A stretch of DNA of 64,000 nucleotides from Candidatus Avelusimicrobium gallicola (GCA_020722185.1 DYLH01000005.1:269-64268); one strand, 5' to 3'; shown: positions 1 to 64,000, counted from the stretch's first letter. A program made the numbers and translations. Notes: generated by a model from the letters alone, not told the origin.

Positions 1-23
1 AAACTTAAAAAGAATATTTTGTG

Positions 24-73
24 ATATTAAGTTTGAGAGCTTTAAAGTTATGTTTTTTTTAACCTTAATCTCT
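24..73 (+). promoter_or_regulatory. Conserved ~50-nt upstream element, copy 1 (ends 54 nt before the lptE-like start)
   Basis: Sequence ATATTAAGTTTGAGAGCTTTAAAGTTATGTTTTTTTTAACCTTAATCTCT. By eye it is about 90 percent identical to the reverse complement of 24372-24420 (3 transitions, 1 transversion, 1 one-base gap). That second copy lies in the same orientation relative to its downstream gene. Function unknown. Confidence 0.35.
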
Positions 74-126
74 CAATATCTTAATATCTCTTTTCTTACT
101 TTTTCAGATAAACATAAGGGGGTCTT

Positions 127-705
127 ATGAAAAAATATGTACTTCTTACAGCTATCTTTTGGGCAGGATGCTCTTCTAACAATGTGATTTATCGTCCGGC
201 CCAGCAAATACTGCCAAACCACATAAAATCAATAGCAGTCAGAAATTTTTCAAATAAAAGCCAACAATTCGGTCTTGAAGAGAAATTGACATTGAAAGTT
301 ATAGATGAATTTCTAAAAGATGGACAATATAAAATAGTTCCAGAGTCTGATGCAGACGGCATATTATCTGGAGAAATAATCCATTATATACTTACTCCCA
401 TACAATATGATCAGAATATGGTTGCGGTGGTATACAAGCTCAATGTTATTGTTGGCGTAAGATTTTTAGACAAAAAAGGAAATTTTTACCTCTGGCAGGA
501 ACCAGCTTTACAGACAACAAAAATTTACTCAGCCTCCACTATGCCCGGAGGGCTTACAGAAGAACAGGCAAGAGAGCAGCTATGGGAAGTGCTCTCAAAA
601 GAAATAGTCAAAAGAACAGTTCAGGGATTTGGCGCGGCAAGCAGTGTATCAGATAAGAAAGTTCCAGATGCGCCAATTAAGGAAACTTCCACCAATCCAC
701 AATGA
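127..705 (+). CDS. lptE: LptE-like LPS-assembly lipoprotein
   Basis: Lipoprotein signal with lipobox (LTAIFWAGC). Size and the IKSIAVRNFSNKS...LEEKLTLKVIDEFLKDG pattern are typical of LptE. ATGA overlap with holA reproduces the widespread lptE-holA pairing. Confidence 0.55.
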   Translation: MKKYVLLTAIFWAGCSSNNVIYRPAQQILPNHIKSIAVRNFSNKSQQFGLEEKLTLKVIDEFLKDGQYKIVPESDADGILSGEIIHYILTPIQYDQNMVAVVYKLNVIVGVRFLDKKGNFYLWQEPALQTTKIYSASTMPGGLTEEQAREQLWEVLSKEIVKRTVQGFGAASSVSDKKVPDAPIKETSTNPQ

Positions 706-1718
706 AAAACAGTCTGGAAACTTCAATAAAAAAAGAATTTTTATCTTTCAACCTAGACAAGGCTTATTTCTTTTCAGGCGCTGATTCCTGGAGAAAAAAT
801 TTGCTTATAAAAATTTTGGAGAAATCTGAGGAATATCAAAATAATCCTTTTGACTTTATCAAAAAAGAAGTGGATGCTAAATCTCTAAGCTCATTTTTAC
901 TTGACTGCGATGCGCAACCGATGCAGTCTAAAAAAAAGGTGGCTGTTCTTAAAAGAGCAGAAAAACTTAAATCAGCTGAAATTAAAGATCTTTTGACTTA
1001 TGCCCAGAATCCACCAGATTTTCTATGTTTGATAGTTTTATATGACGAAACTTTGAGAAAAAACGATCCAATTATTGGACTGCTTGAGCAAACAGCCTTC
1101 ACTCACTGCTCATTTCATGAACTTAATGAGCAAGAGGGTGTTTTTTTCATAAAAGAAATATTTAATGAAAATAAAAGAGATATAAGCAATGACAATGCAA
1201 GATTTATATATGAAATAACAGGCGGAGACAGCGCAAGACTTCAATTTGAATGCGATAAAATAATTTCTTACGCAAAAGAAAATAAAGAAATATCTAAGGA
1301 AGATATACAGGCTTGCTCATCATTGGGGAAAGAGGAAAACCCATATGAAATAATAGATGCAATAGTAAAAGGTAATGGAGATAGAATTCTTGAAATAACC
1401 CAAGAATTGATTAGATCAAATGCCGAACCAGTATATGTTCTTTCAATTTTTACATCGGCAATGGAAAAGGTTTTTAAAATGGCCACACTAAAAGAGCTTG
1501 GATTTTCCAACGATTTCAAACTGGCATATTCACTTGGAATTTTTTATAGAGAGATGAATGATTTCAATAGAGGAAGAAGTATTAGTCGGGATAAGGCATA
1601 TAGACTTCTGATGAGATGCGCTGAAGCAGAAAATCTGCTAAAGACATCCTCAGGAAGAGATCCTTCGATACTGCTAAAAAATATAGCTTACGAAATCAAA
1701 AAATCAATGTTCTTTTAA
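702..1718 (+). CDS. holA: DNA polymerase III delta subunit
   Basis: 338 aa, delta-subunit-like N-terminal layout. Synteny directly after the lptE-like gene with a 4-nt overlap. Confidence 0.7.
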   Translation: MKNSLETSIKKEFLSFNLDKAYFFSGADSWRKNLLIKILEKSEEYQNNPFDFIKKEVDAKSLSSFLLDCDAQPMQSKKKVAVLKRAEKLKSAEIKDLLTYAQNPPDFLCLIVLYDETLRKNDPIIGLLEQTAFTHCSFHELNEQEGVFFIKEIFNENKRDISNDNARFIYEITGGDSARLQFECDKIISYAKENKEISKEDIQACSSLGKEENPYEIIDAIVKGNGDRILEITQELIRSNAEPVYVLSIFTSAMEKVFKMATLKELGFSNDFKLAYSLGIFYREMNDFNRGRSISRDKAYRLLMRCAEAENLLKTSSGRDPSILLKNIAYEIKKSMFF

Positions 1719-1723
1719 AAAAT

Positions 1724-1757
1724 AAAAACGGCCACTCTTCTCAAATGGCCGTTTTTT
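1724..1757. terminator. Bidirectional intrinsic terminator between convergent holA and rpsT
   Basis: AAAAA-CGGCCA-ctcttctcaaa-TGGCCG-TTTTTT. A GC stem flanked by an A-run and a T-run, so it reads as a terminator on both strands. Confidence 0.6.
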
Positions 1758-1771
1758 GAATATTTGAAGAC

Positions 1772-2062
1772 TTACTTGCCCGATGTCGCCGCTTTTTTAT
1801 ACATCTGGCTTAGTCTAGACTTGTATCTTGAAGCACTATTTCGATGTATTGTTCCCCTCTTAGCTGCCTTATCAAGCATTGAGCTAAGCTCGGGCAACAT
1901 CTTTGAGGCGTTCTCAAGGTCTTTTGCGGAAATAAGTTTCTTGAAATTCTTTGTCTTTTCGTGAATTTTAACTTTTATTCCGCGATTCACAGCAGCCCTT
2001 TTTTCGGCCTGCCTTACGGCTTTAATCGCGCTTGTATGTCTTCCTGTTTTAAGTTTTGCCAT
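1772..2062 (-). CDS. rpsT: 30S ribosomal protein S20
   Basis: MAKLKTGRHTSAIKAVRQAEKRAAVNR... is a typical S20 N-terminus; 96 aa, basic. Confidence 0.9.
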   Translation of the reverse strand: MAKLKTGRHTSAIKAVRQAEKRAAVNRGIKVKIHEKTKNFKKLISAKDLENASKMLPELSSMLDKAAKRGTIHRNSASRYKSRLSQMYKKAATSGK

Positions 2063-2084
2063 AGTAAGTATAGTTTATTATTTT

Positions 2085-3542
2085 ATGAGTGAAAAATCAA
2101 CCATTTTAAAGAATTCTTCAGCTCTGGCAGCTGTATCTTTTTTTTCAAAGTCTCTGGGCTACACAAGAGATGCTCTGTTTGCGTGGATATTTGGGGCAGT
2201 TCCAGCGACAGACGCCTATTATGCCGCAATGCGCTTTATAACTTTTTTCAGAAAAAATGCCTCAGAAAGCAATATAAATGCCTCTATAAGCCCTTTTTTA
2301 CATGAGAGCAAATCAAATATATCAGAATTTCGTTCTCAGCTCTCCTGCGCTGCTGCGGTAGCGGGGCTTATTGGTAGCGTGGCAGTATTTATTTTTTCAA
2401 GAGATATAGCATTCATAATGGCTCCGGGATTTGACTCAGCAAGAATAAGAACTACTGCCATCATTCTTTCAATAATGTCTATACAAATATTTTTCATATC
2501 CATAACATCTGTATGGCAATCTTTCTTGAACCATGAAGGAAGTTTCGCAAAACCAGCTCTTATACAAACATTATTTTCAATATCTGTTATTCTGTCAGTC
2601 ATAATGACAAGCAGAGCAAATACTGAAAAAGCATGTTTCATTGCCGCAACTGCCGGGACAGTTTCAGGATTGATTCAGTTTGCTCTTTTCAAAAAAGCTC
2701 TCAGAGAAAAAGAAATACGCATCTCTATAAAAATACCACAAAAAAACACTTTCAAAGCTTTAATTTCTTCTTTCTTTTCGATACTGCCCCTAAATTATGA
2801 CTACTTTTTTATAACAGTCAATCTTTTATTTTCAGCTTTTTTCCCCCAAGGAACCTTGACTGCCTTCTATAATGCGGCAAGACTCGCGCAATTTCCTCTT
2901 TCTCTAGCCTCTTCTCCAGCTGCTACAGCCGCAGCAGGAGAAATAGCTAAAAATGATTTTGATAAAAATTATATTCAAAGAGAAAAAAATTTTATAGAAG
3001 CGCTCAGAATATCCATCTTTTGGTCTCTCCCTGCCGCATTTGGACTTTACAGTATGTCTATGCCGATATCATCATTTTTATACCACAGGGGCGCATACTC
3101 AAATGAAGCAAATATTTTGACGGCGAAAGCCCTCGCCTTATTTTCAGTATCAATTCCATTCTACTCATTCAATAAGATTCTTATTTCTTTTTTTTACTCA
3201 GTAAAAAAAGAAAAACTAGCAATAAAATTCTTTTTTATATCGCTATTCGCTCTCTTTATTATTTCGATATTATTGCCTCAGAAAGAGACTTCTTCTCTCA
3301 TTTCCGCAGTTATAGTATCTATTGTTGGCTCCATTTGGGGTTTTTTTAAACTTAAGAAAAACTTCTCAATAAATTTACTCAAGATGTCAGTTTTTTTAAT
3401 TAAATGCATATTGGCTTCTTTGCTGGCCGTTTTCACTGCCACACAATTGCTTGGTTTAGGTTTAAGCATTATATTTTGCATATTAGGCGCAGTATTAATT
3501 TATTTTTCGGCTATGTCTTTTTTGAAAGAGGGACTTAAATGA
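2085..3542 (+). CDS. murJ: Lipid II flippase MurJ/MviN
   Basis: 485-aa polytopic membrane protein. N-terminus SKSLGYTRDALFAWIFGA is typical of MurJ. Divergent from rpsT, a common arrangement. Confidence 0.8.
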   Translation: MSEKSTILKNSSALAAVSFFSKSLGYTRDALFAWIFGAVPATDAYYAAMRFITFFRKNASESNINASISPFLHESKSNISEFRSQLSCAAAVAGLIGSVAVFIFSRDIAFIMAPGFDSARIRTTAIILSIMSIQIFFISITSVWQSFLNHEGSFAKPALIQTLFSISVILSVIMTSRANTEKACFIAATAGTVSGLIQFALFKKALREKEIRISIKIPQKNTFKALISSFFSILPLNYDYFFITVNLLFSAFFPQGTLTAFYNAARLAQFPLSLASSPAATAAAGEIAKNDFDKNYIQREKNFIEALRISIFWSLPAAFGLYSMSMPISSFLYHRGAYSNEANILTAKALALFSVSIPFYSFNKILISFFYSVKKEKLAIKFFFISLFALFIISILLPQKETSSLISAVIVSIVGSIWGFFKLKKNFSINLLKMSVFLIKCILASLLAVFTATQLLGLGLSIIFCILGAVLIYFSAMSFLKEGLK

Positions 3543-4843
3543 AAGTAAAACTTTCCACCCTTCCTGAAAATCCTGGAGTTTATATTTTTAGAGATCTATC
3601 CTCCTTGGTAATATATGTTGGCAAAGCGAAAAATCTAAAAAAAAGGATTTCAAGTTATTTCACTAAAACAGCTCTTGAGAGCTGGAAAACATCTTCCCTC
3701 AGAATGAGTGTTGAAAGAGTTGACTATATAGTGTGCGCGGGAGAAAGGGAAGCTCTTGTGCTTGAAAGAGAACTTATAAAAAAATACAGTCCATTTTTTA
3801 ATACTATATGGAAAGATAATAAAGAATACCCCCTGATTAAAATAACAAGAGAGCCTTTCCCAAGACTTATTTTCGTGAGAAAAAAAGAAAATGACAGGGC
3901 ACTTTACTTTGGGCCCTATCCAAAAGCTAGCATAGTAAAGAAAACTATTGCCAGATTGCAGCGATATGGCCTGATACAACTGAGAAAATGTTCATGGGAT
4001 TTCTCCCCCAAAAAGCCGCTTGAAGAGAAAAAAAGAATTGCCTGTCTATATTATCACACAGGTCAATGTCCATCTCCATGCGACCCTGAAAAAATCTCAA
4101 AAAGTGAATATCTCAGACTTGTCTCAAGAGCAGTCAAAATTTTGAAAGGAGATTATGAAAATGTCTTAAAGAATCTGCGCATAGAGATGAATGAAATGTC
4201 AGAAAAAATGGAATATGAAAAAGCGGCATACTTAAGAGATTGCATGAATGCCCTTTCACATATGGCGGAAGAAGTAAGCCTAAATGAGAAAACGGCGGAA
4301 GAACTATTAAACCGAGACAATCCATTTATAGAACTCAGGAAAATATTAGGACTAAAAAAAATACCTCTTCATATAGAAATTTTTGATATCTCAACTCTAT
4401 TTGGCAGATATGCCGTAGCCTCAAGTGTATGCTTTAACAGAGGCGAAAAAAACACCGCTCATTACAGACATTACAGGATAAAATTTAAGCCAGACAATAG
4501 GGGAGGAGATGATTTCAAGATGATGCTTGAAGCGGTCAGGAGAAGACTTAAAGAGATAAAAGAAAAAGGAGAATTGCCTCCAGACCTTTTTGTTATAGAT
4601 GGCGGCAAGGGACAACTTAAAATGGCCGCATCAGCCATAAGGGAGAGCGGACTTAAAATGGAAGTCATTTCTCTGGCAAAAAGATTTGAGGAAATATATT
4701 CTCTAGGTAAAAGAGAACCTTTCAAGCTGCCACATACCTCGCCAGCTCTTCTTTCTTTGAGGAAAATGAGAGATGAGGCTCATCGTTTTGCCGTATCATA
4801 TCACAGAAAAATAAGAGACAGAGAATTTTATGAAAAAAATTAA
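3539..4843 (+). CDS. uvrC: Excinuclease ABC subunit C, short form lacking the C-terminal (HhH)2 domain
   Basis: GIY-YIG motifs (PGVYIFRD, VIYVGKAKNLKKRISSYF, REALVLERELIKKYSPFFN). UVR motif YEKAAYLRDCMNAL. RNase H-like endonuclease region (LFVIDGGKGQLKMA). The protein ends at 434 aa, right after that region. Confidence 0.75.
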   Translation: MKVKLSTLPENPGVYIFRDLSSLVIYVGKAKNLKKRISSYFTKTALESWKTSSLRMSVERVDYIVCAGEREALVLERELIKKYSPFFNTIWKDNKEYPLIKITREPFPRLIFVRKKENDRALYFGPYPKASIVKKTIARLQRYGLIQLRKCSWDFSPKKPLEEKKRIACLYYHTGQCPSPCDPEKISKSEYLRLVSRAVKILKGDYENVLKNLRIEMNEMSEKMEYEKAAYLRDCMNALSHMAEEVSLNEKTAEELLNRDNPFIELRKILGLKKIPLHIEIFDISTLFGRYAVASSVCFNRGEKNTAHYRHYRIKFKPDNRGGDDFKMMLEAVRRRLKEIKEKGELPPDLFVIDGGKGQLKMAASAIRESGLKMEVISLAKRFEEIYSLGKREPFKLPHTSPALLSLRKMRDEAHRFAVSYHRKIRDREFYEKN

Positions 4844-5144
4844 ATCGGTCAAGGATGTATTGAAAGCTATGCAATCATATCCTGCTTTTTTTAGAAAAGT
4901 CTGGAAAGCTACAATGCAAATCCCGCCAGGAGAAACTAGAAGTTATAAATGGGTGGCAGAAAATATAGGACATCCTAGGGCGGCCAGAGCAGTGGCTATG
5001 GCGCTAAAAAAAAATCCATTTGCTCCAATAGTGCCATGCCACAGAGTTATAAGATCTGACGGTAAGATAGGTGGATATTCAGGTTTTGGCGGAATTAAAA
5101 AAAAGATATATCTGCTTGAAAAGGAAAAAGAGCAAAAAACTTAA
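4830..5144 (+). CDS. Methylated-DNA-protein-cysteine methyltransferase, DNA-binding/active-site domain only
   Basis: IVPCHRVIRSDGKIGGYSG contains the PCHRV active-site cysteine motif. 104 aa. 14-nt overlap with uvrC. Confidence 0.75.
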   Translation: MKKIKSVKDVLKAMQSYPAFFRKVWKATMQIPPGETRSYKWVAENIGHPRAARAVAMALKKNPFAPIVPCHRVIRSDGKIGGYSGFGGIKKKIYLLEKEKEQKT

Positions 5145-5157
5145 AGAATCTGAGATC

Positions 5158-7836
5158 TTACACACTAAAGCTTATTCTCTTATCTACAACTCTCTTTATT
5201 TTTCCTGTTCTTTTTATTCTTTCTATTGAATTTGGCGAAACAAGTTTAATTTCTGGCGCATCTATCCAGTTCATTTTTACACTTTCTCTTAAGTCCTCAC
5301 ACTTGTCGTAAAGTGCGCAATAGAATTTCTCTTTTATTTTTGTTTGAACGGAGTAATCAAAATCTTTTTTTGTTTCAATTTCTATCGTAAGTATATCCTT
5401 ATGCGCTTTCTTATCTATAATCACCCTAAAATTGAAGCTCAGTTCTTTCACAAGTCCTATTGCATTTTGTATATCATTGACAAAAAGATGCGCTCCACCA
5501 ACATGTATTCTGTCATCACAGCGACCAAGTATTTCAAACAAAGGTTCTTTTCTCCCACAAGAACACGGGCGCATTAGCCATCGACCCAAATCGCCAACTC
5601 TATAGCGAATTATAGGCATATGCTTCTTGTTGAGGCTTGTCACAACAAGTTCGCCTATTTCTCCATCTTTAACTGGCAAGCCTGTTTTTGGGTCTACAAA
5701 TTCTATGTACTGACTGTGCGCAAAGAGATGGTGCGCTCCTTTGGAAAGCTTACTACATTGAAAACCTATAACTCCGGCATCCGCTGTGGCATATCCGGCT
5801 GATTTCACAGAAACACCGGGAAAAACTCTCTCAAAAAATTTTACCATCTCATCGCCTACATATTCTCCACCATAAAAAATTTTAGATATCGGCAATTTTT
5901 CTTTAATTGAGTCCACATATTCAGCCATTTTTACAAGAAATGACGGCAGTCCTATTATGGAAGTCACAGAAAAATCTTTCATATACTTCACTATATTTTC
6001 AACCGGCAAATTGCTGCCTGTGGGCACTGAAATGGCTTTAGTGTATGCTATAGCCTTCTCGACAGAAAGCCAGCTAGACCATAAATTTCCAGCAACAAAA
6101 AGGTTGGCTATTACATCATTCTCGTCAAGTCCTGCCGCCTCATAAGCATAGGCCAACATTCTGCAAGTACGCTCATATTCGTGCTGATCATAAAAAACAT
6201 ATTTTGGCTGGCCCGTGGATCCTCCGCTTGCAAAATAAATGCCTCTTCTAGCCCTTGATGTCAAAAGCGCCTCGCTTTCTGGCGGAGTATTTTCCAAAAC
6301 ATGATGTTTTTCAAGAAATGGCAATTTGCTAAAACTTTTCAAATCCAAAACGGGAGGGCATTTTCTATAATAGTTTGAATAAAATTTGCTTTTTTCCTTG
6401 GCTAATTTCACAATCTCTATCAATCTGTCTTCATTCTTTGGCCTTCCCTCAATAGCCACCCAATTGACCATATTCATCATTGGGAAAACTCCGTCATGAG
6501 GAGAACCAGTCTTGCCCTCAAGCATATTTCCAAGAGAGACAAATCTTGCAAGATCCAAGTCAAAAAACTTCTCTAATACGGCTTTTTTTTCAATAATATT
6601 TCCGCCTATGCCAACGGTTTGCAAATATCCTCTATACGGGAGAAGTTCTTTTTTAACAGAGTCTAAATCTGGAGCTGTTTTAAGAAACAATACCCTATTT
6701 AGGGGAGAAATCCTATAGGCTGGATCTTTTTCTAATATCACAGTCCAATGAGAAGAAGGAAATGAATCTCTATAGTCAGCTTTTTTAAGCGCTTTATCAA
6801 CTTTAGCCAATTGTCTGTATTTTGTTATTTCTGCCTCCTCATCAGGGGTAAGCTTTCCCTGGGGAAGTTTTTTTTGGAAGTCTTCAAAAGCTTTCTGAAG
6901 TGTTTCAAGCAATTTTTCCGCCTTTCTCTCTGGAGATTTACTTGAAATTAAATAAATTGTGTGCATGTTTGAACATGCGGATTGATCCCACATAGCGCAG
7001 TCTTTTACAATCTTTTCTGAAATTTTTTCATACCCCTCTTTTTCAAGTTGACTTTCAAAAAGCAATCCAAAACTTGTTTTTGGGCCAAACACTTCAACTT
7101 TGACTCCCAGAGGAGCAATTTTTTTGTAAGATTCTACGGCTTCAGCTCCCCCCCAGACAAAAACAATGTTTGATTTTGAGACTATCTCTTTTTCCAATTC
7201 CTTTTTCCCACCGCCCCAATTCAATATTGCAAATGAGTCATAAATCAGCTTTTTTTCATCGGCCTCTTTAAGAGCTGAAGCAAAGATATTCAAAAAATTA
7301 GACCCCGATGAAGATAACTTCACAATATTGACATTTTTTGTAACCATACCTAAAAGAAGAGAGTCCAGTATGCCAAGAAACACATTCCCCGCGCCTATGT
7401 GTAAGGCTACACCTTTGGGCAAAGCCCTTATCAAACCATCGTAGCCATGCCTCTCCATAGGCACATCAACCGCATATGGGAAAAACATTTCCAGACTCAT
7501 TCTCTTTGAAATCTCGTTTTTAGAAAGAAGCGAAGGTATTATTTTAAGAGTTTCATCTATCATTGGTTGAGAGAAAGAAACCGTTTCTTTCAAATGAGAA
7601 TAGGCGGCTTTGTAAAATGGAGAATTCCTATCTGAGAATTTATGCCCCACTTTTGACAATACAGAAACTATATAATCTCTAGGAGTTGAAAATAGTTTCT
7701 CCCTTCTTTTTTGAGCCTCAATTCCAAGAGCCTTTATCTCCTCAATAGTCCAATAATCTTTATTTGTTTCCTGGCCAAATATATAAGTATTTTTTATTTC
7801 CATATTCAAAGCATTTGAGAAGCGCTGACTGCGCAT
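5158..7836 (-). CDS. Fusion protein: LuxC-like acyl-CoA reductase (N-terminal) plus PaaK/F390-synthetase-like adenylate-forming enzyme (C-terminal)
   Basis: N-terminal half has HIGAGNVFLGILDSLLLGMVTKNVNIVKLSS and WDQSACSNMHTIYL, which look like the LuxC/ALDH-type catalytic Cys region. C-terminal half has FASGGSTGQPKYVFYD (AMP-forming P-loop), then YATADAG and RYRVGD. Alternative start ATG at 7803 (M12) lies 2 nt after the upstream stop. Confidence 0.6.
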   Translation of the reverse strand: MRSQRFSNALNMEIKNTYIFGQETNKDYWTIEEIKALGIEAQKRREKLFSTPRDYIVSVLSKVGHKFSDRNSPFYKAAYSHLKETVSFSQPMIDETLKIIPSLLSKNEISKRMSLEMFFPYAVDVPMERHGYDGLIRALPKGVALHIGAGNVFLGILDSLLLGMVTKNVNIVKLSSSGSNFLNIFASALKEADEKKLIYDSFAILNWGGGKKELEKEIVSKSNIVFVWGGAEAVESYKKIAPLGVKVEVFGPKTSFGLLFESQLEKEGYEKISEKIVKDCAMWDQSACSNMHTIYLISSKSPERKAEKLLETLQKAFEDFQKKLPQGKLTPDEEAEITKYRQLAKVDKALKKADYRDSFPSSHWTVILEKDPAYRISPLNRVLFLKTAPDLDSVKKELLPYRGYLQTVGIGGNIIEKKAVLEKFFDLDLARFVSLGNMLEGKTGSPHDGVFPMMNMVNWVAIEGRPKNEDRLIEIVKLAKEKSKFYSNYYRKCPPVLDLKSFSKLPFLEKHHVLENTPPESEALLTSRARRGIYFASGGSTGQPKYVFYDQHEYERTCRMLAYAYEAAGLDENDVIANLFVAGNLWSSWLSVEKAIAYTKAISVPTGSNLPVENIVKYMKDFSVTSIIGLPSFLVKMAEYVDSIKEKLPISKIFYGGEYVGDEMVKFFERVFPGVSVKSAGYATADAGVIGFQCSKLSKGAHHLFAHSQYIEFVDPKTGLPVKDGEIGELVVTSLNKKHMPIIRYRVGDLGRWLMRPCSCGRKEPLFEILGRCDDRIHVGGAHLFVNDIQNAIGLVKELSFNFRVIIDKKAHKDILTIEIETKKDFDYSVQTKIKEKFYCALYDKCEDLRESVKMNWIDAPEIKLVSPNSIERIKRTGKIKRVVDKRISFSV

Positions 7837-8972
7837 CCTTTAAGTTTTTTTACTCCCGCCCTTCCTTTCACCACAAGCACAGGGCCTTTCAATCCACAAG
7901 GACATTTTTCTTCAATACTCCCCCAATCACTTGAAAGCAGAGACAATGATGGATATGAAGTCAGATATGGCGTCATAAACTGAAGAAGCCCAACTTCGCC
8001 AAAAGGCATAGGTTTAAGCGATATGGGATGCCTTGGAATAACTTTTCCATATATTGGTATATGAAAATTTCCAAACTTGCAATCCACATATGGAACTCCA
8101 TGCTCAACCATACCGAAAAGATCTCTGACATTTTCCTGTGAAATCCCAAGGTTGTCCGCAAGTATTTTTCTGTAAATTTTTTTATCTATTGCTTCATTAG
8201 CCAGAGTCTTCCAACCGCCTCCGGTTATTACAAAAGAGACTGGATTTATTTTTGGATAAGAGCCAAATCTTTTCTTGTACTCCTCAGTCAGCTTTAAAAC
8301 AAAAGCAGGGAAACCTATGAGACGTAGCGACTTTTGGCTAATTTCACAATCTCGCAACTTTTCAATAGAAGCCTCTATATCGAAATAAAATTCTTTTTTT
8401 ACCTCACTCCACTTAAAGGCATAAAATACTTCTCCAGCCTTTGTAAATGATGTCAACAATTTGTCAGTCCACGCAGTCCCCACATCTTTGGCAACATTGG
8501 GATCATATGTCAGGCATATATAGTCATATTCCCTATCCATATCGCAAAGACCAAGCGCGTCAAAAACATTCCACGCCATACGCCTGACTCTTAGCAATGA
8601 CCCCATGTCTAGTTGCATTCTGCTAATTTGCCCGCTTGTGCCGCTTGATTTCAATTCAAGAACCATTTCTTCTTTTTTAAGAAAAGCTAGGTCTCTTTCT
8701 TTTAGAGCATTTACAGAAATAAAAGGGAATTCAGCTTTTGAGTAATCATTCACCTTTTCAATATCAAAGCTATGTGTTGTGAAATAAGCTCTTAAAAAAG
8801 ATGAGCTTTTTAACTGTATCCTGAATGCTTCTTTCATTGCCTCAAGAAAAGCTTTTTTGTCCTCAACAGAATAAGAAAAAGGATTTCTATCAATGAACTT
8901 ATCTAAAACGGCGCTGGATTTTAATGGTCTTGAAGGATGAGGAAGCTTTCTTTCTATTTCAAGTTCTTTCAT
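7806..8972 (-). CDS. LuxE-like acyl-protein synthetase / adenylate-forming enzyme
   Basis: LKSSGTSGQISRM adenylation motif near residue 108. Size and layout are typical of the LuxE family. Overlaps both neighbours. Confidence 0.55.
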   Translation of the reverse strand: MKELEIERKLPHPSRPLKSSAVLDKFIDRNPFSYSVEDKKAFLEAMKEAFRIQLKSSSFLRAYFTTHSFDIEKVNDYSKAEFPFISVNALKERDLAFLKKEEMVLELKSSGTSGQISRMQLDMGSLLRVRRMAWNVFDALGLCDMDREYDYICLTYDPNVAKDVGTAWTDKLLTSFTKAGEVFYAFKWSEVKKEFYFDIEASIEKLRDCEISQKSLRLIGFPAFVLKLTEEYKKRFGSYPKINPVSFVITGGGWKTLANEAIDKKIYRKILADNLGISQENVRDLFGMVEHGVPYVDCKFGNFHIPIYGKVIPRHPISLKPMPFGEVGLLQFMTPYLTSYPSLSLLSSDWGSIEEKCPCGLKGPVLVVKGRAGVKKLKGCAVSASQML

Positions 8973-10149
8973 TTTGGAAAACCACTTCTATATAATTTTC
9001 TCTCCAAAGTTTCAAATATTCTTTTAGAATATTTCTGTAAAGAGATATTATCTTCACATTTCTAAAATCCAATATGTCAAATGTTCTGGAAAAAGCTATG
9101 CAGTCATATCTCTTATTGCCTACTTTCTTTGCGCAAGGAAAATACCCAGTTGGGATAAATCTTGCATCTATTGCCATTCTTTGATATAGGGGATGATAGG
9201 CATCTATCAATATTTCCAGATAAGCCATATTCATTTCCCTCAGCTTACGCGCCGCGCTTTCGAGAACCACAACTGGATCTTTATCTGTGAAGCCGCCCAT
9301 GATAACGCTATATTTGTCCTTTGGATAATAGTGAAGATAAAGTTCTGTATTTCCATCTTTTGACACAAAAATAAGATTAGGATCATGGAATGGCATATAA
9401 GTAGACTTAAAAAAATCTCCGTGACTAATCTGCTTAAATCTCCTTTTCACAAATTCAGAAGCTGTGATTACTTCAAGTTCAATAACTGGTATTTTCTGTT
9501 TTTGATCGCTAAAATCTGTTTTGACATTTTCAACTTTAGGTTTGTCCAAATGCATCTGTTTTAAAACTATCTCATAAAAAGGCAAAACTTCTGGTATTAT
9601 ATTCGGGTGAGGTTTTCTTTTCTTTAATGAACTTTCTGTGTAATACGCGGTAAGGCAATGCGTTTCATTGTCATATACCTTATGTGTATTTGGGAAAATC
9701 CCAAGTTTTACAAAGCCAAGGCTATCTGTAAGTCGCTGTGGCGCAGAGCTTGCCGTTCTTGTTGTGGCATAAACAACATCCACTAAATTTCTCTTTTGGG
9801 TTATATCATCAAGCACCAACTTCATCATTATATAGGCTATATCATGCTTTCTAAATTCCATACTTACCACAGCGCCAAAAGCTTTTGAGAGCCTATCTTT
9901 CAAGTCCATGGCATAGACAAGACTGCCTATTATCCTTCCCTTGCACTCCGCCACAAGCCAGTAATAATTGTCGTTCTCTATGGCGGAACGCATTTTATCC
10001 CTATCCGTTATCAAGCTGACTGAATAAGAAGCGCCATATATCTCAGTATAAAGCATCTGTATTCGCCTCATATCCTGAGTTTTGGCAAGCCTTATTATCA
10101 CTTGGCCCTTGTCAGGCAGTTCTACTACCTTTTCTATTTTTTCCCTCAT
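8959..10149 (-). CDS. GNAT-family acyltransferase with a second GNAT-like C-terminal half
   Basis: N-terminal ~170 aa has GNAT layout (WLVAECKGRIIGSLVY...FRKHDIAYIMM...SLGFVKLG). 14-nt overlap with the LuxE-like gene. Confidence 0.55.
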   Translation of the reverse strand: MREKIEKVVELPDKGQVIIRLAKTQDMRRIQMLYTEIYGASYSVSLITDRDKMRSAIENDNYYWLVAECKGRIIGSLVYAMDLKDRLSKAFGAVVSMEFRKHDIAYIMMKLVLDDITQKRNLVDVVYATTRTASSAPQRLTDSLGFVKLGIFPNTHKVYDNETHCLTAYYTESSLKKRKPHPNIIPEVLPFYEIVLKQMHLDKPKVENVKTDFSDQKQKIPVIELEVITASEFVKRRFKQISHGDFFKSTYMPFHDPNLIFVSKDGNTELYLHYYPKDKYSVIMGGFTDKDPVVVLESAARKLREMNMAYLEILIDAYHPLYQRMAIDARFIPTGYFPCAKKVGNKRYDCIAFSRTFDILDFRNVKIISLYRNILKEYLKLWRENYIEVVFQNERT

Positions 10150-10227
10150 GATTTATATTCTACCAAAATACAAGCTTTGATTTTTTGACCACAAAATATA
10201 TAATAGTATTTCCATGAGGTAAAAAGT

Positions 10228-10959
10228 ATGATAAAAGTCATATTTAATTTTCTCTTGTTTACTTTTATTTTCTCATTTTTCACATCCTGCGCTTCCTTTA
10301 AAACTATGGATCCTTTCCCTAGGAAAATAATTTATCAGGCCTCAAATGACAAAGAAAAAAGACCTTTTTCAAAAATACTTGTAAGATGGAGAAACTTTCC
10401 ACTTTTGACATTTCAAAATACCATTGGATATACAGATGAAGAAAAAGCCAAAATAAAGCCAGAAGAAGTTCCTTATAGTCATTACATAAAGTTCAAAAAA
10501 AGGATCATAAAAGCTTTCAAAGAGACTGGTTTATACGATGAAAAAAATGGAAAAGGCACGGTTAAAATTGATCTGACTTCTTATGGGAGGTGGACATATG
10601 GTGATCTGACAAAAAGTTTTTTGACTGAAACTTCATTCATATACATACTGCCGCAATCTCTTAAAGTAAACTATCATATGAAAGTTGAAATAGAAAGAGA
10701 AGGGCAGACAAAAAGCGCAGAAGAATTTTCATATATAAAAACCACTTTCCATCTTCTAATTTTCCCTCTTTATCCTTTTTCAAGTTTTTCTTCCGCTGAG
10801 AGAGGAATACTAAAAAATATGGCATGGAAAGCTGTAACAGATGCATATTCATTGGATAAAGGAATAGAAATAGAAAAGAAAAAATTTGACGATTTTTCAG
10901 AAAAAACCCAAAAAAAGCAGAAAGTAGAGAAAACAGAAGAACAAAAACAAGACTACTAG
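10228..10959 (+). CDS. Hypothetical lipoprotein with K/E-rich C-terminal tail
   Basis: Signal peptide plus lipobox (FSFFTSC). No recognisable catalytic motif. Confidence 0.5.
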   Translation: MIKVIFNFLLFTFIFSFFTSCASFKTMDPFPRKIIYQASNDKEKRPFSKILVRWRNFPLLTFQNTIGYTDEEKAKIKPEEVPYSHYIKFKKRIIKAFKETGLYDEKNGKGTVKIDLTSYGRWTYGDLTKSFLTETSFIYILPQSLKVNYHMKVEIEREGQTKSAEEFSYIKTTFHLLIFPLYPFSSFSSAERGILKNMAWKAVTDAYSLDKGIEIEKKKFDDFSEKTQKKQKVEKTEEQKQDY

Positions 10960-11041
10960 CCTGAAAATTTCAGTTGCAAGAAGGACAGATATAAAGCGCT
11001 ACAGCGAATAAGCGTGAAAGAGCGGCATTGTAAAAATAACT

Positions 11042-11080
11042 TTAGAACTTATGAAATTGCGAACTAATGCACTTTTTCAC
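11042..11080 (+). repeat. Intergenic repeat TTAGAACTTA-Y-(GAAATTGC)-GAACTAAT-N4-TTTTTCA, copy B
   Basis: TTAGAACTTATGAAATTGCGAACTAATGCACTTTTTCAC aligns with 24521-24550 (TTAGAACTTACGAACTAATATAGTTTTTCA), differing by an 8-nt insertion. Both copies lie just 3' of the stop codon of a minus-strand gene. Confidence 0.6.
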
Positions 11081-11086
11081 TGTCCT

Positions 11087-14000
11087 CTACTTCAGTATCA
11101 TGTCTGCCTGAGACTTTAATTCCTGATTCATTTCAATAGCTTTTTGAGTAAATATCTTCGCTTCTTCCTTTTTACCCATTTTCACATAAGCTCTGGCAGT
11201 GTTAATAAAAATATTTTCGTCGTATGGATCCAGAGTGGATGCCTTCTCATAATACTCAGCAGCCTTTGCGTATTCTCCTTTTATAAAGAAGACATTGCCA
11301 AGATCATTTATCACAGCTGAATTATATTCATCTTTTAAAAGAATTTCATTGAATATCTTCTCAGCTTCTTCAAGTTTCCCATAACCGCTATAGAGAATTC
11401 CCAGATTTATGTAAGCGGATAAATCATTAGGATCACTCTTTATCCCTTGCATATAGAGATTTTCATAAAAAGAGAATCTTTTCTCAGACAGTAAATCCAG
11501 TTCTTTGGCAATATCTTCATATGTGGATTCTGTGGAAAGCTTGAATTCATCAGACATATCGGGCAATGTCACCGGCTCAAATTTTGACATAGCTTTATCT
11601 AAATCCACAACTTTGACATTGTCTTTGGCATTCTTATACATATCAGCCGCATATTTTACGGATTCATAAAAACTCTTGCCAAGCATTGTGGTCTCAATAG
11701 GGACATAATACCTGTTCTCATACCTTATTATGAGTTCATCTGGAAGACCAACCTCACTTATTTCCTGAGCTTTTGTCTCAAACATCACAGCAATGTGCCC
11801 CGGATAGTCAAGTATTTTTACCACAGCCCCTACAGACTCAAACATGGTGGCAAAAAGAACAGTTAAATCATCACAATCTCCGCTTTTCAACTTAAGCGTA
11901 TTGCGCGGGAACTGAACAGTATCTGTCAGGATAGAGTCTGAACTTTTAACTGAGGTGTATGGATTTGACGGATCAGGGATATATGAAATTGGATATTTAG
12001 ATAGATTGTGCCATATTATTGTAGCCATTATGACACTGTCGTCAAAGCCTTTCTTATTGTCAAACTTTGACTTCTGCGCCAGCATAGCTCTTGAAAAAGC
12101 GTATACTGGCGGATCTTTTACAGTGACAAAATTTGCTATCCTTTCAGTATTATCCCATGTTATGGCGTTTTTAGACAGTATCTTTATTGGTTTGTTTATA
12201 AGACTCTGATTTTCTTTCCCATCCCTGTAGTATGAAACAGTAAGCTGCGCCTGTACCGGGGTATCTTCGTTTATGGTAAGTATTCTATTATTTAGCGTAG
12301 CTTTGAGCTCCACATATGAAGATGACATTGACTTAAGTTCCGGGATTATTATGTCGCTTGGGAAATCCATATAATCCTTAAGGAAAAAAGACACTTTCAC
12401 ATTGCTGAAATTTTCTTCGGTATTATTTTTAACCAAAACTTTGCCCACTGGATTGTCTATATAGTATTTGTAATTAGCAGAGAATATGTAATTGAGCTCA
12501 ACAGGTACTATTTCTACCGGCGGTTTATTTTTAAAACTCTCATCGCTTTCAACAACTGGCTCTTCAACTTTCTTTTTTATTCCTTCGAAGTAAACACTCG
12601 CTATATCAGAAAAAATCTCATCATTTTTGCCAGAAGATGCAATTCTGTAGTAAAATGTTCCTTCATCTTTGAGAGAAGAATCAGTCCATGAGACAGTTTT
12701 CACACTGTCCACCTTTTTCAAACCATCTGGACTTTTACCCTTGTATATATCAAACTTTTTCACAAAGGAAGAGTTTGCAACTGTCCATGAAACTTCAACT
12801 GAATCAGAGCTAATCTTTGCTGAAACATTTTCAGGTTTTGGCGGAAAATAGACCATATCATATGAAGCTAATTTTGAATTTGCTGGATCTGAAACGAAAA
12901 GTTTTTCTCCATAAATTCTCACAATAGTTGGCTCATAAAATTCCATTTTTCCATGTCCTTTGGCAAAAAAGGATGAAATATAATTTCCTTTTTTACCATA
13001 AACCGATACATTAGACTTTTCCCTGTCGAGAAAATAGAAGTATCCCATACCATCGTAGTCAAAAGAGACGGGTTTCGACAAAGCTGATATATCCCATGAA
13101 TTTATATACTTTCCATTTGAGTCAACTACTATAACTTTTTTAAGTTCCGAGTCTAAAATGTAAAGGGTATTGTTCTCATCCACCTTTACATCGGAAGGTT
13201 TTAGCAACTTAATGCCACCTATTTCTGGCCCTACGGTAAATAGAAAAATGCCATCCTTATTAAAAGCCTGCACCATAGAAAAACCAGAGTCTGCCACATA
13301 AATTTTTCCATTCAAATCGCAGGCAATTGACACAGGAGAGCTAAATTTTCCCTCTTTATTTTTTTCTAAAAATCCGACTTTCCCTCCAAAGAAAGAGTTA
13401 TATTTGCCATCTTTTGAAAAAATTTGAACCCTGCCATTTCCAGTATCGGACACATACAACTTACTTGAGTTAAAAACCATATCAGCTGGATCTTTTACAG
13501 AACCTTCGGCTTCGCCATATCCTAAAAACGCTTTTTTAGATTCCCCGGAAATTAAATATACCTTTTTATCTTTTTTGTCATAGTAAGAAAGAGAGTCGCC
13601 CAAAAAGGCAAATGAATGAGCAGAAATCGGGTATGAATTTGAAGGGTTTAGTTTTAAAAGGCTATATTCTTGCGCTTCAGATAATTTATCTAAGTGTTTA
13701 GAGTTTTCCAGTTTGAGAACCATTATTTTCTTGTTTTTAGGATCCAAAATTATAAGATCGCCATTCTCATCAACTTCAAGATCTGCAAATGAAAGAAATT
13801 CAAATTTAGCTCTGCCTTTTGTGCCAAATGAGCTTATATCAGAAAAATCTCTATCTAATTCCTTCACCTTTCCATCCTTATTCCATGCCAGGTATATCAA
13901 GCCATAGTCATTCACAGCCAAAGCAGATGAAGCAATATTTTTTTCAGATTCCAATCTGCCATTCAGATCATATTTTTGAATCAACTTTGAATTTGAATCT

Positions 14001-14536
14001 GACACATAAATGAATCCACTTCTGTCAATGTAGATATTAGAAGGAGATATTTTCTTTAAGCCATCTCTGCTGACAAGTGGAAATCCGTAAAGATAAATCC
14101 CGTTTGAATCAAAGACCTCTATTTTTGACGCGCCTCTATTTGCTATGTAAACCTTCCCATTGAAAAATTTAATATCCGAAGGATCAGATAGTTGTCCATT
14201 TTCCTTGCCTTTGGCTCCGAAAGAAAAAAGAAACTCCCCTTTAAGAGAATAAACACTTATGAGAGAAGAATGACAATCAAGCACATAAATTTTTTCTTTA
14301 CTTGCTGTGATAGAGCAATAAGATCCCGAGGGCAATGTCGTTTTAGAAACAAAAGTAAATGATGAGTTATAAACAGAAATTTGATCCTTAGAAAGCACAT
14401 AAAAAAGATTATTTTCTTTGGCAACTGACACAGCAGAAGATATTGTAGAATCACTTATCTGTCCTATGAAATCTATCTTTTCATAAGCTGAAATATTTGA
14501 AACAAAAAAAGAAATGACAAAAACAAAAAAATTCAT
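11087..14536 (-). CDS. Secreted multidomain protein: NHL-repeat beta-propeller(s), FN3, transglutaminase-like cysteine protease core, TPR
   Basis: Signal peptide present. Repeated NHL units (DPSDIKFFNGKVYIANRGASKIEVFDSNG; DPADMVFNSSKLYVSDTGNGRVQIFSKDG; SPVSIACDLNGKIYVADSGFSMVQAFNKDG). FN3-like PENVSAKISSDSVEVSWT...GTFYYRIAS. Transglutaminase core KSGDCDDLTVLFATMFESVG...GHIAVMFE. C-terminal TPRs (GKLEEAEKIFNEIL, GEYAKAAEYYEKA). Confidence 0.65.
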   Translation of the reverse strand: MNFFVFVISFFVSNISAYEKIDFIGQISDSTISSAVSVAKENNLFYVLSKDQISVYNSSFTFVSKTTLPSGSYCSITASKEKIYVLDCHSSLISVYSLKGEFLFSFGAKGKENGQLSDPSDIKFFNGKVYIANRGASKIEVFDSNGIYLYGFPLVSRDGLKKISPSNIYIDRSGFIYVSDSNSKLIQKYDLNGRLESEKNIASSALAVNDYGLIYLAWNKDGKVKELDRDFSDISSFGTKGRAKFEFLSFADLEVDENGDLIILDPKNKKIMVLKLENSKHLDKLSEAQEYSLLKLNPSNSYPISAHSFAFLGDSLSYYDKKDKKVYLISGESKKAFLGYGEAEGSVKDPADMVFNSSKLYVSDTGNGRVQIFSKDGKYNSFFGGKVGFLEKNKEGKFSSPVSIACDLNGKIYVADSGFSMVQAFNKDGIFLFTVGPEIGGIKLLKPSDVKVDENNTLYILDSELKKVIVVDSNGKYINSWDISALSKPVSFDYDGMGYFYFLDREKSNVSVYGKKGNYISSFFAKGHGKMEFYEPTIVRIYGEKLFVSDPANSKLASYDMVYFPPKPENVSAKISSDSVEVSWTVANSSFVKKFDIYKGKSPDGLKKVDSVKTVSWTDSSLKDEGTFYYRIASSGKNDEIFSDIASVYFEGIKKKVEEPVVESDESFKNKPPVEIVPVELNYIFSANYKYYIDNPVGKVLVKNNTEENFSNVKVSFFLKDYMDFPSDIIIPELKSMSSSYVELKATLNNRILTINEDTPVQAQLTVSYYRDGKENQSLINKPIKILSKNAITWDNTERIANFVTVKDPPVYAFSRAMLAQKSKFDNKKGFDDSVIMATIIWHNLSKYPISYIPDPSNPYTSVKSSDSILTDTVQFPRNTLKLKSGDCDDLTVLFATMFESVGAVVKILDYPGHIAVMFETKAQEISEVGLPDELIIRYENRYYVPIETTMLGKSFYESVKYAADMYKNAKDNVKVVDLDKAMSKFEPVTLPDMSDEFKLSTESTYEDIAKELDLLSEKRFSFYENLYMQGIKSDPNDLSAYINLGILYSGYGKLEEAEKIFNEILLKDEYNSAVINDLGNVFFIKGEYAKAAEYYEKASTLDPYDENIFINTARAYVKMGKKEEAKIFTQKAIEMNQELKSQADMILK

Positions 14537-14641
14537 TATTCCTCCCTAAATCTCAGGATATGTCAAATTCTATAATATTTGACTTAGTGTGGCAATAGTA
14601 AGAAATTACACAAAACTCTTGACATTACCTTGTCTAGCGTG

Positions 14642-14670
14642 GTTTGATTTTTGCAAGCCAATATTATAAT
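14642..14670 (+). promoter_or_regulatory. Candidate sigma70-type promoter of the sdh operon
   Basis: Perfect TATAAT at 14665-14670, with a weak -35 (GTTTGA, 17-nt spacer) at 14642-14647. Sits ~45 nt upstream of the start. Not validated. Confidence 0.3.
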
Positions 14671-14712
14671 ATTTTAGCATAGCTTTACTTTGAAATCCTA
14701 AGGAAGGTGTAT

Positions 14713-15405
14713 ATGAACTTCAAATATATTGTGCGTATGCCATTTTCTTCAATAGGCAGAAAAATTCTTATGGCTTCAAGCGGTTTGCTCCTGGCCTTAT
14801 TCATGCTTGTTCATCTTGGCGAAAATCTGTTGATCTTAAAAGGAGAATCCGCATACAATGGCTGGGTGGATTTACTCCTTTCTAATCCGCTTATACCAGC
14901 AATGGAAGTTGGTTTATTGGTCCTCTTTTTGCTCCATATATTTTTTGGCCTATGGGTAAGATTCGAGGATTGGAAGAATTCAAGAAAGAGGAACTATGAA
15001 GTAAACAAAAGCCAGGGAGGAAGGACAATAGGATCTGCCACAATGCTTTACACAGCATTTGCTCTTCTTTTATATCTGGTGTATCATATGATTCATTTTA
15101 GATTTGCTGATCACTCAATGGGATTTTATCAGATGGTTACAGAAGCTTTCAGAGATAAATTCTTTGTGAGCATTTATGTGCTTGGAGCTCTGGCGCTAGC
15201 TCTTCATTTAAGTCATGGTTTTCAAAGCGCTTTTCAAACTCTGGGGATTCAACATGAAAAATACACTCCTGTGATAAAGGCTACGGGATGGATAGTGTCT
15301 GCATTAATGATATTGTTCGCTTTTATATCCATCTATTTTTTTGCTGGGTTTGACGCCAAACTGCAATATGAACAAGAAAAAGTGCTGGAAACAGTTATAG
15401 AATAA
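14713..15405 (+). CDS. sdhC: Succinate dehydrogenase/fumarate reductase cytochrome b subunit (single-subunit b558 type)
   Basis: Five hydrophobic helices with conserved His positions ([33 protein letters not shown]). C-A-B gene order. ATG at 14713 preferred over GTG at 14707 because AAGGAAGG lies 6 nt upstream. Confidence 0.7.
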
Positions 15406-15415
15406 GGAGAAAAAA

Positions 15416-17326
15416 ATGAAACTTGATTCTAAAATACCCTCCGGGAATATTCAACAAAAATGGGACAATTATAAATTCAACGCGAAGCTGGTAAATCCTA
15501 ATAATAGGAAGAAATTTGACATAATAATAGTTGGCAGTGGACTATCCGGCGCTTCCGCCGCTGCCTCACTCGGAGAACAGGGGTATAATGTAAAACTTTT
15601 CACTATACCAGATTCACCGAGAAGGGCGCATTCCATAGCGGCTCAAGGTGGAATAAATGCCGCTAAAAATTACAAGTACGACGGTGACTCTGTTTATAGG
15701 CTTTTTTATGACACGATAAAAGGCGGAGATTACAGAGCCAGAGAAGCCAATGTGTACAGATTGGCCCAGATATCAAATCAGATAATAGACCATTGTGTTG
15801 CGACAGGTGTCCCTTTTGCCAGAGAATACGGAGGGCTTTTAGCCAACAGATCCTTTGGGGGAGCGCAAGTCTCAAGAACTTTTTATGCCAGAGGACAGAC
15901 AGGGCAACAACTTTTACTTGGGGCGTATTCTCAAATGATGAGGCAGGCCGCGGCTGGAACTGTAAAAATTTTTCCCAGAAGAGAAATGTTAGACATAGTA
16001 ATTAAGGATGGGAAAGCAAGAGGAATAATAGTAAGAAACCTTGTAACAGGTGAATTGGAGACTTACTTAGGACATGCTGTACTATTGTGTACTGGAGGAT
16101 ATGCAAATGTTTTCTACCTTTCCACAAACGCGGCCAATTGCAATGTCTCTGCGGCATGGGCGGCATATAAAAAAGGTGCAGGATTTGCAAATCCATGTTT
16201 TACTCAAATACATCCCACCTGCATTCCTCGATCAGGAGAACATCAATCAAAGCTGACATTAATGAGTGAAAGTCTTAGAAATGACGGCAGGGTTTGGGTG
16301 CCAAAGAAAAAAGGTGATTCGAGAAACCCTTCCGAAATACCCGAAGATGAAAGAGACTATTATCTGGAAAGGATATATCCCGCCTTTGGAAATCTTGTGC
16401 CAAGAGATATAGCGTCCAGAGCGGCGAAAAGAATGATAGATGAAGGTAGAGGAGTTGGCCCTACCGGTCAAGCAGTATATCTGGACTTTGCTGATGCCAT
16501 AGCCAAACAAGGCGAAGACAAGATAAAAGAAAAATATGGAAATCTCTTTGATATGTATTACCGTATAACTGACGAAAACGGATATAAAACACCAATGAGA
16601 ATATATCCCGCTCCACATTACACTATGGGTGGACTGTGGGTTGATTATGAGCTGATGACCACTGTTGAAGGGCTTTTTGCTTTAGGTGAAGCAAACTTTT
16701 CAGACCACGGGGCAAACAGGCTGGGAGCAAGCGCTCTTATGCAAGGACTAGCAGATGGGTACTTTGTAATATCCGCCACACTGCCAAATTATCTTGCTAA
16801 TGCTAAATTCAATTCTGTATCTGAATCAGATGATGAGTTTGTTCATGCAAGAGAATCAGTTTCATCAAAAATAAAGAAATTGTTATCCATAAAAGGATCA
16901 AAAACTCCTACAGAGTTTCATAGAGAATTAGGGAATATAATGTGGGATTTGTGCGGGATGTCAAGAAGCGAAGAATCTCTGAAAAAAGCATTGAAAGAAA
17001 TACCAAAACTTAAAGAAGAGTTTTGGCAAAATGTATATGTCCCCCAAAATGAAAAATTCAATCAGACCCTTGAAAAGGCTTTGAAAGTTGCTGATTTTAT
17101 TGAATTTGCTCAATTGCTGGTCAAAGACGCTCTTGAAAGGCGCGAATCATGCGGAGGGCATTTCAGAGAGGAATCTACAACTAAAGAAGGTGAAGCTAAG
17201 AGAGATGATGAAAATTTCTCATTTGTTAGCGTTTGGGAATATGCGGGGGAAGGGAAAGAGCCGATTCTCAATAAAGAGGAACTTAAATTTGAGAATCTTA
17301 AACCAACAGTTAGAAGCTATAAATAG
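15416..17326 (+). CDS. sdhA: Succinate dehydrogenase/fumarate reductase flavoprotein subunit
   Basis: FAD-binding [21 protein letters not shown]. Covalent-FAD histidine context [15 protein letters not shown]. 636 aa. Confidence 0.9.
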
Positions 17327-17340
17327 GTGGAGGACATAAA

Positions 17341-18105
17341 ATGGAGAAAAAAACTTTTGGAATAACATTGCGAGTCTGGAAACAGGAACAGGGAGAGCAG
17401 ACAGGGCATTTTGAGATTTATAAAATTGATGGACTGACAGGGGATATTTCTTTCCTTGAAATGCTTGATATACTGAATGAAAAACTTCTCAAAGAAGGAC
17501 GCGAGCCCATAGCAGTTGAGAGCGACTGCAGAGAAGGCATTTGCGGTTGTTGCGGACTTGTGATAAATGGCGATGTTCACGGCCCTGATGAGCACTCCAC
17601 AGTCTGCCAGCTTCACATGAGAAGATTTAAAGACAAAGATGTGATAACTATTGAACCTTTTAGAGCGGCGCCATTTCCACCGATAAAAGATTTAGTTATA
17701 GATAGATCAGCCATGGACTCAATAATAAAAGCCGGAGGATATATTTCAGTAAATACCGGATCTGCTCCAGACGCAAATTCCATACCAATTGAAAAAGCTC
17801 AAGCGGAAAAAGCTATGGATTTCGCGGCCTGTATAGGATGTGGCGCATGCGTAGCTGCCTGTCCAAACAGCGCGGCTATGCTTTTTACAGGAGCAAAAAT
17901 AGCGCAACTATCCCTTTTGCCTCAGGGCAATCCAGAAAGGAATATTAGAGTTCTTAACATGGTTAAAGCTATGGACTCGCTTGGTTTTGGCAATTGCTCT
18001 AATGAGTATGAGTGCGAGGCAGTATGTCCTAAGGAAATAAGGATCTCAGCCATAGCAAAAATGAACAGAGAATTTATAAAAGCTAATTTTGCGTCTGAAC
18101 AATGA
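17341..18105 (+). CDS. sdhB: Succinate dehydrogenase/fumarate reductase iron-sulfur subunit
   Basis: Three Cys clusters: CREGICGCCG, CIGCGACVAACP, CSNEYECEAVCP. Confidence 0.9.
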   Translation: MEKKTFGITLRVWKQEQGEQTGHFEIYKIDGLTGDISFLEMLDILNEKLLKEGREPIAVESDCREGICGCCGLVINGDVHGPDEHSTVCQLHMRRFKDKDVITIEPFRAAPFPPIKDLVIDRSAMDSIIKAGGYISVNTGSAPDANSIPIEKAQAEKAMDFAACIGCGACVAACPNSAAMLFTGAKIAQLSLLPQGNPERNIRVLNMVKAMDSLGFGNCSNEYECEAVCPKEIRISAIAKMNREFIKANFASEQ

Positions 18106-18150
18106 GGTTATTTATCTAGAGTATATTCACAGTTAAAATTAGCTGATTTT

Positions 18151-18260
18151 GAGGCGAGACAAGGGGCGAGGAGAGAGCATACGCTAGTCTGTAAGCGAAG
18201 AGCAAAGAAGTTGCAGACCAAAAGCGGCAATTTGAAGATTAAAGGAAAGTTAGAATTTTT
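18151..18260 (+). repeat. Intergenic repeat-family member (AAGCG/AGCGGCA words followed by TTAGAATTT)
   Basis: AAGCGAAGAGC...AGCGGCAATTTGAAG...TTAGAATTT mirrors AAGCGTGAAAGAGCGGCATTGTAAAA...TTAGAACTTA at 11010-11051. It fills most of the 231-nt sdhB-fumarase spacer. Aligned by eye only. Confidence 0.4.
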
Positions 18261-18336
18261 TTTCTCTTTTATTTTTACATAGATAAAAAGACTTTCCGAT
18301 AGACTTTTTTAGGAATACCTGTTCAGGGGGATTGAT

Positions 18337-19965
18337 ATGAAATTTGAATATGAAAAAATTTTTCAGCTTTCCAAAGATAAGACAGAGTATAGATTGATAA
18401 GCAAGGATGGAATAAAGGTTATAAAGGGTCCAGACGGGAAAAAATTTCTTTTAGTCTCTCCAAAAGCTTTAACTCTGTTGGCAAAAGAGGCATTTAGAGA
18501 TATTTCTTTTTTGCTGAGAAAAAAACATCAAAAACAGGTAGCTTCTATACTTGATGATAAAGAAGCTTCTGAAAATGATCGTTTTATGGCATATTGCCTG
18601 CTTGAGAATTCCATAATATCCTCTAATTTTTCCCTCCCTTTCTGCCAAGACACTGGCACGGCCATAGTGTTGGGGAAGAAAGGGCAATATGTAATAACTG
18701 ATTGCAATGATGAAGAATTTATATCTAAGGGAATTTTTGAGACCTACACAAAAGAAAATCTCAGATATTCTCAAGTAATTCCAATATCAATGTATCAAGA
18801 AAAAAACTCTGGCAATAACTTGCCAGCGCAAATAGAAATTTATGCCACTCAGGGGATGGAATATGAGTTTCTATTCATAGCTAAAGGCGGAGGTTCTGCA
18901 AATAAAACTTTTCTATATCAGGAAACAAAGGCTCTGCTAAATCCAGATTCGCTTAAAAAATTTATAATTGAGAAAATAAGCACACTTGGCACATCAGCCT
19001 GTCCCCCATATCATATAGCTGTGGTTGTCGGAGGCACTTCAGCTGAATTTTGCCTTAAAACTGTGAAATTAGCGTCAACTGGCTATCTTGATGGCTTGCC
19101 AATAAAAGGGAAAAATGGCAGAGCATTCAGGGATAAAGAATTGGAGGCGTGGTTATTGAAAGAAACAGAAAAATTGGGCTTTGGCGCACAATTTGGCGGA
19201 AAAAGCTTCGCCCATGACATAAAGGTTATAAGGCTGTCTCGTCATGCGGCAAGCTGTCCTGTGGGACTTGGAGTTTCCTGCTCTGCAGATAGGCAGGCAA
19301 AAGCTAAGATAAATTCCTCCGGGATATGGCTTGAAAAACTTGAAAGAAATCCTGAGAAATTATTGTCTAAAAAGATAAGAGCCAAATATTCATCATGTAA
19401 CAATTGTGTCTCAATAGACTTAAACAGGCCTATGAAAGAGATTTTGCATGATCTTTCATATCTGAAGATTGGCAACAGAATTTACTTGAATGGAAAAATC
19501 ATAGTTGCCAGAGATGCCGCGCATGCAAAATTCAAAAGCATAATAGATTCAGGCGGGAAATTGCCGGAATATCTTTTGGCTCACCCAATTTATTATGCCG
19601 GCCCAGCCAAAACGCCAAAGGGTATGCCAAGTGGATCCTTTGGACCTACTACTGCTGGTAGAATGGACGCATATGTAAATGAGCTGCAAGAAAGAGGCGC
19701 TTCGATGGTGATGATAGCCAAGGGAAATAGAAGCTCAATTGTGGCGAAATCCTGCAAAAAGCATGGTGGATTTTATCTCGGTTCTCCAGGAGGCCCAGCG
19801 GCTTTTTTAGCCAAGTACAATATAAAAAGCGCAAAGGCCATAGACTACCCAGAACTTGGGATGGAAGCTGTGTGGGAAATAGAAGTTGAAAATTTTCCTG
19901 TATTCTTGCTAATAAACGACAAAGGCGAAGACTTTTTTGAAAATATTAAAAAAAAGACACAATAA
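18337..19965 (+). CDS. fumA: Class I (Fe-S) fumarate hydratase, fused alpha/beta type
   Basis: [17 protein letters not shown] motif. 542 aa. C-terminal beta-domain ([16 protein letters not shown]). RBS AGGGGGA. Confidence 0.85.
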
Positions 19966-20013
19966 TTTTTACAGATAAAATTTGCTATTATGTTCTTGTA
20001 CCATGGAGGGATT

Positions 20014-21399
20014 ATGAAAATGTTCATCTCTTTTATTCTTATCTCAACTTCTCTGTTTGCTCTTGATAGAAAGGAAGTATCCTTAACAGTTTATAATCAA
20101 AATTTTGCGGTAATTAAAGATGTTAGAACAGCTGATATTAAAAAAGGGTTAAACAAAATAGATTTTGATGAAACCCCTACTTCAATTATAAGTGAAAGCG
20201 TAAGGGTGAAATTTCCAAAGGCGGATGTAAACATTCTTGAACAAAACTTCGAATATGACCTGATAAATTCCGATAAAATGCTTTCAAAGTTTATTGACAA
20301 TCAGATAAAGGTTATAACAAAAGACAACAATATGTATTCCGGTTCCTTATTGAGCTTTGATGCCTCATACATACTAATAAAAGCTGATGATGGCAAAGTC
20401 AATATGCTCTCAAGGGAAAACATAAAAACACTCGAATTTGTCAAAATGCCATCAGATTTCAAGACAAAGCCAACTTTGGTGTGGCTTTTAAATTCAGCTA
20501 AAAGTTCAAAAGAGGATATTGAAGTAAGCTATATGGCCAACAATTTTTCATGGCAGGCAGATTATGTTGTAACACTAGATTCTAAAGACAAAAATCTCGA
20601 TATAAACGCTTGGGTAAGCATAACAAATAATAGCGGAGCATCTTATGAAAACGCAAAGCTTAAGCTTATGGCTGGGGATGTAAATATCGTCTCCGCGCCG
20701 CCTATGTATGCCAGCTTAGCTGGCAGAGCAAATAAATCCTTGCTTATGGAAGACTCAGCTGCGCAATTTGAAGAAAAAAACTTCTTTGAATACCACATTT
20801 ATAACCTTTCCAGAAAAGCGGATCTCAAAAACAATCAAACGAAACAGATCTCGCTATTTAATGCTTCTTCAATAAAAGCGGAAAAAGTTTACTCCTATGA
20901 CGGAGCGCTATACAAATGGTATTTCTACGACAATTGGAGAAATCAGGGCAGCAACAAAAAAGTGGATGTTTCAATTAAATTCAAAAATTCAAAAGACAAT
21001 AATCTCGGAATGCCTTTTCCAAAGGGCAAAATAAGAATTTATAAAAAGGATGAAAATAGTGTTGAATTTGTGGGCGAAGATGAGATAGATCACACCCCGA
21101 AAGATGAATATATTGAATTAACTGTGGGGCAAGCTTTTGACATAAGCGCCAGCAGAAAAATAATGAATCATCAAGTTGTAGCGACAAATATTTACAGAGA
21201 CTCATATGAAATAAAAATCAAAAATCACAAAGATGAGCCAGTGAAAGTCATAATAAAAGAAAGGCAATGGGGCGACTGGAAAATAATTGAAACCACACAT
21301 GAATATGTAAAGAAAGATAAAAACACACTGGAATTTGTGATAAATGTGGAAAAAAACTCATCAGCTACGCTTAAATACAGCGCTGAATATAAATTCTAA
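20014..21399 (+). CDS. DUF4139-family secreted protein
   Basis: Signal peptide MKMFISFILISTSLFA. N-terminal VSLTVYNQNFAVIKDVR and the beta-rich layout are typical of the DUF4139/TIGR02231 family. Start moved to ATG 20014 (GGAGGG 4 nt upstream). Confidence 0.55.
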   Translation: MKMFISFILISTSLFALDRKEVSLTVYNQNFAVIKDVRTADIKKGLNKIDFDETPTSIISESVRVKFPKADVNILEQNFEYDLINSDKMLSKFIDNQIKVITKDNNMYSGSLLSFDASYILIKADDGKVNMLSRENIKTLEFVKMPSDFKTKPTLVWLLNSAKSSKEDIEVSYMANNFSWQADYVVTLDSKDKNLDINAWVSITNNSGASYENAKLKLMAGDVNIVSAPPMYASLAGRANKSLLMEDSAAQFEEKNFFEYHIYNLSRKADLKNNQTKQISLFNASSIKAEKVYSYDGALYKWYFYDNWRNQGSNKKVDVSIKFKNSKDNNLGMPFPKGKIRIYKKDENSVEFVGEDEIDHTPKDEYIELTVGQAFDISASRKIMNHQVVATNIYRDSYEIKIKNHKDEPVKVIIKERQWGDWKIIETTHEYVKKDKNTLEFVINVEKNSSATLKYSAEYKF

Positions 21400-21401
21400 A
21401 A

Positions 21402-21827
21402 ATGAAAAAAGGGTTTACGCTTATAGAGTTAATGATAGTTGTGACTGTAATCGGCATACTTGCAACTGTCAGTGCAGTCAGGGTTTCAAATCTACTTGCC
21501 AAATCAAGAGAAGCCTCATTAAAGGGGCATCTTGGCACACTTCGTTCTGCATTGAACATATACTACTCAGACAATATCGGGAGCTATCCTCAAGACAATC
21601 TCTCATCTCTTACACCAAAGTATATATCTAAAATAGAATCTCTCGATTTTCCTGGAAATATTCATCCCAATACAAATGCAGTAAACACCGGAGCAGACCT
21701 ATCTTCCGCTGTAAATGATACCGGCGGATGGGCTTATGTGAACATGTCCAGCTCTTCTCAATGGGGGAATCTGGCTATTAACTGCTCTCATTCTGATATG
21801 AATGGTCATATCTGGAGTTCATACTAA
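21402..21827 (+). CDS. Prepilin-type N-terminal cleavage/methylation domain protein (pilin/pseudopilin-like)
   Basis: MKKGFTLIELMIVVTVIGILA is the class III signal peptide. 141 aa. Starts 2 nt after the DUF4139 gene. Confidence 0.8.
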   Translation: MKKGFTLIELMIVVTVIGILATVSAVRVSNLLAKSREASLKGHLGTLRSALNIYYSDNIGSYPQDNLSSLTPKYISKIESLDFPGNIHPNTNAVNTGADLSSAVNDTGGWAYVNMSSSSQWGNLAINCSHSDMNGHIWSSY

Positions 21828-21855
21828 AGAGATAATAGAAAATAGATGTTAAAAA

Positions 21856-22042
21856 ATTAAGTTTGAGAATTGAAATTTTAAAACTTACTAACTTTCGAAC
21901 TGATTTAGCGCGAAAGCAAAAGCTTAAAAAGGCAAAACTACAAAAGAACTTGCACAATTAAGAACCGTCGCGCTTTACTAACTTTTCGAATTTCTAATTT
22001 TAGAATTTACACACCTACTAGCTAATTTAGTTTTTGTGTAAA
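21856..22042. repeat. Composite repeat-rich spacer between convergent genes
   Basis: ATTAAGTTTGAGA (21856-21868) matches positions 26-38 of the upstream element. Direct repeats ACTAACTTTCGAA (21887-21899) and ACTAACTTTTCGAA (21978-21991). Inverted AGCGCG/CGCGCT pair. 8-bp stem TTTACACA (22006-22013) with TGTGTAAA (22035-22042) immediately 3' of the amidase stop. Confidence 0.5.
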
Positions 22043-22048
22043 GCATTT

Positions 22049-22723
22049 TTATTCATTTGTAAATGAGTCTGGAATAGGGATATCATTTGGCGCAGATATG
22101 CCAATTGATTTAAAACTGCTTATTTCACTCAAATCTTTCTTTTTAACAAAGCTTATGTATGAGTGAGATGGAGATGGTGAATTGGCAACAGTGTTATAGA
22201 ACTGCTCGCTTGGAGTAAGAGGCCAGCCCATGCCTTTTTCTTGATCGTCTGGAGTTGGATTTAACCCAACTTTCTCATATACATATTCCACAAAACCAAC
22301 ACAATCAAATTCCTTGGGGCCTTTCTGAGAATCATGCATAAGATTATAGGCTTTTGGTTTCAACATTTTTGAGGCAATCTTTACTACATAATTTCTCTGT
22401 TCAGTTGAAGGTTTTTTACGCGTTGTTCTATTCCCATAATAAGGATATCTGAGATTATGAGTAAAGTTTTTCCATGAAACTTTTCTTATGCCTCCTGGTC
22501 TAAAATAATCTGGCACACAATCTATAATGACAGCCTTTATTTTGCCATTCTTTTTTTCAGTGCCAGCAAATATTCCCACATGTCCAAGCGGTAGCTCCCC
22601 AATCAAGTCATAAGGAATGCCAAAAACTCCACCTGTGTATATAATATCAGCTTTTTCAAGAGAAAATGCCTGAACTGAACACATTAGAATCAATGAAAGG
22701 ACAATATTCTTTATATCTTTCAT
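22049..22723 (-). CDS. Secreted permuted papain-like (NlpC/P60 superfamily, YiiX/C92-like) amidase
   Basis: Signal peptide present. His precedes Cys (LPLGHVGIF ... FDCVGFVEYVYEKVGL), as in circularly permuted NlpC/P60 enzymes. TAATG overlap with the upstream HEAT gene. Confidence 0.45.
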   Translation of the reverse strand: MKDIKNIVLSLILMCSVQAFSLEKADIIYTGGVFGIPYDLIGELPLGHVGIFAGTEKKNGKIKAVIIDCVPDYFRPGGIRKVSWKNFTHNLRYPYYGNRTTRKKPSTEQRNYVVKIASKMLKPKAYNLMHDSQKGPKEFDCVGFVEYVYEKVGLNPTPDDQEKGMGWPLTPSEQFYNTVANSPSPSHSYISFVKKKDLSEISSFKSIGISAPNDIPIPDSFTNE

Positions 22724-23391
22724 TATTTCCCCTCCAATTCATCTATCATTTCATAAGCCGCAGATCTCACCGCCTCGTTTTCAAGCTCATTTGAAGCTAT
22801 TTTATTAAGATACGGCAAGACTTTATCACTCTTTATCTTGTACATAGAAAATATTATGTTTATTCTTATAATTTCATCAGAAGCATTGTAATATTTTTCA
22901 AGAAGTTTCATAGTGGAAGCAGAACCTATTTCTCCCAATGCCCAGATTGAATCTATAGCAGCTATCTTCTTTTTTATATCTCTTTCACCTGATCTATCCG
23001 GATTAAAAAGAAAATCTTCCACAATTGAAGCCAAAGCATCCTGAGCATAAGTATTCTTAGACTCGCCTGACGCTCTTGTAAGGCACGACTTAATATCGCT
23101 GCCAGATTCTAAAATCATCTTAGCCATCTCTTTCTGAGCTTTTTCAAGACCACTAATAGAAATAGCTGCTGATAAAGAACAGATATATGAAGGGTCACTG
23201 CTATTATGAAGATCTTTTAATGCTATCTCAATCATTGAAGGATTTTTTTTGATAATTTCTGCTATTTGTTGTTTTAAAACATCATTTGAAGGATTAATTT
23301 TTAAAGCAGAAAGTTTTTCTTCTATTTCGACCGCAAAAAGGCTGGCGCTAAAAACAAATACTGCTGTTAGGAAAATACTTATTTTTCTCAT
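22723..23391 (-). CDS. Secreted HEAT/armadillo-like repeat protein
   Basis: Signal peptide MRKISIFLTAVFVFSASLFA. Helical repeats ending in a PBS-lyase-HEAT-like unit (LPYLNKIASNELENEAVRSAAYEMI). RBS AAGGAGGAG. Confidence 0.4.
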   Translation of the reverse strand: MRKISIFLTAVFVFSASLFAVEIEEKLSALKINPSNDVLKQQIAEIIKKNPSMIEIALKDLHNSSDPSYICSLSAAISISGLEKAQKEMAKMILESGSDIKSCLTRASGESKNTYAQDALASIVEDFLFNPDRSGERDIKKKIAAIDSIWALGEIGSASTMKLLEKYYNASDEIIRINIIFSMYKIKSDKVLPYLNKIASNELENEAVRSAAYEMIDELEGK

Positions 23392-23539
23392 TAACTCCTC
23401 CTTTATTAAATTTTAATATCTTGAATACAAAAAAGTAAGGGCAATACGGGAAGGATTAAAAAAAATTTATTCCCAATACATAATAGGACCTAAGGGAAAT
23501 GAGGTCAGTTAAATTCTATGATAAGAACTTCTGCTTGAG

Positions 23540-23568
23540 CCAAAAGACGCATGGGATGCCCCCATGCG
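23540..23568 (-). terminator. Candidate intrinsic terminator ending the long polysaccharide operon
   Basis: 8-bp GC-rich stem CGCATGGG (23548-23555) / CCCATGCG (23561-23568) with a 5-nt loop. On the minus strand it is followed by GTCTTTTGG. Lies ~90 nt after the wbqC-like stop. Confidence 0.4.
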
Positions 23569-23658
23569 CCAGATCCAGAAGAAAAATAAAGGGAAGAAGA
23601 ATTTTTACTATAGAGACCATAGAAATGATAATAAAAATAGAAAACTCATAAGCACTTT

Positions 23659-24333
23659 TTACAGATAATCCACCGCCTTTTTACCACAATTCATAATTAA
23701 ATCCAGTATCGATAAATCGGGCAAAAAATCGCCATAAAGTTGGGGATAAGGTTTTATCTTAAAGTCCTGCCACATAACCTTTATACCTCTTTCTTCAAAG
23801 GGATTCATTTCAAGATAATTTTTTCCCCCAATTCCTGAAAGATATCTATCTGCGCCAACCTTAATGCACAATTCAGCAAGCCTGAGACTTGAATAGCTAG
23901 AAAGATTAAATTCACTTGAAAATCGATATAGAGAATTTATACCAAGCTGTTTTCTAAATAAGTTTATAAAAGACATAGACAATTCAGACAATTTTTTGTG
24001 ATCTTCAAAATAAATTTTTTCTATCTCTGGAAATAATACGTTAAAGTATGGGGCGCGAGAATAGTTAAATCTTATTTTTTTTAAGTGTTCCAATGCCATT
24101 TGTTTATATTGCGAAATTTCAACTTCTAAAATTTTTTGATTAAATTTACTTTTGGTGATGACGGGAACTGTTATGTATTGGGGTCCATCCGATGTCTTTA
24201 TTTTATTTCTATTTTGAAATTCTCTTTTTTCATACTGAACATCATCAAGATAAATGAATATATCAGATGATTTCATCTTTGAAAAAAATCTAAGTCCCGG
24301 CATGAACTGTATCTGATGTATAGCGCAAATCAA
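23659..24333 (-). CDS. WbqC-like protein (polysaccharide biosynthesis accessory)
   Basis: N-terminus MICAIHQIQFMPGLRFFSKM...IYLDDVQYEKREFQNRNKI is typical of the WbqC family. TTG start with GAGGTG 5 nt upstream. Confidence 0.7.
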   Translation of the reverse strand: MICAIHQIQFMPGLRFFSKMKSSDIFIYLDDVQYEKREFQNRNKIKTSDGPQYITVPVITKSKFNQKILEVEISQYKQMALEHLKKIRFNYSRAPYFNVLFPEIEKIYFEDHKKLSELSMSFINLFRKQLGINSLYRFSSEFNLSSYSSLRLAELCIKVGADRYLSGIGGKNYLEMNPFEERGIKVMWQDFKIKPYPQLYGDFLPDLSILDLIMNCGKKAVDYL

Positions 24334-24371
24334 TTTAACACCTCAAAAATTTAAGATATAAGTAAGAGAAT

Positions 24372-24420
24372 AGAGATTAAGGTTCAAAAAATATAATTTT
24401 AAAGCTCTTAAACTTAATAT
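24372..24420 (-). promoter_or_regulatory. Conserved ~50-nt upstream element, copy 2 (ends 39 nt before the wbqC-like start)
   Basis: The reverse complement ATATTAAGTTTAAGAGCTTTAAAATTATATTTTTTGAACCTTAATCTCT matches 24-73. Confidence 0.35.
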
Positions 24421-24425
24421 TTTAA

Positions 24426-24481
24426 TCTCTATTTTATGTTCTCTATTTTTTAATATCTATTGTCTATTCTCTATTTTCTAA
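24426..24481. repeat. Four tandem 14-nt units (core TCTCTATTTT)
   Basis: Units are TCTCTATTTTATGT, TCTCTATTTTTTAA, TATCTATTGTCTAT and TCTCTATTTTCTAA. Perfect 10-mers at 24426, 24440 and 24468; an 8/10 match at 24454. Confidence 0.7.
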
Positions 24482-24484
24482 TTC

Positions 24485-24550
24485 AGCGCTTAAGCGCTAA
24501 AAACAAACCACTAAAAAATCTTAGAACTTACGAACTAATATAGTTTTTCA
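24485..24550 (+). repeat. Perfect 14-nt palindrome AGCGCTTAAGCGCT followed by intergenic repeat copy C
   Basis: Palindrome at 24485-24498. TTAGAACTTACGAACTAATATAGTTTTTCA at 24521-24550. Related AGCGCTTAA word at 52849-52857. Confidence 0.6.
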
Positions 24551-24594
24551 TGCGGCCATAAATAGACATTCTAGCAAAAGTAAAAGAATATATA

Positions 24595-25758
24595 TCAAAC
24601 AATATTTTCAGTTATTATGTTTTTAGTTTTTAAAGCGTAAGAGTCAAAAGAATAATTTTTTTGGGCACATTCTCTTGCCCGCGCTGAGAGAGACGCTATA
24701 TCCCCTCTTAGTATAAATTTTTCTATCCCATCAGCTATATCCTGTGGATTTACTCCTTTAAAAATAAGAGATTTATCCAATACCCCCACCACACTTTCAT
24801 TAGCTCCGATGGGAGTGGCCAGTACTGGCAAGCCACAAGACATAGCTTCGGCGCTTACAAGCCCAAAGCCTTCAAGTTTATAAGTGGGCAGGATAAAAGC
24901 ATCGCAAGATGCATAAAATGAAGGTAAATTCTCCTCCTTTATTCGACCCTCCAACCGACAAACATTCATTAAATCCAGCGAATAAATAAGTCTTTCCAGT
25001 TCTTCTTTCATATAGCCTTCTCCGCCTATGACAAAAAAACATTTATCCAGAATTTTTTTATCAAGCATAGAGATAGCTTTAATGAGATTTTCAATACCCA
25101 TTCTTGGCTCAAGATTTCTAAGTGTAAAAAAAACAATTTTTCCAATTGGCAAATTAAATTTTTTTCTAAAAATTTCTTTTTGCTCTATATTTATCGGAAT
25201 AAACTTTTCAGTGTCAACACCCAGAATTAAAATTTTTCCACTAAGTCCATGCACTTGCCCCAGTCTATCATTCATATAAAAGCTTTCAGTTATTATCACG
25301 GAACTTTTTGAAAGCGCAAAAAATTCCATTTTTTTTCTTATAAAGGAGCAAATTTTTATTCTCCAATGACTATATCCTTTTTTCAAAGCTCTTATCTCAT
25401 ATTCTTCACTCCACGGAGAGTGGAAAGTGTAAACACATGGGATTTTGATCTTGAAAATACTCATATAAAGGGCGCAAAAAAAAGAGCCATAAGGATCGTG
25501 AAAATTAATGGCTTTTATCTGTTTTTGAAAAATATTTGAAAGTATTTTAAAAAGTGAAAACACATTGCCATAATACCTGAAGACCTTTACCTCTCCAAGT
25601 TTTTCTGTATGGGCAGAAGTCTTTAATCCCCGCAAAATTAAGTTAACGGAAAAGTTTTTTGATAAATAATCAGACAAGCCACCAGACACTCTAGCTTGAC
25701 CGCCAGGGGACTCATTAAGCAAATAATCTGAAATGATTATAATCTCATTTTTTTTCAT
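24595..25758 (-). CDS. Glycosyltransferase, GT4-type (GT-B fold)
   Basis: C-terminal Glycos_transf_1 signature (EGFGLVSAEAMSCGLPVLATPIG). Start taken at MKKNEIIIISDY (25758; 14-nt overlap with the asnB-like gene). The ORF-track start 25791 is possible. Confidence 0.7.
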   Translation of the reverse strand: MKKNEIIIISDYLLNESPGGQARVSGGLSDYLSKNFSVNLILRGLKTSAHTEKLGEVKVFRYYGNVFSLFKILSNIFQKQIKAINFHDPYGSFFCALYMSIFKIKIPCVYTFHSPWSEEYEIRALKKGYSHWRIKICSFIRKKMEFFALSKSSVIITESFYMNDRLGQVHGLSGKILILGVDTEKFIPINIEQKEIFRKKFNLPIGKIVFFTLRNLEPRMGIENLIKAISMLDKKILDKCFFVIGGEGYMKEELERLIYSLDLMNVCRLEGRIKEENLPSFYASCDAFILPTYKLEGFGLVSAEAMSCGLPVLATPIGANESVVGVLDKSLIFKGVNPQDIADGIEKFILRGDIASLSARARECAQKNYSFDSYALKTKNIITENIV

Positions 25759-27544
25759 TTTTAAGCCAGAGTTCCAGTGCGCATATAGCATAAATTATGT
25801 CTGAATTATCCTGTTTATTTTCTATATGCTCCTTTAAAAGTTTCATTGCATAATCCCTATCGTAGAAAACTCCATCTGAGGATGAAATTAGATCTATCGC
25901 GAAATCTTTGAGCTCTTTTGAAAACCACATAGCAATTGGAAGTTGAAATCCCCTTTTTCCTTTGAAAACCTCATCAGGCAATCTGCCAATCATTATCTTC
26001 TTAAGCAAATATTTAAGCTTGAAAAATCTCATCCTAAGGGGAAGTGGCAGAGAAGCGACTTTTTCAACCAGCCTTATATCCAAGAAAGGCACTCTTACTT
26101 CAAGTGAAGCGGCCATAGAAGATAAATCACTGAGATATAACAAATCTCCTTCCAAATAATTTTCAAACTCAAAACGGGATGGATTGACGCAAAGCTCATC
26201 AAAATTGTCTATTTTACAAGTAGCAGTGTCTATTTTCAAGAACTTATTTCTCTCATAATCTTTTATATAAGATATCCAGTGTTTGTAAGGATTATCTGTC
26301 TCAAAACCGGCAAAAAACCTCTTTATTCTTCCTTTTGTGTTTGATGAATTATATCTCTCACTCATCTTTTGAGATAATAAAAGGCTAATTTTTCCTATAT
26401 AAGAGTGTAATGGTCTATAAAAATTTGAAAGTCTTAAAGCTGTATATCTCGGATATCCAGCAAAAACCTCATCCCCTCCAAGTCCGCTTATAGCTGTCTT
26501 TATATATTTTCTTGCTTCTTTGCTTATGAGATAATTAGGTATTATGGATGAATCAGCAAAAGGCTGATCAAGCAATATGGAAATAATTTTTTCCATTTCA
26601 TCCGCTGATATAGAAATATCAAGTCTGGTATTTCGAGAGTTAAACATAGCTGCAGTTTTTGCGGCTATATCTCCCTCATCATAGCCATTCTCTTTTGAAT
26701 AAGAAACAGTAAAAGTGTCAATAGTTCTGTATCTAGAGGCATAGTAAAGTAAGGAAGAAGAATCCATCCCCCCAGATAAAAATATGCCTAAAGGGACATC
26801 GGAAACAAGTTGTTCCTTTACTGATTCAGAAAGCATATAATCTATTTCTTCTAAGAAATGTTTATCTATTTTTTCTTTAGATAAAGCCGGGAATTTCCAG
26901 TATCTCTCAATTTTTAAACCATTTTTATCCATTACCAAAAAATGAGATGCTGGGAGTTTTTTAGCTTTCTTGTATATTGTTTTATCTTTGCGCCCGTAAA
27001 GAAAAGTAAAATAATCTGCTATATAATTTTCATCAATTTTACTCTCAAAAAAAGGGATTTTTTTGAGAGCCTTCAATTCTGAGGCAAAAAAGAGAAAATT
27101 TTTTTCAGTGAAATAATAAAGTGGTTTTATACCGAAATGGTCCCTTGCCGCAAACAGAATGTCGCTCTTTATGTCATAAACAGCTAAGGCAAACATCCCC
27201 CTCATTTTTATACAAAGGTTCTTTCCATACTCTTCATATAGATGAGGTATCACTTCCCCATCAGATCTCCCCATAAAATTATGACCTTTTTTTTCAAGTT
27301 CAGCTCTAATTTCCTGAAAATTATATATCTCTCCATTAAAAACCACAACTATTGTTCTATCTTCATTAAAATAAGGCTGTGAACCACTTTCTAGATCTAT
27401 TATCGAAAGTCTTCTCATTGCAAGAGAACAGTTATTACTCTGGAAAAAACCTTCTTCATCAGGGCCGCGATGTATTAAAGAGGCATTCATTTTTTTCAAT
27501 GTGCCTTCATCTTTTAATCCATAAAAACCGGTTATCCCGCACAT
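25745..27544 (-). CDS. asnB: Asparagine synthase (glutamine-hydrolysing)-like amidotransferase
   Basis: MCGITGFYG N-terminal nucleophile Cys. FLSGGMDSSS PP-loop. 599 aa. Its polysaccharide-locus context suggests a sugar-amidating paralogue. Confidence 0.8.
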   Translation of the reverse strand: MCGITGFYGLKDEGTLKKMNASLIHRGPDEEGFFQSNNCSLAMRRLSIIDLESGSQPYFNEDRTIVVVFNGEIYNFQEIRAELEKKGHNFMGRSDGEVIPHLYEEYGKNLCIKMRGMFALAVYDIKSDILFAARDHFGIKPLYYFTEKNFLFFASELKALKKIPFFESKIDENYIADYFTFLYGRKDKTIYKKAKKLPASHFLVMDKNGLKIERYWKFPALSKEKIDKHFLEEIDYMLSESVKEQLVSDVPLGIFLSGGMDSSSLLYYASRYRTIDTFTVSYSKENGYDEGDIAAKTAAMFNSRNTRLDISISADEMEKIISILLDQPFADSSIIPNYLISKEARKYIKTAISGLGGDEVFAGYPRYTALRLSNFYRPLHSYIGKISLLLSQKMSERYNSSNTKGRIKRFFAGFETDNPYKHWISYIKDYERNKFLKIDTATCKIDNFDELCVNPSRFEFENYLEGDLLYLSDLSSMAASLEVRVPFLDIRLVEKVASLPLPLRMRFFKLKYLLKKIMIGRLPDEVFKGKRGFQLPIAMWFSKELKDFAIDLISSSDGVFYDRDYAMKLLKEHIENKQDNSDIIYAICALELWLKNEKK

Positions 27545-28599
27545 CCAGCGGCCTCCTTAAAAACTTTAGCCATTTCTAAGCAAAATTTTTCCTCATTGAA
27601 TATAGAAGCTCTCTCTCTGCCTTTTATCGAAAGCGTAGACAATTCTTCTGGACTTGAGAGAATCCTCTCAACTTTTTGTGCAAAATCGTTTAAATCAAGT
27701 GGATTAAAATAAATCGCGCCATCTCCCAAAATTTCTGGCATTGGAGGCATACCTGAGCTTAAAACCGGGCACCCAGCTTTCATTGCTTCAAGAGGAGGTA
27801 AACCAAATCCTTCTATAAGGGAAGGGAAAACAAATATACTTGCTCCATTGTAAAGTCTGTCTATATCTAAATCATCTAAAACACCAAGAGAAATTATCTC
27901 TCCTCCACCGTCAATCTTTTCCCTATACTTCTCTTTCCCACCGGCAATAACAAGAGAAAAAGAGTTTCTAAATAAAGCCCTCATTCTTTTATAAGCCAAA
28001 ATGAGAAAGTCCATGTTTTTGTGCGGTCTATCATCCCCCAGTGAAAATATATATTTTCCCTTGGAATTAAGAGGAGGATAAAAATCATACTTATTTTTCG
28101 CGCCTATTTCTCTAACGCATGGATATACACAGGAAATATTCTTAATGCCAACTTTTTCAAGCTCATCTCTTGAGTATTTTGAAATCGTCAAAACTTTTGT
28201 TTTATTTGAATAAAATCGGATCAAAGGTAAGGAAATATACTTATGTAAAGACCTTTTTGGCATTGCAATATCTATAAGATCGCAGACAGTTACAATCGAA
28301 GGGACAGGAAGAAACAAACTTCTCTTATAGTATGGAGAATAATAAAGGTCAAATCTTTTTTTTTGGAAAGTAATAATTGGAGCCATTTGGTCCCAGAGTA
28401 TTGTTGGATAGAAGTTGTAAACATAAAAATCACAGTTATCTGCAAGAGGAAATGGCAATTTAGTATTTTTGTCGCCAATCAAGATAAAATAAAAATTTTT
28501 TTCATACTTATTAATTTTTCTCAATAAACAGGAAAGCATACTACCTATCCCTGTTTTCCTCCCCGCAGAAAATTCTCTGACATCAATTGCTATTTTCAT
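27532..28599 (-). CDS. Glycosyltransferase, GT4-type
   Basis: MKIAIDVREF start. EGFGLPPLEAMKAGCPVLSS signature. Start moved to 28599 (M12 of the track ORF). Confidence 0.7.
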   Translation of the reverse strand: MKIAIDVREFSAGRKTGIGSMLSCLLRKINKYEKNFYFILIGDKNTKLPFPLADNCDFYVYNFYPTILWDQMAPIITFQKKRFDLYYSPYYKRSLFLPVPSIVTVCDLIDIAMPKRSLHKYISLPLIRFYSNKTKVLTISKYSRDELEKVGIKNISCVYPCVREIGAKNKYDFYPPLNSKGKYIFSLGDDRPHKNMDFLILAYKRMRALFRNSFSLVIAGGKEKYREKIDGGGEIISLGVLDDLDIDRLYNGASIFVFPSLIEGFGLPPLEAMKAGCPVLSSGMPPMPEILGDGAIYFNPLDLNDFAQKVERILSSPEELSTLSIKGRERASIFNEEKFCLEMAKVFKEAAGCAG

Positions 28600-29623
28600 A
28601 TACATCCATATATATCTTTTTAAGTTTAACAAATTGGCTCATAAATGAAAACTCAGCCCTTGATTTCTCAAATGCCCTCTTTTTTAAATTTTCATCTGCA
28701 GAAAGCGCCTTTTGAATTGATTCTGACATGCTTTTAACCACAGGAATACATAAAAAACCATCAAAACCATTTTTTATTATTTCTAAATGTCCGCCCAAAG
28801 ATGTAGCGACCACAGGCTTACCAAGACTCATTGCCTCTATAAGCACCCGGCCAAAACCTTCAATCAATGTTGAGGGACTTACAACCACGTCACAGGCATT
28901 CATATAATCCGCAATATTTTCCTTATGTCCGGTGAAAATAAAATTCATACCCCACCTCGATGAGATAATTCTTCTTTCAATTTCATCTTTAAGCTCGCCA
29001 TCTCCAACAAGTAAAAATTTCAAATTTGAATTATATTCAAGCAAATCAATGGCAGATGATATGAATAAGTCATGGCCTTTTCCAAAAATAAATCTTGAAA
29101 AAACACCAATTAACTTGTCATTTTCTTTTAAATTAAGTTCCTTTTTTATTTCCTCAGGAGGAATTTTAGCTAGAAAGTCTGGTGATATGGAATTGTAGAC
29201 AATTTCAGTCTTTTTTCTCCACATAGGGTTTAATTTATCTCTCACAACTTTGGAAATGGCTATTATCCTACTACTTAAAAAGGCAATTATATCGTCTTTT
29301 AAAAATGCTTTCTCAGTAACCCTGACATGCCATATGAATGGAATTTTCAATCTAAAAGCGGCTAAAGCGGCCTTAAAAGAATAGTATGTAGTGGCGCTAT
29401 TACAATGTATTATGTCTGGGGAGTATTCACTTATTTTTTTATAAAGGGATTTAGAATCAACTATTTCAAAAGGAATATTCTTTTTACTCAATGTATTGCT
29501 AAAAGTTCCATGTGAATCCAAAAAGACTTTTTTTTCAAATTCTGGGAAGAGAAGGATATTGAGAAGGCTTATTTGCCCTCCCCCAGGAGGATCTATTGGA
29601 GAATCTATATAAAGTATTTTCAT
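28583..29623 (-). CDS. Glycosyltransferase, GT4-type
   Basis: EGFGRVLIEAMSLGKPVVATSLGG signature. MKILYIDS start. ATGA overlap with the upstream gene. Confidence 0.7.
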   Translation of the reverse strand: MKILYIDSPIDPPGGGQISLLNILLFPEFEKKVFLDSHGTFSNTLSKKNIPFEIVDSKSLYKKISEYSPDIIHCNSATTYYSFKAALAAFRLKIPFIWHVRVTEKAFLKDDIIAFLSSRIIAISKVVRDKLNPMWRKKTEIVYNSISPDFLAKIPPEEIKKELNLKENDKLIGVFSRFIFGKGHDLFISSAIDLLEYNSNLKFLLVGDGELKDEIERRIISSRWGMNFIFTGHKENIADYMNACDVVVSPSTLIEGFGRVLIEAMSLGKPVVATSLGGHLEIIKNGFDGFLCIPVVKSMSESIQKALSADENLKKRAFEKSRAEFSFMSQFVKLKKIYMDVYENSN

Positions 29624-30993
29624 TTTCTATTGTAATAAAAAAATTCTATTTCTCCAGACCTAAAGTAATGATCTAATTTTAACTTTTTTTCTATTTCCCT
29701 TTGGTATAAAAAAGATTTTTTATCATAGTCGTGGGAACATATATAGAGAAGTTTATCAGACTTTATATCTAGATCTTCTGGATTTAAATCACTTTTTATA
29801 GCGAGAAAATCACCCTTATAGTAAAATGAGAAAGGGTATTTCATTGCCTCTTTAAAAACAACAATTTTAAAACCGCTATCAGAAGCCTCTTTTGCATAAA
29901 TGGACGCTTCCTTCCAATTCTCCTTATTGTATGCTATATCAAAAAGGAAAGCGGCCATATTAAATAATATAAGAATAAAAATTAAAATTCTGGGAATTTT
30001 TTTAGCGCTTAAATAGATCCCTCGAGCAAATCCTGCCACAAATATTGGGTATACGCATATAAGATATTTAGGTGAATAGAGAACTTTTGGAATCTTAAGT
30101 GAAACTAAAAAAGAACAGAGGAAAGCAAATAAAAAGGTTGTAAACAGTATTTTTTCCCTGTATTCACTTTTTGATAAAAGCCCTTTAAGAAAAAGGAATA
30201 TAGGGAAAAAAGCTGTCAAAGCAAAGATTATTAATTTCCATCCTCTTATTGAATTGTATGGAAAAAATTCCTGCGAAAAAGCAAAAGAATAAAATAGATA
30301 CGGCAGAAAAGCTCCAGATGAAAATTTAAGGGATGTAATAAATCTGGATTTAAGCGATGAAGGAGAGAAAAAATAAAATGCAGTTATAGAAAAAATAAAT
30401 ATCAGAGCAAATGAATAAAGATAATATTTTACAGGAGAATCGCTTTTTTTGAAAAATAGCAGAAAAGCCACAAAAAGTCCAAAAGTCAGAGAAAGCGATG
30501 GATAGAAATTATGTGAATTTAAAATGGAAAAAAGGCAGAAAAAAATAAAATTTTGAATACGTTTATTTTCAAATGTATTAAGAAAAAAATAAATTTCTGC
30601 GGAAGAGAAAAAAAGAGTAAAAGCATGCATCCTAGATATTGATCCCTCTTTTATGACAAAATAAGAAAAAGCAGATATAGCGACAGGGATAATTGAGATT
30701 TTAGATATTTTTTTTATAAAAAACAGAGATAAAAATCCGGCTATAGCAAAAATCCATCTCACTCCAAATTCACTTGCGCCTATATCAAAAAATTTATGAA
30801 TAATATGCACCATAGCAGGAGCTGTGCTATCTAATTTAACTTCGGCAAATATTTCAGCAAAACTTTTTTTTGAGAGAGTAAAGCTCCATGCTTCATCCAA
30901 AGTTAATGGATAAAAATAGGAAAAAGCAAATCTTAAAGCAAGACCCAAAAAAATAATAATAAAAATTTTTTTATCTTCACTTATTTCTTTCAT
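29620..30993 (-). CDS. Polytopic membrane glycosyltransferase, GT-C fold (ArnT/PMT_2-like)
   Basis: More than 10 hydrophobic helices. First-loop YPLTLDEAWSF (DE motif) and GASEFGVRWIFAIAG are typical of ArnT/GT39/GT83-like enzymes. Start moved to ATG 30993 (M52), reducing a 170-nt overlap to 17 nt. Confidence 0.55.
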   Translation of the reverse strand: MKEISEDKKIFIIIFLGLALRFAFSYFYPLTLDEAWSFTLSKKSFAEIFAEVKLDSTAPAMVHIIHKFFDIGASEFGVRWIFAIAGFLSLFFIKKISKISIIPVAISAFSYFVIKEGSISRMHAFTLFFSSAEIYFFLNTFENKRIQNFIFFCLFSILNSHNFYPSLSLTFGLFVAFLLFFKKSDSPVKYYLYSFALIFIFSITAFYFFSPSSLKSRFITSLKFSSGAFLPYLFYSFAFSQEFFPYNSIRGWKLIIFALTAFFPIFLFLKGLLSKSEYREKILFTTFLFAFLCSFLVSLKIPKVLYSPKYLICVYPIFVAGFARGIYLSAKKIPRILIFILILFNMAAFLFDIAYNKENWKEASIYAKEASDSGFKIVVFKEAMKYPFSFYYKGDFLAIKSDLNPEDLDIKSDKLLYICSHDYDKKSFLYQREIEKKLKLDHYFRSGEIEFFYYNRK

Positions 30994-32017
30994 AAATAGA
31001 CGATAAAACCCTGGCATGACTGTCCCAGGAATAATGTTCTGCCTTCCTAGATATTTCATCCTTAAATTTTCTTTCTTCAACCATGCAAGCCATGTCCATG
31101 GCCTTAGATAGAGAATAAATATCTTGAGGATTAAATGATATACCACAGCCCGATAATTCAGCCTCCAATGTTGGCAAACTGGAATAAATCACAGGTTTTC
31201 CCATAGAAATAGCAAATGACACAAGTCCAGAATTGAATATTTCTCTATATGGAAGAACAAGAAAATCTGAAGCGGCCCAGTAAATGGATGTTTCCTCCCT
31301 TGAAACATACTCACAGTGAAATAAAAAGTTTTTAAGACCATTTAATTTGTTTTTTATACTCTTTTCAGTCTCATCATCACATCTCCCTGCTATTATGAGA
31401 AATTTGCCAAAAGGATTTAACAAAAAAGCATCTATCAATATATCCACTCCTTTATATGGCCTTATATTGCCATAGAATAGAAAAACCTTTTCTTTCTCGG
31501 CTATGCCAATTGTTTTTTTTGCCTGATCATATGAAATTTTTTTTTCATAAAGACTTGCGTATCCGCCTTGTGGCGCAATAAAAGTTTTTCCTTTAACTTT
31601 TTCACCGTAAAATTCAATAAGTTTTTCCTTTTGGGCGTGTGAATGAACTATAAGAGAATTTGAAAGGCGAATGACTATTTTATTTACAAAAAATTCAAAT
31701 TTTTCCTGGTATCTTTCATGATTGATGAGATTGTGAACTGTCCACACTATTTTTATACCTGTAAGTCTCAATAAAACAAGCTCAAAAATAAAATGAATGG
31801 ATTTAAGAAAACTTAAAAATATAGAGGAGGAAAAAACATAAGTTCCAGTCCAGTGAAGATGAAGGGCTTTAGCTTGATATTTTGCGCATGATCTCATCAA
31901 TGGAAATAAGGATTTGCGTAAAGCAGAAAAAGTTTCAATATTTAGCTTATTCAAACTAAATTTAAGCAAATATTGATAATCATTATCTCCAAAATCTGGA
32001 GCGAAAACTACTCTCAT
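30977..32017 (-). CDS. Glycosyltransferase, GT-B fold (GT4-like)
   Basis: FLFYGNIRPYKGVDILIDAF ... NSGLVSFAISMGKPVIYS pattern. Start at MRVVFAPDF (32017) gives an ATGA overlap with the GT2 gene. Confidence 0.6.
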   Translation of the reverse strand: MRVVFAPDFGDNDYQYLLKFSLNKLNIETFSALRKSLFPLMRSCAKYQAKALHLHWTGTYVFSSSIFLSFLKSIHFIFELVLLRLTGIKIVWTVHNLINHERYQEKFEFFVNKIVIRLSNSLIVHSHAQKEKLIEFYGEKVKGKTFIAPQGGYASLYEKKISYDQAKKTIGIAEKEKVFLFYGNIRPYKGVDILIDAFLLNPFGKFLIIAGRCDDETEKSIKNKLNGLKNFLFHCEYVSREETSIYWAASDFLVLPYREIFNSGLVSFAISMGKPVIYSSLPTLEAELSGCGISFNPQDIYSLSKAMDMACMVEERKFKDEISRKAEHYSWDSHARVLSSIYERNK

Positions 32018-32937
32018 AACCCTAGACTCCATAAAAGCAATTCTTTTCTGTTTTTAATCTTTTTAATTGTATAATCTCTGTCATTTTTTATGATAAATTT
32101 AAAAACGAGCACGGAAAGATAAATCAAACACATGAGAGCTATTGAAATTCTTATAAAGATACCTGCCCCCATAAAGCCGTGTTTAAGATGATATCTATAC
32201 ATGCTCTTATAATATTCAACGCTCCTGACATTAGTTTTTTCACTAACCTTTCCTTTTTTATGAATTATTTCACATTCAGGCAGAAAAAACACATCTAAAT
32301 TTCTTTTAGACAATCTCTTGCATAAGTCAATCTCTTCAAAATACATAAAAAAATCTTCATCAAAACCACCGATATACTCAAAAGTCTCCTTTTTAACTAC
32401 AAAAGCGGCACCTATAACCCAATCTACTTTTTGATAAAAATTAAAAATCTCAAAATCATAATTCACCCTTCTATTAAGAGGATTATTTGGAAAATAATAG
32501 TGTATCTCAAAAAGCTCCATAACCGAAAAAAATGGAGAAAAAAATCTTTTATAAGAATCTTGATAAGACCCGTCAGGCCATAGAAGTTTAGCTCCGACAG
32601 CTGTAATATCTGGATGCATGTTTAGAAATTTGATCATATTTGAAATAGAGTTTTTTTTCACTTCAGTATCTGGATTTAAGAAAAAAAGCCAATTCCCAAT
32701 AGCTTTTTGCGCACCCAAATTACATGCGGCGCCGAAGCCAATATTTGCACCCGCCTCTATGACTTTGACCTCTGGATAAAGAGCTTTTGTATTCTTAACA
32801 GTATCATCTGAGGAGGCATTGTCAACCACTATAACTTCAAAATCTTTACAGTTACTTTCGCGAAATGACTTAAGGCATGGATAAAGCATATCCCAACAAT
32901 TCCAGCTAACTATTATGACAGATATTTTTGTATTCAT
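32014..32937 (-). CDS. Glycosyltransferase family 2
   Basis: ISVIIVSWNCWDML...VVDNASSDDT...FLNPDT is GT-A with a DXD-type motif. C-terminal hydrophobic helix. Confidence 0.8.
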   Translation of the reverse strand: MNTKISVIIVSWNCWDMLYPCLKSFRESNCKDFEVIVVDNASSDDTVKNTKALYPEVKVIEAGANIGFGAACNLGAQKAIGNWLFFLNPDTEVKKNSISNMIKFLNMHPDITAVGAKLLWPDGSYQDSYKRFFSPFFSVMELFEIHYYFPNNPLNRRVNYDFEIFNFYQKVDWVIGAAFVVKKETFEYIGGFDEDFFMYFEEIDLCKRLSKRNLDVFFLPECEIIHKKGKVSEKTNVRSVEYYKSMYRYHLKHGFMGAGIFIRISIALMCLIYLSVLVFKFIIKNDRDYTIKKIKNRKELLLWSLGL

Positions 32938-32974
32938 TTAATTACTCTCTCAAATACATATTTCTGGCATACTA

Positions 32975-34615
32975 TCAAAAAGCTATTCTCTCTAAATTCA
33001 TAACTTCGGCAATTTTCATAGCAACAGTATCTGGTTTTATTTTCCTCATACATTTGTGATGTCTGAGAGGACAACCTTTTTTTAACTCCGGTTCTCTGTA
33101 AATGCCCTTAGTATAGCAACCATAACATTCAGTGTCAAAAAATGGAAAAGTAAAACCATTGTATGCCCTTAGTTTTGACTCAGCCGGACCGTATAAAACA
33201 AAACTTTTGGCTTTCACTAAAGCTGCGATATGAGCCAAACCACTGTCATTGCCAAGGAAAAAACCACATTTAGAAATAATCCATGCAGTTTGTCTAAGCG
33301 TAAGACGATTAGTAAAATCTATATCTGCATAAGACAATCTCAATTCTCTTGATCTTCTTTTGTCAAATCCACAAGTCCCATTGACCATCCAGTATTTAGA
33401 ATATCTGCCAATTTCAATTATTTTAATTTTAAAACTTTCTTTAAGTATGCGGCATGTCTTTTCAAAATTTTCAAAAGGCCAAAGTCTGGAGGCCCATCCA
33501 CTTCTGGTATCCACAGCTAAACACGGTAAGCTTAAATCAAAATCTATCTCATCTTCTTTTGAAAGTCGAAGCTCAGCCATAGGAAGATCCACTTCGTCTA
33601 ATCCAGCCTGATTTGCAAATTCTCTGTTAAGGTGTACTGAAAGATCTCTGGCGAAATGAAACTCAACAATATTTACCCCTGACATTGCCCTGTCTGAAAT
33701 TCCAGAAAAAACTGGGCTGAGTGACAATATATCTTTGTAAGTTGAATCTTCACTTAAATAGAGAGATATGTCCTTAAATTTTTGTTTTATAAGTTCGAGG
33801 GATGGCAATACACAAAGGTTGTCCCCTATAGACATTCTCATTCTAACTAAATTAGGACCACTTATATTGAATATTTTATTTACAGTTTTCTTCTTTTTTC
33901 TGTATATCATTGTATTTATGAATGGCAATATCTCAGCAGGCACATATGCTTTGTAAAATCCAGCTTTTTCAAAAACTTCATCCCAAAATGATGGGCGCTC
34001 AAAAATCCTATGAGTTGGGTCATCATAAAAATCCCTAATACTATTTGGATAAACAGGAATACTGCAAATAACCCAGTCTGAAGATATATTGTAAATTTTA
34101 GATAGAAAATTACTGATTTCCTCTTTTTCTATATGCTCAACTACACTGAAAAGACAAACTATATCAAATTTTTTTGAAAAAAGAGATTCGTCCAACTTGA
34201 ACACATGGTTTGAAACCTTTTTATTCAGGGCGTTTGGCGAGCTCTCATAACCTTCAGCATCATATCCCATTTCTCTTAATTTTTTAACCAGATCTCCAGT
34301 TCCACAGCCCAAGTCACATATCTTAGTTTTATGGTCAGGAACCGCATACATTACAGCTTTTAAGCAAGACTCAAGATAAACTGAATAATTTTCATTATGT
34401 ATTCTTTCATAGTATTTGGAATCCTGCCCGACATTAAATCTTAATCCCAAAGATGGATAAAGCCAAAATAAAAATTTTTTTCCCGGCGAAAAAAGTTTCT
34501 TAATAGCCATCATAAATATTAGTACATTTTTGAAATTATCGTATTTATCCCTGTAAGACATGGAAAGAACTATCTTTTCATAAAAATTTACAAATTTCAT
34601 CAATATAGATTTCAT
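32975..34615 (-). CDS. Fusion protein: class I SAM-dependent methyltransferase (N-terminal) plus GT9 heptosyltransferase-like glycosyltransferase (C-terminal)
   Basis: ICDLGCGTGDLVKKL and FDIVCLFSVVEHI (methyltransferase motifs I and post-II). C-terminal GNDSGLAHIAALVKAKSFVLYGP (GT9 signature) and SIGDNLCVLPSLELIKQKF. Confidence 0.65.
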   Translation of the reverse strand: MKSILMKFVNFYEKIVLSMSYRDKYDNFKNVLIFMMAIKKLFSPGKKFLFWLYPSLGLRFNVGQDSKYYERIHNENYSVYLESCLKAVMYAVPDHKTKICDLGCGTGDLVKKLREMGYDAEGYESSPNALNKKVSNHVFKLDESLFSKKFDIVCLFSVVEHIEKEEISNFLSKIYNISSDWVICSIPVYPNSIRDFYDDPTHRIFERPSFWDEVFEKAGFYKAYVPAEILPFINTMIYRKKKKTVNKIFNISGPNLVRMRMSIGDNLCVLPSLELIKQKFKDISLYLSEDSTYKDILSLSPVFSGISDRAMSGVNIVEFHFARDLSVHLNREFANQAGLDEVDLPMAELRLSKEDEIDFDLSLPCLAVDTRSGWASRLWPFENFEKTCRILKESFKIKIIEIGRYSKYWMVNGTCGFDKRRSRELRLSYADIDFTNRLTLRQTAWIISKCGFFLGNDSGLAHIAALVKAKSFVLYGPAESKLRAYNGFTFPFFDTECYGCYTKGIYREPELKKGCPLRHHKCMRKIKPDTVAMKIAEVMNLERIAF

Positions 34616-34620
34616 AGTTT

Positions 34621-35241
34621 TTATTTTACTTTTTCAGCTATTATATGAAAGCTCCAATATATATCTGCCTCTTTTGATGAAAATATAATCTTACAGCCGC
34701 AGGAAGAAATAAAACTTTCAAGAATTTCAGATTCAGGAATCCATTTATGCTGCATCCCCACCCATGGAGCAAGAGGTCTCCACAATAGCATAGATTTGTG
34801 CGGAGCATATATAAAAAGAATCCCACCTTGCCTCAACTTTCTTATCCATAGAGACAAGGCATCCCGCCACCTTTCTAGATGTTCTATACAGTGTGAACTA
34901 AACACATAATCAAGAGAATTATCTTTAAAGATATTAAGTTTATAAGCATTCACATCTTTTTCATCCCTTACTGGAAAAGCTGATTTAAGTGGCCATTGTC
35001 CCGCGCCGACATCTATGCCTCGCCCATGGCAATATTTCAAGGCCTCTATTTTTATAAATGAAACCGCATTTCCTTTATTTAAGTATTCTGGATAGAAATA
35101 CCCTTTGTATGTATAATATAATCTCCCATTTATAGTTATTTGATTTAAAAAGAGTTTATTAAGCCTAATAATAGTTTTGTATAGGAAAATTTTGGGATTG
35201 GTAAAAAGGAGAAAAAATTTTTCAAGTATATTTTTTATCAT
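34621..35241 (-). CDS. SAM-dependent methyltransferase (Methyltransf_11-like)
   Basis: GIDVGAGQWP and LDYVFSSHCIEHL motifs; 206 aa. Confidence 0.6.
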   Translation of the reverse strand: MIKNILEKFFLLFTNPKIFLYKTIIRLNKLFLNQITINGRLYYTYKGYFYPEYLNKGNAVSFIKIEALKYCHGRGIDVGAGQWPLKSAFPVRDEKDVNAYKLNIFKDNSLDYVFSSHCIEHLERWRDALSLWIRKLRQGGILFIYAPHKSMLLWRPLAPWVGMQHKWIPESEILESFISSCGCKIIFSSKEADIYWSFHIIAEKVK

Positions 35242-36796
35242 AGCAAAAAACTCTCATCAGTCTAATGACAAGTATTTTATTTTTTTCAAAAAATCTCTTA
35301 TCAATCAAATCAAATGGTTTTAGCAAATAAATAATAGACAGATACACGAACAGATAAAGAGCAAACAATTCTGACAATATTAATACTAATTCAAACTTAG
35401 TATACGAATATTTAAAATGAGAAGCCGCCAGATATGTAAAGATAAAAGCTATAAATCCCGACAGAAAAAAAGATAATATCTTTTTGAAAAACAATTTATT
35501 GTCCAATTTAATCAAAGGATGAAGCATGTTCATAAAATATAAAACTGCTACAGTCATTGGGATAGCTGTGCCGACGGCCGCGCCAGAAAAACCAAAAAGA
35601 TATATAAAGAAAAAGCTCAAAAAAATATTCAAAATCATATTCAAAACAGCGCCTTTCATTTGCAAATCAGGCCTGCCTATGCCCTGTGAAACTGCCCCGC
35701 TGACAGCGCCGAATACAGTATTAAACATATATCCCCATCCCATTATAGTAACAATCCTAACAGATTCAGGATAGTTTGAACCAAGCCAAAATTTTATAAT
35801 CAGAGATGGAGAGGCTGAGACAAAACCAAGTAATAAAACTGTTATAAAAGCAAGATATTTAACAGATCTGAAATAGATTTCGCTTAATTCGGTGTGCTTT
35901 TCCACCGCTTTAAGTCTTGAAAACACCGGGAAAAGAGCTCCCACTATTAAAGTTGGGATATTTCTTGTCTGTTCACATAGAGAATTTCCTATTTGATAAA
36001 AACCCACATATGAAAGTCCGACAAGACGCGTTATTATTATTTTTTCAAGATGAGAGGCGATAATTGAAGAAAGCCTTGTAATCTGCAATTTCCCCCCATA
36101 ACTAAATATCAAATAAAAAATCTCTCTATCAAAATAGAAAATTCTTATTTTAAGATACGGCAAAAGTTTAAAAGATATATAGAGATAAATTAATCCACTC
36201 AAAATCACAATCAAAAGACTGTTTAGCATAAGGCCATATAAACCAAAGCCTCTATCTAGAAAAAAAATAGATCCAAACAAATTAAGAATAGAGAAAAGAA
36301 TGGACAATGATGACACTAAATCAAAACGCTCTATAGCTGGAATAATAGCTTGAAAGGGAGAAAACAAACCAGAAAAAGAAAGTATAGATCCATAAATCAT
36401 AAGAATTAAAAAAGCTTCTTTTTTGAAATTGTCAGGTAATTTCAAAAAATCGATAATATGCTCTCCTCCAAAGAAAAAAAGAGAAAATATTAAAACACCA
36501 AAGAGAAAATAAAATGAGATTCCACATCCAATAATCTTGTTTATCTTTTCATTTTGGTTTAAAGCTTTATATTCAGAAATATATTTAACAAAAGAAGTCC
36601 CGACTCCAAGGTCTAAAAGAGAAAAATATCCTCCAGCAGCAGTTATTAGAGCATAAATTCCATATTTTTCAATGCCAATTTTCTTTATTATGTAGTAAGT
36701 CAAAAAAAGTCCGACTAGAGAAGAGAATAATTTTCCGCCAGCATTCCACATTGTATTTCTAAATATGGATGGCCTTGTATATTCAATTTCTCCCAT
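35222..36796 (-). CDS. wzx: Oligosaccharide-unit flippase (Wzx, MOP superfamily)
   Basis: 524 aa, ~14 hydrophobic helices. The N-terminal NTMWNAGGKLFSSLVGLFLTYYIIKKIG pattern is typical of polysaccharide flippases. Confidence 0.7.
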   Translation of the reverse strand: MGEIEYTRPSIFRNTMWNAGGKLFSSLVGLFLTYYIIKKIGIEKYGIYALITAAGGYFSLLDLGVGTSFVKYISEYKALNQNEKINKIIGCGISFYFLFGVLIFSLFFFGGEHIIDFLKLPDNFKKEAFLILMIYGSILSFSGLFSPFQAIIPAIERFDLVSSLSILFSILNLFGSIFFLDRGFGLYGLMLNSLLIVILSGLIYLYISFKLLPYLKIRIFYFDREIFYLIFSYGGKLQITRLSSIIASHLEKIIITRLVGLSYVGFYQIGNSLCEQTRNIPTLIVGALFPVFSRLKAVEKHTELSEIYFRSVKYLAFITVLLLGFVSASPSLIIKFWLGSNYPESVRIVTIMGWGYMFNTVFGAVSGAVSQGIGRPDLQMKGAVLNMILNIFLSFFFIYLFGFSGAAVGTAIPMTVAVLYFMNMLHPLIKLDNKLFFKKILSFFLSGFIAFIFTYLAASHFKYSYTKFELVLILSELFALYLFVYLSIIYLLKPFDLIDKRFFEKNKILVIRLMRVFCYDKKYT

Positions 36797-38165
36797 CTTT
36801 ATTTACTCCCTCTATGCGTGAATAGGCAAGGCTGGCAAGAGCTGTAAGAAACCAAAAAGGCTCCATTATCCTGACTATTATGAAAGTATTTACACCCAAT
36901 CCCTGAACCAATAGCCCCGGCAAAGCGCATAAAAGCCCCAAACCTATCACTTTCTCAATTTCATTAGCAGAATTTTTATAGATAAAATAAAAAACTTTTA
37001 AAAGAGAGTACATTAACCATATAAAGCCAGCAAGACCTATCAATCCTATTTCTCCCATAACTAAGGCATACTGATTATCCCCAAGCCCTATTCCTGTAAC
37101 ACCCATACCAAGAGCTGGGTGTTTAGGTAAAACATTGTTTATTACATTTATCAAGGATTGATATCTAAGCCATGCAGATTCCTCAAGTTTTATCTCGCCA
37201 AAGGGCGTATTTACAGATTTTATAGCTTCATCCCCTGAGAAAGTGCTTTTTATCCTATTTTCCACTTTTTCACTGGTGCCAGGCAAAGTTAAAGCAAGAA
37301 TAAAGCCTAATAGTGCGGCTAAAATAAAAAAAATTCTTTTTTTACTCGATAAAAAAATGAATACAGTAAAAGAGACAATCAAACCTAGATAAGAAGCTCT
37401 GGAGAATGTCAAAAGGAAAGAGTTATACATTAAAATCATAGTGATAATAGACAACAAAAACATCCATCCAAAGTATTGCGATGACAAAGCTAAAAGAATG
37501 GAGTAAGCAATTATGTAATAACCACCCAGAGAGGCTGGTTCCGATTCTTCTGGCGAATCAAGGGGAGCCTCAAATGGAGCGCTTGCCCTTATATCCTGGC
37601 CAACTGCATTATAGTAATAGTAGTATGAGTACACTATGACTGCTATCAAGACTATCCATGCGTATTTCAAATATCTGGAAAAATCTTTTTCATCCTTCAA
37701 CACATTCAAAGTCATAAAATAAAGAATATAGTACTCTATGTATTTAAGCAGATAAAAAAATGCCTTCTTATACTCTATATTTCCTCTAAAAACGCCAAAG
37801 GATGTGGATATGATATACACTAAAGTATAAAACAAAAGAGGCTTCGTTATTGGGCTATATGCCAGTGACCCTTCTTTTTTAAAGATAGCCATCCTTGCAA
37901 GCCAGGCAAAAAATATCATTATTAAAAATACATCATCGTACCTTATAACCACATTTCTTCCAGGAACTCCACCCACAGCGATCTCAGGAGAGAGAAGCAT
38001 TGAAAAAACCAATAATATAAGGCTTGATTTTATGGAGAAAAAAGCGAAAAAAGCTGATATGACACCTATCAATCCCGCTAAAAGCAAATGCAAAGAAAAG
38101 TTGACTACAATCCATCCAGAAAAAACAGCTATAAGTACTAAAGCAATGATAATGATTATAGGCAT
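36783..38165 (-). CDS. O-antigen ligase/polymerase-like membrane protein (Wzy_C family)
   Basis: 460 aa, polytopic, with a large loop after TFSRASYLGLIVS (Wzy_C-like motif). Positioned between wzx and wzc. Confidence 0.6.
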   Translation of the reverse strand: MPIIIIIALVLIAVFSGWIVVNFSLHLLLAGLIGVISAFFAFFSIKSSLILLVFSMLLSPEIAVGGVPGRNVVIRYDDVFLIMIFFAWLARMAIFKKEGSLAYSPITKPLLFYTLVYIISTSFGVFRGNIEYKKAFFYLLKYIEYYILYFMTLNVLKDEKDFSRYLKYAWIVLIAVIVYSYYYYYNAVGQDIRASAPFEAPLDSPEESEPASLGGYYIIAYSILLALSSQYFGWMFLLSIITMILMYNSFLLTFSRASYLGLIVSFTVFIFLSSKKRIFFILAALLGFILALTLPGTSEKVENRIKSTFSGDEAIKSVNTPFGEIKLEESAWLRYQSLINVINNVLPKHPALGMGVTGIGLGDNQYALVMGEIGLIGLAGFIWLMYSLLKVFYFIYKNSANEIEKVIGLGLLCALPGLLVQGLGVNTFIIVRIMEPFWFLTALASLAYSRIEGVNKDGRN

Positions 38166-40037
38166 TTATCGCCCTGAATATCTGGAATAGTCGTAACTGT
38201 AATATCCATATTTTGGGCCCATTTCAGAAGCCCTCACGCCATTTAGCACAACTCCTATCATTTTTGCTTCAACACCGTTTATCTGATCTTTTGCTCTCTT
38301 CAGAGCTCCGCGAGCTATTTTACCAGCTTTATAAACGAGAACCGCTCCATCATTTTTTTTAGCAAGTATAACGGAATCTATAAAGAGAAGAACAGGAGGC
38401 GCATCAAAAACCACTATATCAAATTCAGATTTTGCAAAAGATATAAATTTCTCCCAGTCAGCATTGTCTAAGAGATCAACCACATTTGCTGGCGTTGTTC
38501 CACAGGAAATTATCTTAAGATTTTCTATACCCTGAAATCTTATCACCTGAGAGGAGTCAAGCCCTCCGGTAATAAAATCTGCGCTTTCTCTTAAAGTTTC
38601 TCTATAATCCACTTTCCCCACTAGGAGATCGCTTAATCCGGGCTGTTTTGGCAAACCGAATACCTGATGTATCACAGGCCTTCGCATATCAGCGTCTATA
38701 AGCAAAGTTTTAAGTCCAGAATGAGCGCTGGCCAGAGCGAAATTTATCGCCGTTAAAGTCTTTCCTTCCGCAGCTCCAGAAGAACTAATAACAACCGAAA
38801 CAGAGCCTTTTTGTGATATATTGGATATAATATTGGCGCGCAAGGTATGATAAGACTCTATGATGCTACTTGAATATTTTCTATTGAACAGCAAAACACT
38901 TCTAAATGCGTCTAGGCCAAAACGTTCTTTCCTGAATATTTCAGTGAGCATATTGTCTATTCTGTGTTCACTAGCTATGTTTGGTATTATTCCTAGCACC
39001 GGCAGATTTATAAAGTTCTCTATTTCCTCTATAGTGCTGATGGAAACATCTAAATTTTCAAGCAAGAAAACAAAAACCACAGATAAGAAAGCGCCAAGCA
39101 AAATTCCTACGGTTAAATTGAGCCTTTTATTTGGAGAGACAGGGACTGTATTGGGAAAAGACGGGTTTACCACGCTTACAAAGGATACAATAGAAGAAAG
39201 CCCAAGCTTAGCCTCCTCGTACTGCTTGCTTATCGTGGCATAAAGGTCTTCCTGAAGTCTTAGATCCCTTGTTATTCTGGCTAGGTCTAATTCCTGAGCC
39301 GGAATCTGAGATAATCTATTCTGCATATTCTCTATTCTTTTTTCTATAGAGTTTATTTCGGGATGGTTTGGGGTATATTTTTCCAGAAGTTCTTTTCTTT
39401 TTATTTCAAGTTCGGCAAGCTGATCTGCATAATAACCACCTATGCCAGTTTTTGGATTTTTCTCTATAAAATTTTTCTTTCGTTTTTCCAGTTCCTTAAG
39501 TTTTTCCTCTATATCATTTTTTCTAGAAACAATATCTTCAAGGGTCTTTCTTGCCTGAGCGCTTTTCTGCTCTAAATCATATTCTCTATACGCATTAATA
39601 ACAGCGTTGATTATATCATTGGCTTTGTAAGGATTGTCAGTTTTTGATGTTATTTTTATCAAGTTTGAATCCTGCACCCTTTCAGCATAATAAGACCCAA
39701 GAACCTCACTGGCCGACAATCTTATTGAAGAATTACTTTCTTGCATCTTGAGATTTATTATTCCAGCCGCTCGAGAAGCTATTTCCATTGAGCCTATAAC
39801 TCTTATCTCAGTTGAAACAGCTCCCCAAGGATCAATTGAAGATATATCTGATCCAGGAAGTTTTGAATAGATATTGGGCGGTTGAGTGTTTATAATGGCA
39901 GAAGAGCTGTATATAGTAGGCTGAAATCTGGTGTATATAAGCGTTGAAACTATTGTAGATACAAAAACTAAAAGCGCAGTCCACTTTCTCCTGTTTATTA
40001 TTCGCCAGTAATCATGAAGTGTAAGTTCGGTATTCAT
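38166..40037 (-). CDS. wzc: Polysaccharide co-polymerase / BY-tyrosine kinase (Wzc-like, PCP-2a)
   Basis: N-terminal Wzz domain (TLHDYWRIINRRKW plus TM). Periplasmic coiled coil and a second TM. Walker A SSSGAAEGKT, Walker B IVVFDAPPV. Tyr-rich tail YGYYSYDYSRYSGR. Confidence 0.8.
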   Translation of the reverse strand: MNTELTLHDYWRIINRRKWTALLVFVSTIVSTLIYTRFQPTIYSSSAIINTQPPNIYSKLPGSDISSIDPWGAVSTEIRVIGSMEIASRAAGIINLKMQESNSSIRLSASEVLGSYYAERVQDSNLIKITSKTDNPYKANDIINAVINAYREYDLEQKSAQARKTLEDIVSRKNDIEEKLKELEKRKKNFIEKNPKTGIGGYYADQLAELEIKRKELLEKYTPNHPEINSIEKRIENMQNRLSQIPAQELDLARITRDLRLQEDLYATISKQYEEAKLGLSSIVSFVSVVNPSFPNTVPVSPNKRLNLTVGILLGAFLSVVFVFLLENLDVSISTIEEIENFINLPVLGIIPNIASEHRIDNMLTEIFRKERFGLDAFRSVLLFNRKYSSSIIESYHTLRANIISNISQKGSVSVVISSSGAAEGKTLTAINFALASAHSGLKTLLIDADMRRPVIHQVFGLPKQPGLSDLLVGKVDYRETLRESADFITGGLDSSQVIRFQGIENLKIISCGTTPANVVDLLDNADWEKFISFAKSEFDIVVFDAPPVLLFIDSVILAKKNDGAVLVYKAGKIARGALKRAKDQINGVEAKMIGVVLNGVRASEMGPKYGYYSYDYSRYSGR

Positions 40038-40038
40038 A

Positions 40039-40716
40039 CTACCTTCTAATCAACACAATTCCGAATGTAAAAAGCATAGTCCATGGCATAAGGTTATCCG
40101 TTATCCATTTCCCAGCTGAGGTGAATTTCTTTCTTGGGATGTAAACTATATCTCCAGGCGAAAGTTCTATGTTTTTCTCAGTATTACCCTTAAACAATTC
40201 ACTTAGATCAATCTCAAAAGAAGATTTAATTGTTTCTCCCTTTTCATTCTTCTTATTTCTAAAAATTCTAATATTCTCAGTATCGGGATAATCAGAAAAT
40301 CCTCTGGCGCTAGATATCAGATCAAGAATTCGCATTCCTTCGTAGTAGTCATAATATCCTCCCCATTGAACTTGACCTATAACACCTACTTTATAAGTGG
40401 AAAATTTTCTCACACTGACAGTTACTTTTGGTTCTGAAACATATTTTGAAAATTTAGATGTAAGAATTTTTTCAAGTTCAGAAGCCCTAATTCCAGAGAC
40501 CTTTATAGCGCCAAGTAATGGCAATTCTATACTGCCATCTGGTTGAACAGTAACCTCCTTGGAAAATTCATCAGCGGGATACACATTTATATCCACAATA
40601 TCTCCAGCTGAGATGAAATAATCTTTTTCACCTAAAGAGGGGATTTCAAATGAGTAAACTGGAAAACCTGACAAATTGATGGCAAAAGATATCAAAAAAG
40701 CAAACATTTTTCTCAT
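40039..40716 (-). CDS. wza: Outer-membrane polysaccharide export protein (Wza/OPX-like, short form)
   Basis: Signal peptide present. Poly_export motif ISAGDIVDINVY...VQPDGSIELPLLGAIKVSG. SLBB-like LSPGDIVYIP. C-terminal hydrophobic helix. Confidence 0.75.
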   Translation of the reverse strand: MRKMFAFLISFAINLSGFPVYSFEIPSLGEKDYFISAGDIVDINVYPADEFSKEVTVQPDGSIELPLLGAIKVSGIRASELEKILTSKFSKYVSEPKVTVSVRKFSTYKVGVIGQVQWGGYYDYYEGMRILDLISSARGFSDYPDTENIRIFRNKKNEKGETIKSSFEIDLSELFKGNTEKNIELSPGDIVYIPRKKFTSAGKWITDNLMPWTMLFTFGIVLIRR

Positions 40717-40748
40717 AAAAGATCTCCCTAATGGCTTTCGAATATAAA

Positions 40749-41309
40749 TTATATACTTTTACCAGCGGCTCTGGAAAGAGTTTTTACTATTGCTTTAAGC
40801 TCCGCAACCTTATCTTCAAGCTCTTTTATTTTTCTATCATCAAAAGAAACTGAAGAATTAGAAAATGTTGAAACCTTCCTTTCAAGCTCAGAAATCTTGT
40901 ATATCAAATCATCATTTCTGCGCTGAGCATAAGAAGCAAATACTATATAACGAAAAAATGCCATAAATGACACTAGAGAAAAAAGCATAAAAGAAACTCC
41001 ACCAACCATGCTTATATACTCTCTATCCGAAAAAATTCCTATCAAAAGAACTATTATCGATGCAAGCATTCCAAAAAGCAGGGCTTCTTTATTTTCACTC
41101 CAAAGAATATTGAATTTAGGATTTATTGGACGATCAGATAATGGTCGCTGATGAGAAGGCAGCGGAATATTTTGCGGCATTTGAATATTCCCTCTAACCG
41201 CAAGAGAATGTGGCTGAGATGGTTTTTCTATATCTTCCTCTGTGTGATAAAAAGACGTTTCAACCTTTAACTTTTCAAGCATTGATCTTAGATCTTCATT
41301 TTTTTTCAT
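40749..41309 (-). CDS. Hypothetical membrane anchor: P/Q-rich N-terminus, two TM helices, C-terminal coiled coil
   Basis: Hydrophobic helices LLFGMLASIIVLLIGIF and VGGVSFMLFSLVSFMAFFRYIVF, then ISELERKV...KELEDKVAELKAIVKTL. No recognisable family. Confidence 0.5.
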   Translation of the reverse strand: MKKNEDLRSMLEKLKVETSFYHTEEDIEKPSQPHSLAVRGNIQMPQNIPLPSHQRPLSDRPINPKFNILWSENKEALLFGMLASIIVLLIGIFSDREYISMVGGVSFMLFSLVSFMAFFRYIVFASYAQRRNDDLIYKISELERKVSTFSNSSVSFDDRKIKELEDKVAELKAIVKTLSRAAGKSI

Positions 41310-42030
41310 CTTTATTCTCCGACATTTTTGAAAATGAGTATTTTCTCTCCCAGTCGGCTATCTTTTCTTGTTTTCTTATGATTTCTTTTTCTCTATTTTC
41401 TAAATCTAACCTTACCTTTTCAAAAGTTCTTATCAAGTCCTTTTTCTTATTTATAAAATCTTCACTAAGAATTTTCTCTTTTGTTTTTAATTCTGCCATC
41501 TTTCTTGAATAATCTTTTTCCATAGCCAAATGCCTGTTTTCCAACTCTCTGTTTTTCTCTTCCCATTTTTTCAACATAGCATCTTCTTTAATCCTGATTT
41601 CCTCGTAGAGTGACTGCGCCCTAGAAGAATATTCCATTGTCAATTTGGTCTTCTCCAGAGCCACTTCAGCCTTTATTTCTGCCTTTTCTGCCTCAAGCTT
41701 TTTTACAGCCTCTTTTAAATCCCTCAATTCATCATAAGTTTTTACATTTTCCTCAGATAGTTTGTTGTTTATTTCTTTAAGTTTTAATAGTTTCAATTCA
41801 AACTCGGATTCTATTTCCTTTTTTTCTTCTTTAAGGGCTTCCAATCTTTTTTTGAAATCCTCTGTAGTTTTTCCAGCAAGATCCTCATAGGAAATAATTT
41901 CATCTTCAAATTCTTCAAGTATGGTAGACAACTCCACAGAAGAAGGATTTTTATACTGCCAGAGTTTTTCAGCAAATTCTTTAAGTCTTGCTAAAAAGGA
42001 TGAGGGGACGCATTTAAGTTCTTTTTTCAT
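41296..42030 (-). CDS. Hypothetical coiled-coil protein (244 aa)
   Basis: E/K-rich heptad-like sequence after a ~60-aa N-terminal region. 2 nt downstream of the giant gene; 14-nt overlap with the next gene. Confidence 0.5.
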   Translation of the reverse strand: MKKELKCVPSSFLARLKEFAEKLWQYKNPSSVELSTILEEFEDEIISYEDLAGKTTEDFKKRLEALKEEKKEIESEFELKLLKLKEINNKLSEENVKTYDELRDLKEAVKKLEAEKAEIKAEVALEKTKLTMEYSSRAQSLYEEIRIKEDAMLKKWEEKNRELENRHLAMEKDYSRKMAELKTKEKILSEDFINKKKDLIRTFEKVRLDLENREKEIIRKQEKIADWERKYSFSKMSENKDEKK

Positions 42031-42032
42031 AT

Positions 42033-45000
42033 TTACCTGGCCTTATTTTTATATTCAGCAATAGTCCTTGTAAGTTCAAGACGCAAATTCTCTATTTCAG
42101 ACTGACGCTTGGCATATTCTCTTTCAAGATCCAATCTTCTGGTCTCAAGCTCTCTTTCTCTCTTTTCAAACTCTTCAGCTTTCCTTGCGTTTTCCTTATC
42201 AATCTCAGTTAATTTTTCTTGAAGTTTTACTTCCATTTCATTCAAGCGAGACTGCTTCAATGAAAGCATAGAGTCTTTTGCCGACATATTCTTTTCCATT
42301 TCTTCAATGGTCTGCTGCATCTGTGCTACCCTCTTATTGTACAATTCTTTAAGGGAGTTATTTTCCTGGATAAACTTTTCTTCCATAGCAGCCTGCTCTG
42401 CTCTGTAAGAGGCGAGAGTTTCTGAAAATCTCTTTTCCTCTTGCGCCAAATGTTGCGCAAGCATAGAAGAATAGTTGTCTCTGTATTTAGATATTTCCTC
42501 TTTAAGTTTTTCCATTTTCTCTTCAGCTTCTTTCATAGCAGCATCCTTTTCAGCTAAAACACTAAGCATTCTTTCCTTATCTGCTTTGTAACTTTCTCTC
42601 ATCTTTTCTATTTCATACACGCTTCTTTCATTAAGCTCTACTAATTCTCTTTGGGTGATATCCAACTTTTCTTCAAGCATAGCAGTCGCTCTTGAAACGG
42701 CTTCTGCCAATCTTTTATTAAAATCCTTTGACATTGAATCTACAATTTGAGCTTTTTCCTGAGAGAATTCTTTCGCCATTTCAACAGCTTCCTGTGTCAG
42801 TTGAGATTCTCTTTCTTTTGATTGTATCAATTCGGCGCTTAAAGCCGATATTCTCTCTTTTAGAGAAGACGATTCCTTTCTTAAAGAATCTTCTTTCATA
42901 CTAAATTCTGATTTTATATCTTCTATCTGAGACTTCATAGAATTTTCCAAATCAGCTTTGGCTTTTTTATACTTTTCTGCATATATCTCAGCTTGTTTTC
43001 GAGAAACTTCATTTTGGAAAGATTCCATTTTTTCATCCATTTCCCTTTGAAAAGCAGAAAGTCTCTCAGAAAGAGATTTTATTTCTTCATCTTTTGAATT
43101 AAGTATTCTGAAACTCTGGCTCAATTCCTCCTCATAGGCTAGGATCTTATTATTAAGAGATTCAGTTTCTGCTTTGACCTGTTTTTCTATCCTTTGAGAA
43201 AATTCCGACTCCATTTCAGCTTTCTGCTGAGCAAGAAGTCTTCTTGAATTTATTTCCAGATCCGCAAGTTTGCTGGATAAATCTTTGTTCTCTTCAATAG
43301 CGCTGGCTAGTTTTTCTTTTACTTGACCTAATTCAAAAACAGCCGCATCTGCTATTTTTTCAAGATGCTCTTTTTCTTTACCCCAATTAATTCTTTCCTT
43401 ATCATACACTTCCTTATGCATTTCAAGATTTTGCTGATATTCCTGCTCATATTGTTTTTTTATATCTTCAATTTTAGACTTCGATTCTTCTCTAATCTCT
43501 CTTATAGAAACTTCATTTTCCTGTTTGTATTTTTCAGAAATTTTCCTTAATCTGAAATCAAAATCTTTTTCCCTTGACAAAATTTCACTGCGAAGCCTTT
43601 CTATTTCTTCATTTAGGCTATTTGTTTCTTTAACCCTGAGAACTCTCTCTTTTTCCTTTTCAGATTTAAGCTCATCCATCTCTTTTTTCATCTGAGAATA
43701 AAAAAGATTCTTTTCTTCCTGAATTTCTTTTTTTCTATTTTCAAATTCAAGAGATATTAGCCTTATTTTTTCAGCATAATCTTGAGACAATGAATTTCTT
43801 AAAGAATTTTCACTCTCTCTATGTTTTACTTCAAGAGATTCAATAGCCTCACGGAACTCAATATCTTTATCTGTAAGTTTTTTCTCATAGTCTTTTATAA
43901 TATCCTCATATTTTTTTTCTATTTGAGCTTTTTCCTCTTCAAGAGATAAAGCTCTGGCCTGATATTCCTGCTCCCTTTGAGAAATTTGTTGTCTGAGATG
44001 ATCCGATATTGCGGCTTTTTCTTGTGAAAATTTCACAAACAAATCTGATATCTTGCTCTCATATTCAGAAACCATTTTTTCATACTTATCTTTTTCTTCT
44101 TTGAGAGCCACTTCATCTTTTTGTTTAAGTTCAGAAATCAATTTTTCATATTCAGATTTGAGTTTCTCGGAATTCTTCTCAAAATCTTTCGTAAGAGAAA
44201 GGATTATTTCCTCTTTATCTTTTAAGAGAGCTGATAGAGTAGCATCTTTTTGCGCTATCTCATTATCAAAAGATTTTGAAATTTCTTTTCTTTTAGTTCT
44301 TTCATTTTCAAGCAAAATCATCATTTCATTTTCATACTTTGACTTTGCTTCTTCATAAGTGGCTTTTAAATTAGCTACCTTTTCCTCAAAACGTTTTCTC
44401 AAATTCTCCATTTCTTTATTGTGCCTTTCTTCTATTTCTTTTTCACGCTCATTAAAATTTGCCATTAGTTGATTTTTTAATTCTTCTTTTTCCGCTGAGA
44501 CTAATTTAAGCTTTTCATTTATTTTGTTTAACTTTTCCTCGTAATCTGCCTCAATAGCAGTTTTCTCTTCTTCATATTTCATCAAAATATCGTCTTTCTC
44601 AGCAGAAGCTTTTAGCAAAACATCTCCCATAGCTTGCCAAAAAGATTGTCTCATTTCTTCTTTTTGTTGAGAAATTTTTTCAATTTCTTTTTCCCATTTA
44701 AGAGCGCTTTCCTGATTTTCTTTTCTAAGGTTTATGATGGCTTCATCTTTTTCTTTACTAATACTTGATATCTTAGACTCATAAAAAGATATCCTCTCGC
44801 TGATTTTATCTTCTAAAGATTTTTTCTCTATTTCCATTTGATTTTTTAAGTTCTCAATGGAATTTTTCAAATCGGTTCTCTCTTTGTCAAATTCTGACTC
44901 TTTTATGGATAAAGTCTCCTGCCATTGACTATTTGTCTTTTCAATCTTTTCTCTAAGCTCTTTTTCTTTTTTATTAAGCAATTCTTCAAGCTCTTTTATC

Positions 45001-48000
45001 TTTTCACTTCTTGCCACCAGCTCCCCGGAATATTTCTTTTCGTATTCACTTCTAAGGCTTAGATTCTCACCTATAAACCTCTCTTCCATCTCTTTCTTCT
45101 CAGCTTCAAAGCGAGATTTTATCTCTTTTATCTTATCGCTATTTACCGCCTCTTTTTGCTCAAGTTCTAAAATTAATTGCTTTTCCCTCTTCTCATATTC
45201 AGCTTTTATATCTTGTATCTGACTCGCAAATTCGCTTCTGGCCTTCTCTAGTTCTAGCGAATATTCCTTCTCTTTCTTAGCTATATCTTCAGACAGCTTT
45301 CTTACTTCAACCTCTTTGCCTAAAATAGCATTCTCATAATCCGCCTTAATCAATGAAAAAGAATTCTTAAGCTCTTCATTCGCTGACAAAAGCTCACTCT
45401 CCCTATGTGAAAACTCTTTCCTTAAATCCCCTAAGGCTTTTTCACGCTCGGCTATAAAGCGGCTCTCTGTCCTAGAAAGAAGTTCTTGCATCTCTCCAAT
45501 CCTTTTTTGCGCATTCTCTATCCTTGCAATATATGTCGCGGCTATTGAAGCTTTTTCTTCTTCGTTTTCACTTCTCACCGCGGACAGCTGTTCAAGATAA
45601 TAATCCTCTTTGGCTTTAAGCGCTGACTCCATATCTTCTCGATACTTCTGCGATAACTCATTCTTCTCTTTGATCAGCTCATTCTTTAATTCCTCTATCT
45701 TGTCTTCATATTCTTTATTTAATAAACCTATCTTCTCAATAAGAGAATTTTTCTCTGTTTCTATCTTCTCTTTATTTTCCTCTATCTTTTTTAACTTTAT
45801 CTCAAAATTCTTCTCTTTTTCCTCAAGCGCCTGGGACATCTTCTGCTCAAATTCTGACTCTTTTATGGATAAAGTCTCCTGCCATTGACTATTTGTCTTT
45901 TCAATCTTTTCTCTAAGCTCTTTTTCTTTTTTATTAAGCAATTCTTCAAGCTCTTTTATCTTTTCACTTCTTGCCACCAGCTCCCCGGAATATTTCTTTT
46001 CGTATTCACTTCTAAGGCTTAGATTCTCACCTATAAACCTCTCTTCCATCTCTTTCTTCTCAGCTTCAAAGCGAGATTTTATCTCTTTTATCTTATCGCT
46101 ATTTACCGCCTCTTTTTGCTCAAGTTCTAAAATTAATTGCTTTTCCCTCTTCTCATATTCAGCTTTTATATCTTGTATCTGACTCGCAAATTCGCTTCTG
46201 GCCTTCTCTAGTTCTAGCGAATATTCCTTCTCTTTCTTAGCTATATCTTCAGACAGCTTTCTTACTTCAACCTCTTTGCCTAAAATAGCATTCTCATAAT
46301 CCGCCTTAATCAATGAAAAAGAATTCTTAAGCTCTTCATTCGCTGACAAAAGCTCACTCTCCCTATGTGAAAACTCTTTCCTTAAATCCCCTAAGGCTTT
46401 TTCACGCTCGGCTATAAAGCGGCTCTCTGTCCTAGAAAGAAGTTCTTGCATCTCTCCAATCCTTTTTTGCGCATTCTCTATCCTTGCAATATATGTCGCG
46501 GCTATTGAAGCTTTTTCTTCTTCGTTTTCACTTCTCACCGCGGACAGCTGTTCAAGATAATAATCCTCTTTGGCTTTAAGCGCTGACTCCATATCTTCTC
46601 GATACTTCTGCGATAACTCATTCTTCTCTTTGATCAGCTCATTCTTTAATTCCTCTATCTTGTCTTCATATTCTTTATTTAATAAACCTATCTTCTCAAT
46701 AAGAGAATTTTTCTCTGTTTCTATCTTCTCTTTATTTTCCTCTATCTTTTTTAACTTTATCTCAAAATTCTTCTCTTTTTCCTCAAGCGCCTGGGACATC
46801 TTCTGCTCAAATTCTGACTCTTTTATGCGCAGTCTTTCATTTAACTCAAATATCTCATTTTGTTTAGCTAAAATCTCTTCCTCAAATTTTTTTGAAAGAT
46901 TTTCAATCCTTTGCTGATATGACTTTTCGCTCTCTACACGCATATCTTCCATAGCTTTTTGAGAAGATTCAATGCTTTTCTGATATTCCTTAAGCAATCT
47001 TTCTTTTTCCTGAGCATACTTCATTTCTATTTCATGAAGAGTCTCTCTGAGTTTTTCATTTTCTTGATTGAGTCTGCTTCTTTCTGCCTCAAAGGCACTT
47101 TTGTCGCTTATAAATTTTTGCTCTGTTTCACTGATTTTTAATATCAGCTCCTCGTCAAATCTTTTTTTGATTTCTATTATCTTATTTTCAAGATTTTTTA
47201 TCTGTTCTTGAGCCTGCCAGTATTTTTCAGCCATTTCTTTTGCGCTTTCTTCAAGTCTTGCTCTCTCTTTATCCCATGCCATATGCAAAGACTTTATTTC
47301 TTTTTTTCTCTCTTCCTCTATAGACATAAGCCTATTGTTCATATTAAAAGCAAGACTCTCTTTATACTTCTCATAAGCCTGAGAGACTTCTTCTTTTTTT
47401 GCTATGTACTCAGCTTCCAAAGCCGCCTGTCTATTTTTTATCCATTCTTCTTTCTCTTTTGCAGAATTTTCCAGAAAATTTACTCTCTCCATAAGCTCTT
47501 TTTCTCTATCTGAGTATGAAGCCTGAAGAGATGAAATTCTCTTATCATAGGATCTCTGAAGCTCAATATTCAGCTCATCATATTTTTTCTGAGCTTCTGC
47601 AAGTTTTTGTGAGTACTGGCTTTCAGTTTCAAGCAGACGCCTATTCCAGTTTTCAACCATATTTTTTTGAGATTTATCCAGCTCTTCAAATTTTTTCTGA
47701 TAGTCATTCTCAAGCTCGCGTCTGAGTATATCTATTCTGGCCTCTTTTTCAATAAGTTGTCTCACATCCAGTTTGCCCTCTCCAAGCAACTGCATTGTGG
47801 CTTCAAGTTTCCTGTAAAATTCTTCCTTATCTTCAACAGTTTTTATCCTTGCGGAAAATGAATCGCGGATATTTTCAAGTTTTGCGGATAACTCTTTATT
47901 TGAATTTTCAGCTATTTCAAGATTTTTTCTCAATTCAGAGCCTTCTTTTTCCATTCCTGAAATCTTTTCCAAAGCCCAACGCAAGGTCATTTTTGCTGTA

Positions 48001-48053
48001 TCGAGACTTGAAACCTCGCTTATGAGATTCTCTATTTCATTCTTTTCTTTCAT
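42033..48053 (-). CDS. Giant coiled-coil protein (2006 aa), no enzymatic or membrane motif recognised
   Basis: One uninterrupted ORF. E/K/L/I/S-dominated heptad-like sequence end to end. No signal peptide, TM helix or Walker A. GGAG 8 nt upstream of the ATG. Contains a 320-aa exact internal duplication. Confidence 0.7.
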   Translation of the reverse strand: MKEKNEIENLISEVSSLDTAKMTLRWALEKISGMEKEGSELRKNLEIAENSNKELSAKLENIRDSFSARIKTVEDKEEFYRKLEATMQLLGEGKLDVRQLIEKEARIDILRRELENDYQKKFEELDKSQKNMVENWNRRLLETESQYSQKLAEAQKKYDELNIELQRSYDKRISSLQASYSDREKELMERVNFLENSAKEKEEWIKNRQAALEAEYIAKKEEVSQAYEKYKESLAFNMNNRLMSIEEERKKEIKSLHMAWDKERARLEESAKEMAEKYWQAQEQIKNLENKIIEIKKRFDEELILKISETEQKFISDKSAFEAERSRLNQENEKLRETLHEIEMKYAQEKERLLKEYQKSIESSQKAMEDMRVESEKSYQQRIENLSKKFEEEILAKQNEIFELNERLRIKESEFEQKMSQALEEKEKNFEIKLKKIEENKEKIETEKNSLIEKIGLLNKEYEDKIEELKNELIKEKNELSQKYREDMESALKAKEDYYLEQLSAVRSENEEEKASIAATYIARIENAQKRIGEMQELLSRTESRFIAEREKALGDLRKEFSHRESELLSANEELKNSFSLIKADYENAILGKEVEVRKLSEDIAKKEKEYSLELEKARSEFASQIQDIKAEYEKREKQLILELEQKEAVNSDKIKEIKSRFEAEKKEMEERFIGENLSLRSEYEKKYSGELVARSEKIKELEELLNKKEKELREKIEKTNSQWQETLSIKESEFEQKMSQALEEKEKNFEIKLKKIEENKEKIETEKNSLIEKIGLLNKEYEDKIEELKNELIKEKNELSQKYREDMESALKAKEDYYLEQLSAVRSENEEEKASIAATYIARIENAQKRIGEMQELLSRTESRFIAEREKALGDLRKEFSHRESELLSANEELKNSFSLIKADYENAILGKEVEVRKLSEDIAKKEKEYSLELEKARSEFASQIQDIKAEYEKREKQLILELEQKEAVNSDKIKEIKSRFEAEKKEMEERFIGENLSLRSEYEKKYSGELVARSEKIKELEELLNKKEKELREKIEKTNSQWQETLSIKESEFDKERTDLKNSIENLKNQMEIEKKSLEDKISERISFYESKISSISKEKDEAIINLRKENQESALKWEKEIEKISQQKEEMRQSFWQAMGDVLLKASAEKDDILMKYEEEKTAIEADYEEKLNKINEKLKLVSAEKEELKNQLMANFNEREKEIEERHNKEMENLRKRFEEKVANLKATYEEAKSKYENEMMILLENERTKRKEISKSFDNEIAQKDATLSALLKDKEEIILSLTKDFEKNSEKLKSEYEKLISELKQKDEVALKEEKDKYEKMVSEYESKISDLFVKFSQEKAAISDHLRQQISQREQEYQARALSLEEEKAQIEKKYEDIIKDYEKKLTDKDIEFREAIESLEVKHRESENSLRNSLSQDYAEKIRLISLEFENRKKEIQEEKNLFYSQMKKEMDELKSEKEKERVLRVKETNSLNEEIERLRSEILSREKDFDFRLRKISEKYKQENEVSIREIREESKSKIEDIKKQYEQEYQQNLEMHKEVYDKERINWGKEKEHLEKIADAAVFELGQVKEKLASAIEENKDLSSKLADLEINSRRLLAQQKAEMESEFSQRIEKQVKAETESLNNKILAYEEELSQSFRILNSKDEEIKSLSERLSAFQREMDEKMESFQNEVSRKQAEIYAEKYKKAKADLENSMKSQIEDIKSEFSMKEDSLRKESSSLKERISALSAELIQSKERESQLTQEAVEMAKEFSQEKAQIVDSMSKDFNKRLAEAVSRATAMLEEKLDITQRELVELNERSVYEIEKMRESYKADKERMLSVLAEKDAAMKEAEEKMEKLKEEISKYRDNYSSMLAQHLAQEEKRFSETLASYRAEQAAMEEKFIQENNSLKELYNKRVAQMQQTIEEMEKNMSAKDSMLSLKQSRLNEMEVKLQEKLTEIDKENARKAEEFEKRERELETRRLDLEREYAKRQSEIENLRLELTRTIAEYKNKAR
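44887..46827. repeat. Perfect tandem duplication, 960-bp unit, 2.02 copies, in frame
   Basis: Line-by-line comparison shows every base from 44887-45867 is identical to 45847-46827 (offset 960). The 21-nt TCAAATTCTGACTCTTTTATG occurs at 44887, 45847 and 46807. Confidence 0.95.
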
Positions 48054-48184
48054 AATTTTCTCCGCTTGAAAATATTTCCGCTTTTATTTTCACAATCTTA
48101 TTATAACAGGCCGGTAGTTTTATTTATGTTACATTTTTGTAAAATTTATATTTAGGTAGAACGGTTTTAGTAAAAACTGGCAAT
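48054..48184. promoter_or_regulatory. Divergent promoter region (giant-gene operon versus 138-aa gene)
   Basis: 131-nt AT-rich spacer between divergent starts. On the minus strand a perfect TATAAT lies at 48100-48105, ~45 nt upstream of the giant-gene ATG, with a weak -35. Not validated. Confidence 0.3.
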
Positions 48185-48601
48185 ATGAAGAAGAAAATAC
48201 TTGTATTTCTTGCGATTATAATAATTACAGTTTGTTTCTATAATATGTCTTTCCTTATGTCAAGAATAGTTTCGATTAATCTGGAAGTAAGCATTTCCCC
48301 AGAAATAGCTTCTAAGTATTTTTCTCAAAACAATATGCTGCTCATTATGATAAAAAACTCCAAAGGAGCTCCACTTGGAGTAAAAAAAATAATAGATCCG
48401 ATATACCCCCTCAGAACAAGGATAACAAGCGAAGACATACTCTTAAAGGATCTAATAACTCCCAAACTTGAACTATCTGCTGAAATGAATTCTCACGGTT
48501 TGGCTGGAGAGAGAAAAAAAGGCGATTTTTTTTCCTCTAAAAATGAAAAGACTTTCATAATTTCAACCAACAAAACTATTCAGCTAGACTCTCTCGAGTA
48601 G
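48185..48601 (+). CDS. Hypothetical N-terminally anchored protein
   Basis: N-terminal hydrophobic helix KILVFLAIIIITVCFY. No secure family assignment. Confidence 0.4.
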   Translation: MKKKILVFLAIIIITVCFYNMSFLMSRIVSINLEVSISPEIASKYFSQNNMLLIMIKNSKGAPLGVKKIIDPIYPLRTRITSEDILLKDLITPKLELSAEMNSHGLAGERKKGDFFSSKNEKTFIISTNKTIQLDSLE

Positions 48602-48715
48602 GGGACACTGAAAAAAGTGCCCGCAAATAGGCCTTTAGACCTAATTGATATTATTACCTTTGAAACTTGTGATTTTAAGGCAATTGTGCAAAAATGTTTT
48701 TATAGGGGAGGGGGT

Positions 48716-48898
48716 ATGACCTGGAAAGAAATAAATACAAACTATGAAAAAAATGGCGGAGTTGCTTCTTTAAAAAAAGAAGAGATGACTCGTGTGGGCA
48801 AAAACTGGAAAAAGCTCATGGACTCAACTGACAAACTTTTGTGGCTTTTTATGATTTCTAATGAGCTACAAAAAAGAACAACAAACAAAGAAAACTAA
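48716..48898 (+). CDS. Small hypothetical protein (60 aa)
   Basis: ATG at 48716 is preceded by GGGGAGGGGG. The track ORF begins at GTG 48617 inside a hairpin with no RBS, so the internal start is preferred. Confidence 0.3.
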   Translation: MTWKEINTNYEKNGGVASLKKEEMTRVGKNWKKLMDSTDKLLWLFMISNELQKRTTNKEN

Positions 48899-48901
48899 AC
48901 A

Positions 48902-49111
48902 CTATATTTTTGAAAGAGCCATATACAAAAGCAAAAGTCCAGAAAGCCAAAAGAAAAGAGCGGCTTTCTGCCTTATCATAGAAAGGTATGAGTTGTTTAA
49001 AATTGTATCCTTGATTAAGTCGCTTATATTGTAAATTTTTTGAGGTTTATAAAGGAAACAATATCCGATAAAACAGAAAAACAATCCGAGAATAAGTTTT
49101 AAAAAAATCAT
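48902..49111 (-). CDS. Small two-TM membrane protein
   Basis: 69 aa with two hydrophobic helices. Lies 18 nt downstream of pth on the same strand. Confidence 0.35.
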   Translation of the reverse strand: MIFLKLILGLFFCFIGYCFLYKPQKIYNISDLIKDTILNNSYLSMIRQKAALFFWLSGLLLLYMALSKI

Positions 49112-49129
49112 AGTTTAGCTCAGTGTTCC

Positions 49130-49696
49130 CTAATTAAACAGATTCATCGCCTTTTCTATATCTTCTTCCAATATTTTCTTGCAAGCCATTGAAGATTTTT
49201 CAAGCACACCATTAATATATTCACACTGTTGTCTATCAAAATTGCCGAGAACAAAATTTTTCAAATCAAATTTGGCTGGGACAGGCCCAACGCCTATTTT
49301 AATCCTCTTTATACAATCAGTTGAAAAATGCTCTATAATCGATTTTACTCCATTATGTCCGCCAGCGGAACCGCATTTCCTAATACGGATATTTCCGAGA
49401 TCAATTGAAATATCGTCAAATATAATGAGCAAATTTGGATAATCTATTTTATAAAAGTCTAAAAACTTTTTAAGAGGCGCTCCTGAATTATTCATATATG
49501 AAAGCGGCTTTAATAACCATATCTTTTTCCCAGCAAAGATCCCGCATGAAAATTCTATTTCTTTTTTCCACAAAGAAAAATTTCCAAAACCTAAAACATT
49601 TGAAAGATGTTCTACTGCTAAAAAACCGATATTGTGTCTTGTTCTTTCGTATTCTTTTCCAGGATTCCCCAAACCTGCTATGGCAAAATTATCCAT
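49130..49696 (-). CDS. pth: Peptidyl-tRNA hydrolase
   Basis: AIAGLGNPGKEYERTRHNIGF. Start placed at MDNFAIAGLGNPG (49696), because Pth proteins have very short N-termini. The track start 49744 is possible. Confidence 0.85.
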   Translation of the reverse strand: MDNFAIAGLGNPGKEYERTRHNIGFLAVEHLSNVLGFGNFSLWKKEIEFSCGIFAGKKIWLLKPLSYMNNSGAPLKKFLDFYKIDYPNLLIIFDDISIDLGNIRIRKCGSAGGHNGVKSIIEHFSTDCIKRIKIGVGPVPAKFDLKNFVLGNFDRQQCEYINGVLEKSSMACKKILEEDIEKAMNLFN

Positions 49697-49745
49697 ATTC
49701 AAAAAAATGGGGCCGAGTCTTAACTCAGCCCCATTGTCAAACAAT

Positions 49746-50444
49746 TTATTTTTTGGCTTCAGGTTTCTTTTCAGCCGCTGGTTTTGCAGCTTCTTTTCCA
49801 GCCTCGGCGCCTTCCTCTTCTTTCTTACCCTTAGCTATAACTTCTGGTTCCTGAGCGCCCTCTGGGGTGGCAGCCACTTTCTCTATAACTTCTTCTTTAG
49901 GAGTTATTACGCTGGCCACTATCCTTTCGCCATCTTCTTTTATTTCAACTTTTTCAACCTTTATGTCTTTCACTCTTATGGAGTCGCCTATTTTGAGATT
50001 TGTAACATCAACCACAATTTCTTGAGGTATGTCTGAAGGCAAACATCTTACAGTAAACTCTCTCATATCATGCTCTATTATTCCACCTTGAGTTTTTACT
50101 CCATATGCTTCGCCCACAAATTTAAGAGGAACTTTAACTTCTATTTTATCTTTCAAAGAGACTCTATAAAAGTCCACATGTATTATTTTTCCACTGACTA
50201 CATGCCTCTGTATTTCTTTGACAATAACGCTATCTTCAACCTTATCATATTTCAGCTTTATTATCGCATTATGTCCTTTTTTCATTATTGACACAAACTC
50301 TTTCTCATTTATAGAAAGCGAAAGGGATTTTTTTTCTGTGCCATACACAACAGCCGGGACAATACCTTGAGTTCGAAGGGAACTGTTTACTCCCCTAACT
50401 CCAGTCTTTTCTCTCAAAGAAGCATTAAGCAAAAGTTGTTCCAT
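49746..50444 (-). CDS. rplY: 50S ribosomal protein L25/general stress protein Ctc with K/E/A-rich C-terminal extension
   Basis: SSLRTQGIVPAVVYG motif. Two-domain Ctc form. Conserved glmU-prs-ctc-pth order. Confidence 0.85.
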   Translation of the reverse strand: MEQLLLNASLREKTGVRGVNSSLRTQGIVPAVVYGTEKKSLSLSINEKEFVSIMKKGHNAIIKLKYDKVEDSVIVKEIQRHVVSGKIIHVDFYRVSLKDKIEVKVPLKFVGEAYGVKTQGGIIEHDMREFTVRCLPSDIPQEIVVDVTNLKIGDSIRVKDIKVEKVEIKEDGERIVASVITPKEEVIEKVAATPEGAQEPEVIAKGKKEEEGAEAGKEAAKPAAEKKPEAKK

Positions 50445-50467
50445 ACTTCCTCCTTGTAAAACGAGTA

Positions 50468-51418
50468 TTAGTTGAAAAGCTCGCTTATAGATTCTCTCAA
50501 ATGGTTTCTTCTAATAGCTTCTGCTAAAATACCGGAAACCGATACACTCCTTATTTTAGCACTTTTTGAGGCATCAATTCCAATGGTATCTGTCAAAACC
50601 AACTCTTCTATAGGCGATTTATCTATTTTTTCAATGGCATTTAAAGAGAGAACACCATGAGTGCAGCAAGCTATTATCTTGGACGCTCCCCGCTCCTTTA
50701 TAGTCTTGGCGACCTCAGTTAATGTGCCGGCAGTATCCACAAGATCATCAAATATAATGCAATTCATCCCCTCTACGCTACCTATGACATTGAATACTTC
50801 CGCTTGATTTGGCTTTGGTCTTCTTTTGTCTATTATCACCAATCCCAAATCAAGCCTCTTGGCAAAAGACCTTGATCTTTCCACACTCCCCACATCTGGG
50901 GATACAACAACCATATTTTCCAGATTTTTATTTCTTATGTAATCAAGTATCACCGGCCTTGCATAAAGATGGTCGAGAGGTATATCAAAAAATCCCTGTA
51001 TCTGAGGCGCATGAAGATCTATCGTTATCACTCTGTCAGCCCCAGCTTCAGTTATTAGATTGGCCACAAGTTTTGCTGTTATGGCCACTCTTGGCGCAGG
51101 TTTTCTATCAGCTCTGGCATAGCCGTAATAAGGGATAACCGCAGTTATTCTACCCGCCGATGCCCGTCTAAGAGCATCCATCATTATCAATAGTTCCATC
51201 AAATTTTCATTTACTGGATTGCATGTGGATTGTACTATATAACAATCCTCGCCCCTTACATTTTCAAGTATATGAACATCTATTTCCCCATCTGCAAAGC
51301 GCGAAACCTTAGAACTGCTAAGCGGTATGCCAAGATGCTCGCATATCCTAGTCGCCAACTGTGGATTTGAATTACCACAAAAAACTCTCATAGAACCGCT
51401 TTTCCAGTATTCTTTCAC
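50468..51418 (-). CDS. prs: Ribose-phosphate pyrophosphokinase
   Basis: DLHAPQIQGFFDIPLDHL and the PRPP loop IIFDDLVDTAGT. GTG start gives a GTGA overlap with glmU. Alternative ATG at 51391 (MRVFCGNSNP). Confidence 0.9.
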   Translation of the reverse strand: MKEYWKSGSMRVFCGNSNPQLATRICEHLGIPLSSSKVSRFADGEIDVHILENVRGEDCYIVQSTCNPVNENLMELLIMMDALRRASAGRITAVIPYYGYARADRKPAPRVAITAKLVANLITEAGADRVITIDLHAPQIQGFFDIPLDHLYARPVILDYIRNKNLENMVVVSPDVGSVERSRSFAKRLDLGLVIIDKRRPKPNQAEVFNVIGSVEGMNCIIFDDLVDTAGTLTEVAKTIKERGASKIIACCTHGVLSLNAIEKIDKSPIEELVLTDTIGIDASKSAKIRSVSVSGILAEAIRRNHLRESISELFN

Positions 51419-52803
51419 TTTTTCCTCCTATACTTTATAACCTGTCTTGCCCTGGCAAGCGCTAGAGAACCTTCAGGCACATCCTCAGTTATGGTGGAAC
51501 CTGCGCCTATAAGAGCCCTTTTACCAACCTTAACTGGAGCAACCAGATTTGTGTTTGAACCAATAAAAGCTTCATCATCAATGTAAGTTTTATTCTTTTT
51601 TACTCCGTCATAATTGCATGTTATAGTGCCGGCACCTATATTGACTTTTTCACCCATATAGGTGTCTCCAATATAGCTTAAATGAGGCACTTTTGAACCT
51701 TTGCCTATGAAAGACTTTTTCACTTCTGAAAAATTGCCAACTTTTGCCCTTTGACTTAAAACTGTCTCCGGTCTCAAATGAGAAAATGGCCCAATATTCA
51801 CATTTTCGCCCGCCTTGCTTGAATAAAGACAGGAAAAAGGTTTTATCTCGCTTCCTGAATCTATTTCGCAATCTTCTATGACACAATACGGTCCTATTAC
51901 GCAAGATTTGCCAATTTTGGTTTCACCTCTTATGACAACGCCAGGATATATTGTGGTATCCTTGCCTATCTTTGACTCCATGGAAATATAAATATTTTCT
52001 GGATCCACTATATTGACGCCTTCTTCATAGAGTTGTTCAATCTTTCTCTTAACAGAACGCATATATAAATCGGAAAGCTCTTTTTTTGAATTTACTCCAG
52101 TTATCTGAATTTCATCCTTTATCCTATAAAGCTCTGTTTTACCTCTGTTTGAGTATATGTAAGAGATACAATCTGTCAGATAATATTCTTTTTTTGGCCC
52201 TTGTGGTTTAAGAGAAGAAAGAGCTTTTTTAAGAATTTTTGTTCTAAAAATATAAATGCCAGAGTTTATTTCCTTTATCAAAAGCTGATCAGAATCTGCG
52301 TCCGAAGCCTCAACTATCGCCTTAAAATTACTCTTGTCGTCCCTTATTATACGGCCATAAGTTTTGGCATCTTCCACATGACAGCTGAGGACAATACAAT
52401 CGCATCTTGTTCGGAAAAACTTATCTGACATTTTATTAAGAGTTGATTCTTTTATAAGTGGCACATCCCCTGAGAGTATCATAACAGAATCTGAAACTGA
52501 AACACTTTCCAGAGATTCAAGAACAGCCCTTCCACTACCTTTCAAAAGTTTCTGTCTGACAAAAACAACCTCAGTAGCTGTATTAATGTTTTGGAGCCAT
52601 TTTAAAACAAAAGACTCCACATCATCCGCTTTGTGACCAACAACTACTATCGCTTTATCTGGATTTAGAGATAAAGCTGTCTTTAAAACCCGTATTATCA
52701 AAGGAACCCCATCAAATTTGTGAAGCACTTTTGGATAATCTGATTTCATCCTGGTGCCAAGACCGGCGGCAAGCACTATTACAGAAAGTTTATTATTGGA
52801 CAT
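51415..52803 (-). CDS. glmU: Bifunctional UDP-N-acetylglucosamine pyrophosphorylase / GlcN-1-P acetyltransferase
   Basis: VIVLAAGLGTRMKSDYPKVLH. C-terminal left-handed beta-helix hexapeptide repeats. 462 aa. Confidence 0.9.
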   Translation of the reverse strand: MSNNKLSVIVLAAGLGTRMKSDYPKVLHKFDGVPLIIRVLKTALSLNPDKAIVVVGHKADDVESFVLKWLQNINTATEVVFVRQKLLKGSGRAVLESLESVSVSDSVMILSGDVPLIKESTLNKMSDKFFRTRCDCIVLSCHVEDAKTYGRIIRDDKSNFKAIVEASDADSDQLLIKEINSGIYIFRTKILKKALSSLKPQGPKKEYYLTDCISYIYSNRGKTELYRIKDEIQITGVNSKKELSDLYMRSVKRKIEQLYEEGVNIVDPENIYISMESKIGKDTTIYPGVVIRGETKIGKSCVIGPYCVIEDCEIDSGSEIKPFSCLYSSKAGENVNIGPFSHLRPETVLSQRAKVGNFSEVKKSFIGKGSKVPHLSYIGDTYMGEKVNIGAGTITCNYDGVKKNKTYIDDEAFIGSNTNLVAPVKVGKRALIGAGSTITEDVPEGSLALARARQVIKYRRKK

Positions 52804-52898
52804 AATTAGATTTTACAAAATTTTAATCTTTTCTCACTTTGGCTCTTTAGCGCTTAAACTTCGCAATTTCCTCTTTAAGATTTTTTGACACTTTTTCT

Positions 52899-53678
52899 TT
52901 ATGATATTCCTATGGCCACCAGAAGAGCGCTTACGAAGTAGTCTATGGTAAGTATAAGAACCATTGAAGAAACCACTGACTCGGTAGTGGCTTTTCCCAC
53001 CCCCTGAGCTCCCCCCTCAGCGTAAAGACCCTTATAGCATGACACTGTGGCTATTGTCAAAGCGAAGAAAAAGCTTTTTATAAAACCATGCATAAAATTC
53101 TTTATTTCCATGTAGTTCAAGATATCGTCGAAATAAATGCTTGATGCAACTGAAAGCTTTACTGAACTGACTATGAAACCGCCAGCTATTCCAATAAAGT
53201 CGCTAAATACTGTAAGCACTGGAAGAGCTATAAAAAAAGCGAAATATCTTGGAATTATGAGGTATGAGGATGGATTTGTACCAAGCGTATATAAGGCATC
53301 TATTTGTTCAGTCACACGCATAGTCCCTATTTCAGCAGTGACAGCTGCGCCAGCCCTGCCTGCAACAACTATGGCTGTCAAAACAGGACCTAACTCTTTA
53401 ACAAGGGCAAACCCTACCACACTGCCAACATAAAGGGGCTCGTTAAAAAGAGATTTTGAGGTGTAGCCACTTTGAAGAGCAAGCACCATCCCGGCAAATA
53501 GACTGGTTAAAGAGGTTACGCTCAAAGACTGCACGCCTATTCTAACTGTCTGTTTTATTATTTCCTTTTTTTCCAGTGGGGAATAAAACATCCATAAAAA
53601 AGCGAACTTAGCCATATAATAAGTTTGGCCAAGTTTTCTTGAAAGCTCAATTAAATTTCTTCCTATAAAGTAAAACAT
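52899..53678 (-). CDS. mlaE: MlaE-family ABC transporter permease
   Basis: 259 aa. Typical MlaE/YrbE helices and ELGPVLTAIVVAGRAGAAVTAEIGTMRVTEQIDAL motif. Confidence 0.8.
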   Translation of the reverse strand: MFYFIGRNLIELSRKLGQTYYMAKFAFLWMFYSPLEKKEIIKQTVRIGVQSLSVTSLTSLFAGMVLALQSGYTSKSLFNEPLYVGSVVGFALVKELGPVLTAIVVAGRAGAAVTAEIGTMRVTEQIDALYTLGTNPSSYLIIPRYFAFFIALPVLTVFSDFIGIAGGFIVSSVKLSVASSIYFDDILNYMEIKNFMHGFIKSFFFALTIATVSCYKGLYAEGGAQGVGKATTESVVSSMVLILTIDYFVSALLVAIGIS

Positions 53679-53684
53679 TAGTTT

Positions 53685-54785
53685 CTAATCTTTGACATAA
53701 AACCGCGGCACCCTTTGCATAACAAGAGTAGCTATTTCATAACCTATGGTTCCAGCCCACTTTGCAAGCTGATTTACGCTTATTCTCTCATTTTCGCTTT
53801 CTCCAAGAAGTATAACCTCATCTCCCACTTTTGCTTTTTTTACGGCGCTTATGTCCACCATTGTCATATCCATAGTGACATTGCCTATCACTGGACATCT
53901 CTTTCCAGATATAAGAACATAAGCCTTGTTTGAAAAAGCTCTTAGATAACCATCTCCATATCCTATTGGCAGAGTGGCAACCCTGATGTTTTTTTGGGCT
54001 TTGAATGTTTTGTTATAGCTTATGAAGGAGTCTTTCTTTACTGTTTTGATAAATACTATCTTGCTTTTAAGACTGAGCACCGGCTTAAAGCCATCTACTC
54101 CTCCATATGCCGCCCAGCCACATCGCGCCATATCAAAACGCGCCTGAGGAAAATTTATTAAACCAGCGGAATTGGCTATATGTCTTAAAATATTTCTATC
54201 CTTGCTATAACTATCAGTTATGAGTTTGAATAATTCTATTTGTTTAAGGGAATATCCTTTATCAGTATCGGCGCTGGAAAAATGACTATATAAACCCTCG
54301 ACATATATATTTTCTGATTTTTCAATCGTATCCATTATGTCTATAAAGGCTTTATGACTGACGCCAATTCTATTCATACCGGTTTCAATTTTGATATGGC
54401 ATGGGACTTCTTTGCCTGATTTCCGGGCTGCCATTTGAAGTTCTTTTGCCCCCCATAAGCTTGAAACTGTGGGAGTGAGATCATATCCCGGAAAAGCCAG
54501 AAAATTTTTCATTGGATAAACGCTTCCAAAAACCAGAATAGGCATCTTTATGCCTTTTTCCCTCAGTATGATACCCTCTTCTATTGAAGATACGCCAAAG
54601 CAGTCACAAAGTTTTTTATCTTGCGCAAATGAGGCCACTTCAACTATGCCATGTCCATACGCATTAGCTTTTACGACAAACATCAGTCTTCTTATACTTC
54701 CCAGAATTTTTTTAAGCTTTTTGAGATTGTAAGACAAGTGTGACAAATTTATTTCAGCATGAGTGGGTCTGTATATGTCGCCCAT
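53685..54785 (-). CDS. alr: Alanine racemase
   Basis: FVVKANAYGHG PLP-lysine motif; 366 aa. Confidence 0.85.
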   Translation of the reverse strand: MGDIYRPTHAEINLSHLSYNLKKLKKILGSIRRLMFVVKANAYGHGIVEVASFAQDKKLCDCFGVSSIEEGIILREKGIKMPILVFGSVYPMKNFLAFPGYDLTPTVSSLWGAKELQMAARKSGKEVPCHIKIETGMNRIGVSHKAFIDIMDTIEKSENIYVEGLYSHFSSADTDKGYSLKQIELFKLITDSYSKDRNILRHIANSAGLINFPQARFDMARCGWAAYGGVDGFKPVLSLKSKIVFIKTVKKDSFISYNKTFKAQKNIRVATLPIGYGDGYLRAFSNKAYVLISGKRCPVIGNVTMDMTMVDISAVKKAKVGDEVILLGESENERISVNQLAKWAGTIGYEIATLVMQRVPRFYVKD

Positions 54786-54786
54786 A

Positions 54787-56181
54787 TCAAAGAGGCGTTT
54801 CCTCTACTACTATTTTCTCCACATTTTCCGGAGCTTTATTGGTAAATCTGGTATATTCAGGAAGAAAGGTGAGCTCAATTTCCTTAACTGCGCCATTGCG
54901 GTTTTTGGCTATAATTAAAGAGGCCTTGTTTTTGTCTTCATCTTTTCTTGTATAATAATGCTCCCTGTGTATCATGGCGACCACATCTGCATCTTGCTCA
55001 AGAGATCCCGACTCCCTCAGATCTGAAAGCTGAGGTTTATTCCCCTCTCTTGATTTATCCTCGCTTCTTCTGTTTAGCTGAGAAAGAGCCACAACCGGAA
55101 TATTTAGCGTCCTAGCCATATCCTTTAGTAAACGAGATATTTCAGAAACTTCCTGTTGTCTGCTTTCAATCCTTCCTCTGCCACGTATGAGTTGTAAATA
55201 ATCTATTATGACAAGCATCTTGTCAAAATTTGGATCTTTAGCCTTAAGCTCCATCATCAGCTTTCTGGTTCTGGAACGTATCTCCATTATGCTTAAACCG
55301 GGGGTGTCATCTATCCATATCTTTCCTTTACTAAAAACATTTATAACATTTGTAAGAGAATGAAAATCTTCATTTGAAAATCTACCATGCCTGACCCTAC
55401 CTACATTTATTCCTGCAGCAGAACATATCATCCTATTTACAAGAGACATTTTATCCATTTCAAGAGAAAAGAATACGACAGGTATCTTGTGATTTAACTC
55501 AACAGCGGCATGGTAAGCCATGTTGAGTGCTAAAGCAGTCTTTCCCTGAGATGGTCTGGCCGCGAGAATTATGAATTCAGATCTTTGAAAACCGCCTATA
55601 GCTTCATCAAACTCAGTGAAACCGCTTGGGATGCCAGTTATTCCGTGCCTATTGGAATAAAGTTCAGAAAGTCTCTTTGTATAGCTGTCTGAAAGATCAG
55701 CCGCATCAGAAAAACCATGTTCAGTATTTTTTTGGGATATTTCAAAAGCGGATTTCTGAGCATAATCAAGTATTGAATCAAGTTCCTCAGCCTGATCATA
55801 AGCTTTCTCTACAACAGTCGTAGAGGATTTTATAAGCTCCCTCAATATGTATTTTTCTCTGACTATTCTGGCATAATTCTGATTGTGTGCGGGAGTACTG
55901 ACAGCCTCTATCAGATCTGTTATATACTTTCCGCCGCCTATCTGTTCAAGCAATCCCTGTCTCTTAAGTTCTTCAGAGAGTGTAATAAGGTCCACATCCT
56001 TTTTTTTATCTCTCATCGAAATAATAGTTTCAAATATGATCTTATGTTTGTCTGAATAGAAATGTTCTGGCTTAAGTATTTCGCCAACAGCGTCTATACT
56101 GTCTTTGCTTATTATCATAGATCCCAAGACAGCCATTTCAGCTTCAATGGAATTGGGATAAATTTTATTGACGGAACTCAT
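54787..56181 (-). CDS. dnaB: Replicative DNA helicase
   Basis: PNSIEAEMAVLGSMI N-terminus. Walker A ILAARPSQGKTALALN. IIDYLQLI motif. Confidence 0.9.
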   Translation of the reverse strand: MSSVNKIYPNSIEAEMAVLGSMIISKDSIDAVGEILKPEHFYSDKHKIIFETIISMRDKKKDVDLITLSEELKRQGLLEQIGGGKYITDLIEAVSTPAHNQNYARIVREKYILRELIKSSTTVVEKAYDQAEELDSILDYAQKSAFEISQKNTEHGFSDAADLSDSYTKRLSELYSNRHGITGIPSGFTEFDEAIGGFQRSEFIILAARPSQGKTALALNMAYHAAVELNHKIPVVFFSLEMDKMSLVNRMICSAAGINVGRVRHGRFSNEDFHSLTNVINVFSKGKIWIDDTPGLSIMEIRSRTRKLMMELKAKDPNFDKMLVIIDYLQLIRGRGRIESRQQEVSEISRLLKDMARTLNIPVVALSQLNRRSEDKSREGNKPQLSDLRESGSLEQDADVVAMIHREHYYTRKDEDKNKASLIIAKNRNGAVKEIELTFLPEYTRFTNKAPENVEKIVVEETPL

Positions 56182-56235
56182 CAGCCCCTCGCAAAAAACA
56201 AAAAAAGACGCGGGTAGGATTAGAAGAAAAAAATA

Positions 56236-56682
56236 TCAGTTTTGCGCAACCACTGTCACTTTTATTTTTGCCGAAACATCGGCATTCAAATAAACAGAAA
56301 CTTCAAAATTGCCAACTGCCTTTATTGATGAAGGCAAATCTATCATTTCTCTTTTTATTTCCACATCAGCGGCTTTCAAAGACTTAACTATGTCGCCCTT
56401 AGCCACAGAGCCAAACATAATACCATCTTCATTCACTTTTCTAGTAAAAGACAATGTAATCTGAGATATTTTTTCAGCTATAGCTGAAAGAGCTTTATTT
56501 TCTTGTTCTCTTTTCTTTTTTCTTTTATCTTCGGCAGATTTCCATGATTTTATAGCGCCATCAGTGGCGACTTCCGCAATACCTCTGGGAATCAGATAGT
56601 TTCTGGCATAACCATCTTTTACCTGTTTAATATCCCCGGATCTACCCAATGTCCTAAAATCTTTTTTAAGTATAACTTTCAT
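56236..56682 (-). CDS. rplI: 50S ribosomal protein L9
   Basis: MKVILKKDFRTLGRSGDIKQVKDGYARNYLIP. ATG 56682 has AAGGAG 7 nt upstream; the track's TTG at 56700 is unlikely. Confidence 0.9.
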   Translation of the reverse strand: MKVILKKDFRTLGRSGDIKQVKDGYARNYLIPRGIAEVATDGAIKSWKSAEDKRKKKREQENKALSAIAEKISQITLSFTRKVNEDGIMFGSVAKGDIVKSLKAADVEIKREMIDLPSSIKAVGNFEVSVYLNADVSAKIKVTVVAQN

Positions 56683-56696
56683 AAAATCTCCTTTTC

Positions 56697-57008
56697 TCAA
56701 TCATTATATGGCAGCATTGCCAGATTTCTGTTTATCTTTATGGCGCGCGCCAACTGTCTTTGATGTTTGGCGCAGGTTCCTGTCACTTTTCTGGGCAATA
56801 TTCTGCCAGTTTCAGTGCAATAAGGCTTAATCAGGTGAAACTGTTTATAATCCACATGTTTTATTTTCTCGGCGCACAACCTGCAACTCTTTTTCTTGTT
56901 TGAAAAATGTCTTCTGAAAGGCCTTTTGGGCGCAGTGTTCTGAGACGCCGAAGCTGTATTTGATGCCGCAGCCTGATTTTCTGTTTTCATATTATCATTG
57001 TTTTCCAT
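56697..57008 (-). CDS. rpsR: 30S ribosomal protein S18 with N-terminal low-complexity extension
   Basis: CRLCAEKIKHVDYKQFHLIKPYCTETGRILPRKVTGTCAKHQRQLARAIKINRNLAMLPY. Confidence 0.9.
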   Translation of the reverse strand: MENNDNMKTENQAAASNTASASQNTAPKRPFRRHFSNKKKSCRLCAEKIKHVDYKQFHLIKPYCTETGRILPRKVTGTCAKHQRQLARAIKINRNLAMLPYND

Positions 57009-57024
57009 AAACTTCTCCTATTTT

Positions 57025-57468
57025 TTAGAAGGGGGTTTCCTCTTCATTTATTCCGCTGACAGACCCCGGCTCAGCCGAAGTTTCTTCAAGGGACTCATCA
57101 ATTGATTGCTTTTCTTCTCTGGATACTGTCGCCAAAAATTGAACTCTATTAGCCACAATTTTCAAAGTTTTTCTCTTCACTCCGCTCTTATCTGTATACT
57201 CTTCCGAAGCAAGGCGACCTTCTACATGAACAGGACTGCCTTTTTTAAGCTTATCTTTACACCTTTCAGCTATAGATCCCCATGCCACAACAGGAATATA
57301 GGTAACATCGTCTTTCCACTCATTTGACACTTTATCCAGATATCTTCTATTAACAGCCACATCAAAGGAACACACTGCTGTGCCTTTTTGTGTATAAGAT
57401 GAATTAGGATCACGAGTAAGCCTACCAGCTATCATGACAATGTTTTGCTCTGGGAGTTTAATATTCAT
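57025..57468 (-). CDS. ssb: Single-stranded DNA-binding protein
   Basis: OB-fold N-terminus NIVMIAGRLTRDP. Acidic tail ending EEETPF. rpsF-ssb-rpsR synteny. Confidence 0.9.
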   Translation of the reverse strand: MNIKLPEQNIVMIAGRLTRDPNSSYTQKGTAVCSFDVAVNRRYLDKVSNEWKDDVTYIPVVAWGSIAERCKDKLKKGSPVHVEGRLASEEYTDKSGVKRKTLKIVANRVQFLATVSREEKQSIDESLEETSAEPGSVSGINEEETPF

Positions 57469-57770
57469 TATTTATTCACAGTTTCCATCACGGCATTTAT
57501 GATTGAGACCCTCAACACATTTTCCTGCACTTTTAGATTGAAATTTATCTCTTTTATAGAAGATGAGGGCGCTTTGAATTTTATATAGGCGTAGTATCCA
57601 TCTCTGTTCTTCTTTATATCGTGATAAAATCTCTTCCTGCCAAGCAAATCCTCTGTCAGAATTTCGCCCTGATTAGAGGAGATAATTTTCTTTGATTTTT
57701 CCAGCGTTTCTTTTACCTGAGTTTCTGAAAGCTGAGGACTCAATACAAGTATCAATTCATAATTTTTCAT
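57468..57770 (-). CDS. rpsF: 30S ribosomal protein S6
   Basis: MKNYELILVLSPQLSE...GRKRFYHDIKKNRDGYYAYIKF. Confidence 0.9.
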   Translation of the reverse strand: MKNYELILVLSPQLSETQVKETLEKSKKIISSNQGEILTEDLLGRKRFYHDIKKNRDGYYAYIKFKAPSSSIKEINFNLKVQENVLRVSIINAVMETVNK

Positions 57771-57793
57771 AGTGTATTAATTATACCATATTT

Positions 57794-58519
57794 TCAGCGC
57801 ATTTTTTGCAAGGAGCGTCTGGCAGCCGAAAGTTTTTCAGGATCGCCTATATCATGCCAGAGTCCGCTTTCATATTCAAAAAAGGATATTGGCTCCCCTT
57901 TCTTAGATATTTCCAAATAAAGTTCTGTCAGAGAAAATTTTTCTTTTTCAGGAAAAAAGTCGAAGATTTCTGTGGAAAGCAACTGTATTCCGCAAAATGG
58001 CATCTCAGTTTCCTTTTCTGTTGGTCTGGAAATTATTCTTTCTTGAGTTTTCAAATTGCTCCATCCACAAAGCAAACCTTTTTCGTCGAAAATAAATTTT
58101 CTGGAAGATGGACGTTTTTTCACTGCTAAAACTCCTTTGTACTTGTCTTGCGCAAATTTCTTTTTGAGAAAATTTAGATCAAAATCGCATAAAATGTCGC
58201 AATTGTAGACAAAAAAACTCTCATCCCCCTTAAAAAACCATGAAGCTTTTTTCAATCCACCGCCAGTATCGAGCAAATATTTTTCTCTTGAAATTTCCAT
58301 ATCAACGCCAAAATTATTGTTCTTGCGCAAGAATGATTCCACCTTTTCAGCCAGATGCCAGGTGTTTATTATAAACTGAAAAACACCAGCCTTTTTAAGA
58401 GTCAAGATTGACCTCTCAAGCATTGTAATCCCATCTATTTCTATCAGAGGCTTTGGGATTGAATCTGTTATAGGCCTAAGCCTCTCTCCTCTTCCAGCAG
58501 CAAGTATCATAGCTTTCAT
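57794..58519 (-). CDS. Sugar-1-phosphate nucleotidyltransferase (MurU-like)
   Basis: MKAMILAAGRGERLRPITDSIPKPLIEIDG. Start moved to 58519, 1 nt after the upstream stop. Paired with an AmgK-like kinase, as in the MurNAc salvage route. Confidence 0.65.
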   Translation of the reverse strand: MKAMILAAGRGERLRPITDSIPKPLIEIDGITMLERSILTLKKAGVFQFIINTWHLAEKVESFLRKNNNFGVDMEISREKYLLDTGGGLKKASWFFKGDESFFVYNCDILCDFDLNFLKKKFAQDKYKGVLAVKKRPSSRKFIFDEKGLLCGWSNLKTQERIISRPTEKETEMPFCGIQLLSTEIFDFFPEKEKFSLTELYLEISKKGEPISFFEYESGLWHDIGDPEKLSAARRSLQKMR

Positions 58520-58520
58520 A

Positions 58521-59963
58521 TTACTTCCCCAACTCGCGATGAGAAATCTCAACTTTTAATCCTTTTAATCCTTTCAAGGCTGAAGCCAATTTTTCGGCCA
58601 TATACACCGATCTATGCTGGCCTCCAGTACATCCAAAACACACAGATAAATCTGTAAAATTTCTTGATAGATAATTGTCAATCGCCTGAGAAACAAGAGA
58701 AAAGGCGCCATGGGAAAATTTTTCCACTTCAGGGCTTGAAGCTAAATACTTAGCCACATCTCTGTCTTTTCCTGTAAGATTTTTGTATTTTTCTTCCCTA
58801 CCTGGATTTGGCAAGCACCTACAATCGAAAACAAATCCGCCATTGTGACCACTAAAATCCTGAGGGATACCATTCCTATACGAAAAACTGGATATTTTAA
58901 CAGTGAGTCCAAGTTTTTTAGAGCCAAAATTTCTAAGATATGTTGAGGCGACTATTCTTTTGAAAACTCTATTTAGTTCTGGAAGTGTCAAAGGCATTTG
59001 AGCATGCGAAAGCAGCCACTCCATATTCTTTATTACATATGGAACACTTTGAAGGAAATGAGTTTTCTTTTCATAGAAACCTCTCAGGCCATAAGCTCCC
59101 ATTGCCTGCATTAATCTTATATACACGAAAGGATAATAGAATTTTAAAAACTCTTCTTTATCCACAACATTTTTTATCTCAGGCAAATTCAAATAGTAGT
59201 CAAGCAATTCCAACCTTAGCTCAGGGCTTAGATCAGCTTTTGCGTCAAAAAGCAAAGAAGCCACATCATATTGCAAAGCTCCGCGCCGCCCCCCTTGATA
59301 ATCTAAGAAAAAGACTTCTCCATCTTTTACCATTATATTTCTTGACTGAAAATCGCGGTAGAGAAAAAAATCGCTTTTAGCTTGAACAAGCAAATCACAC
59401 AAGAATATGTAATCATCCTCCAATTTTTGTTCATTGAATGATATGCCGCCAAGCTTTACAAAGTAGTACTTGAAATAATTCAAATCCCACAACATTGACT
59501 GTCTGTCAAAAGAAGCGCGAGGATAGCAAAGTTTGAAATTAAAGTTTTTAATGCCATAAACTTGAAATTTAGCCAGATGAAAAAGAGATTTTTTATAGAG
59601 TTCAACTACTTCTGATGTGATGATATTCTCTTTTCTTGATGAACTTATGGCATCAAAAAGTGTGGTATCTCCAAGATCTGTTTCGAGATATATCTTATTA
59701 TTCTCCTCATAGGCATATATCTCAGGTACTGGCATCCCTATGGATTTGAAGTGGCGAGAAAATCCGACAAAGGCATTGTTTTCCAATCTATCGGGGCCAT
59801 AGACTCCGACAATGGAAAAATCGCCTGACTTAATGCGAAACAACTTGCGATTCGAGCCATCCGCTCTTAAATCCAGTATCTCAGAAGGCTTCTTTGAAAA
59901 GGTTTCTGAAAAGAGAGCTGAAAGATCCTTATAACACTTTTCTTTTACCTTTTGTTCAAGCAT
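58521..59963 (-). CDS. Fusion protein: APH-fold sugar kinase (AmgK-like) plus RapZ C-terminal domain
   Basis: Kinase core FLYRDFQSRNIMVKDGEVFFLDYQGGRRGALQYDVASLLFDAK. C-terminal ~140 aa has SFSYRNGIPQD...FDCRCLPNPGREEKYKNLTGKD...GCTGGQHRSVYMAEKLA, matching the conserved RapZ/YvcJ C-domain motifs. Confidence 0.65.
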   Translation of the reverse strand: MLEQKVKEKCYKDLSALFSETFSKKPSEILDLRADGSNRKLFRIKSGDFSIVGVYGPDRLENNAFVGFSRHFKSIGMPVPEIYAYEENNKIYLETDLGDTTLFDAISSSRKENIITSEVVELYKKSLFHLAKFQVYGIKNFNFKLCYPRASFDRQSMLWDLNYFKYYFVKLGGISFNEQKLEDDYIFLCDLLVQAKSDFFLYRDFQSRNIMVKDGEVFFLDYQGGRRGALQYDVASLLFDAKADLSPELRLELLDYYLNLPEIKNVVDKEEFLKFYYPFVYIRLMQAMGAYGLRGFYEKKTHFLQSVPYVIKNMEWLLSHAQMPLTLPELNRVFKRIVASTYLRNFGSKKLGLTVKISSFSYRNGIPQDFSGHNGGFVFDCRCLPNPGREEKYKNLTGKDRDVAKYLASSPEVEKFSHGAFSLVSQAIDNYLSRNFTDLSVCFGCTGGQHRSVYMAEKLASALKGLKGLKVEISHRELGK

Positions 59964-59966
59964 ACT

Positions 59967-61952
59967 TTATTGCTTTGTCTCAGTTTTTTCTGCCTGTGCA
60001 TTGGCACCTATACTTTTGAGGAAAGCATCCATCTGCACTTCTCGCCCAAGAAATTGCTTTACTTGCTCGTTCTCATCCACACTTCCGCCTTTTGAAAGCA
60101 CACAGTCAATATATCTCTTGCCTATTTGGGGATTCAATATTCCCTCTCTTTCAAAAACTGAGAATATATCCGCAGCTATGACTTCACTATACAAATAACT
60201 GTAATATCCCGCCTGATATCCACCCATCAAATGGCCAAAACTGGCTTGAGGGTGAGTGCCTGGCGTCATTGGAATAAAGAATGTTTTTTTCATTAGCTTT
60301 TCATAAAGCGCCGTGGTATCTAATTTGCCATTTTTGGTGTGATACTTTATATCCAGTATGCTAAAAAAAATCTGCCTTAGATAAAAAAGGCCGCTATCCA
60401 TATTTTTGCTGTCTATCAACCTTTTTATTATATCCTCTGGCAATTTTTCACCAGATCTGTAATGAGATGAGATCTTATTCAAAACCTCTGGATAGTAAGC
60501 CCAGTTCTCAAGCATCTTTGAAGGGACTTCAACAAAGTCCATAGCAGTACTTGTCCCAGAAAAACGGCCATACTCTGATTTCGTGAATATATTGTGTGTC
60601 ACATGTCCAAACTCATGAAAGAGTGTGACCACCTCGTCAAATTTTAAAAGTGAAGGGGTATCTTTAGTGGGAGGTGTAAAGTTTGATACAATAGCAGCGG
60701 CTGGAATTTGATATACATTACCCTCCAATCTTCTCCCTTTTCTTATGCCAAAACATGCGGCATGTTTATATTTCCCCTCGCGAGGAAAGAGGTCGAAATA
60801 GAAGTAGGCAAATGTTTTGCCAGAACTATCTTTTACTTCATATGTTCTTACATCACTATGCCATTTATCCAGAGCAGAAGGCTCAAACTTAACACTAAAG
60901 ACTGATCCAAATATGTCAAACATTCCACTTATAACTGTTTCAAGAGGAAAATATTCCTTTATCTTTTCGTGATCAATTGAATATTTCTCCTTTTTTAGAA
61001 GATTGTTGTAGAATCTCCATTCCCAGTTATTCATTGTCTTTTCTTGAGATTGGGAAATTTTCTTTTTCAACTTAAGTCTTTCCTTCAACTCTTTCTTTCC
61101 TTTTTTGAGAACTGCTTTCTTCAAATTTTCAATTAAAGCTAAAACATTTTCAGCATTCTTAGCCATTCTATCGGCCATAGCATAATCCGCAAAAGTTTTA
61201 TATCCCAACATTCTAGCTATTTGCGATCGAAGTTTTATAGCCTTCTCCATAAGAGGAACATTTTTTTCATGGCATCTATTATTGAAAAGGAATTCCATCT
61301 TTTTTCTTGTTTCTGACACACTACAATTATCCATAAGAGGCATATAGTCGGGATAATTAGTTGTAACTATGTATTTGCCATCTTCGCTTTTTTTCAATCT
61401 GCTTTTATAGTCCTCTCCCATACCTTCAAGTTCGGCTTCGCTAAACTGGGCGAAATCAGAAGATTCCCTTAAATTTTTTGAGAACTCAAGCTCTAGATTA
61501 ACCAATTCCTTTAGCATATTTTTAAGCTTTTCTCTTTTCTTATTTTCTAGACCAAGACCATTTTGCTTAAACTCAAAAAGTGTTTTATCCAAAATCCTTT
61601 TTTCCACTTCTCCTATATTCTCGCCCAAGGAGGCATATTCGCTTATGGCTTTGTAGACATCTTCTCTCGTGTAAATATCTATAGAGTACTGGTTTATTTT
61701 AAGCTCTAACTCCTGAGCAGCATTTCTCATCTGCTCATTGTCTGAGACATATGCCATAAATATTGGAATATTAACGTAATCGCTAAAGTCGCTCAGGGCA
61801 TTTTCAAAAGCTGCAACTGTATTGTGAAAATTTCTCTTTTCTTTTGGCATTGAAGCAATCAAGGCAAGTCTTCCTTCAAGAGTTTTTATAGCTGTATCTG
61901 CAACTGAATTGATATGTTCCACAGAAATATTAAAAGCAGGCATCTGATTCAT
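59967..61952 (-). CDS. M3-family zinc oligopeptidase (thimet/Dcp/oligopeptidase A-like)
   Basis: LFHEFGHVTHN HExxH motif; 661 aa; M3A-like layout. Confidence 0.85.
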   Translation of the reverse strand: MNQMPAFNISVEHINSVADTAIKTLEGRLALIASMPKEKRNFHNTVAAFENALSDFSDYVNIPIFMAYVSDNEQMRNAAQELELKINQYSIDIYTREDVYKAISEYASLGENIGEVEKRILDKTLFEFKQNGLGLENKKREKLKNMLKELVNLELEFSKNLRESSDFAQFSEAELEGMGEDYKSRLKKSEDGKYIVTTNYPDYMPLMDNCSVSETRKKMEFLFNNRCHEKNVPLMEKAIKLRSQIARMLGYKTFADYAMADRMAKNAENVLALIENLKKAVLKKGKKELKERLKLKKKISQSQEKTMNNWEWRFYNNLLKKEKYSIDHEKIKEYFPLETVISGMFDIFGSVFSVKFEPSALDKWHSDVRTYEVKDSSGKTFAYFYFDLFPREGKYKHAACFGIRKGRRLEGNVYQIPAAAIVSNFTPPTKDTPSLLKFDEVVTLFHEFGHVTHNIFTKSEYGRFSGTSTAMDFVEVPSKMLENWAYYPEVLNKISSHYRSGEKLPEDIIKRLIDSKNMDSGLFYLRQIFFSILDIKYHTKNGKLDTTALYEKLMKKTFFIPMTPGTHPQASFGHLMGGYQAGYYSYLYSEVIAADIFSVFEREGILNPQIGKRYIDCVLSKGGSVDENEQVKQFLGREVQMDAFLKSIGANAQAEKTETKQ

Positions 61953-62047
61953 AAGACCTCCTAAGTTCTTATAATTCTATCAATTATTTAGCCTTTTTAA
62001 TCAAGAAAGATATTTTTTATAGGCTCCTTATTTAATAACATATATGC

Positions 62048-62833
62048 ATGAAGGAAAAAGAAATCGCTGTCAAAGCTATAACAAAAGCTGGAAGCATAAT
62101 AAAGAAGTATTTTTGTAAAACAAACTATACACTTAAAAGCAGAGCTAATCCTGTGACCATTGCCGATATAGAATCACAGAAAACTATCATAAAGGAGATA
62201 AGCAGAGTTTTTCCAGATCACAAATTTATAGCTGAAGAAAGCGGATTTAAAAAAATTAGCGCAGAAAAGCTCTGGATACTTGACCCTCTGGATGGCACGG
62301 TGAATTATACACATGGATATCCACACTGCGCCATATCTCTGGCTTATATCGTGAAAGATGAGATAATTTTGGGACTTATATACAATCCAATTGAGGATGA
62401 GTTTTTCTACTCAATCAAAGGCAAAGGCGCATTTTTAAATGGCAAGAGGATATATGTCTCAAAGGTAAAGTCCATAAAAGATTCACTTCTAGCTACAGGA
62501 TTTGCCTATGACCGAGCTGAAAAAGCAGATTTTTACTGCTCATTTTATTCTGACTTTATGAAAATTTCACATGATATAAGGAGGGCTGGAGCCGCCTCTC
62601 TGGATATGGCATGGACGGCCTGTGGCAGACTAGATGGATATTGGGAATTCAATCTGAAGCCATGGGATGTGGCGGCTGGCATATTGATTTTATCAGAGGC
62701 AGGCGGGAAGGTAAGCGATTTTAGAGGCAAATCTCTTTTGTTAACCGATATTTTATCTTGGGGCAAGGAAACGCTATGTTCAAACGGGCTTTTGCATAAT
62801 CAGATGCTAAATGTTATAAGGAGAAAATTGTGA
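62048..62833 (+). CDS. suhB: Inositol monophosphatase family protein (SuhB-like)
   Basis: LWILDPLDGTVNYTHGYP and WDVAAGILILSEAGG motifs. Confidence 0.8.
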   Translation: MKEKEIAVKAITKAGSIIKKYFCKTNYTLKSRANPVTIADIESQKTIIKEISRVFPDHKFIAEESGFKKISAEKLWILDPLDGTVNYTHGYPHCAISLAYIVKDEIILGLIYNPIEDEFFYSIKGKGAFLNGKRIYVSKVKSIKDSLLATGFAYDRAEKADFYCSFYSDFMKISHDIRRAGAASLDMAWTACGRLDGYWEFNLKPWDVAAGILILSEAGGKVSDFRGKSLLLTDILSWGKETLCSNGLLHNQMLNVIRRKL

Positions 62834-64000
62834 GGAAAGAAGGCATTCTTCTTTTTCTTTTATCCATTTTGAGCTCTATAGAGCTTTATTTCTATTTCTC
62901 TCCAAACAATCAACATTGGCTTGCTTGGTCTGCTTTTTTGCCTGTGTGGTTTGCAGCGATTAAAGCCAAAAATGGAAAGGAGGCTTTCACTATCTCCTTT
63001 TTTTCTTTTTACATTCTTTATTTCTTTGCGCTTGATTGGATGCGAGATATCTTTTCATGGAAAACATGGATATTCTACGCCATTTTTTCCTTTTGGCCCA
63101 CCATTCACTCTCTTGCGCTTAGAAAGATTTGGACAAAAGCTAAATCTTTTTCTTCCACATCGATATGGATATCTGGCTTTTTAGTCTCAGCATTGTACAC
63201 AGGACTTGAATATTTTAGATGCGAGGTATGGTTTCTCAATTGTCCATGGCTTGCTCTTGGGTATGGCCAAAGCAGCAATCACGCTCTATATCAAGGGATA
63301 GACATATTGGGAGTATTTTCAATTACATTCTTTATAATATTCTTTAACTTTTCCATACTTGCTTTAATCTGCGCCAGAAAGATTTCGCCACTTATTTTTT
63401 CGGTCTTTCTAATGTTAATTCTTACATTTTACGGAGAGAACAAAATTAAAAAGCCTTTTGGCAAAGAATCAATCAAATCTATGCTTGTGCAAGATGAAAG
63501 TTATTCCTTTGAGAGACTTTTCAATATGTCAAAGATCATAAAAGATGAAGACATAATTATATGGCCTGAAAATTCTTTTTTTCTTAAAGAAGGAGAAAGT
63601 ATATTTCAATATCTGGATAAAATATCTGAAACATTTAAAAATAAAAAAATTGGAATACTTGTGCCAGTAGGGATAAAAAAAGAAAAAGATGGCAGAATAA
63701 AAAGGGAAAATTTTGCTATTTTCATGGATACTAAATATTCAAAAAAGCAGATATACAAAAAAATGCATCCTGTTCCCTTTATTGAATCCGGGCTTGACAG
63801 AGGGCCAGAGCCAGAACCTATTGAATACCATTCAAAAAAACTTGGCGTCCAAATATGCTATGACCTAAATTTTGAGAATGGGTCTAGAATACTTGCTCGG
63901 AAAGGCGCTCAAATTATCCTTGCTCCGACAAATGATCCAATAGAGTGGACAGCTAAACAGCAAAGACAGCATGCGGATATGTCATCTGCTAGAGCCATTG
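62830..64000 (+). CDS. lnt: Apolipoprotein N-acyltransferase, 3'-partial (continues beyond the window)
   Basis: Not in the ORF track because no stop is reached. My own translation of the frame starting at GTG 62830 (GTGA overlap with the suhB stop) gives hydrophobic helices and EYFRCEVWFLNCPWLALGYGQS. It also gives the CN-hydrolase triad contexts IIIWPENSF, KKMHPVPFIE and GVQICYDLNF. Confidence 0.8.
   Translation, partial: MRKEGILLFLLSILSSIELYFYFSPNNQHWLAWSAFLPVWFAAIKAKNGKEAFTISFFSFYILYFFALDWMRDIFSWKTWIFYAIFSFWPTIHSLALRKIWTKAKSFSSTSIWISGFLVSALYTGLEYFRCEVWFLNCPWLALGYGQSSNHALYQGIDILGVFSITFFIIFFNFSILALICARKISPLIFSVFLMLILTFYGENKIKKPFGKESIKSMLVQDESYSFERLFNMSKIIKDEDIIIWPENSFFLKEGESIFQYLDKISETFKNKKIGILVPVGIKKEKDGRIKRENFAIFMDTKYSKKQIYKKMHPVPFIESGLDRGPEPEPIEYHSKKLGVQICYDLNFENGSRILARKGAQIILAPTNDPIEWTAKQQRQHADMSSARAI

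Follow-up and report, generated by a model that had tools for sequence, protein, structure and literature searches.

An AmgK-like kinase fused to a RapZ C-terminal domain and coupled to a MurU-like nucleotidyltransferase in Candidatus Avelusimicrobium gallicola

A single gene of Candidatus Avelusimicrobium gallicola was found to encode an AmgK-like kinase of the APH fold joined to the C-terminal domain (CTD) of RapZ, a protein otherwise known as a textbook sRNA adaptor, and to be followed directly by a gene for a MurU-like sugar-1-phosphate nucleotidyltransferase (NTase). The fusion is a real family that is under strong constraint. The two genes may together form a sugar-activation module in which the RapZ domain dimerises, binds a phospho-amino-sugar and tunes the kinase, a reading to which we give about an even chance of being correct.

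The fusion gene and its locus

The stretch of DNA analysed (the window) has a length of 64 kb, and the features relevant to the fusion gene are as follows.

57794..58519, minus strand: gene of the MurU-like sugar-1-phosphate nucleotidyltransferase, 241 aa (PF00483, MurU NF045761)
58521..59963, minus strand: fusion gene, 480 aa, AmgK-like APH-fold kinase and RapZ C-terminal domain (ORF; the span includes the stop)
58944..59963, minus strand: kinase domain, residues 1-340, APH/COG3178-type fold (NCBIfam AmgK models, 3csv)
59301..59354, minus strand: catalytic loop D204-x4-N209 and Mg-binding D221, DFQSRN...LD (translation, conservation)
58908..58943, minus strand: linker, residues 341-352, poorly conserved (mean top-residue frequency 0.15)
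58524..58907, minus strand: RapZ C-terminal domain, residues 353-480 (PF22740, phmmer, Foldseek)
58836..58853, minus strand: glycine-rich segment SGHNGG, residues 371-376, family-specific (gap in the E. coli alignment)
58605..58634, minus strand: phosphate-binding loop GCTGGQHRSV, residues 444-453 (equivalent to E. coli G246-V255)
59967..61952, minus strand: M3 oligopeptidase gene, context only (Pfam Peptidase_M3, E 6e-138)
51415-52803: glmU, within the window and not adjacent to the fusion
53685-54785: alr, within the window and not adjacent to the fusion
2085-3542: murJ, within the window and not adjacent to the fusion

Translation of the fusion ORF revealed the kinase motifs YRDFQSRNIMV (residues 202-212), LDYQGG (220-225) and YDVASLLFD (232-240), followed by the CTD motifs SFSYRNGIP (359-367), FDCRCLPNP (379-387), LTGKD (396-400) and GCTGGQHRSV (444-453). 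Its product is 100% identical to database protein P0001, which has the same domains, and was modelled at full length (480 aa) with AF2 at a pLDDT of 89.4 and a pTM of 0.83. The junction with the downstream gene reads ...GGG AAG TAA T ATG AAA..., leaving 1 nt between the fusion stop and the ATG of the NTase (58517-58519), whose ORF has an N-terminus that reads MKAMILAAGRGERLRPIT. The initial annotation of this DNA had quoted these motifs, had placed the stop 1 nt from the start of a MurU-like gene and had listed glmU, alr and murJ as present in the window without being adjacent; the translation, the junction sequence and the coordinates agree with it on each of these points.

On the other side of the fusion gene, the M3 oligopeptidase gene ends 3 nt ahead of the fusion ATG and is probably co-transcribed with it at the present locus. 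Among 80 related loci, an M3 peptidase gene was found to adjoin the fusion in Elusimicrobium locus L001 only, and it is no conserved partner of the fusion gene. A scan of the region for promoters gave 20 promoter-like sites, with 20.3 expected from shuffles, and a scan of the same region for terminators was uninformative. A large polysaccharide cluster was also observed elsewhere in the window; it does not adjoin the fusion gene.

Distribution, synteny and conservation of the family

At least 593 species genomes, by an approximate count, contain a relative of the fusion; they belong to the Elusimicrobiota, Acidobacteriota, Calditrichota and Bacteroidota. The best 120 clusters at 90% identity (54-100% identical) all possess both domains in proteins of approximately 470-498 aa, and the two domains recur at full length in some 150 clusters built at 50% identity. 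A search for the architecture across phyla, as advised in the initial annotation, recovered it from several of them. The annotation had also raised the concern that a sequencing frameshift might have joined two genes; a frameshift or assembly artefact was rejected, as the architecture recurs across hundreds of clusters and species.

Protein P0263 (624 aa) is an exception within the family, being a frameshifted high-GC artefact. A second upstream paralogue, suggested by clustering, was dismissed as a chaining artefact of over-extended ORFs at high-GC loci.

The proposed coupling of the fusion to an NTase was borne out across the family, with the NTase gene situated directly downstream in 79 of the 80 related loci and a 4-nt start/stop overlap between the two genes being common. 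Furthermore, in-frame triple fusions of kinase, RapZ_C and NTase were identified in six independent clusters, with one of these triple fusions recurring in five assemblies from four sources. No conserved neighbour other than the NTase was found, and a divergent gene of the inositol-monophosphatase family, which was looked for in the 80 loci, was present in none of them (0/80). Identity across phyla exceeds 50% and the neighbourhoods are housekeeping in character, which is more in keeping with a core function than with a salvage route that is optional.

Residue conservation was computed on 131 representatives of the 50%-identity clusters. The mean top-residue frequency was highest for the CTD (0.59), compared to 0.49 for the kinase and 0.15 for the linker.

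No paper describing the fusion, or treating RapZ together with AmgK, was found in the literature. Public databases label many of the fusion proteins 'RNase adapter RapZ', a name that is very probably wrong for them.

The kinase and the nucleotidyltransferase

The kinase domain was matched by the Pfam APH family (PF01636) over residues 34-259 (E 4.9e-8) and by two NCBIfam AmgK models, namely NF045759 over residues 13-311 (E 2.6e-17, 63 bits against a cut-off of 550) and NF045698 (E 7e-14, 51.8 bits against a cut-off of 500). The AmgK models were the sole NCBIfam kinase matches in all 56 of the family members tested, and the grouping with non-sugar APH kinases that had been named as a possible outcome was not borne out. 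The AmgK-type APH-fold core proposed earlier is retained on these matches, with AmgK to be taken as the putative nearest family only, the scores being below the equivalog cut-offs. Invariance reaches 97% or more at D204, Q206, N209, D221 and Q223 among the 131 representatives, and the catalytic residues of the kinase are intact as read from the translation.

Among solved structures, the kinase domain is closest to 3csv, a Silicibacter sp. TM1040 protein of the same kinase subfamily that was solved by structural genomics as a 'putative aminoglycoside phosphotransferase' and is uncharacterised in function. The family profile aligned to it end to end, across residues 22-331, and 3csv, at approximately 19% identity, was also the top Foldseek match of the kinase (target-normalised TM 0.77), with APH structures matched in addition. 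The motifs GDAS-R--R-, -RDF---N and IDFQ are common to 3csv and the fusion kinase, but 3csv does not possess a C-terminal RapZ domain, unlike the fusion.

The NTase was matched by Pfam PF00483 (E 4e-22) and carries the nucleotide loop LAAGRGERLRP, which corresponds to the MurU-type LAAGxGxRxRP. With the NCBIfam MurU model NF045761 it scored 148 bits, more than 50 bits above the next match and below the cut-off of 250, and MurU, as with AmgK, would therefore be its nearest family only. MurU was identified as the best NTase match in Elusimicrobia, Acidobacteria and Calditrichia as well as in the triple fusions, and for stand-alone NTases across phyla it was approximately 35-55 bits above the runner-up, which varied from locus to locus between Arch_glmU and mannose-1-P guanylyltransferase. 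The best PDB matches were the MurU structures 8hhd and 4y7t, with E values of about 1e-25 and 1e-22 for the N-terminal half of the protein, whereas the C-terminal, sugar-binding half scored only 4.6 bits against 8hhd. The description of this protein as MurU-like consequently holds in that MurU is the best match, and is weakened by the score of 148 bits against 250 and by the divergence of the sugar-binding half. As this half aligns poorly to MurU, the sugar may not be MurNAc.

AmgK and MurU, which of all characterised families match the two enzymes best, make up a salvage pair for peptidoglycan sugars in Pseudomonas putida, P. aeruginosa, Tannerella, Legionella and Caulobacter. The fusion locus shares with this pair an APH-fold kinase with a small, co-oriented NTP_transferase directly behind it, and its catalytic residues are intact. 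The characterised AmgKs are stand-alone proteins of approximately 38 kDa without a RapZ_C domain (PMC11957156), and the fusion family scores far below the equivalog cut-offs, has a divergent NTase sugar-binding half and combines its cross-phylum identity with housekeeping neighbourhoods.

Taken as a conserved module, the two genes would convert a free cell-envelope sugar to a nucleotide sugar. The APH-fold domain would use ATP to phosphorylate the anomeric hydroxyl of an amino sugar, which by nearest family would be MurNAc and/or GlcNAc, and the translationally coupled NTase would then convert the sugar-1-phosphate to a UDP-sugar. By analogy with the AmgK/MurU paradigm, the product is most likely of the UDP-MurNAc type. 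Since the AmgK and MurU scores are below the equivalog cut-offs, we can only infer the identity of the sugar and of the CTD ligand, and the direction of regulation is put forward on the same footing.

A different substrate, such as another hexosamine, a heptose or a choline-like non-sugar alcohol (following LicA/LicC-type logic), is a possible alternative that we consider doubtful, and it would be compatible with any role of the CTD. It would account for both enzymes being well under the AmgK and MurU cut-offs, for the divergence of the NTase in its sugar-binding half and for a degree of conservation and housekeeping context that is unusual for salvage, and the window does hold a large polysaccharide cluster, though a non-adjacent one. 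This has to be weighed against AmgK models being the sole kinase families matched (56/56 members), the lead of MurU over the next NTase model in stand-alone genes across phyla and a far weaker PDB match to LicC, a choline cytidylyltransferase (E 3e-8 compared to 1.5e-25). The choline-kinase/LicC-type pair in particular was downgraded, as LicC falls far behind MurU and no choline-kinase model was matched.

The RapZ-type domain and its possible roles

Pfam RapZ_C (PF22740) matched residues 354-478 of the fusion over profile positions 2-120 of 121 (E 1.8e-36), with a score of 125.4 bits against a cut-off of 27, and phmmer aligned the CTD with residues 148-280 of E. coli RapZ (E 5e-19). An AF2 model of the CTD alone (pLDDT 93.4) was matched by Foldseek to the E. 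coli RapZ-CTD structure 5o5s with TM values of 0.84/0.91, an rmsd of 2.0 A and 39% identity, a structural comparison of the kind that had been recommended. The RapZ homology expected at about residues 340-480 is hence strong in profile and structure searches at residues 353-478. In addition, the full-length RapZ model NF003828 was matched at positions 155-278 of 278 only (114.5 bits against a cut-off of 244). The P-loop (Walker A/B) N-domain of RapZ is absent and an APH-fold kinase is in its place, as the initial annotation had suggested.

The phosphate-binding loop is an element in common with E. coli RapZ and B. subtilis YvcJ, whose CTDs are homologous to that of the fusion in sequence and fold and which share with it the C-T-G-G-x-H-R-S loop, the dimer strand and a tie to amino-sugar and cell-envelope precursor metabolism. 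Residues G444, C445, T446, G447, G448, H450, R451, S452 and V453 are at least 97% invariant among the 131 representatives, the E. coli equivalents of the loop including C247, T248, G249, H252 and R253. The dimer strand FVFD (residues 377-380), in which F379 and D380 reach that same level of at least 97%, corresponds to E. coli Y179-V-F-D182. In E. coli, the loop is solvent-facing and ligand-binding, and a sulfate/malonate pocket is formed by H190, T248, G249, H252 and R253, with C247 nearby (PMC5737377). The isolated E. coli CTD binds GlcN6P (PMC7073468).

The fusion family departs from RapZ and YvcJ within and around this pocket. The equivalent of H190 is Gly in 125 of the 131 representatives, with the other pocket residues (C445, T446, G447, H450 and R451) being kept, and the equivalent of W191 is Arg. 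Residues 371-375 of the glycine-rich segment SGHNGG are an insertion of five residues that E. coli RapZ lacks, with G376 aligning to E. coli D178; the segment precedes the dimer strand FVFD-C381-R382, and invariance is at least 97% for both G375 and G376. C381 (V183 in E. coli) is a second invariant Cys by the same measure (at least 97%). Owing to the replacement of H190 by Gly, the Gly-rich insertion and the invariant C381, the ligand may differ from GlcN6P. The partner gene differs as well: rapZ and yvcJ usually neighbour ptsN/npr or glmR/whiA, while the fusion is paired with an NTase. Synteny of yvcJ with glmR is quoted in the literature.

An RNA-binding regulator related to RapZ, with the sugar kinase as its input domain, corresponds to the second option of the initial annotation, a RapZ-like regulator with a different amino sugar as input, and is now very improbable in our estimation. 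The family retains the RapZ_C fold and the pocket with which E. coli RapZ touches the RNA backbone, and the equivalents of K170, R184 and R196 are still basic. The basic C-terminal tail that binds RNA in RapZ (RxRxKNxQxRHRTxxKRK) is, however, missing from the fusion, which ends in ...ISHRELGK, and the tail in the family has a median net charge of 0 compared to +6 in E. coli. The RNA contacts K194, R211, R238 and K251 are not conserved, the CTD in the family is near neutral (median pI 7.8), and an Rfam scan of the 64-kb window matched no family, including GlmY and GlmZ. It is the loss of the basic tail and of most RNA-contact residues that makes an RNA function unlikely, and the obligatory link to the NTase points to metabolism instead. 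Fused to an AmgK-like kinase and situated beside a MurU-like NTase, the RapZ domain probably belongs to amino-sugar metabolism, beyond RNA control.

In the proposed two-gene module, the RapZ-type domain would accordingly serve as something other than an RNA adaptor. It would dimerise the enzyme through the FVFD edge strand, and its Cys-Thr-Gly-Gly-x-His-Arg-Ser loop would hold a phospho-amino-sugar by its phosphate, the candidates being GlcN6P, GlcNAc6P, MurNAc6P and UDP-sugars. Binding of this ligand would adjust the activity of the kinase to the flux through the de novo or recycling routes.

A purely structural CTD, acting in dimerisation or as a scaffold that assembles kinase and NTase for channelling and binding no small-molecule ligand, would be in keeping with the retained dimer strand and with genes that are translationally coupled and sometimes fused; the pTM of 0.83 also suggests a fixed packing of the CTD on the kinase in the AF2 model. 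As it leaves the invariance (at least 97%) of the whole phosphate loop, with its Cys, His, Arg and Ser, unexplained, we regard this explanation as quite unlikely.

Judged by its residues, the CTD site resembles an enzyme's active site more closely than it does a plain sensor. The domain may perform a third catalytic step in place of sensing, as an enzyme that depends on its Cys and takes an amino-sugar 6-phosphate as substrate, a proposal that we make tentatively and judge to be improbable. An example, held with the same reserve, would be the dephosphorylation of MurNAc-6P, with kinase, CTD and NTase together leading from a sugar-6-phosphate to a UDP-sugar. In Pseudomonas, MurNAc-6P is dephosphorylated by MupP, a HAD phosphatase. 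The spacing of C445-x5-R451-S452 is that of the C-x5-R-(S/T) P-loops of Cys-phosphatases, and in the AF2 model the C445-TGGQH-R451-S452 loop is found between a strand (438-445) and a helix (451-463). Invariant residues are located at the C-terminal ends of all four CTD strands (S359/F360, D380/C381/R382, C445-G448 and H475), in the manner of Rossmann-like active sites. The second invariant Cys (C381), the Gly-rich insertion, the conservation of the CTD above that of the kinase and its placement in the triple fusions, where kinase and NTase flank it, are also in line with catalysis.

Work on E. coli RapZ can be read in the same direction. The protein is inactivated by C247A and by C247S, the authors of the C247S study suggest 'a specialised catalytic function', and a 'chemically transformed product' of GlcN6P has been reported in the CTD pocket (PMC9841335). 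Phosphatase activity has been reported for YvcJ and HpaP, as quoted in PMC7525490 and PMC9742497, though the passages of these papers that mention it do not assign it to the CTD. Foldseek, moreover, returned only RapZ for the CTD model at E <= 0.001, the next matches being at E > 0.04 with low TM, and no PTP, LMW-PTP, ArsC, EIIB or rhodanese-type fold was among the matches listed. No general-acid residue was identified in the CTD. Since Foldseek returned RapZ only, the resemblance to phosphatases is at the level of the motif; a Cys-phosphatase fold was rejected on the basis of this search with the CTD-only model, and the motif was kept as a lead.

By extension, the RapZ C-terminal domain may ancestrally have been an amino-sugar-phosphate enzyme using the Cys of C-x5-R-S, with E. 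coli RapZ being a derived form that moonlights on RNA, which we put forward as a conjecture that is more probably wrong than right by some distance. If true, RapZ_C would contribute a third step to the module, a dephosphorylation of sugar-6-P or some other transformation, and kinase, RapZ_C and NTase would constitute a complete line from a sugar phosphate to a UDP-sugar. This would explain why C247S is lethal in E. coli and how 'chemically transformed' GlcN6P came to be seen in the E. coli CTD.

With the RapZ-type domain regarded as a phosphosugar-binding part of a sugar-activation module, the fusion family represents a natural domain swap, in which RapZ_C has been joined to a sugar kinase with its phosphate loop invariant and its RNA tail absent. 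This provides independent evolutionary evidence for RapZ_C as a phosphosugar-handling module of cell-envelope precursor metabolism, and the fusion proteins may serve as soluble, RNA-free material for testing the ligand specificity or catalysis of RapZ_C. For peptidoglycan recycling, the family adds a large AmgK/MurU-like clade with a built-in extra domain in the Acidobacteriota, Elusimicrobiota, Calditrichota and Bacteroidota.

The locus and the remainder of the window

The fusion gene was identified on the minus strand together with two adjoining genes:

57794 (gene end) to ATG at 58517-58519, minus strand: MurU-like nucleotidyltransferase (NTase) gene, 241 aa (ORF and junction read)
58521..59963, minus strand: fusion gene, 480 aa (ORF translation)
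59967..61952, minus strand: M3 oligopeptidase gene, upstream, ending 3 nt before the fusion-gene start

The TAA of the fusion gene is followed after 1 nt by the ATG of the NTase, with rpsF-ssb-rpsR-rplI-dnaB-alr located downstream on the same strand. A sequence scan found no terminator-like site between the genes of the locus, and promoter-like sites in the region equalled shuffle expectation in number. The M3 oligopeptidase gene is not next to the fusion gene in other phyla, so the operon seems to have been extended in this lineage; the M3 oligopeptidase gene of an Elusimicrobium minutum MAG (L001:6003-7976) ends 10 nt before the fusion gene there.

Other features of the window were as follows:

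5158-8972, minus strand: LuxC-type acyl-CoA reductase fused to an AMP-binding domain (892 aa), with adjoining LuxE-type acyl-protein synthetase (388 aa)
11087-14536, minus strand: 1149-aa protein with NHL/beta-propeller repeats and C-terminal TPR repeats
~23.6-40.7 kb: polysaccharide export/assembly cluster with Wzy_C, flippase, several GT1/GT2/GT4/GT9 genes, Asn synthase and WbqC
38166-40037: Wzz/GNVR tyrosine-kinase-like gene of this cluster
40039-40716: Poly_export/SLBB gene of this cluster
40749-41309 and 41296-42030: two ORFs without a Pfam match, between the cluster and the 2006-aa ORF
42033-48053, minus strand: 2006-aa ORF, no Pfam match at E <= 1e-5

With its LuxC-type and LuxE-type genes, this non-luminous lineage has a pair of the fatty-aldehyde-forming kind.

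Domain composition of the fusion protein

All motifs named in the initial annotation were found in the 480-aa translation, and its reading of a RapZ C-terminal domain (CTD, RapZ_C) joined to an APH-fold kinase in place of the P-loop domain held when examined with profiles and models. PF01636 (APH) matches residues 34-259, while PF22740 (RapZ C-terminal domain) is matched over its whole profile by residues 354-478 (E 1.8e-36, 125 bits against a cut-off of 27). The NCBIfam RapZ model is covered solely at positions 155 to 278, and therefore the P-loop N-domain is absent. Two AmgK models were the sole NCBIfam kinase families matched (63 and 52 bits against cut-offs of 550 and 500), and 56 of 56 members of the family alignment match these three families and none besides.

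A search against solved structures aligned the CTD with residues 148-280 of E. coli RapZ (E 5e-19) and the kinase domain end to end with 3csv, which belongs to the same kinase subfamily and is uncharacterised. The full-length AF2 model was confident (pLDDT 89.4, pTM 0.83). Superposing the CTD-only model (pLDDT 93.4) on the crystal structure of the E. coli RapZ-CTD gave TM values of 0.84/0.91 and an rmsd of 2.0 A at 39% identity; no significant PDB match of this model besides RapZ was found. Sequence and fold both place the protein in the RapZ_C domain family. The full-length RapZ RNase-adaptor family does not include it, since a P-loop N-domain and an RNA-binding tail were both looked for and are missing.

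Coupling to the nucleotidyltransferase and spread of the family

The NTase ORF belongs to NTP_transferase (PF00483), with MurU as its best NCBIfam match (148 bits against a cut-off of 250, >50 bits above the next family) and the MurU structures 8hhd and 4y7t as its best PDB matches, although good alignment is confined to the nucleotide-binding half. When tested for equivalog-level membership, both proteins fell short, the fusion protein being AmgK-like and the NTase MurU-like. MurU was also the best match for NTases of the module in Acidobacteria, Calditrichia and Elusimicrobium minutum, and for the NTase domains of triple fusions.

The proposed coupling of the two genes was borne out, and the NTase is shown to be obligatorily coupled to the fusion. 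It lies directly 3' in 79 of 80 loci, commonly with a start/stop overlap of 4 nt, the 80th locus ending where the match ends. Furthermore, six independent 50%-identity clusters from other genomes (P0188, P0209, P0220, P0222, P0230, P0258; e.g. L083:8001-10169) encode one polypeptide of 714-816 aa in the order kinase, RapZ_C, NTase. Five members make up one such cluster; they come from NCBI, ENA, JGI and Logan assemblies, and their contigs reach 102 kb. No conserved neighbour besides the NTase was found among the 80 loci and flanking genes; neighbourhoods consist of housekeeping genes (e.g. tmk, rpsO-pnp, the rpsF operon), with triple fusions having tmk upstream and rpsO-pnp downstream.

By analogy, the nearest characterised paradigm for this pairing is the AmgK/MurU route to UDP-MurNAc, in that the kinase would make a sugar-1-phosphate that the NTase would turn into a nucleotide sugar. 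A sugar other than MurNAc or GlcNAc is a possible but less favoured substrate, whatever the role of the CTD; the scores below threshold, the divergent sugar-binding half of the NTase and the housekeeping-like conservation of the family speak for it.

The best 120 90%-identity clusters (54-100% identical), mainly Elusimicrobiota MAGs labelled 'phosphotransferase' or 'RNase adapter RapZ', were all APH plus RapZ_C of ~470-498 aa. An exhaustive HMMER scan of 50%-identity representatives gave 8830 hits, of which the best 150 were almost all full-length fusions (38-55% identity). At least 593 genomes encode a relative (one genome per species scanned), the best 80 matches all aligning across essentially the whole fusion. 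The fusion is thus genuine, and a frameshift artefact as its source was excluded by the same architecture recurring across clusters and species genomes. Hosts include Elusimicrobia, many Acidobacteriota (Terriglobia, contigs up to 4.8 Mb), Calditrichia, and some labelled Bacteroidota (one Bacteroidales member on a 160-kb contig), Lentisphaeria and others. Some MAG taxon labels may be mis-binned; Elusimicrobiota, Acidobacteriota, Calditrichota and Bacteroidota are regarded as robust host phyla.

Two database proteins from other genomes depart from this form. P0263 (624 aa) is a frameshifted copy with an out-of-frame, Arg/Pro/Gly-rich C-terminal half, while P0251 (345 aa) is kinase only, 50% identical to the N-domain, and could be either a truncated gene call or a protein that truly stands alone.

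Conservation and proposed role of the RapZ C-terminal domain

Invariance was defined as >=97% over 131 representatives of 50%-identity clusters. In the kinase it covers the intact catalytic set (D204, Q206, N209, D221, Q223), R39 and E61, and in the CTD S359, F360, P367, G375, G376, F379, D380, C381, R382, N386, P387, G398, G444, C445, T446, G447, G448, H450, R451, S452, V453 and H475. Mean conservation was 0.59 for the CTD, against 0.49 for the kinase and 0.15 for linker 341-352. According to DSSP strings of AF2 models, the four CTD strands all carry the invariant residues at their C-terminal ends, and these residues would line a single crevice in the manner of Rossmann-like active sites.

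Loop G444-V453 corresponds to G246-V255 of E. coli RapZ, in which Thr248, Gly249, His252 and Arg253 form, with His190, a sulfate/malonate pocket (PMC5737377) proposed as the GlcN6P site (PMC5737377; PMC7073468) and adjoined by C247 (PMC9841335). The RapZ-type phosphate pocket is intact in the fusion, and the dimer strand reads FVFD (YVFD in E. coli). Differences from E. coli RapZ are H190 to Gly (125 of 131 representatives), W191 (an NTD-CTD contact) to Arg, V183 to the invariant C381, and a 5-residue glycine-rich insertion (G-[HN]-G-G-G type) ahead of the dimer strand. We think it most likely that the CTD brings about dimerisation of the enzyme and tunes activity by binding a phospho-amino-sugar, a reading to which we give about an even chance. 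A purely structural role is rather doubtful, as it leaves the invariant loop unexplained.

A catalytic CTD is a serious rival, if a less likely one, and several observations point towards it: the C-x5-R-S spacing of the loop, the second invariant Cys, conservation exceeding that of the kinase, and placement between kinase and NTase in triple fusions. For E. coli RapZ, the literature reports an inactive C247S variant and, in the pocket of the CTD, GlcN6P that looks 'chemically transformed' (PMC9841335); phosphatase activity is also reported for YvcJ and HpaP (quoted in PMC7525490 and PMC9742497). Against this, a PDB structure search with the CTD-only model detected no phosphatase-like fold. The second invariant Cys, C381 (window 58821-58823; FDC381R), adjoins the dimer strand and could form a redox or metal site with C445, H450 and H475.

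That the fusion acts as an RNA adaptor is highly improbable, the tail and basic path being missing: the basic RNA-binding tail of E. coli RapZ is lacking (tail charge 0 against +6), K194, R211, R238 and K251 are not conserved, and the family CTD is near neutral (median net charge +1). Many members nevertheless carry the NCBI name 'RNase adapter RapZ' without the P-loop N-domain or RNA-binding tail, probably through systematic misannotation.

AmgKs that have been characterised stand alone, at ~38 kDa (PMC11957156), whereas this kinase is joined to RapZ_C. A literature search found no paper mentioning RapZ with AmgK or describing a kinase-RapZ_C architecture. In our rating, the fusion is a domain architecture that is widespread, undescribed and frequently given the wrong name; it is directly relevant to what the RapZ C-domain does.
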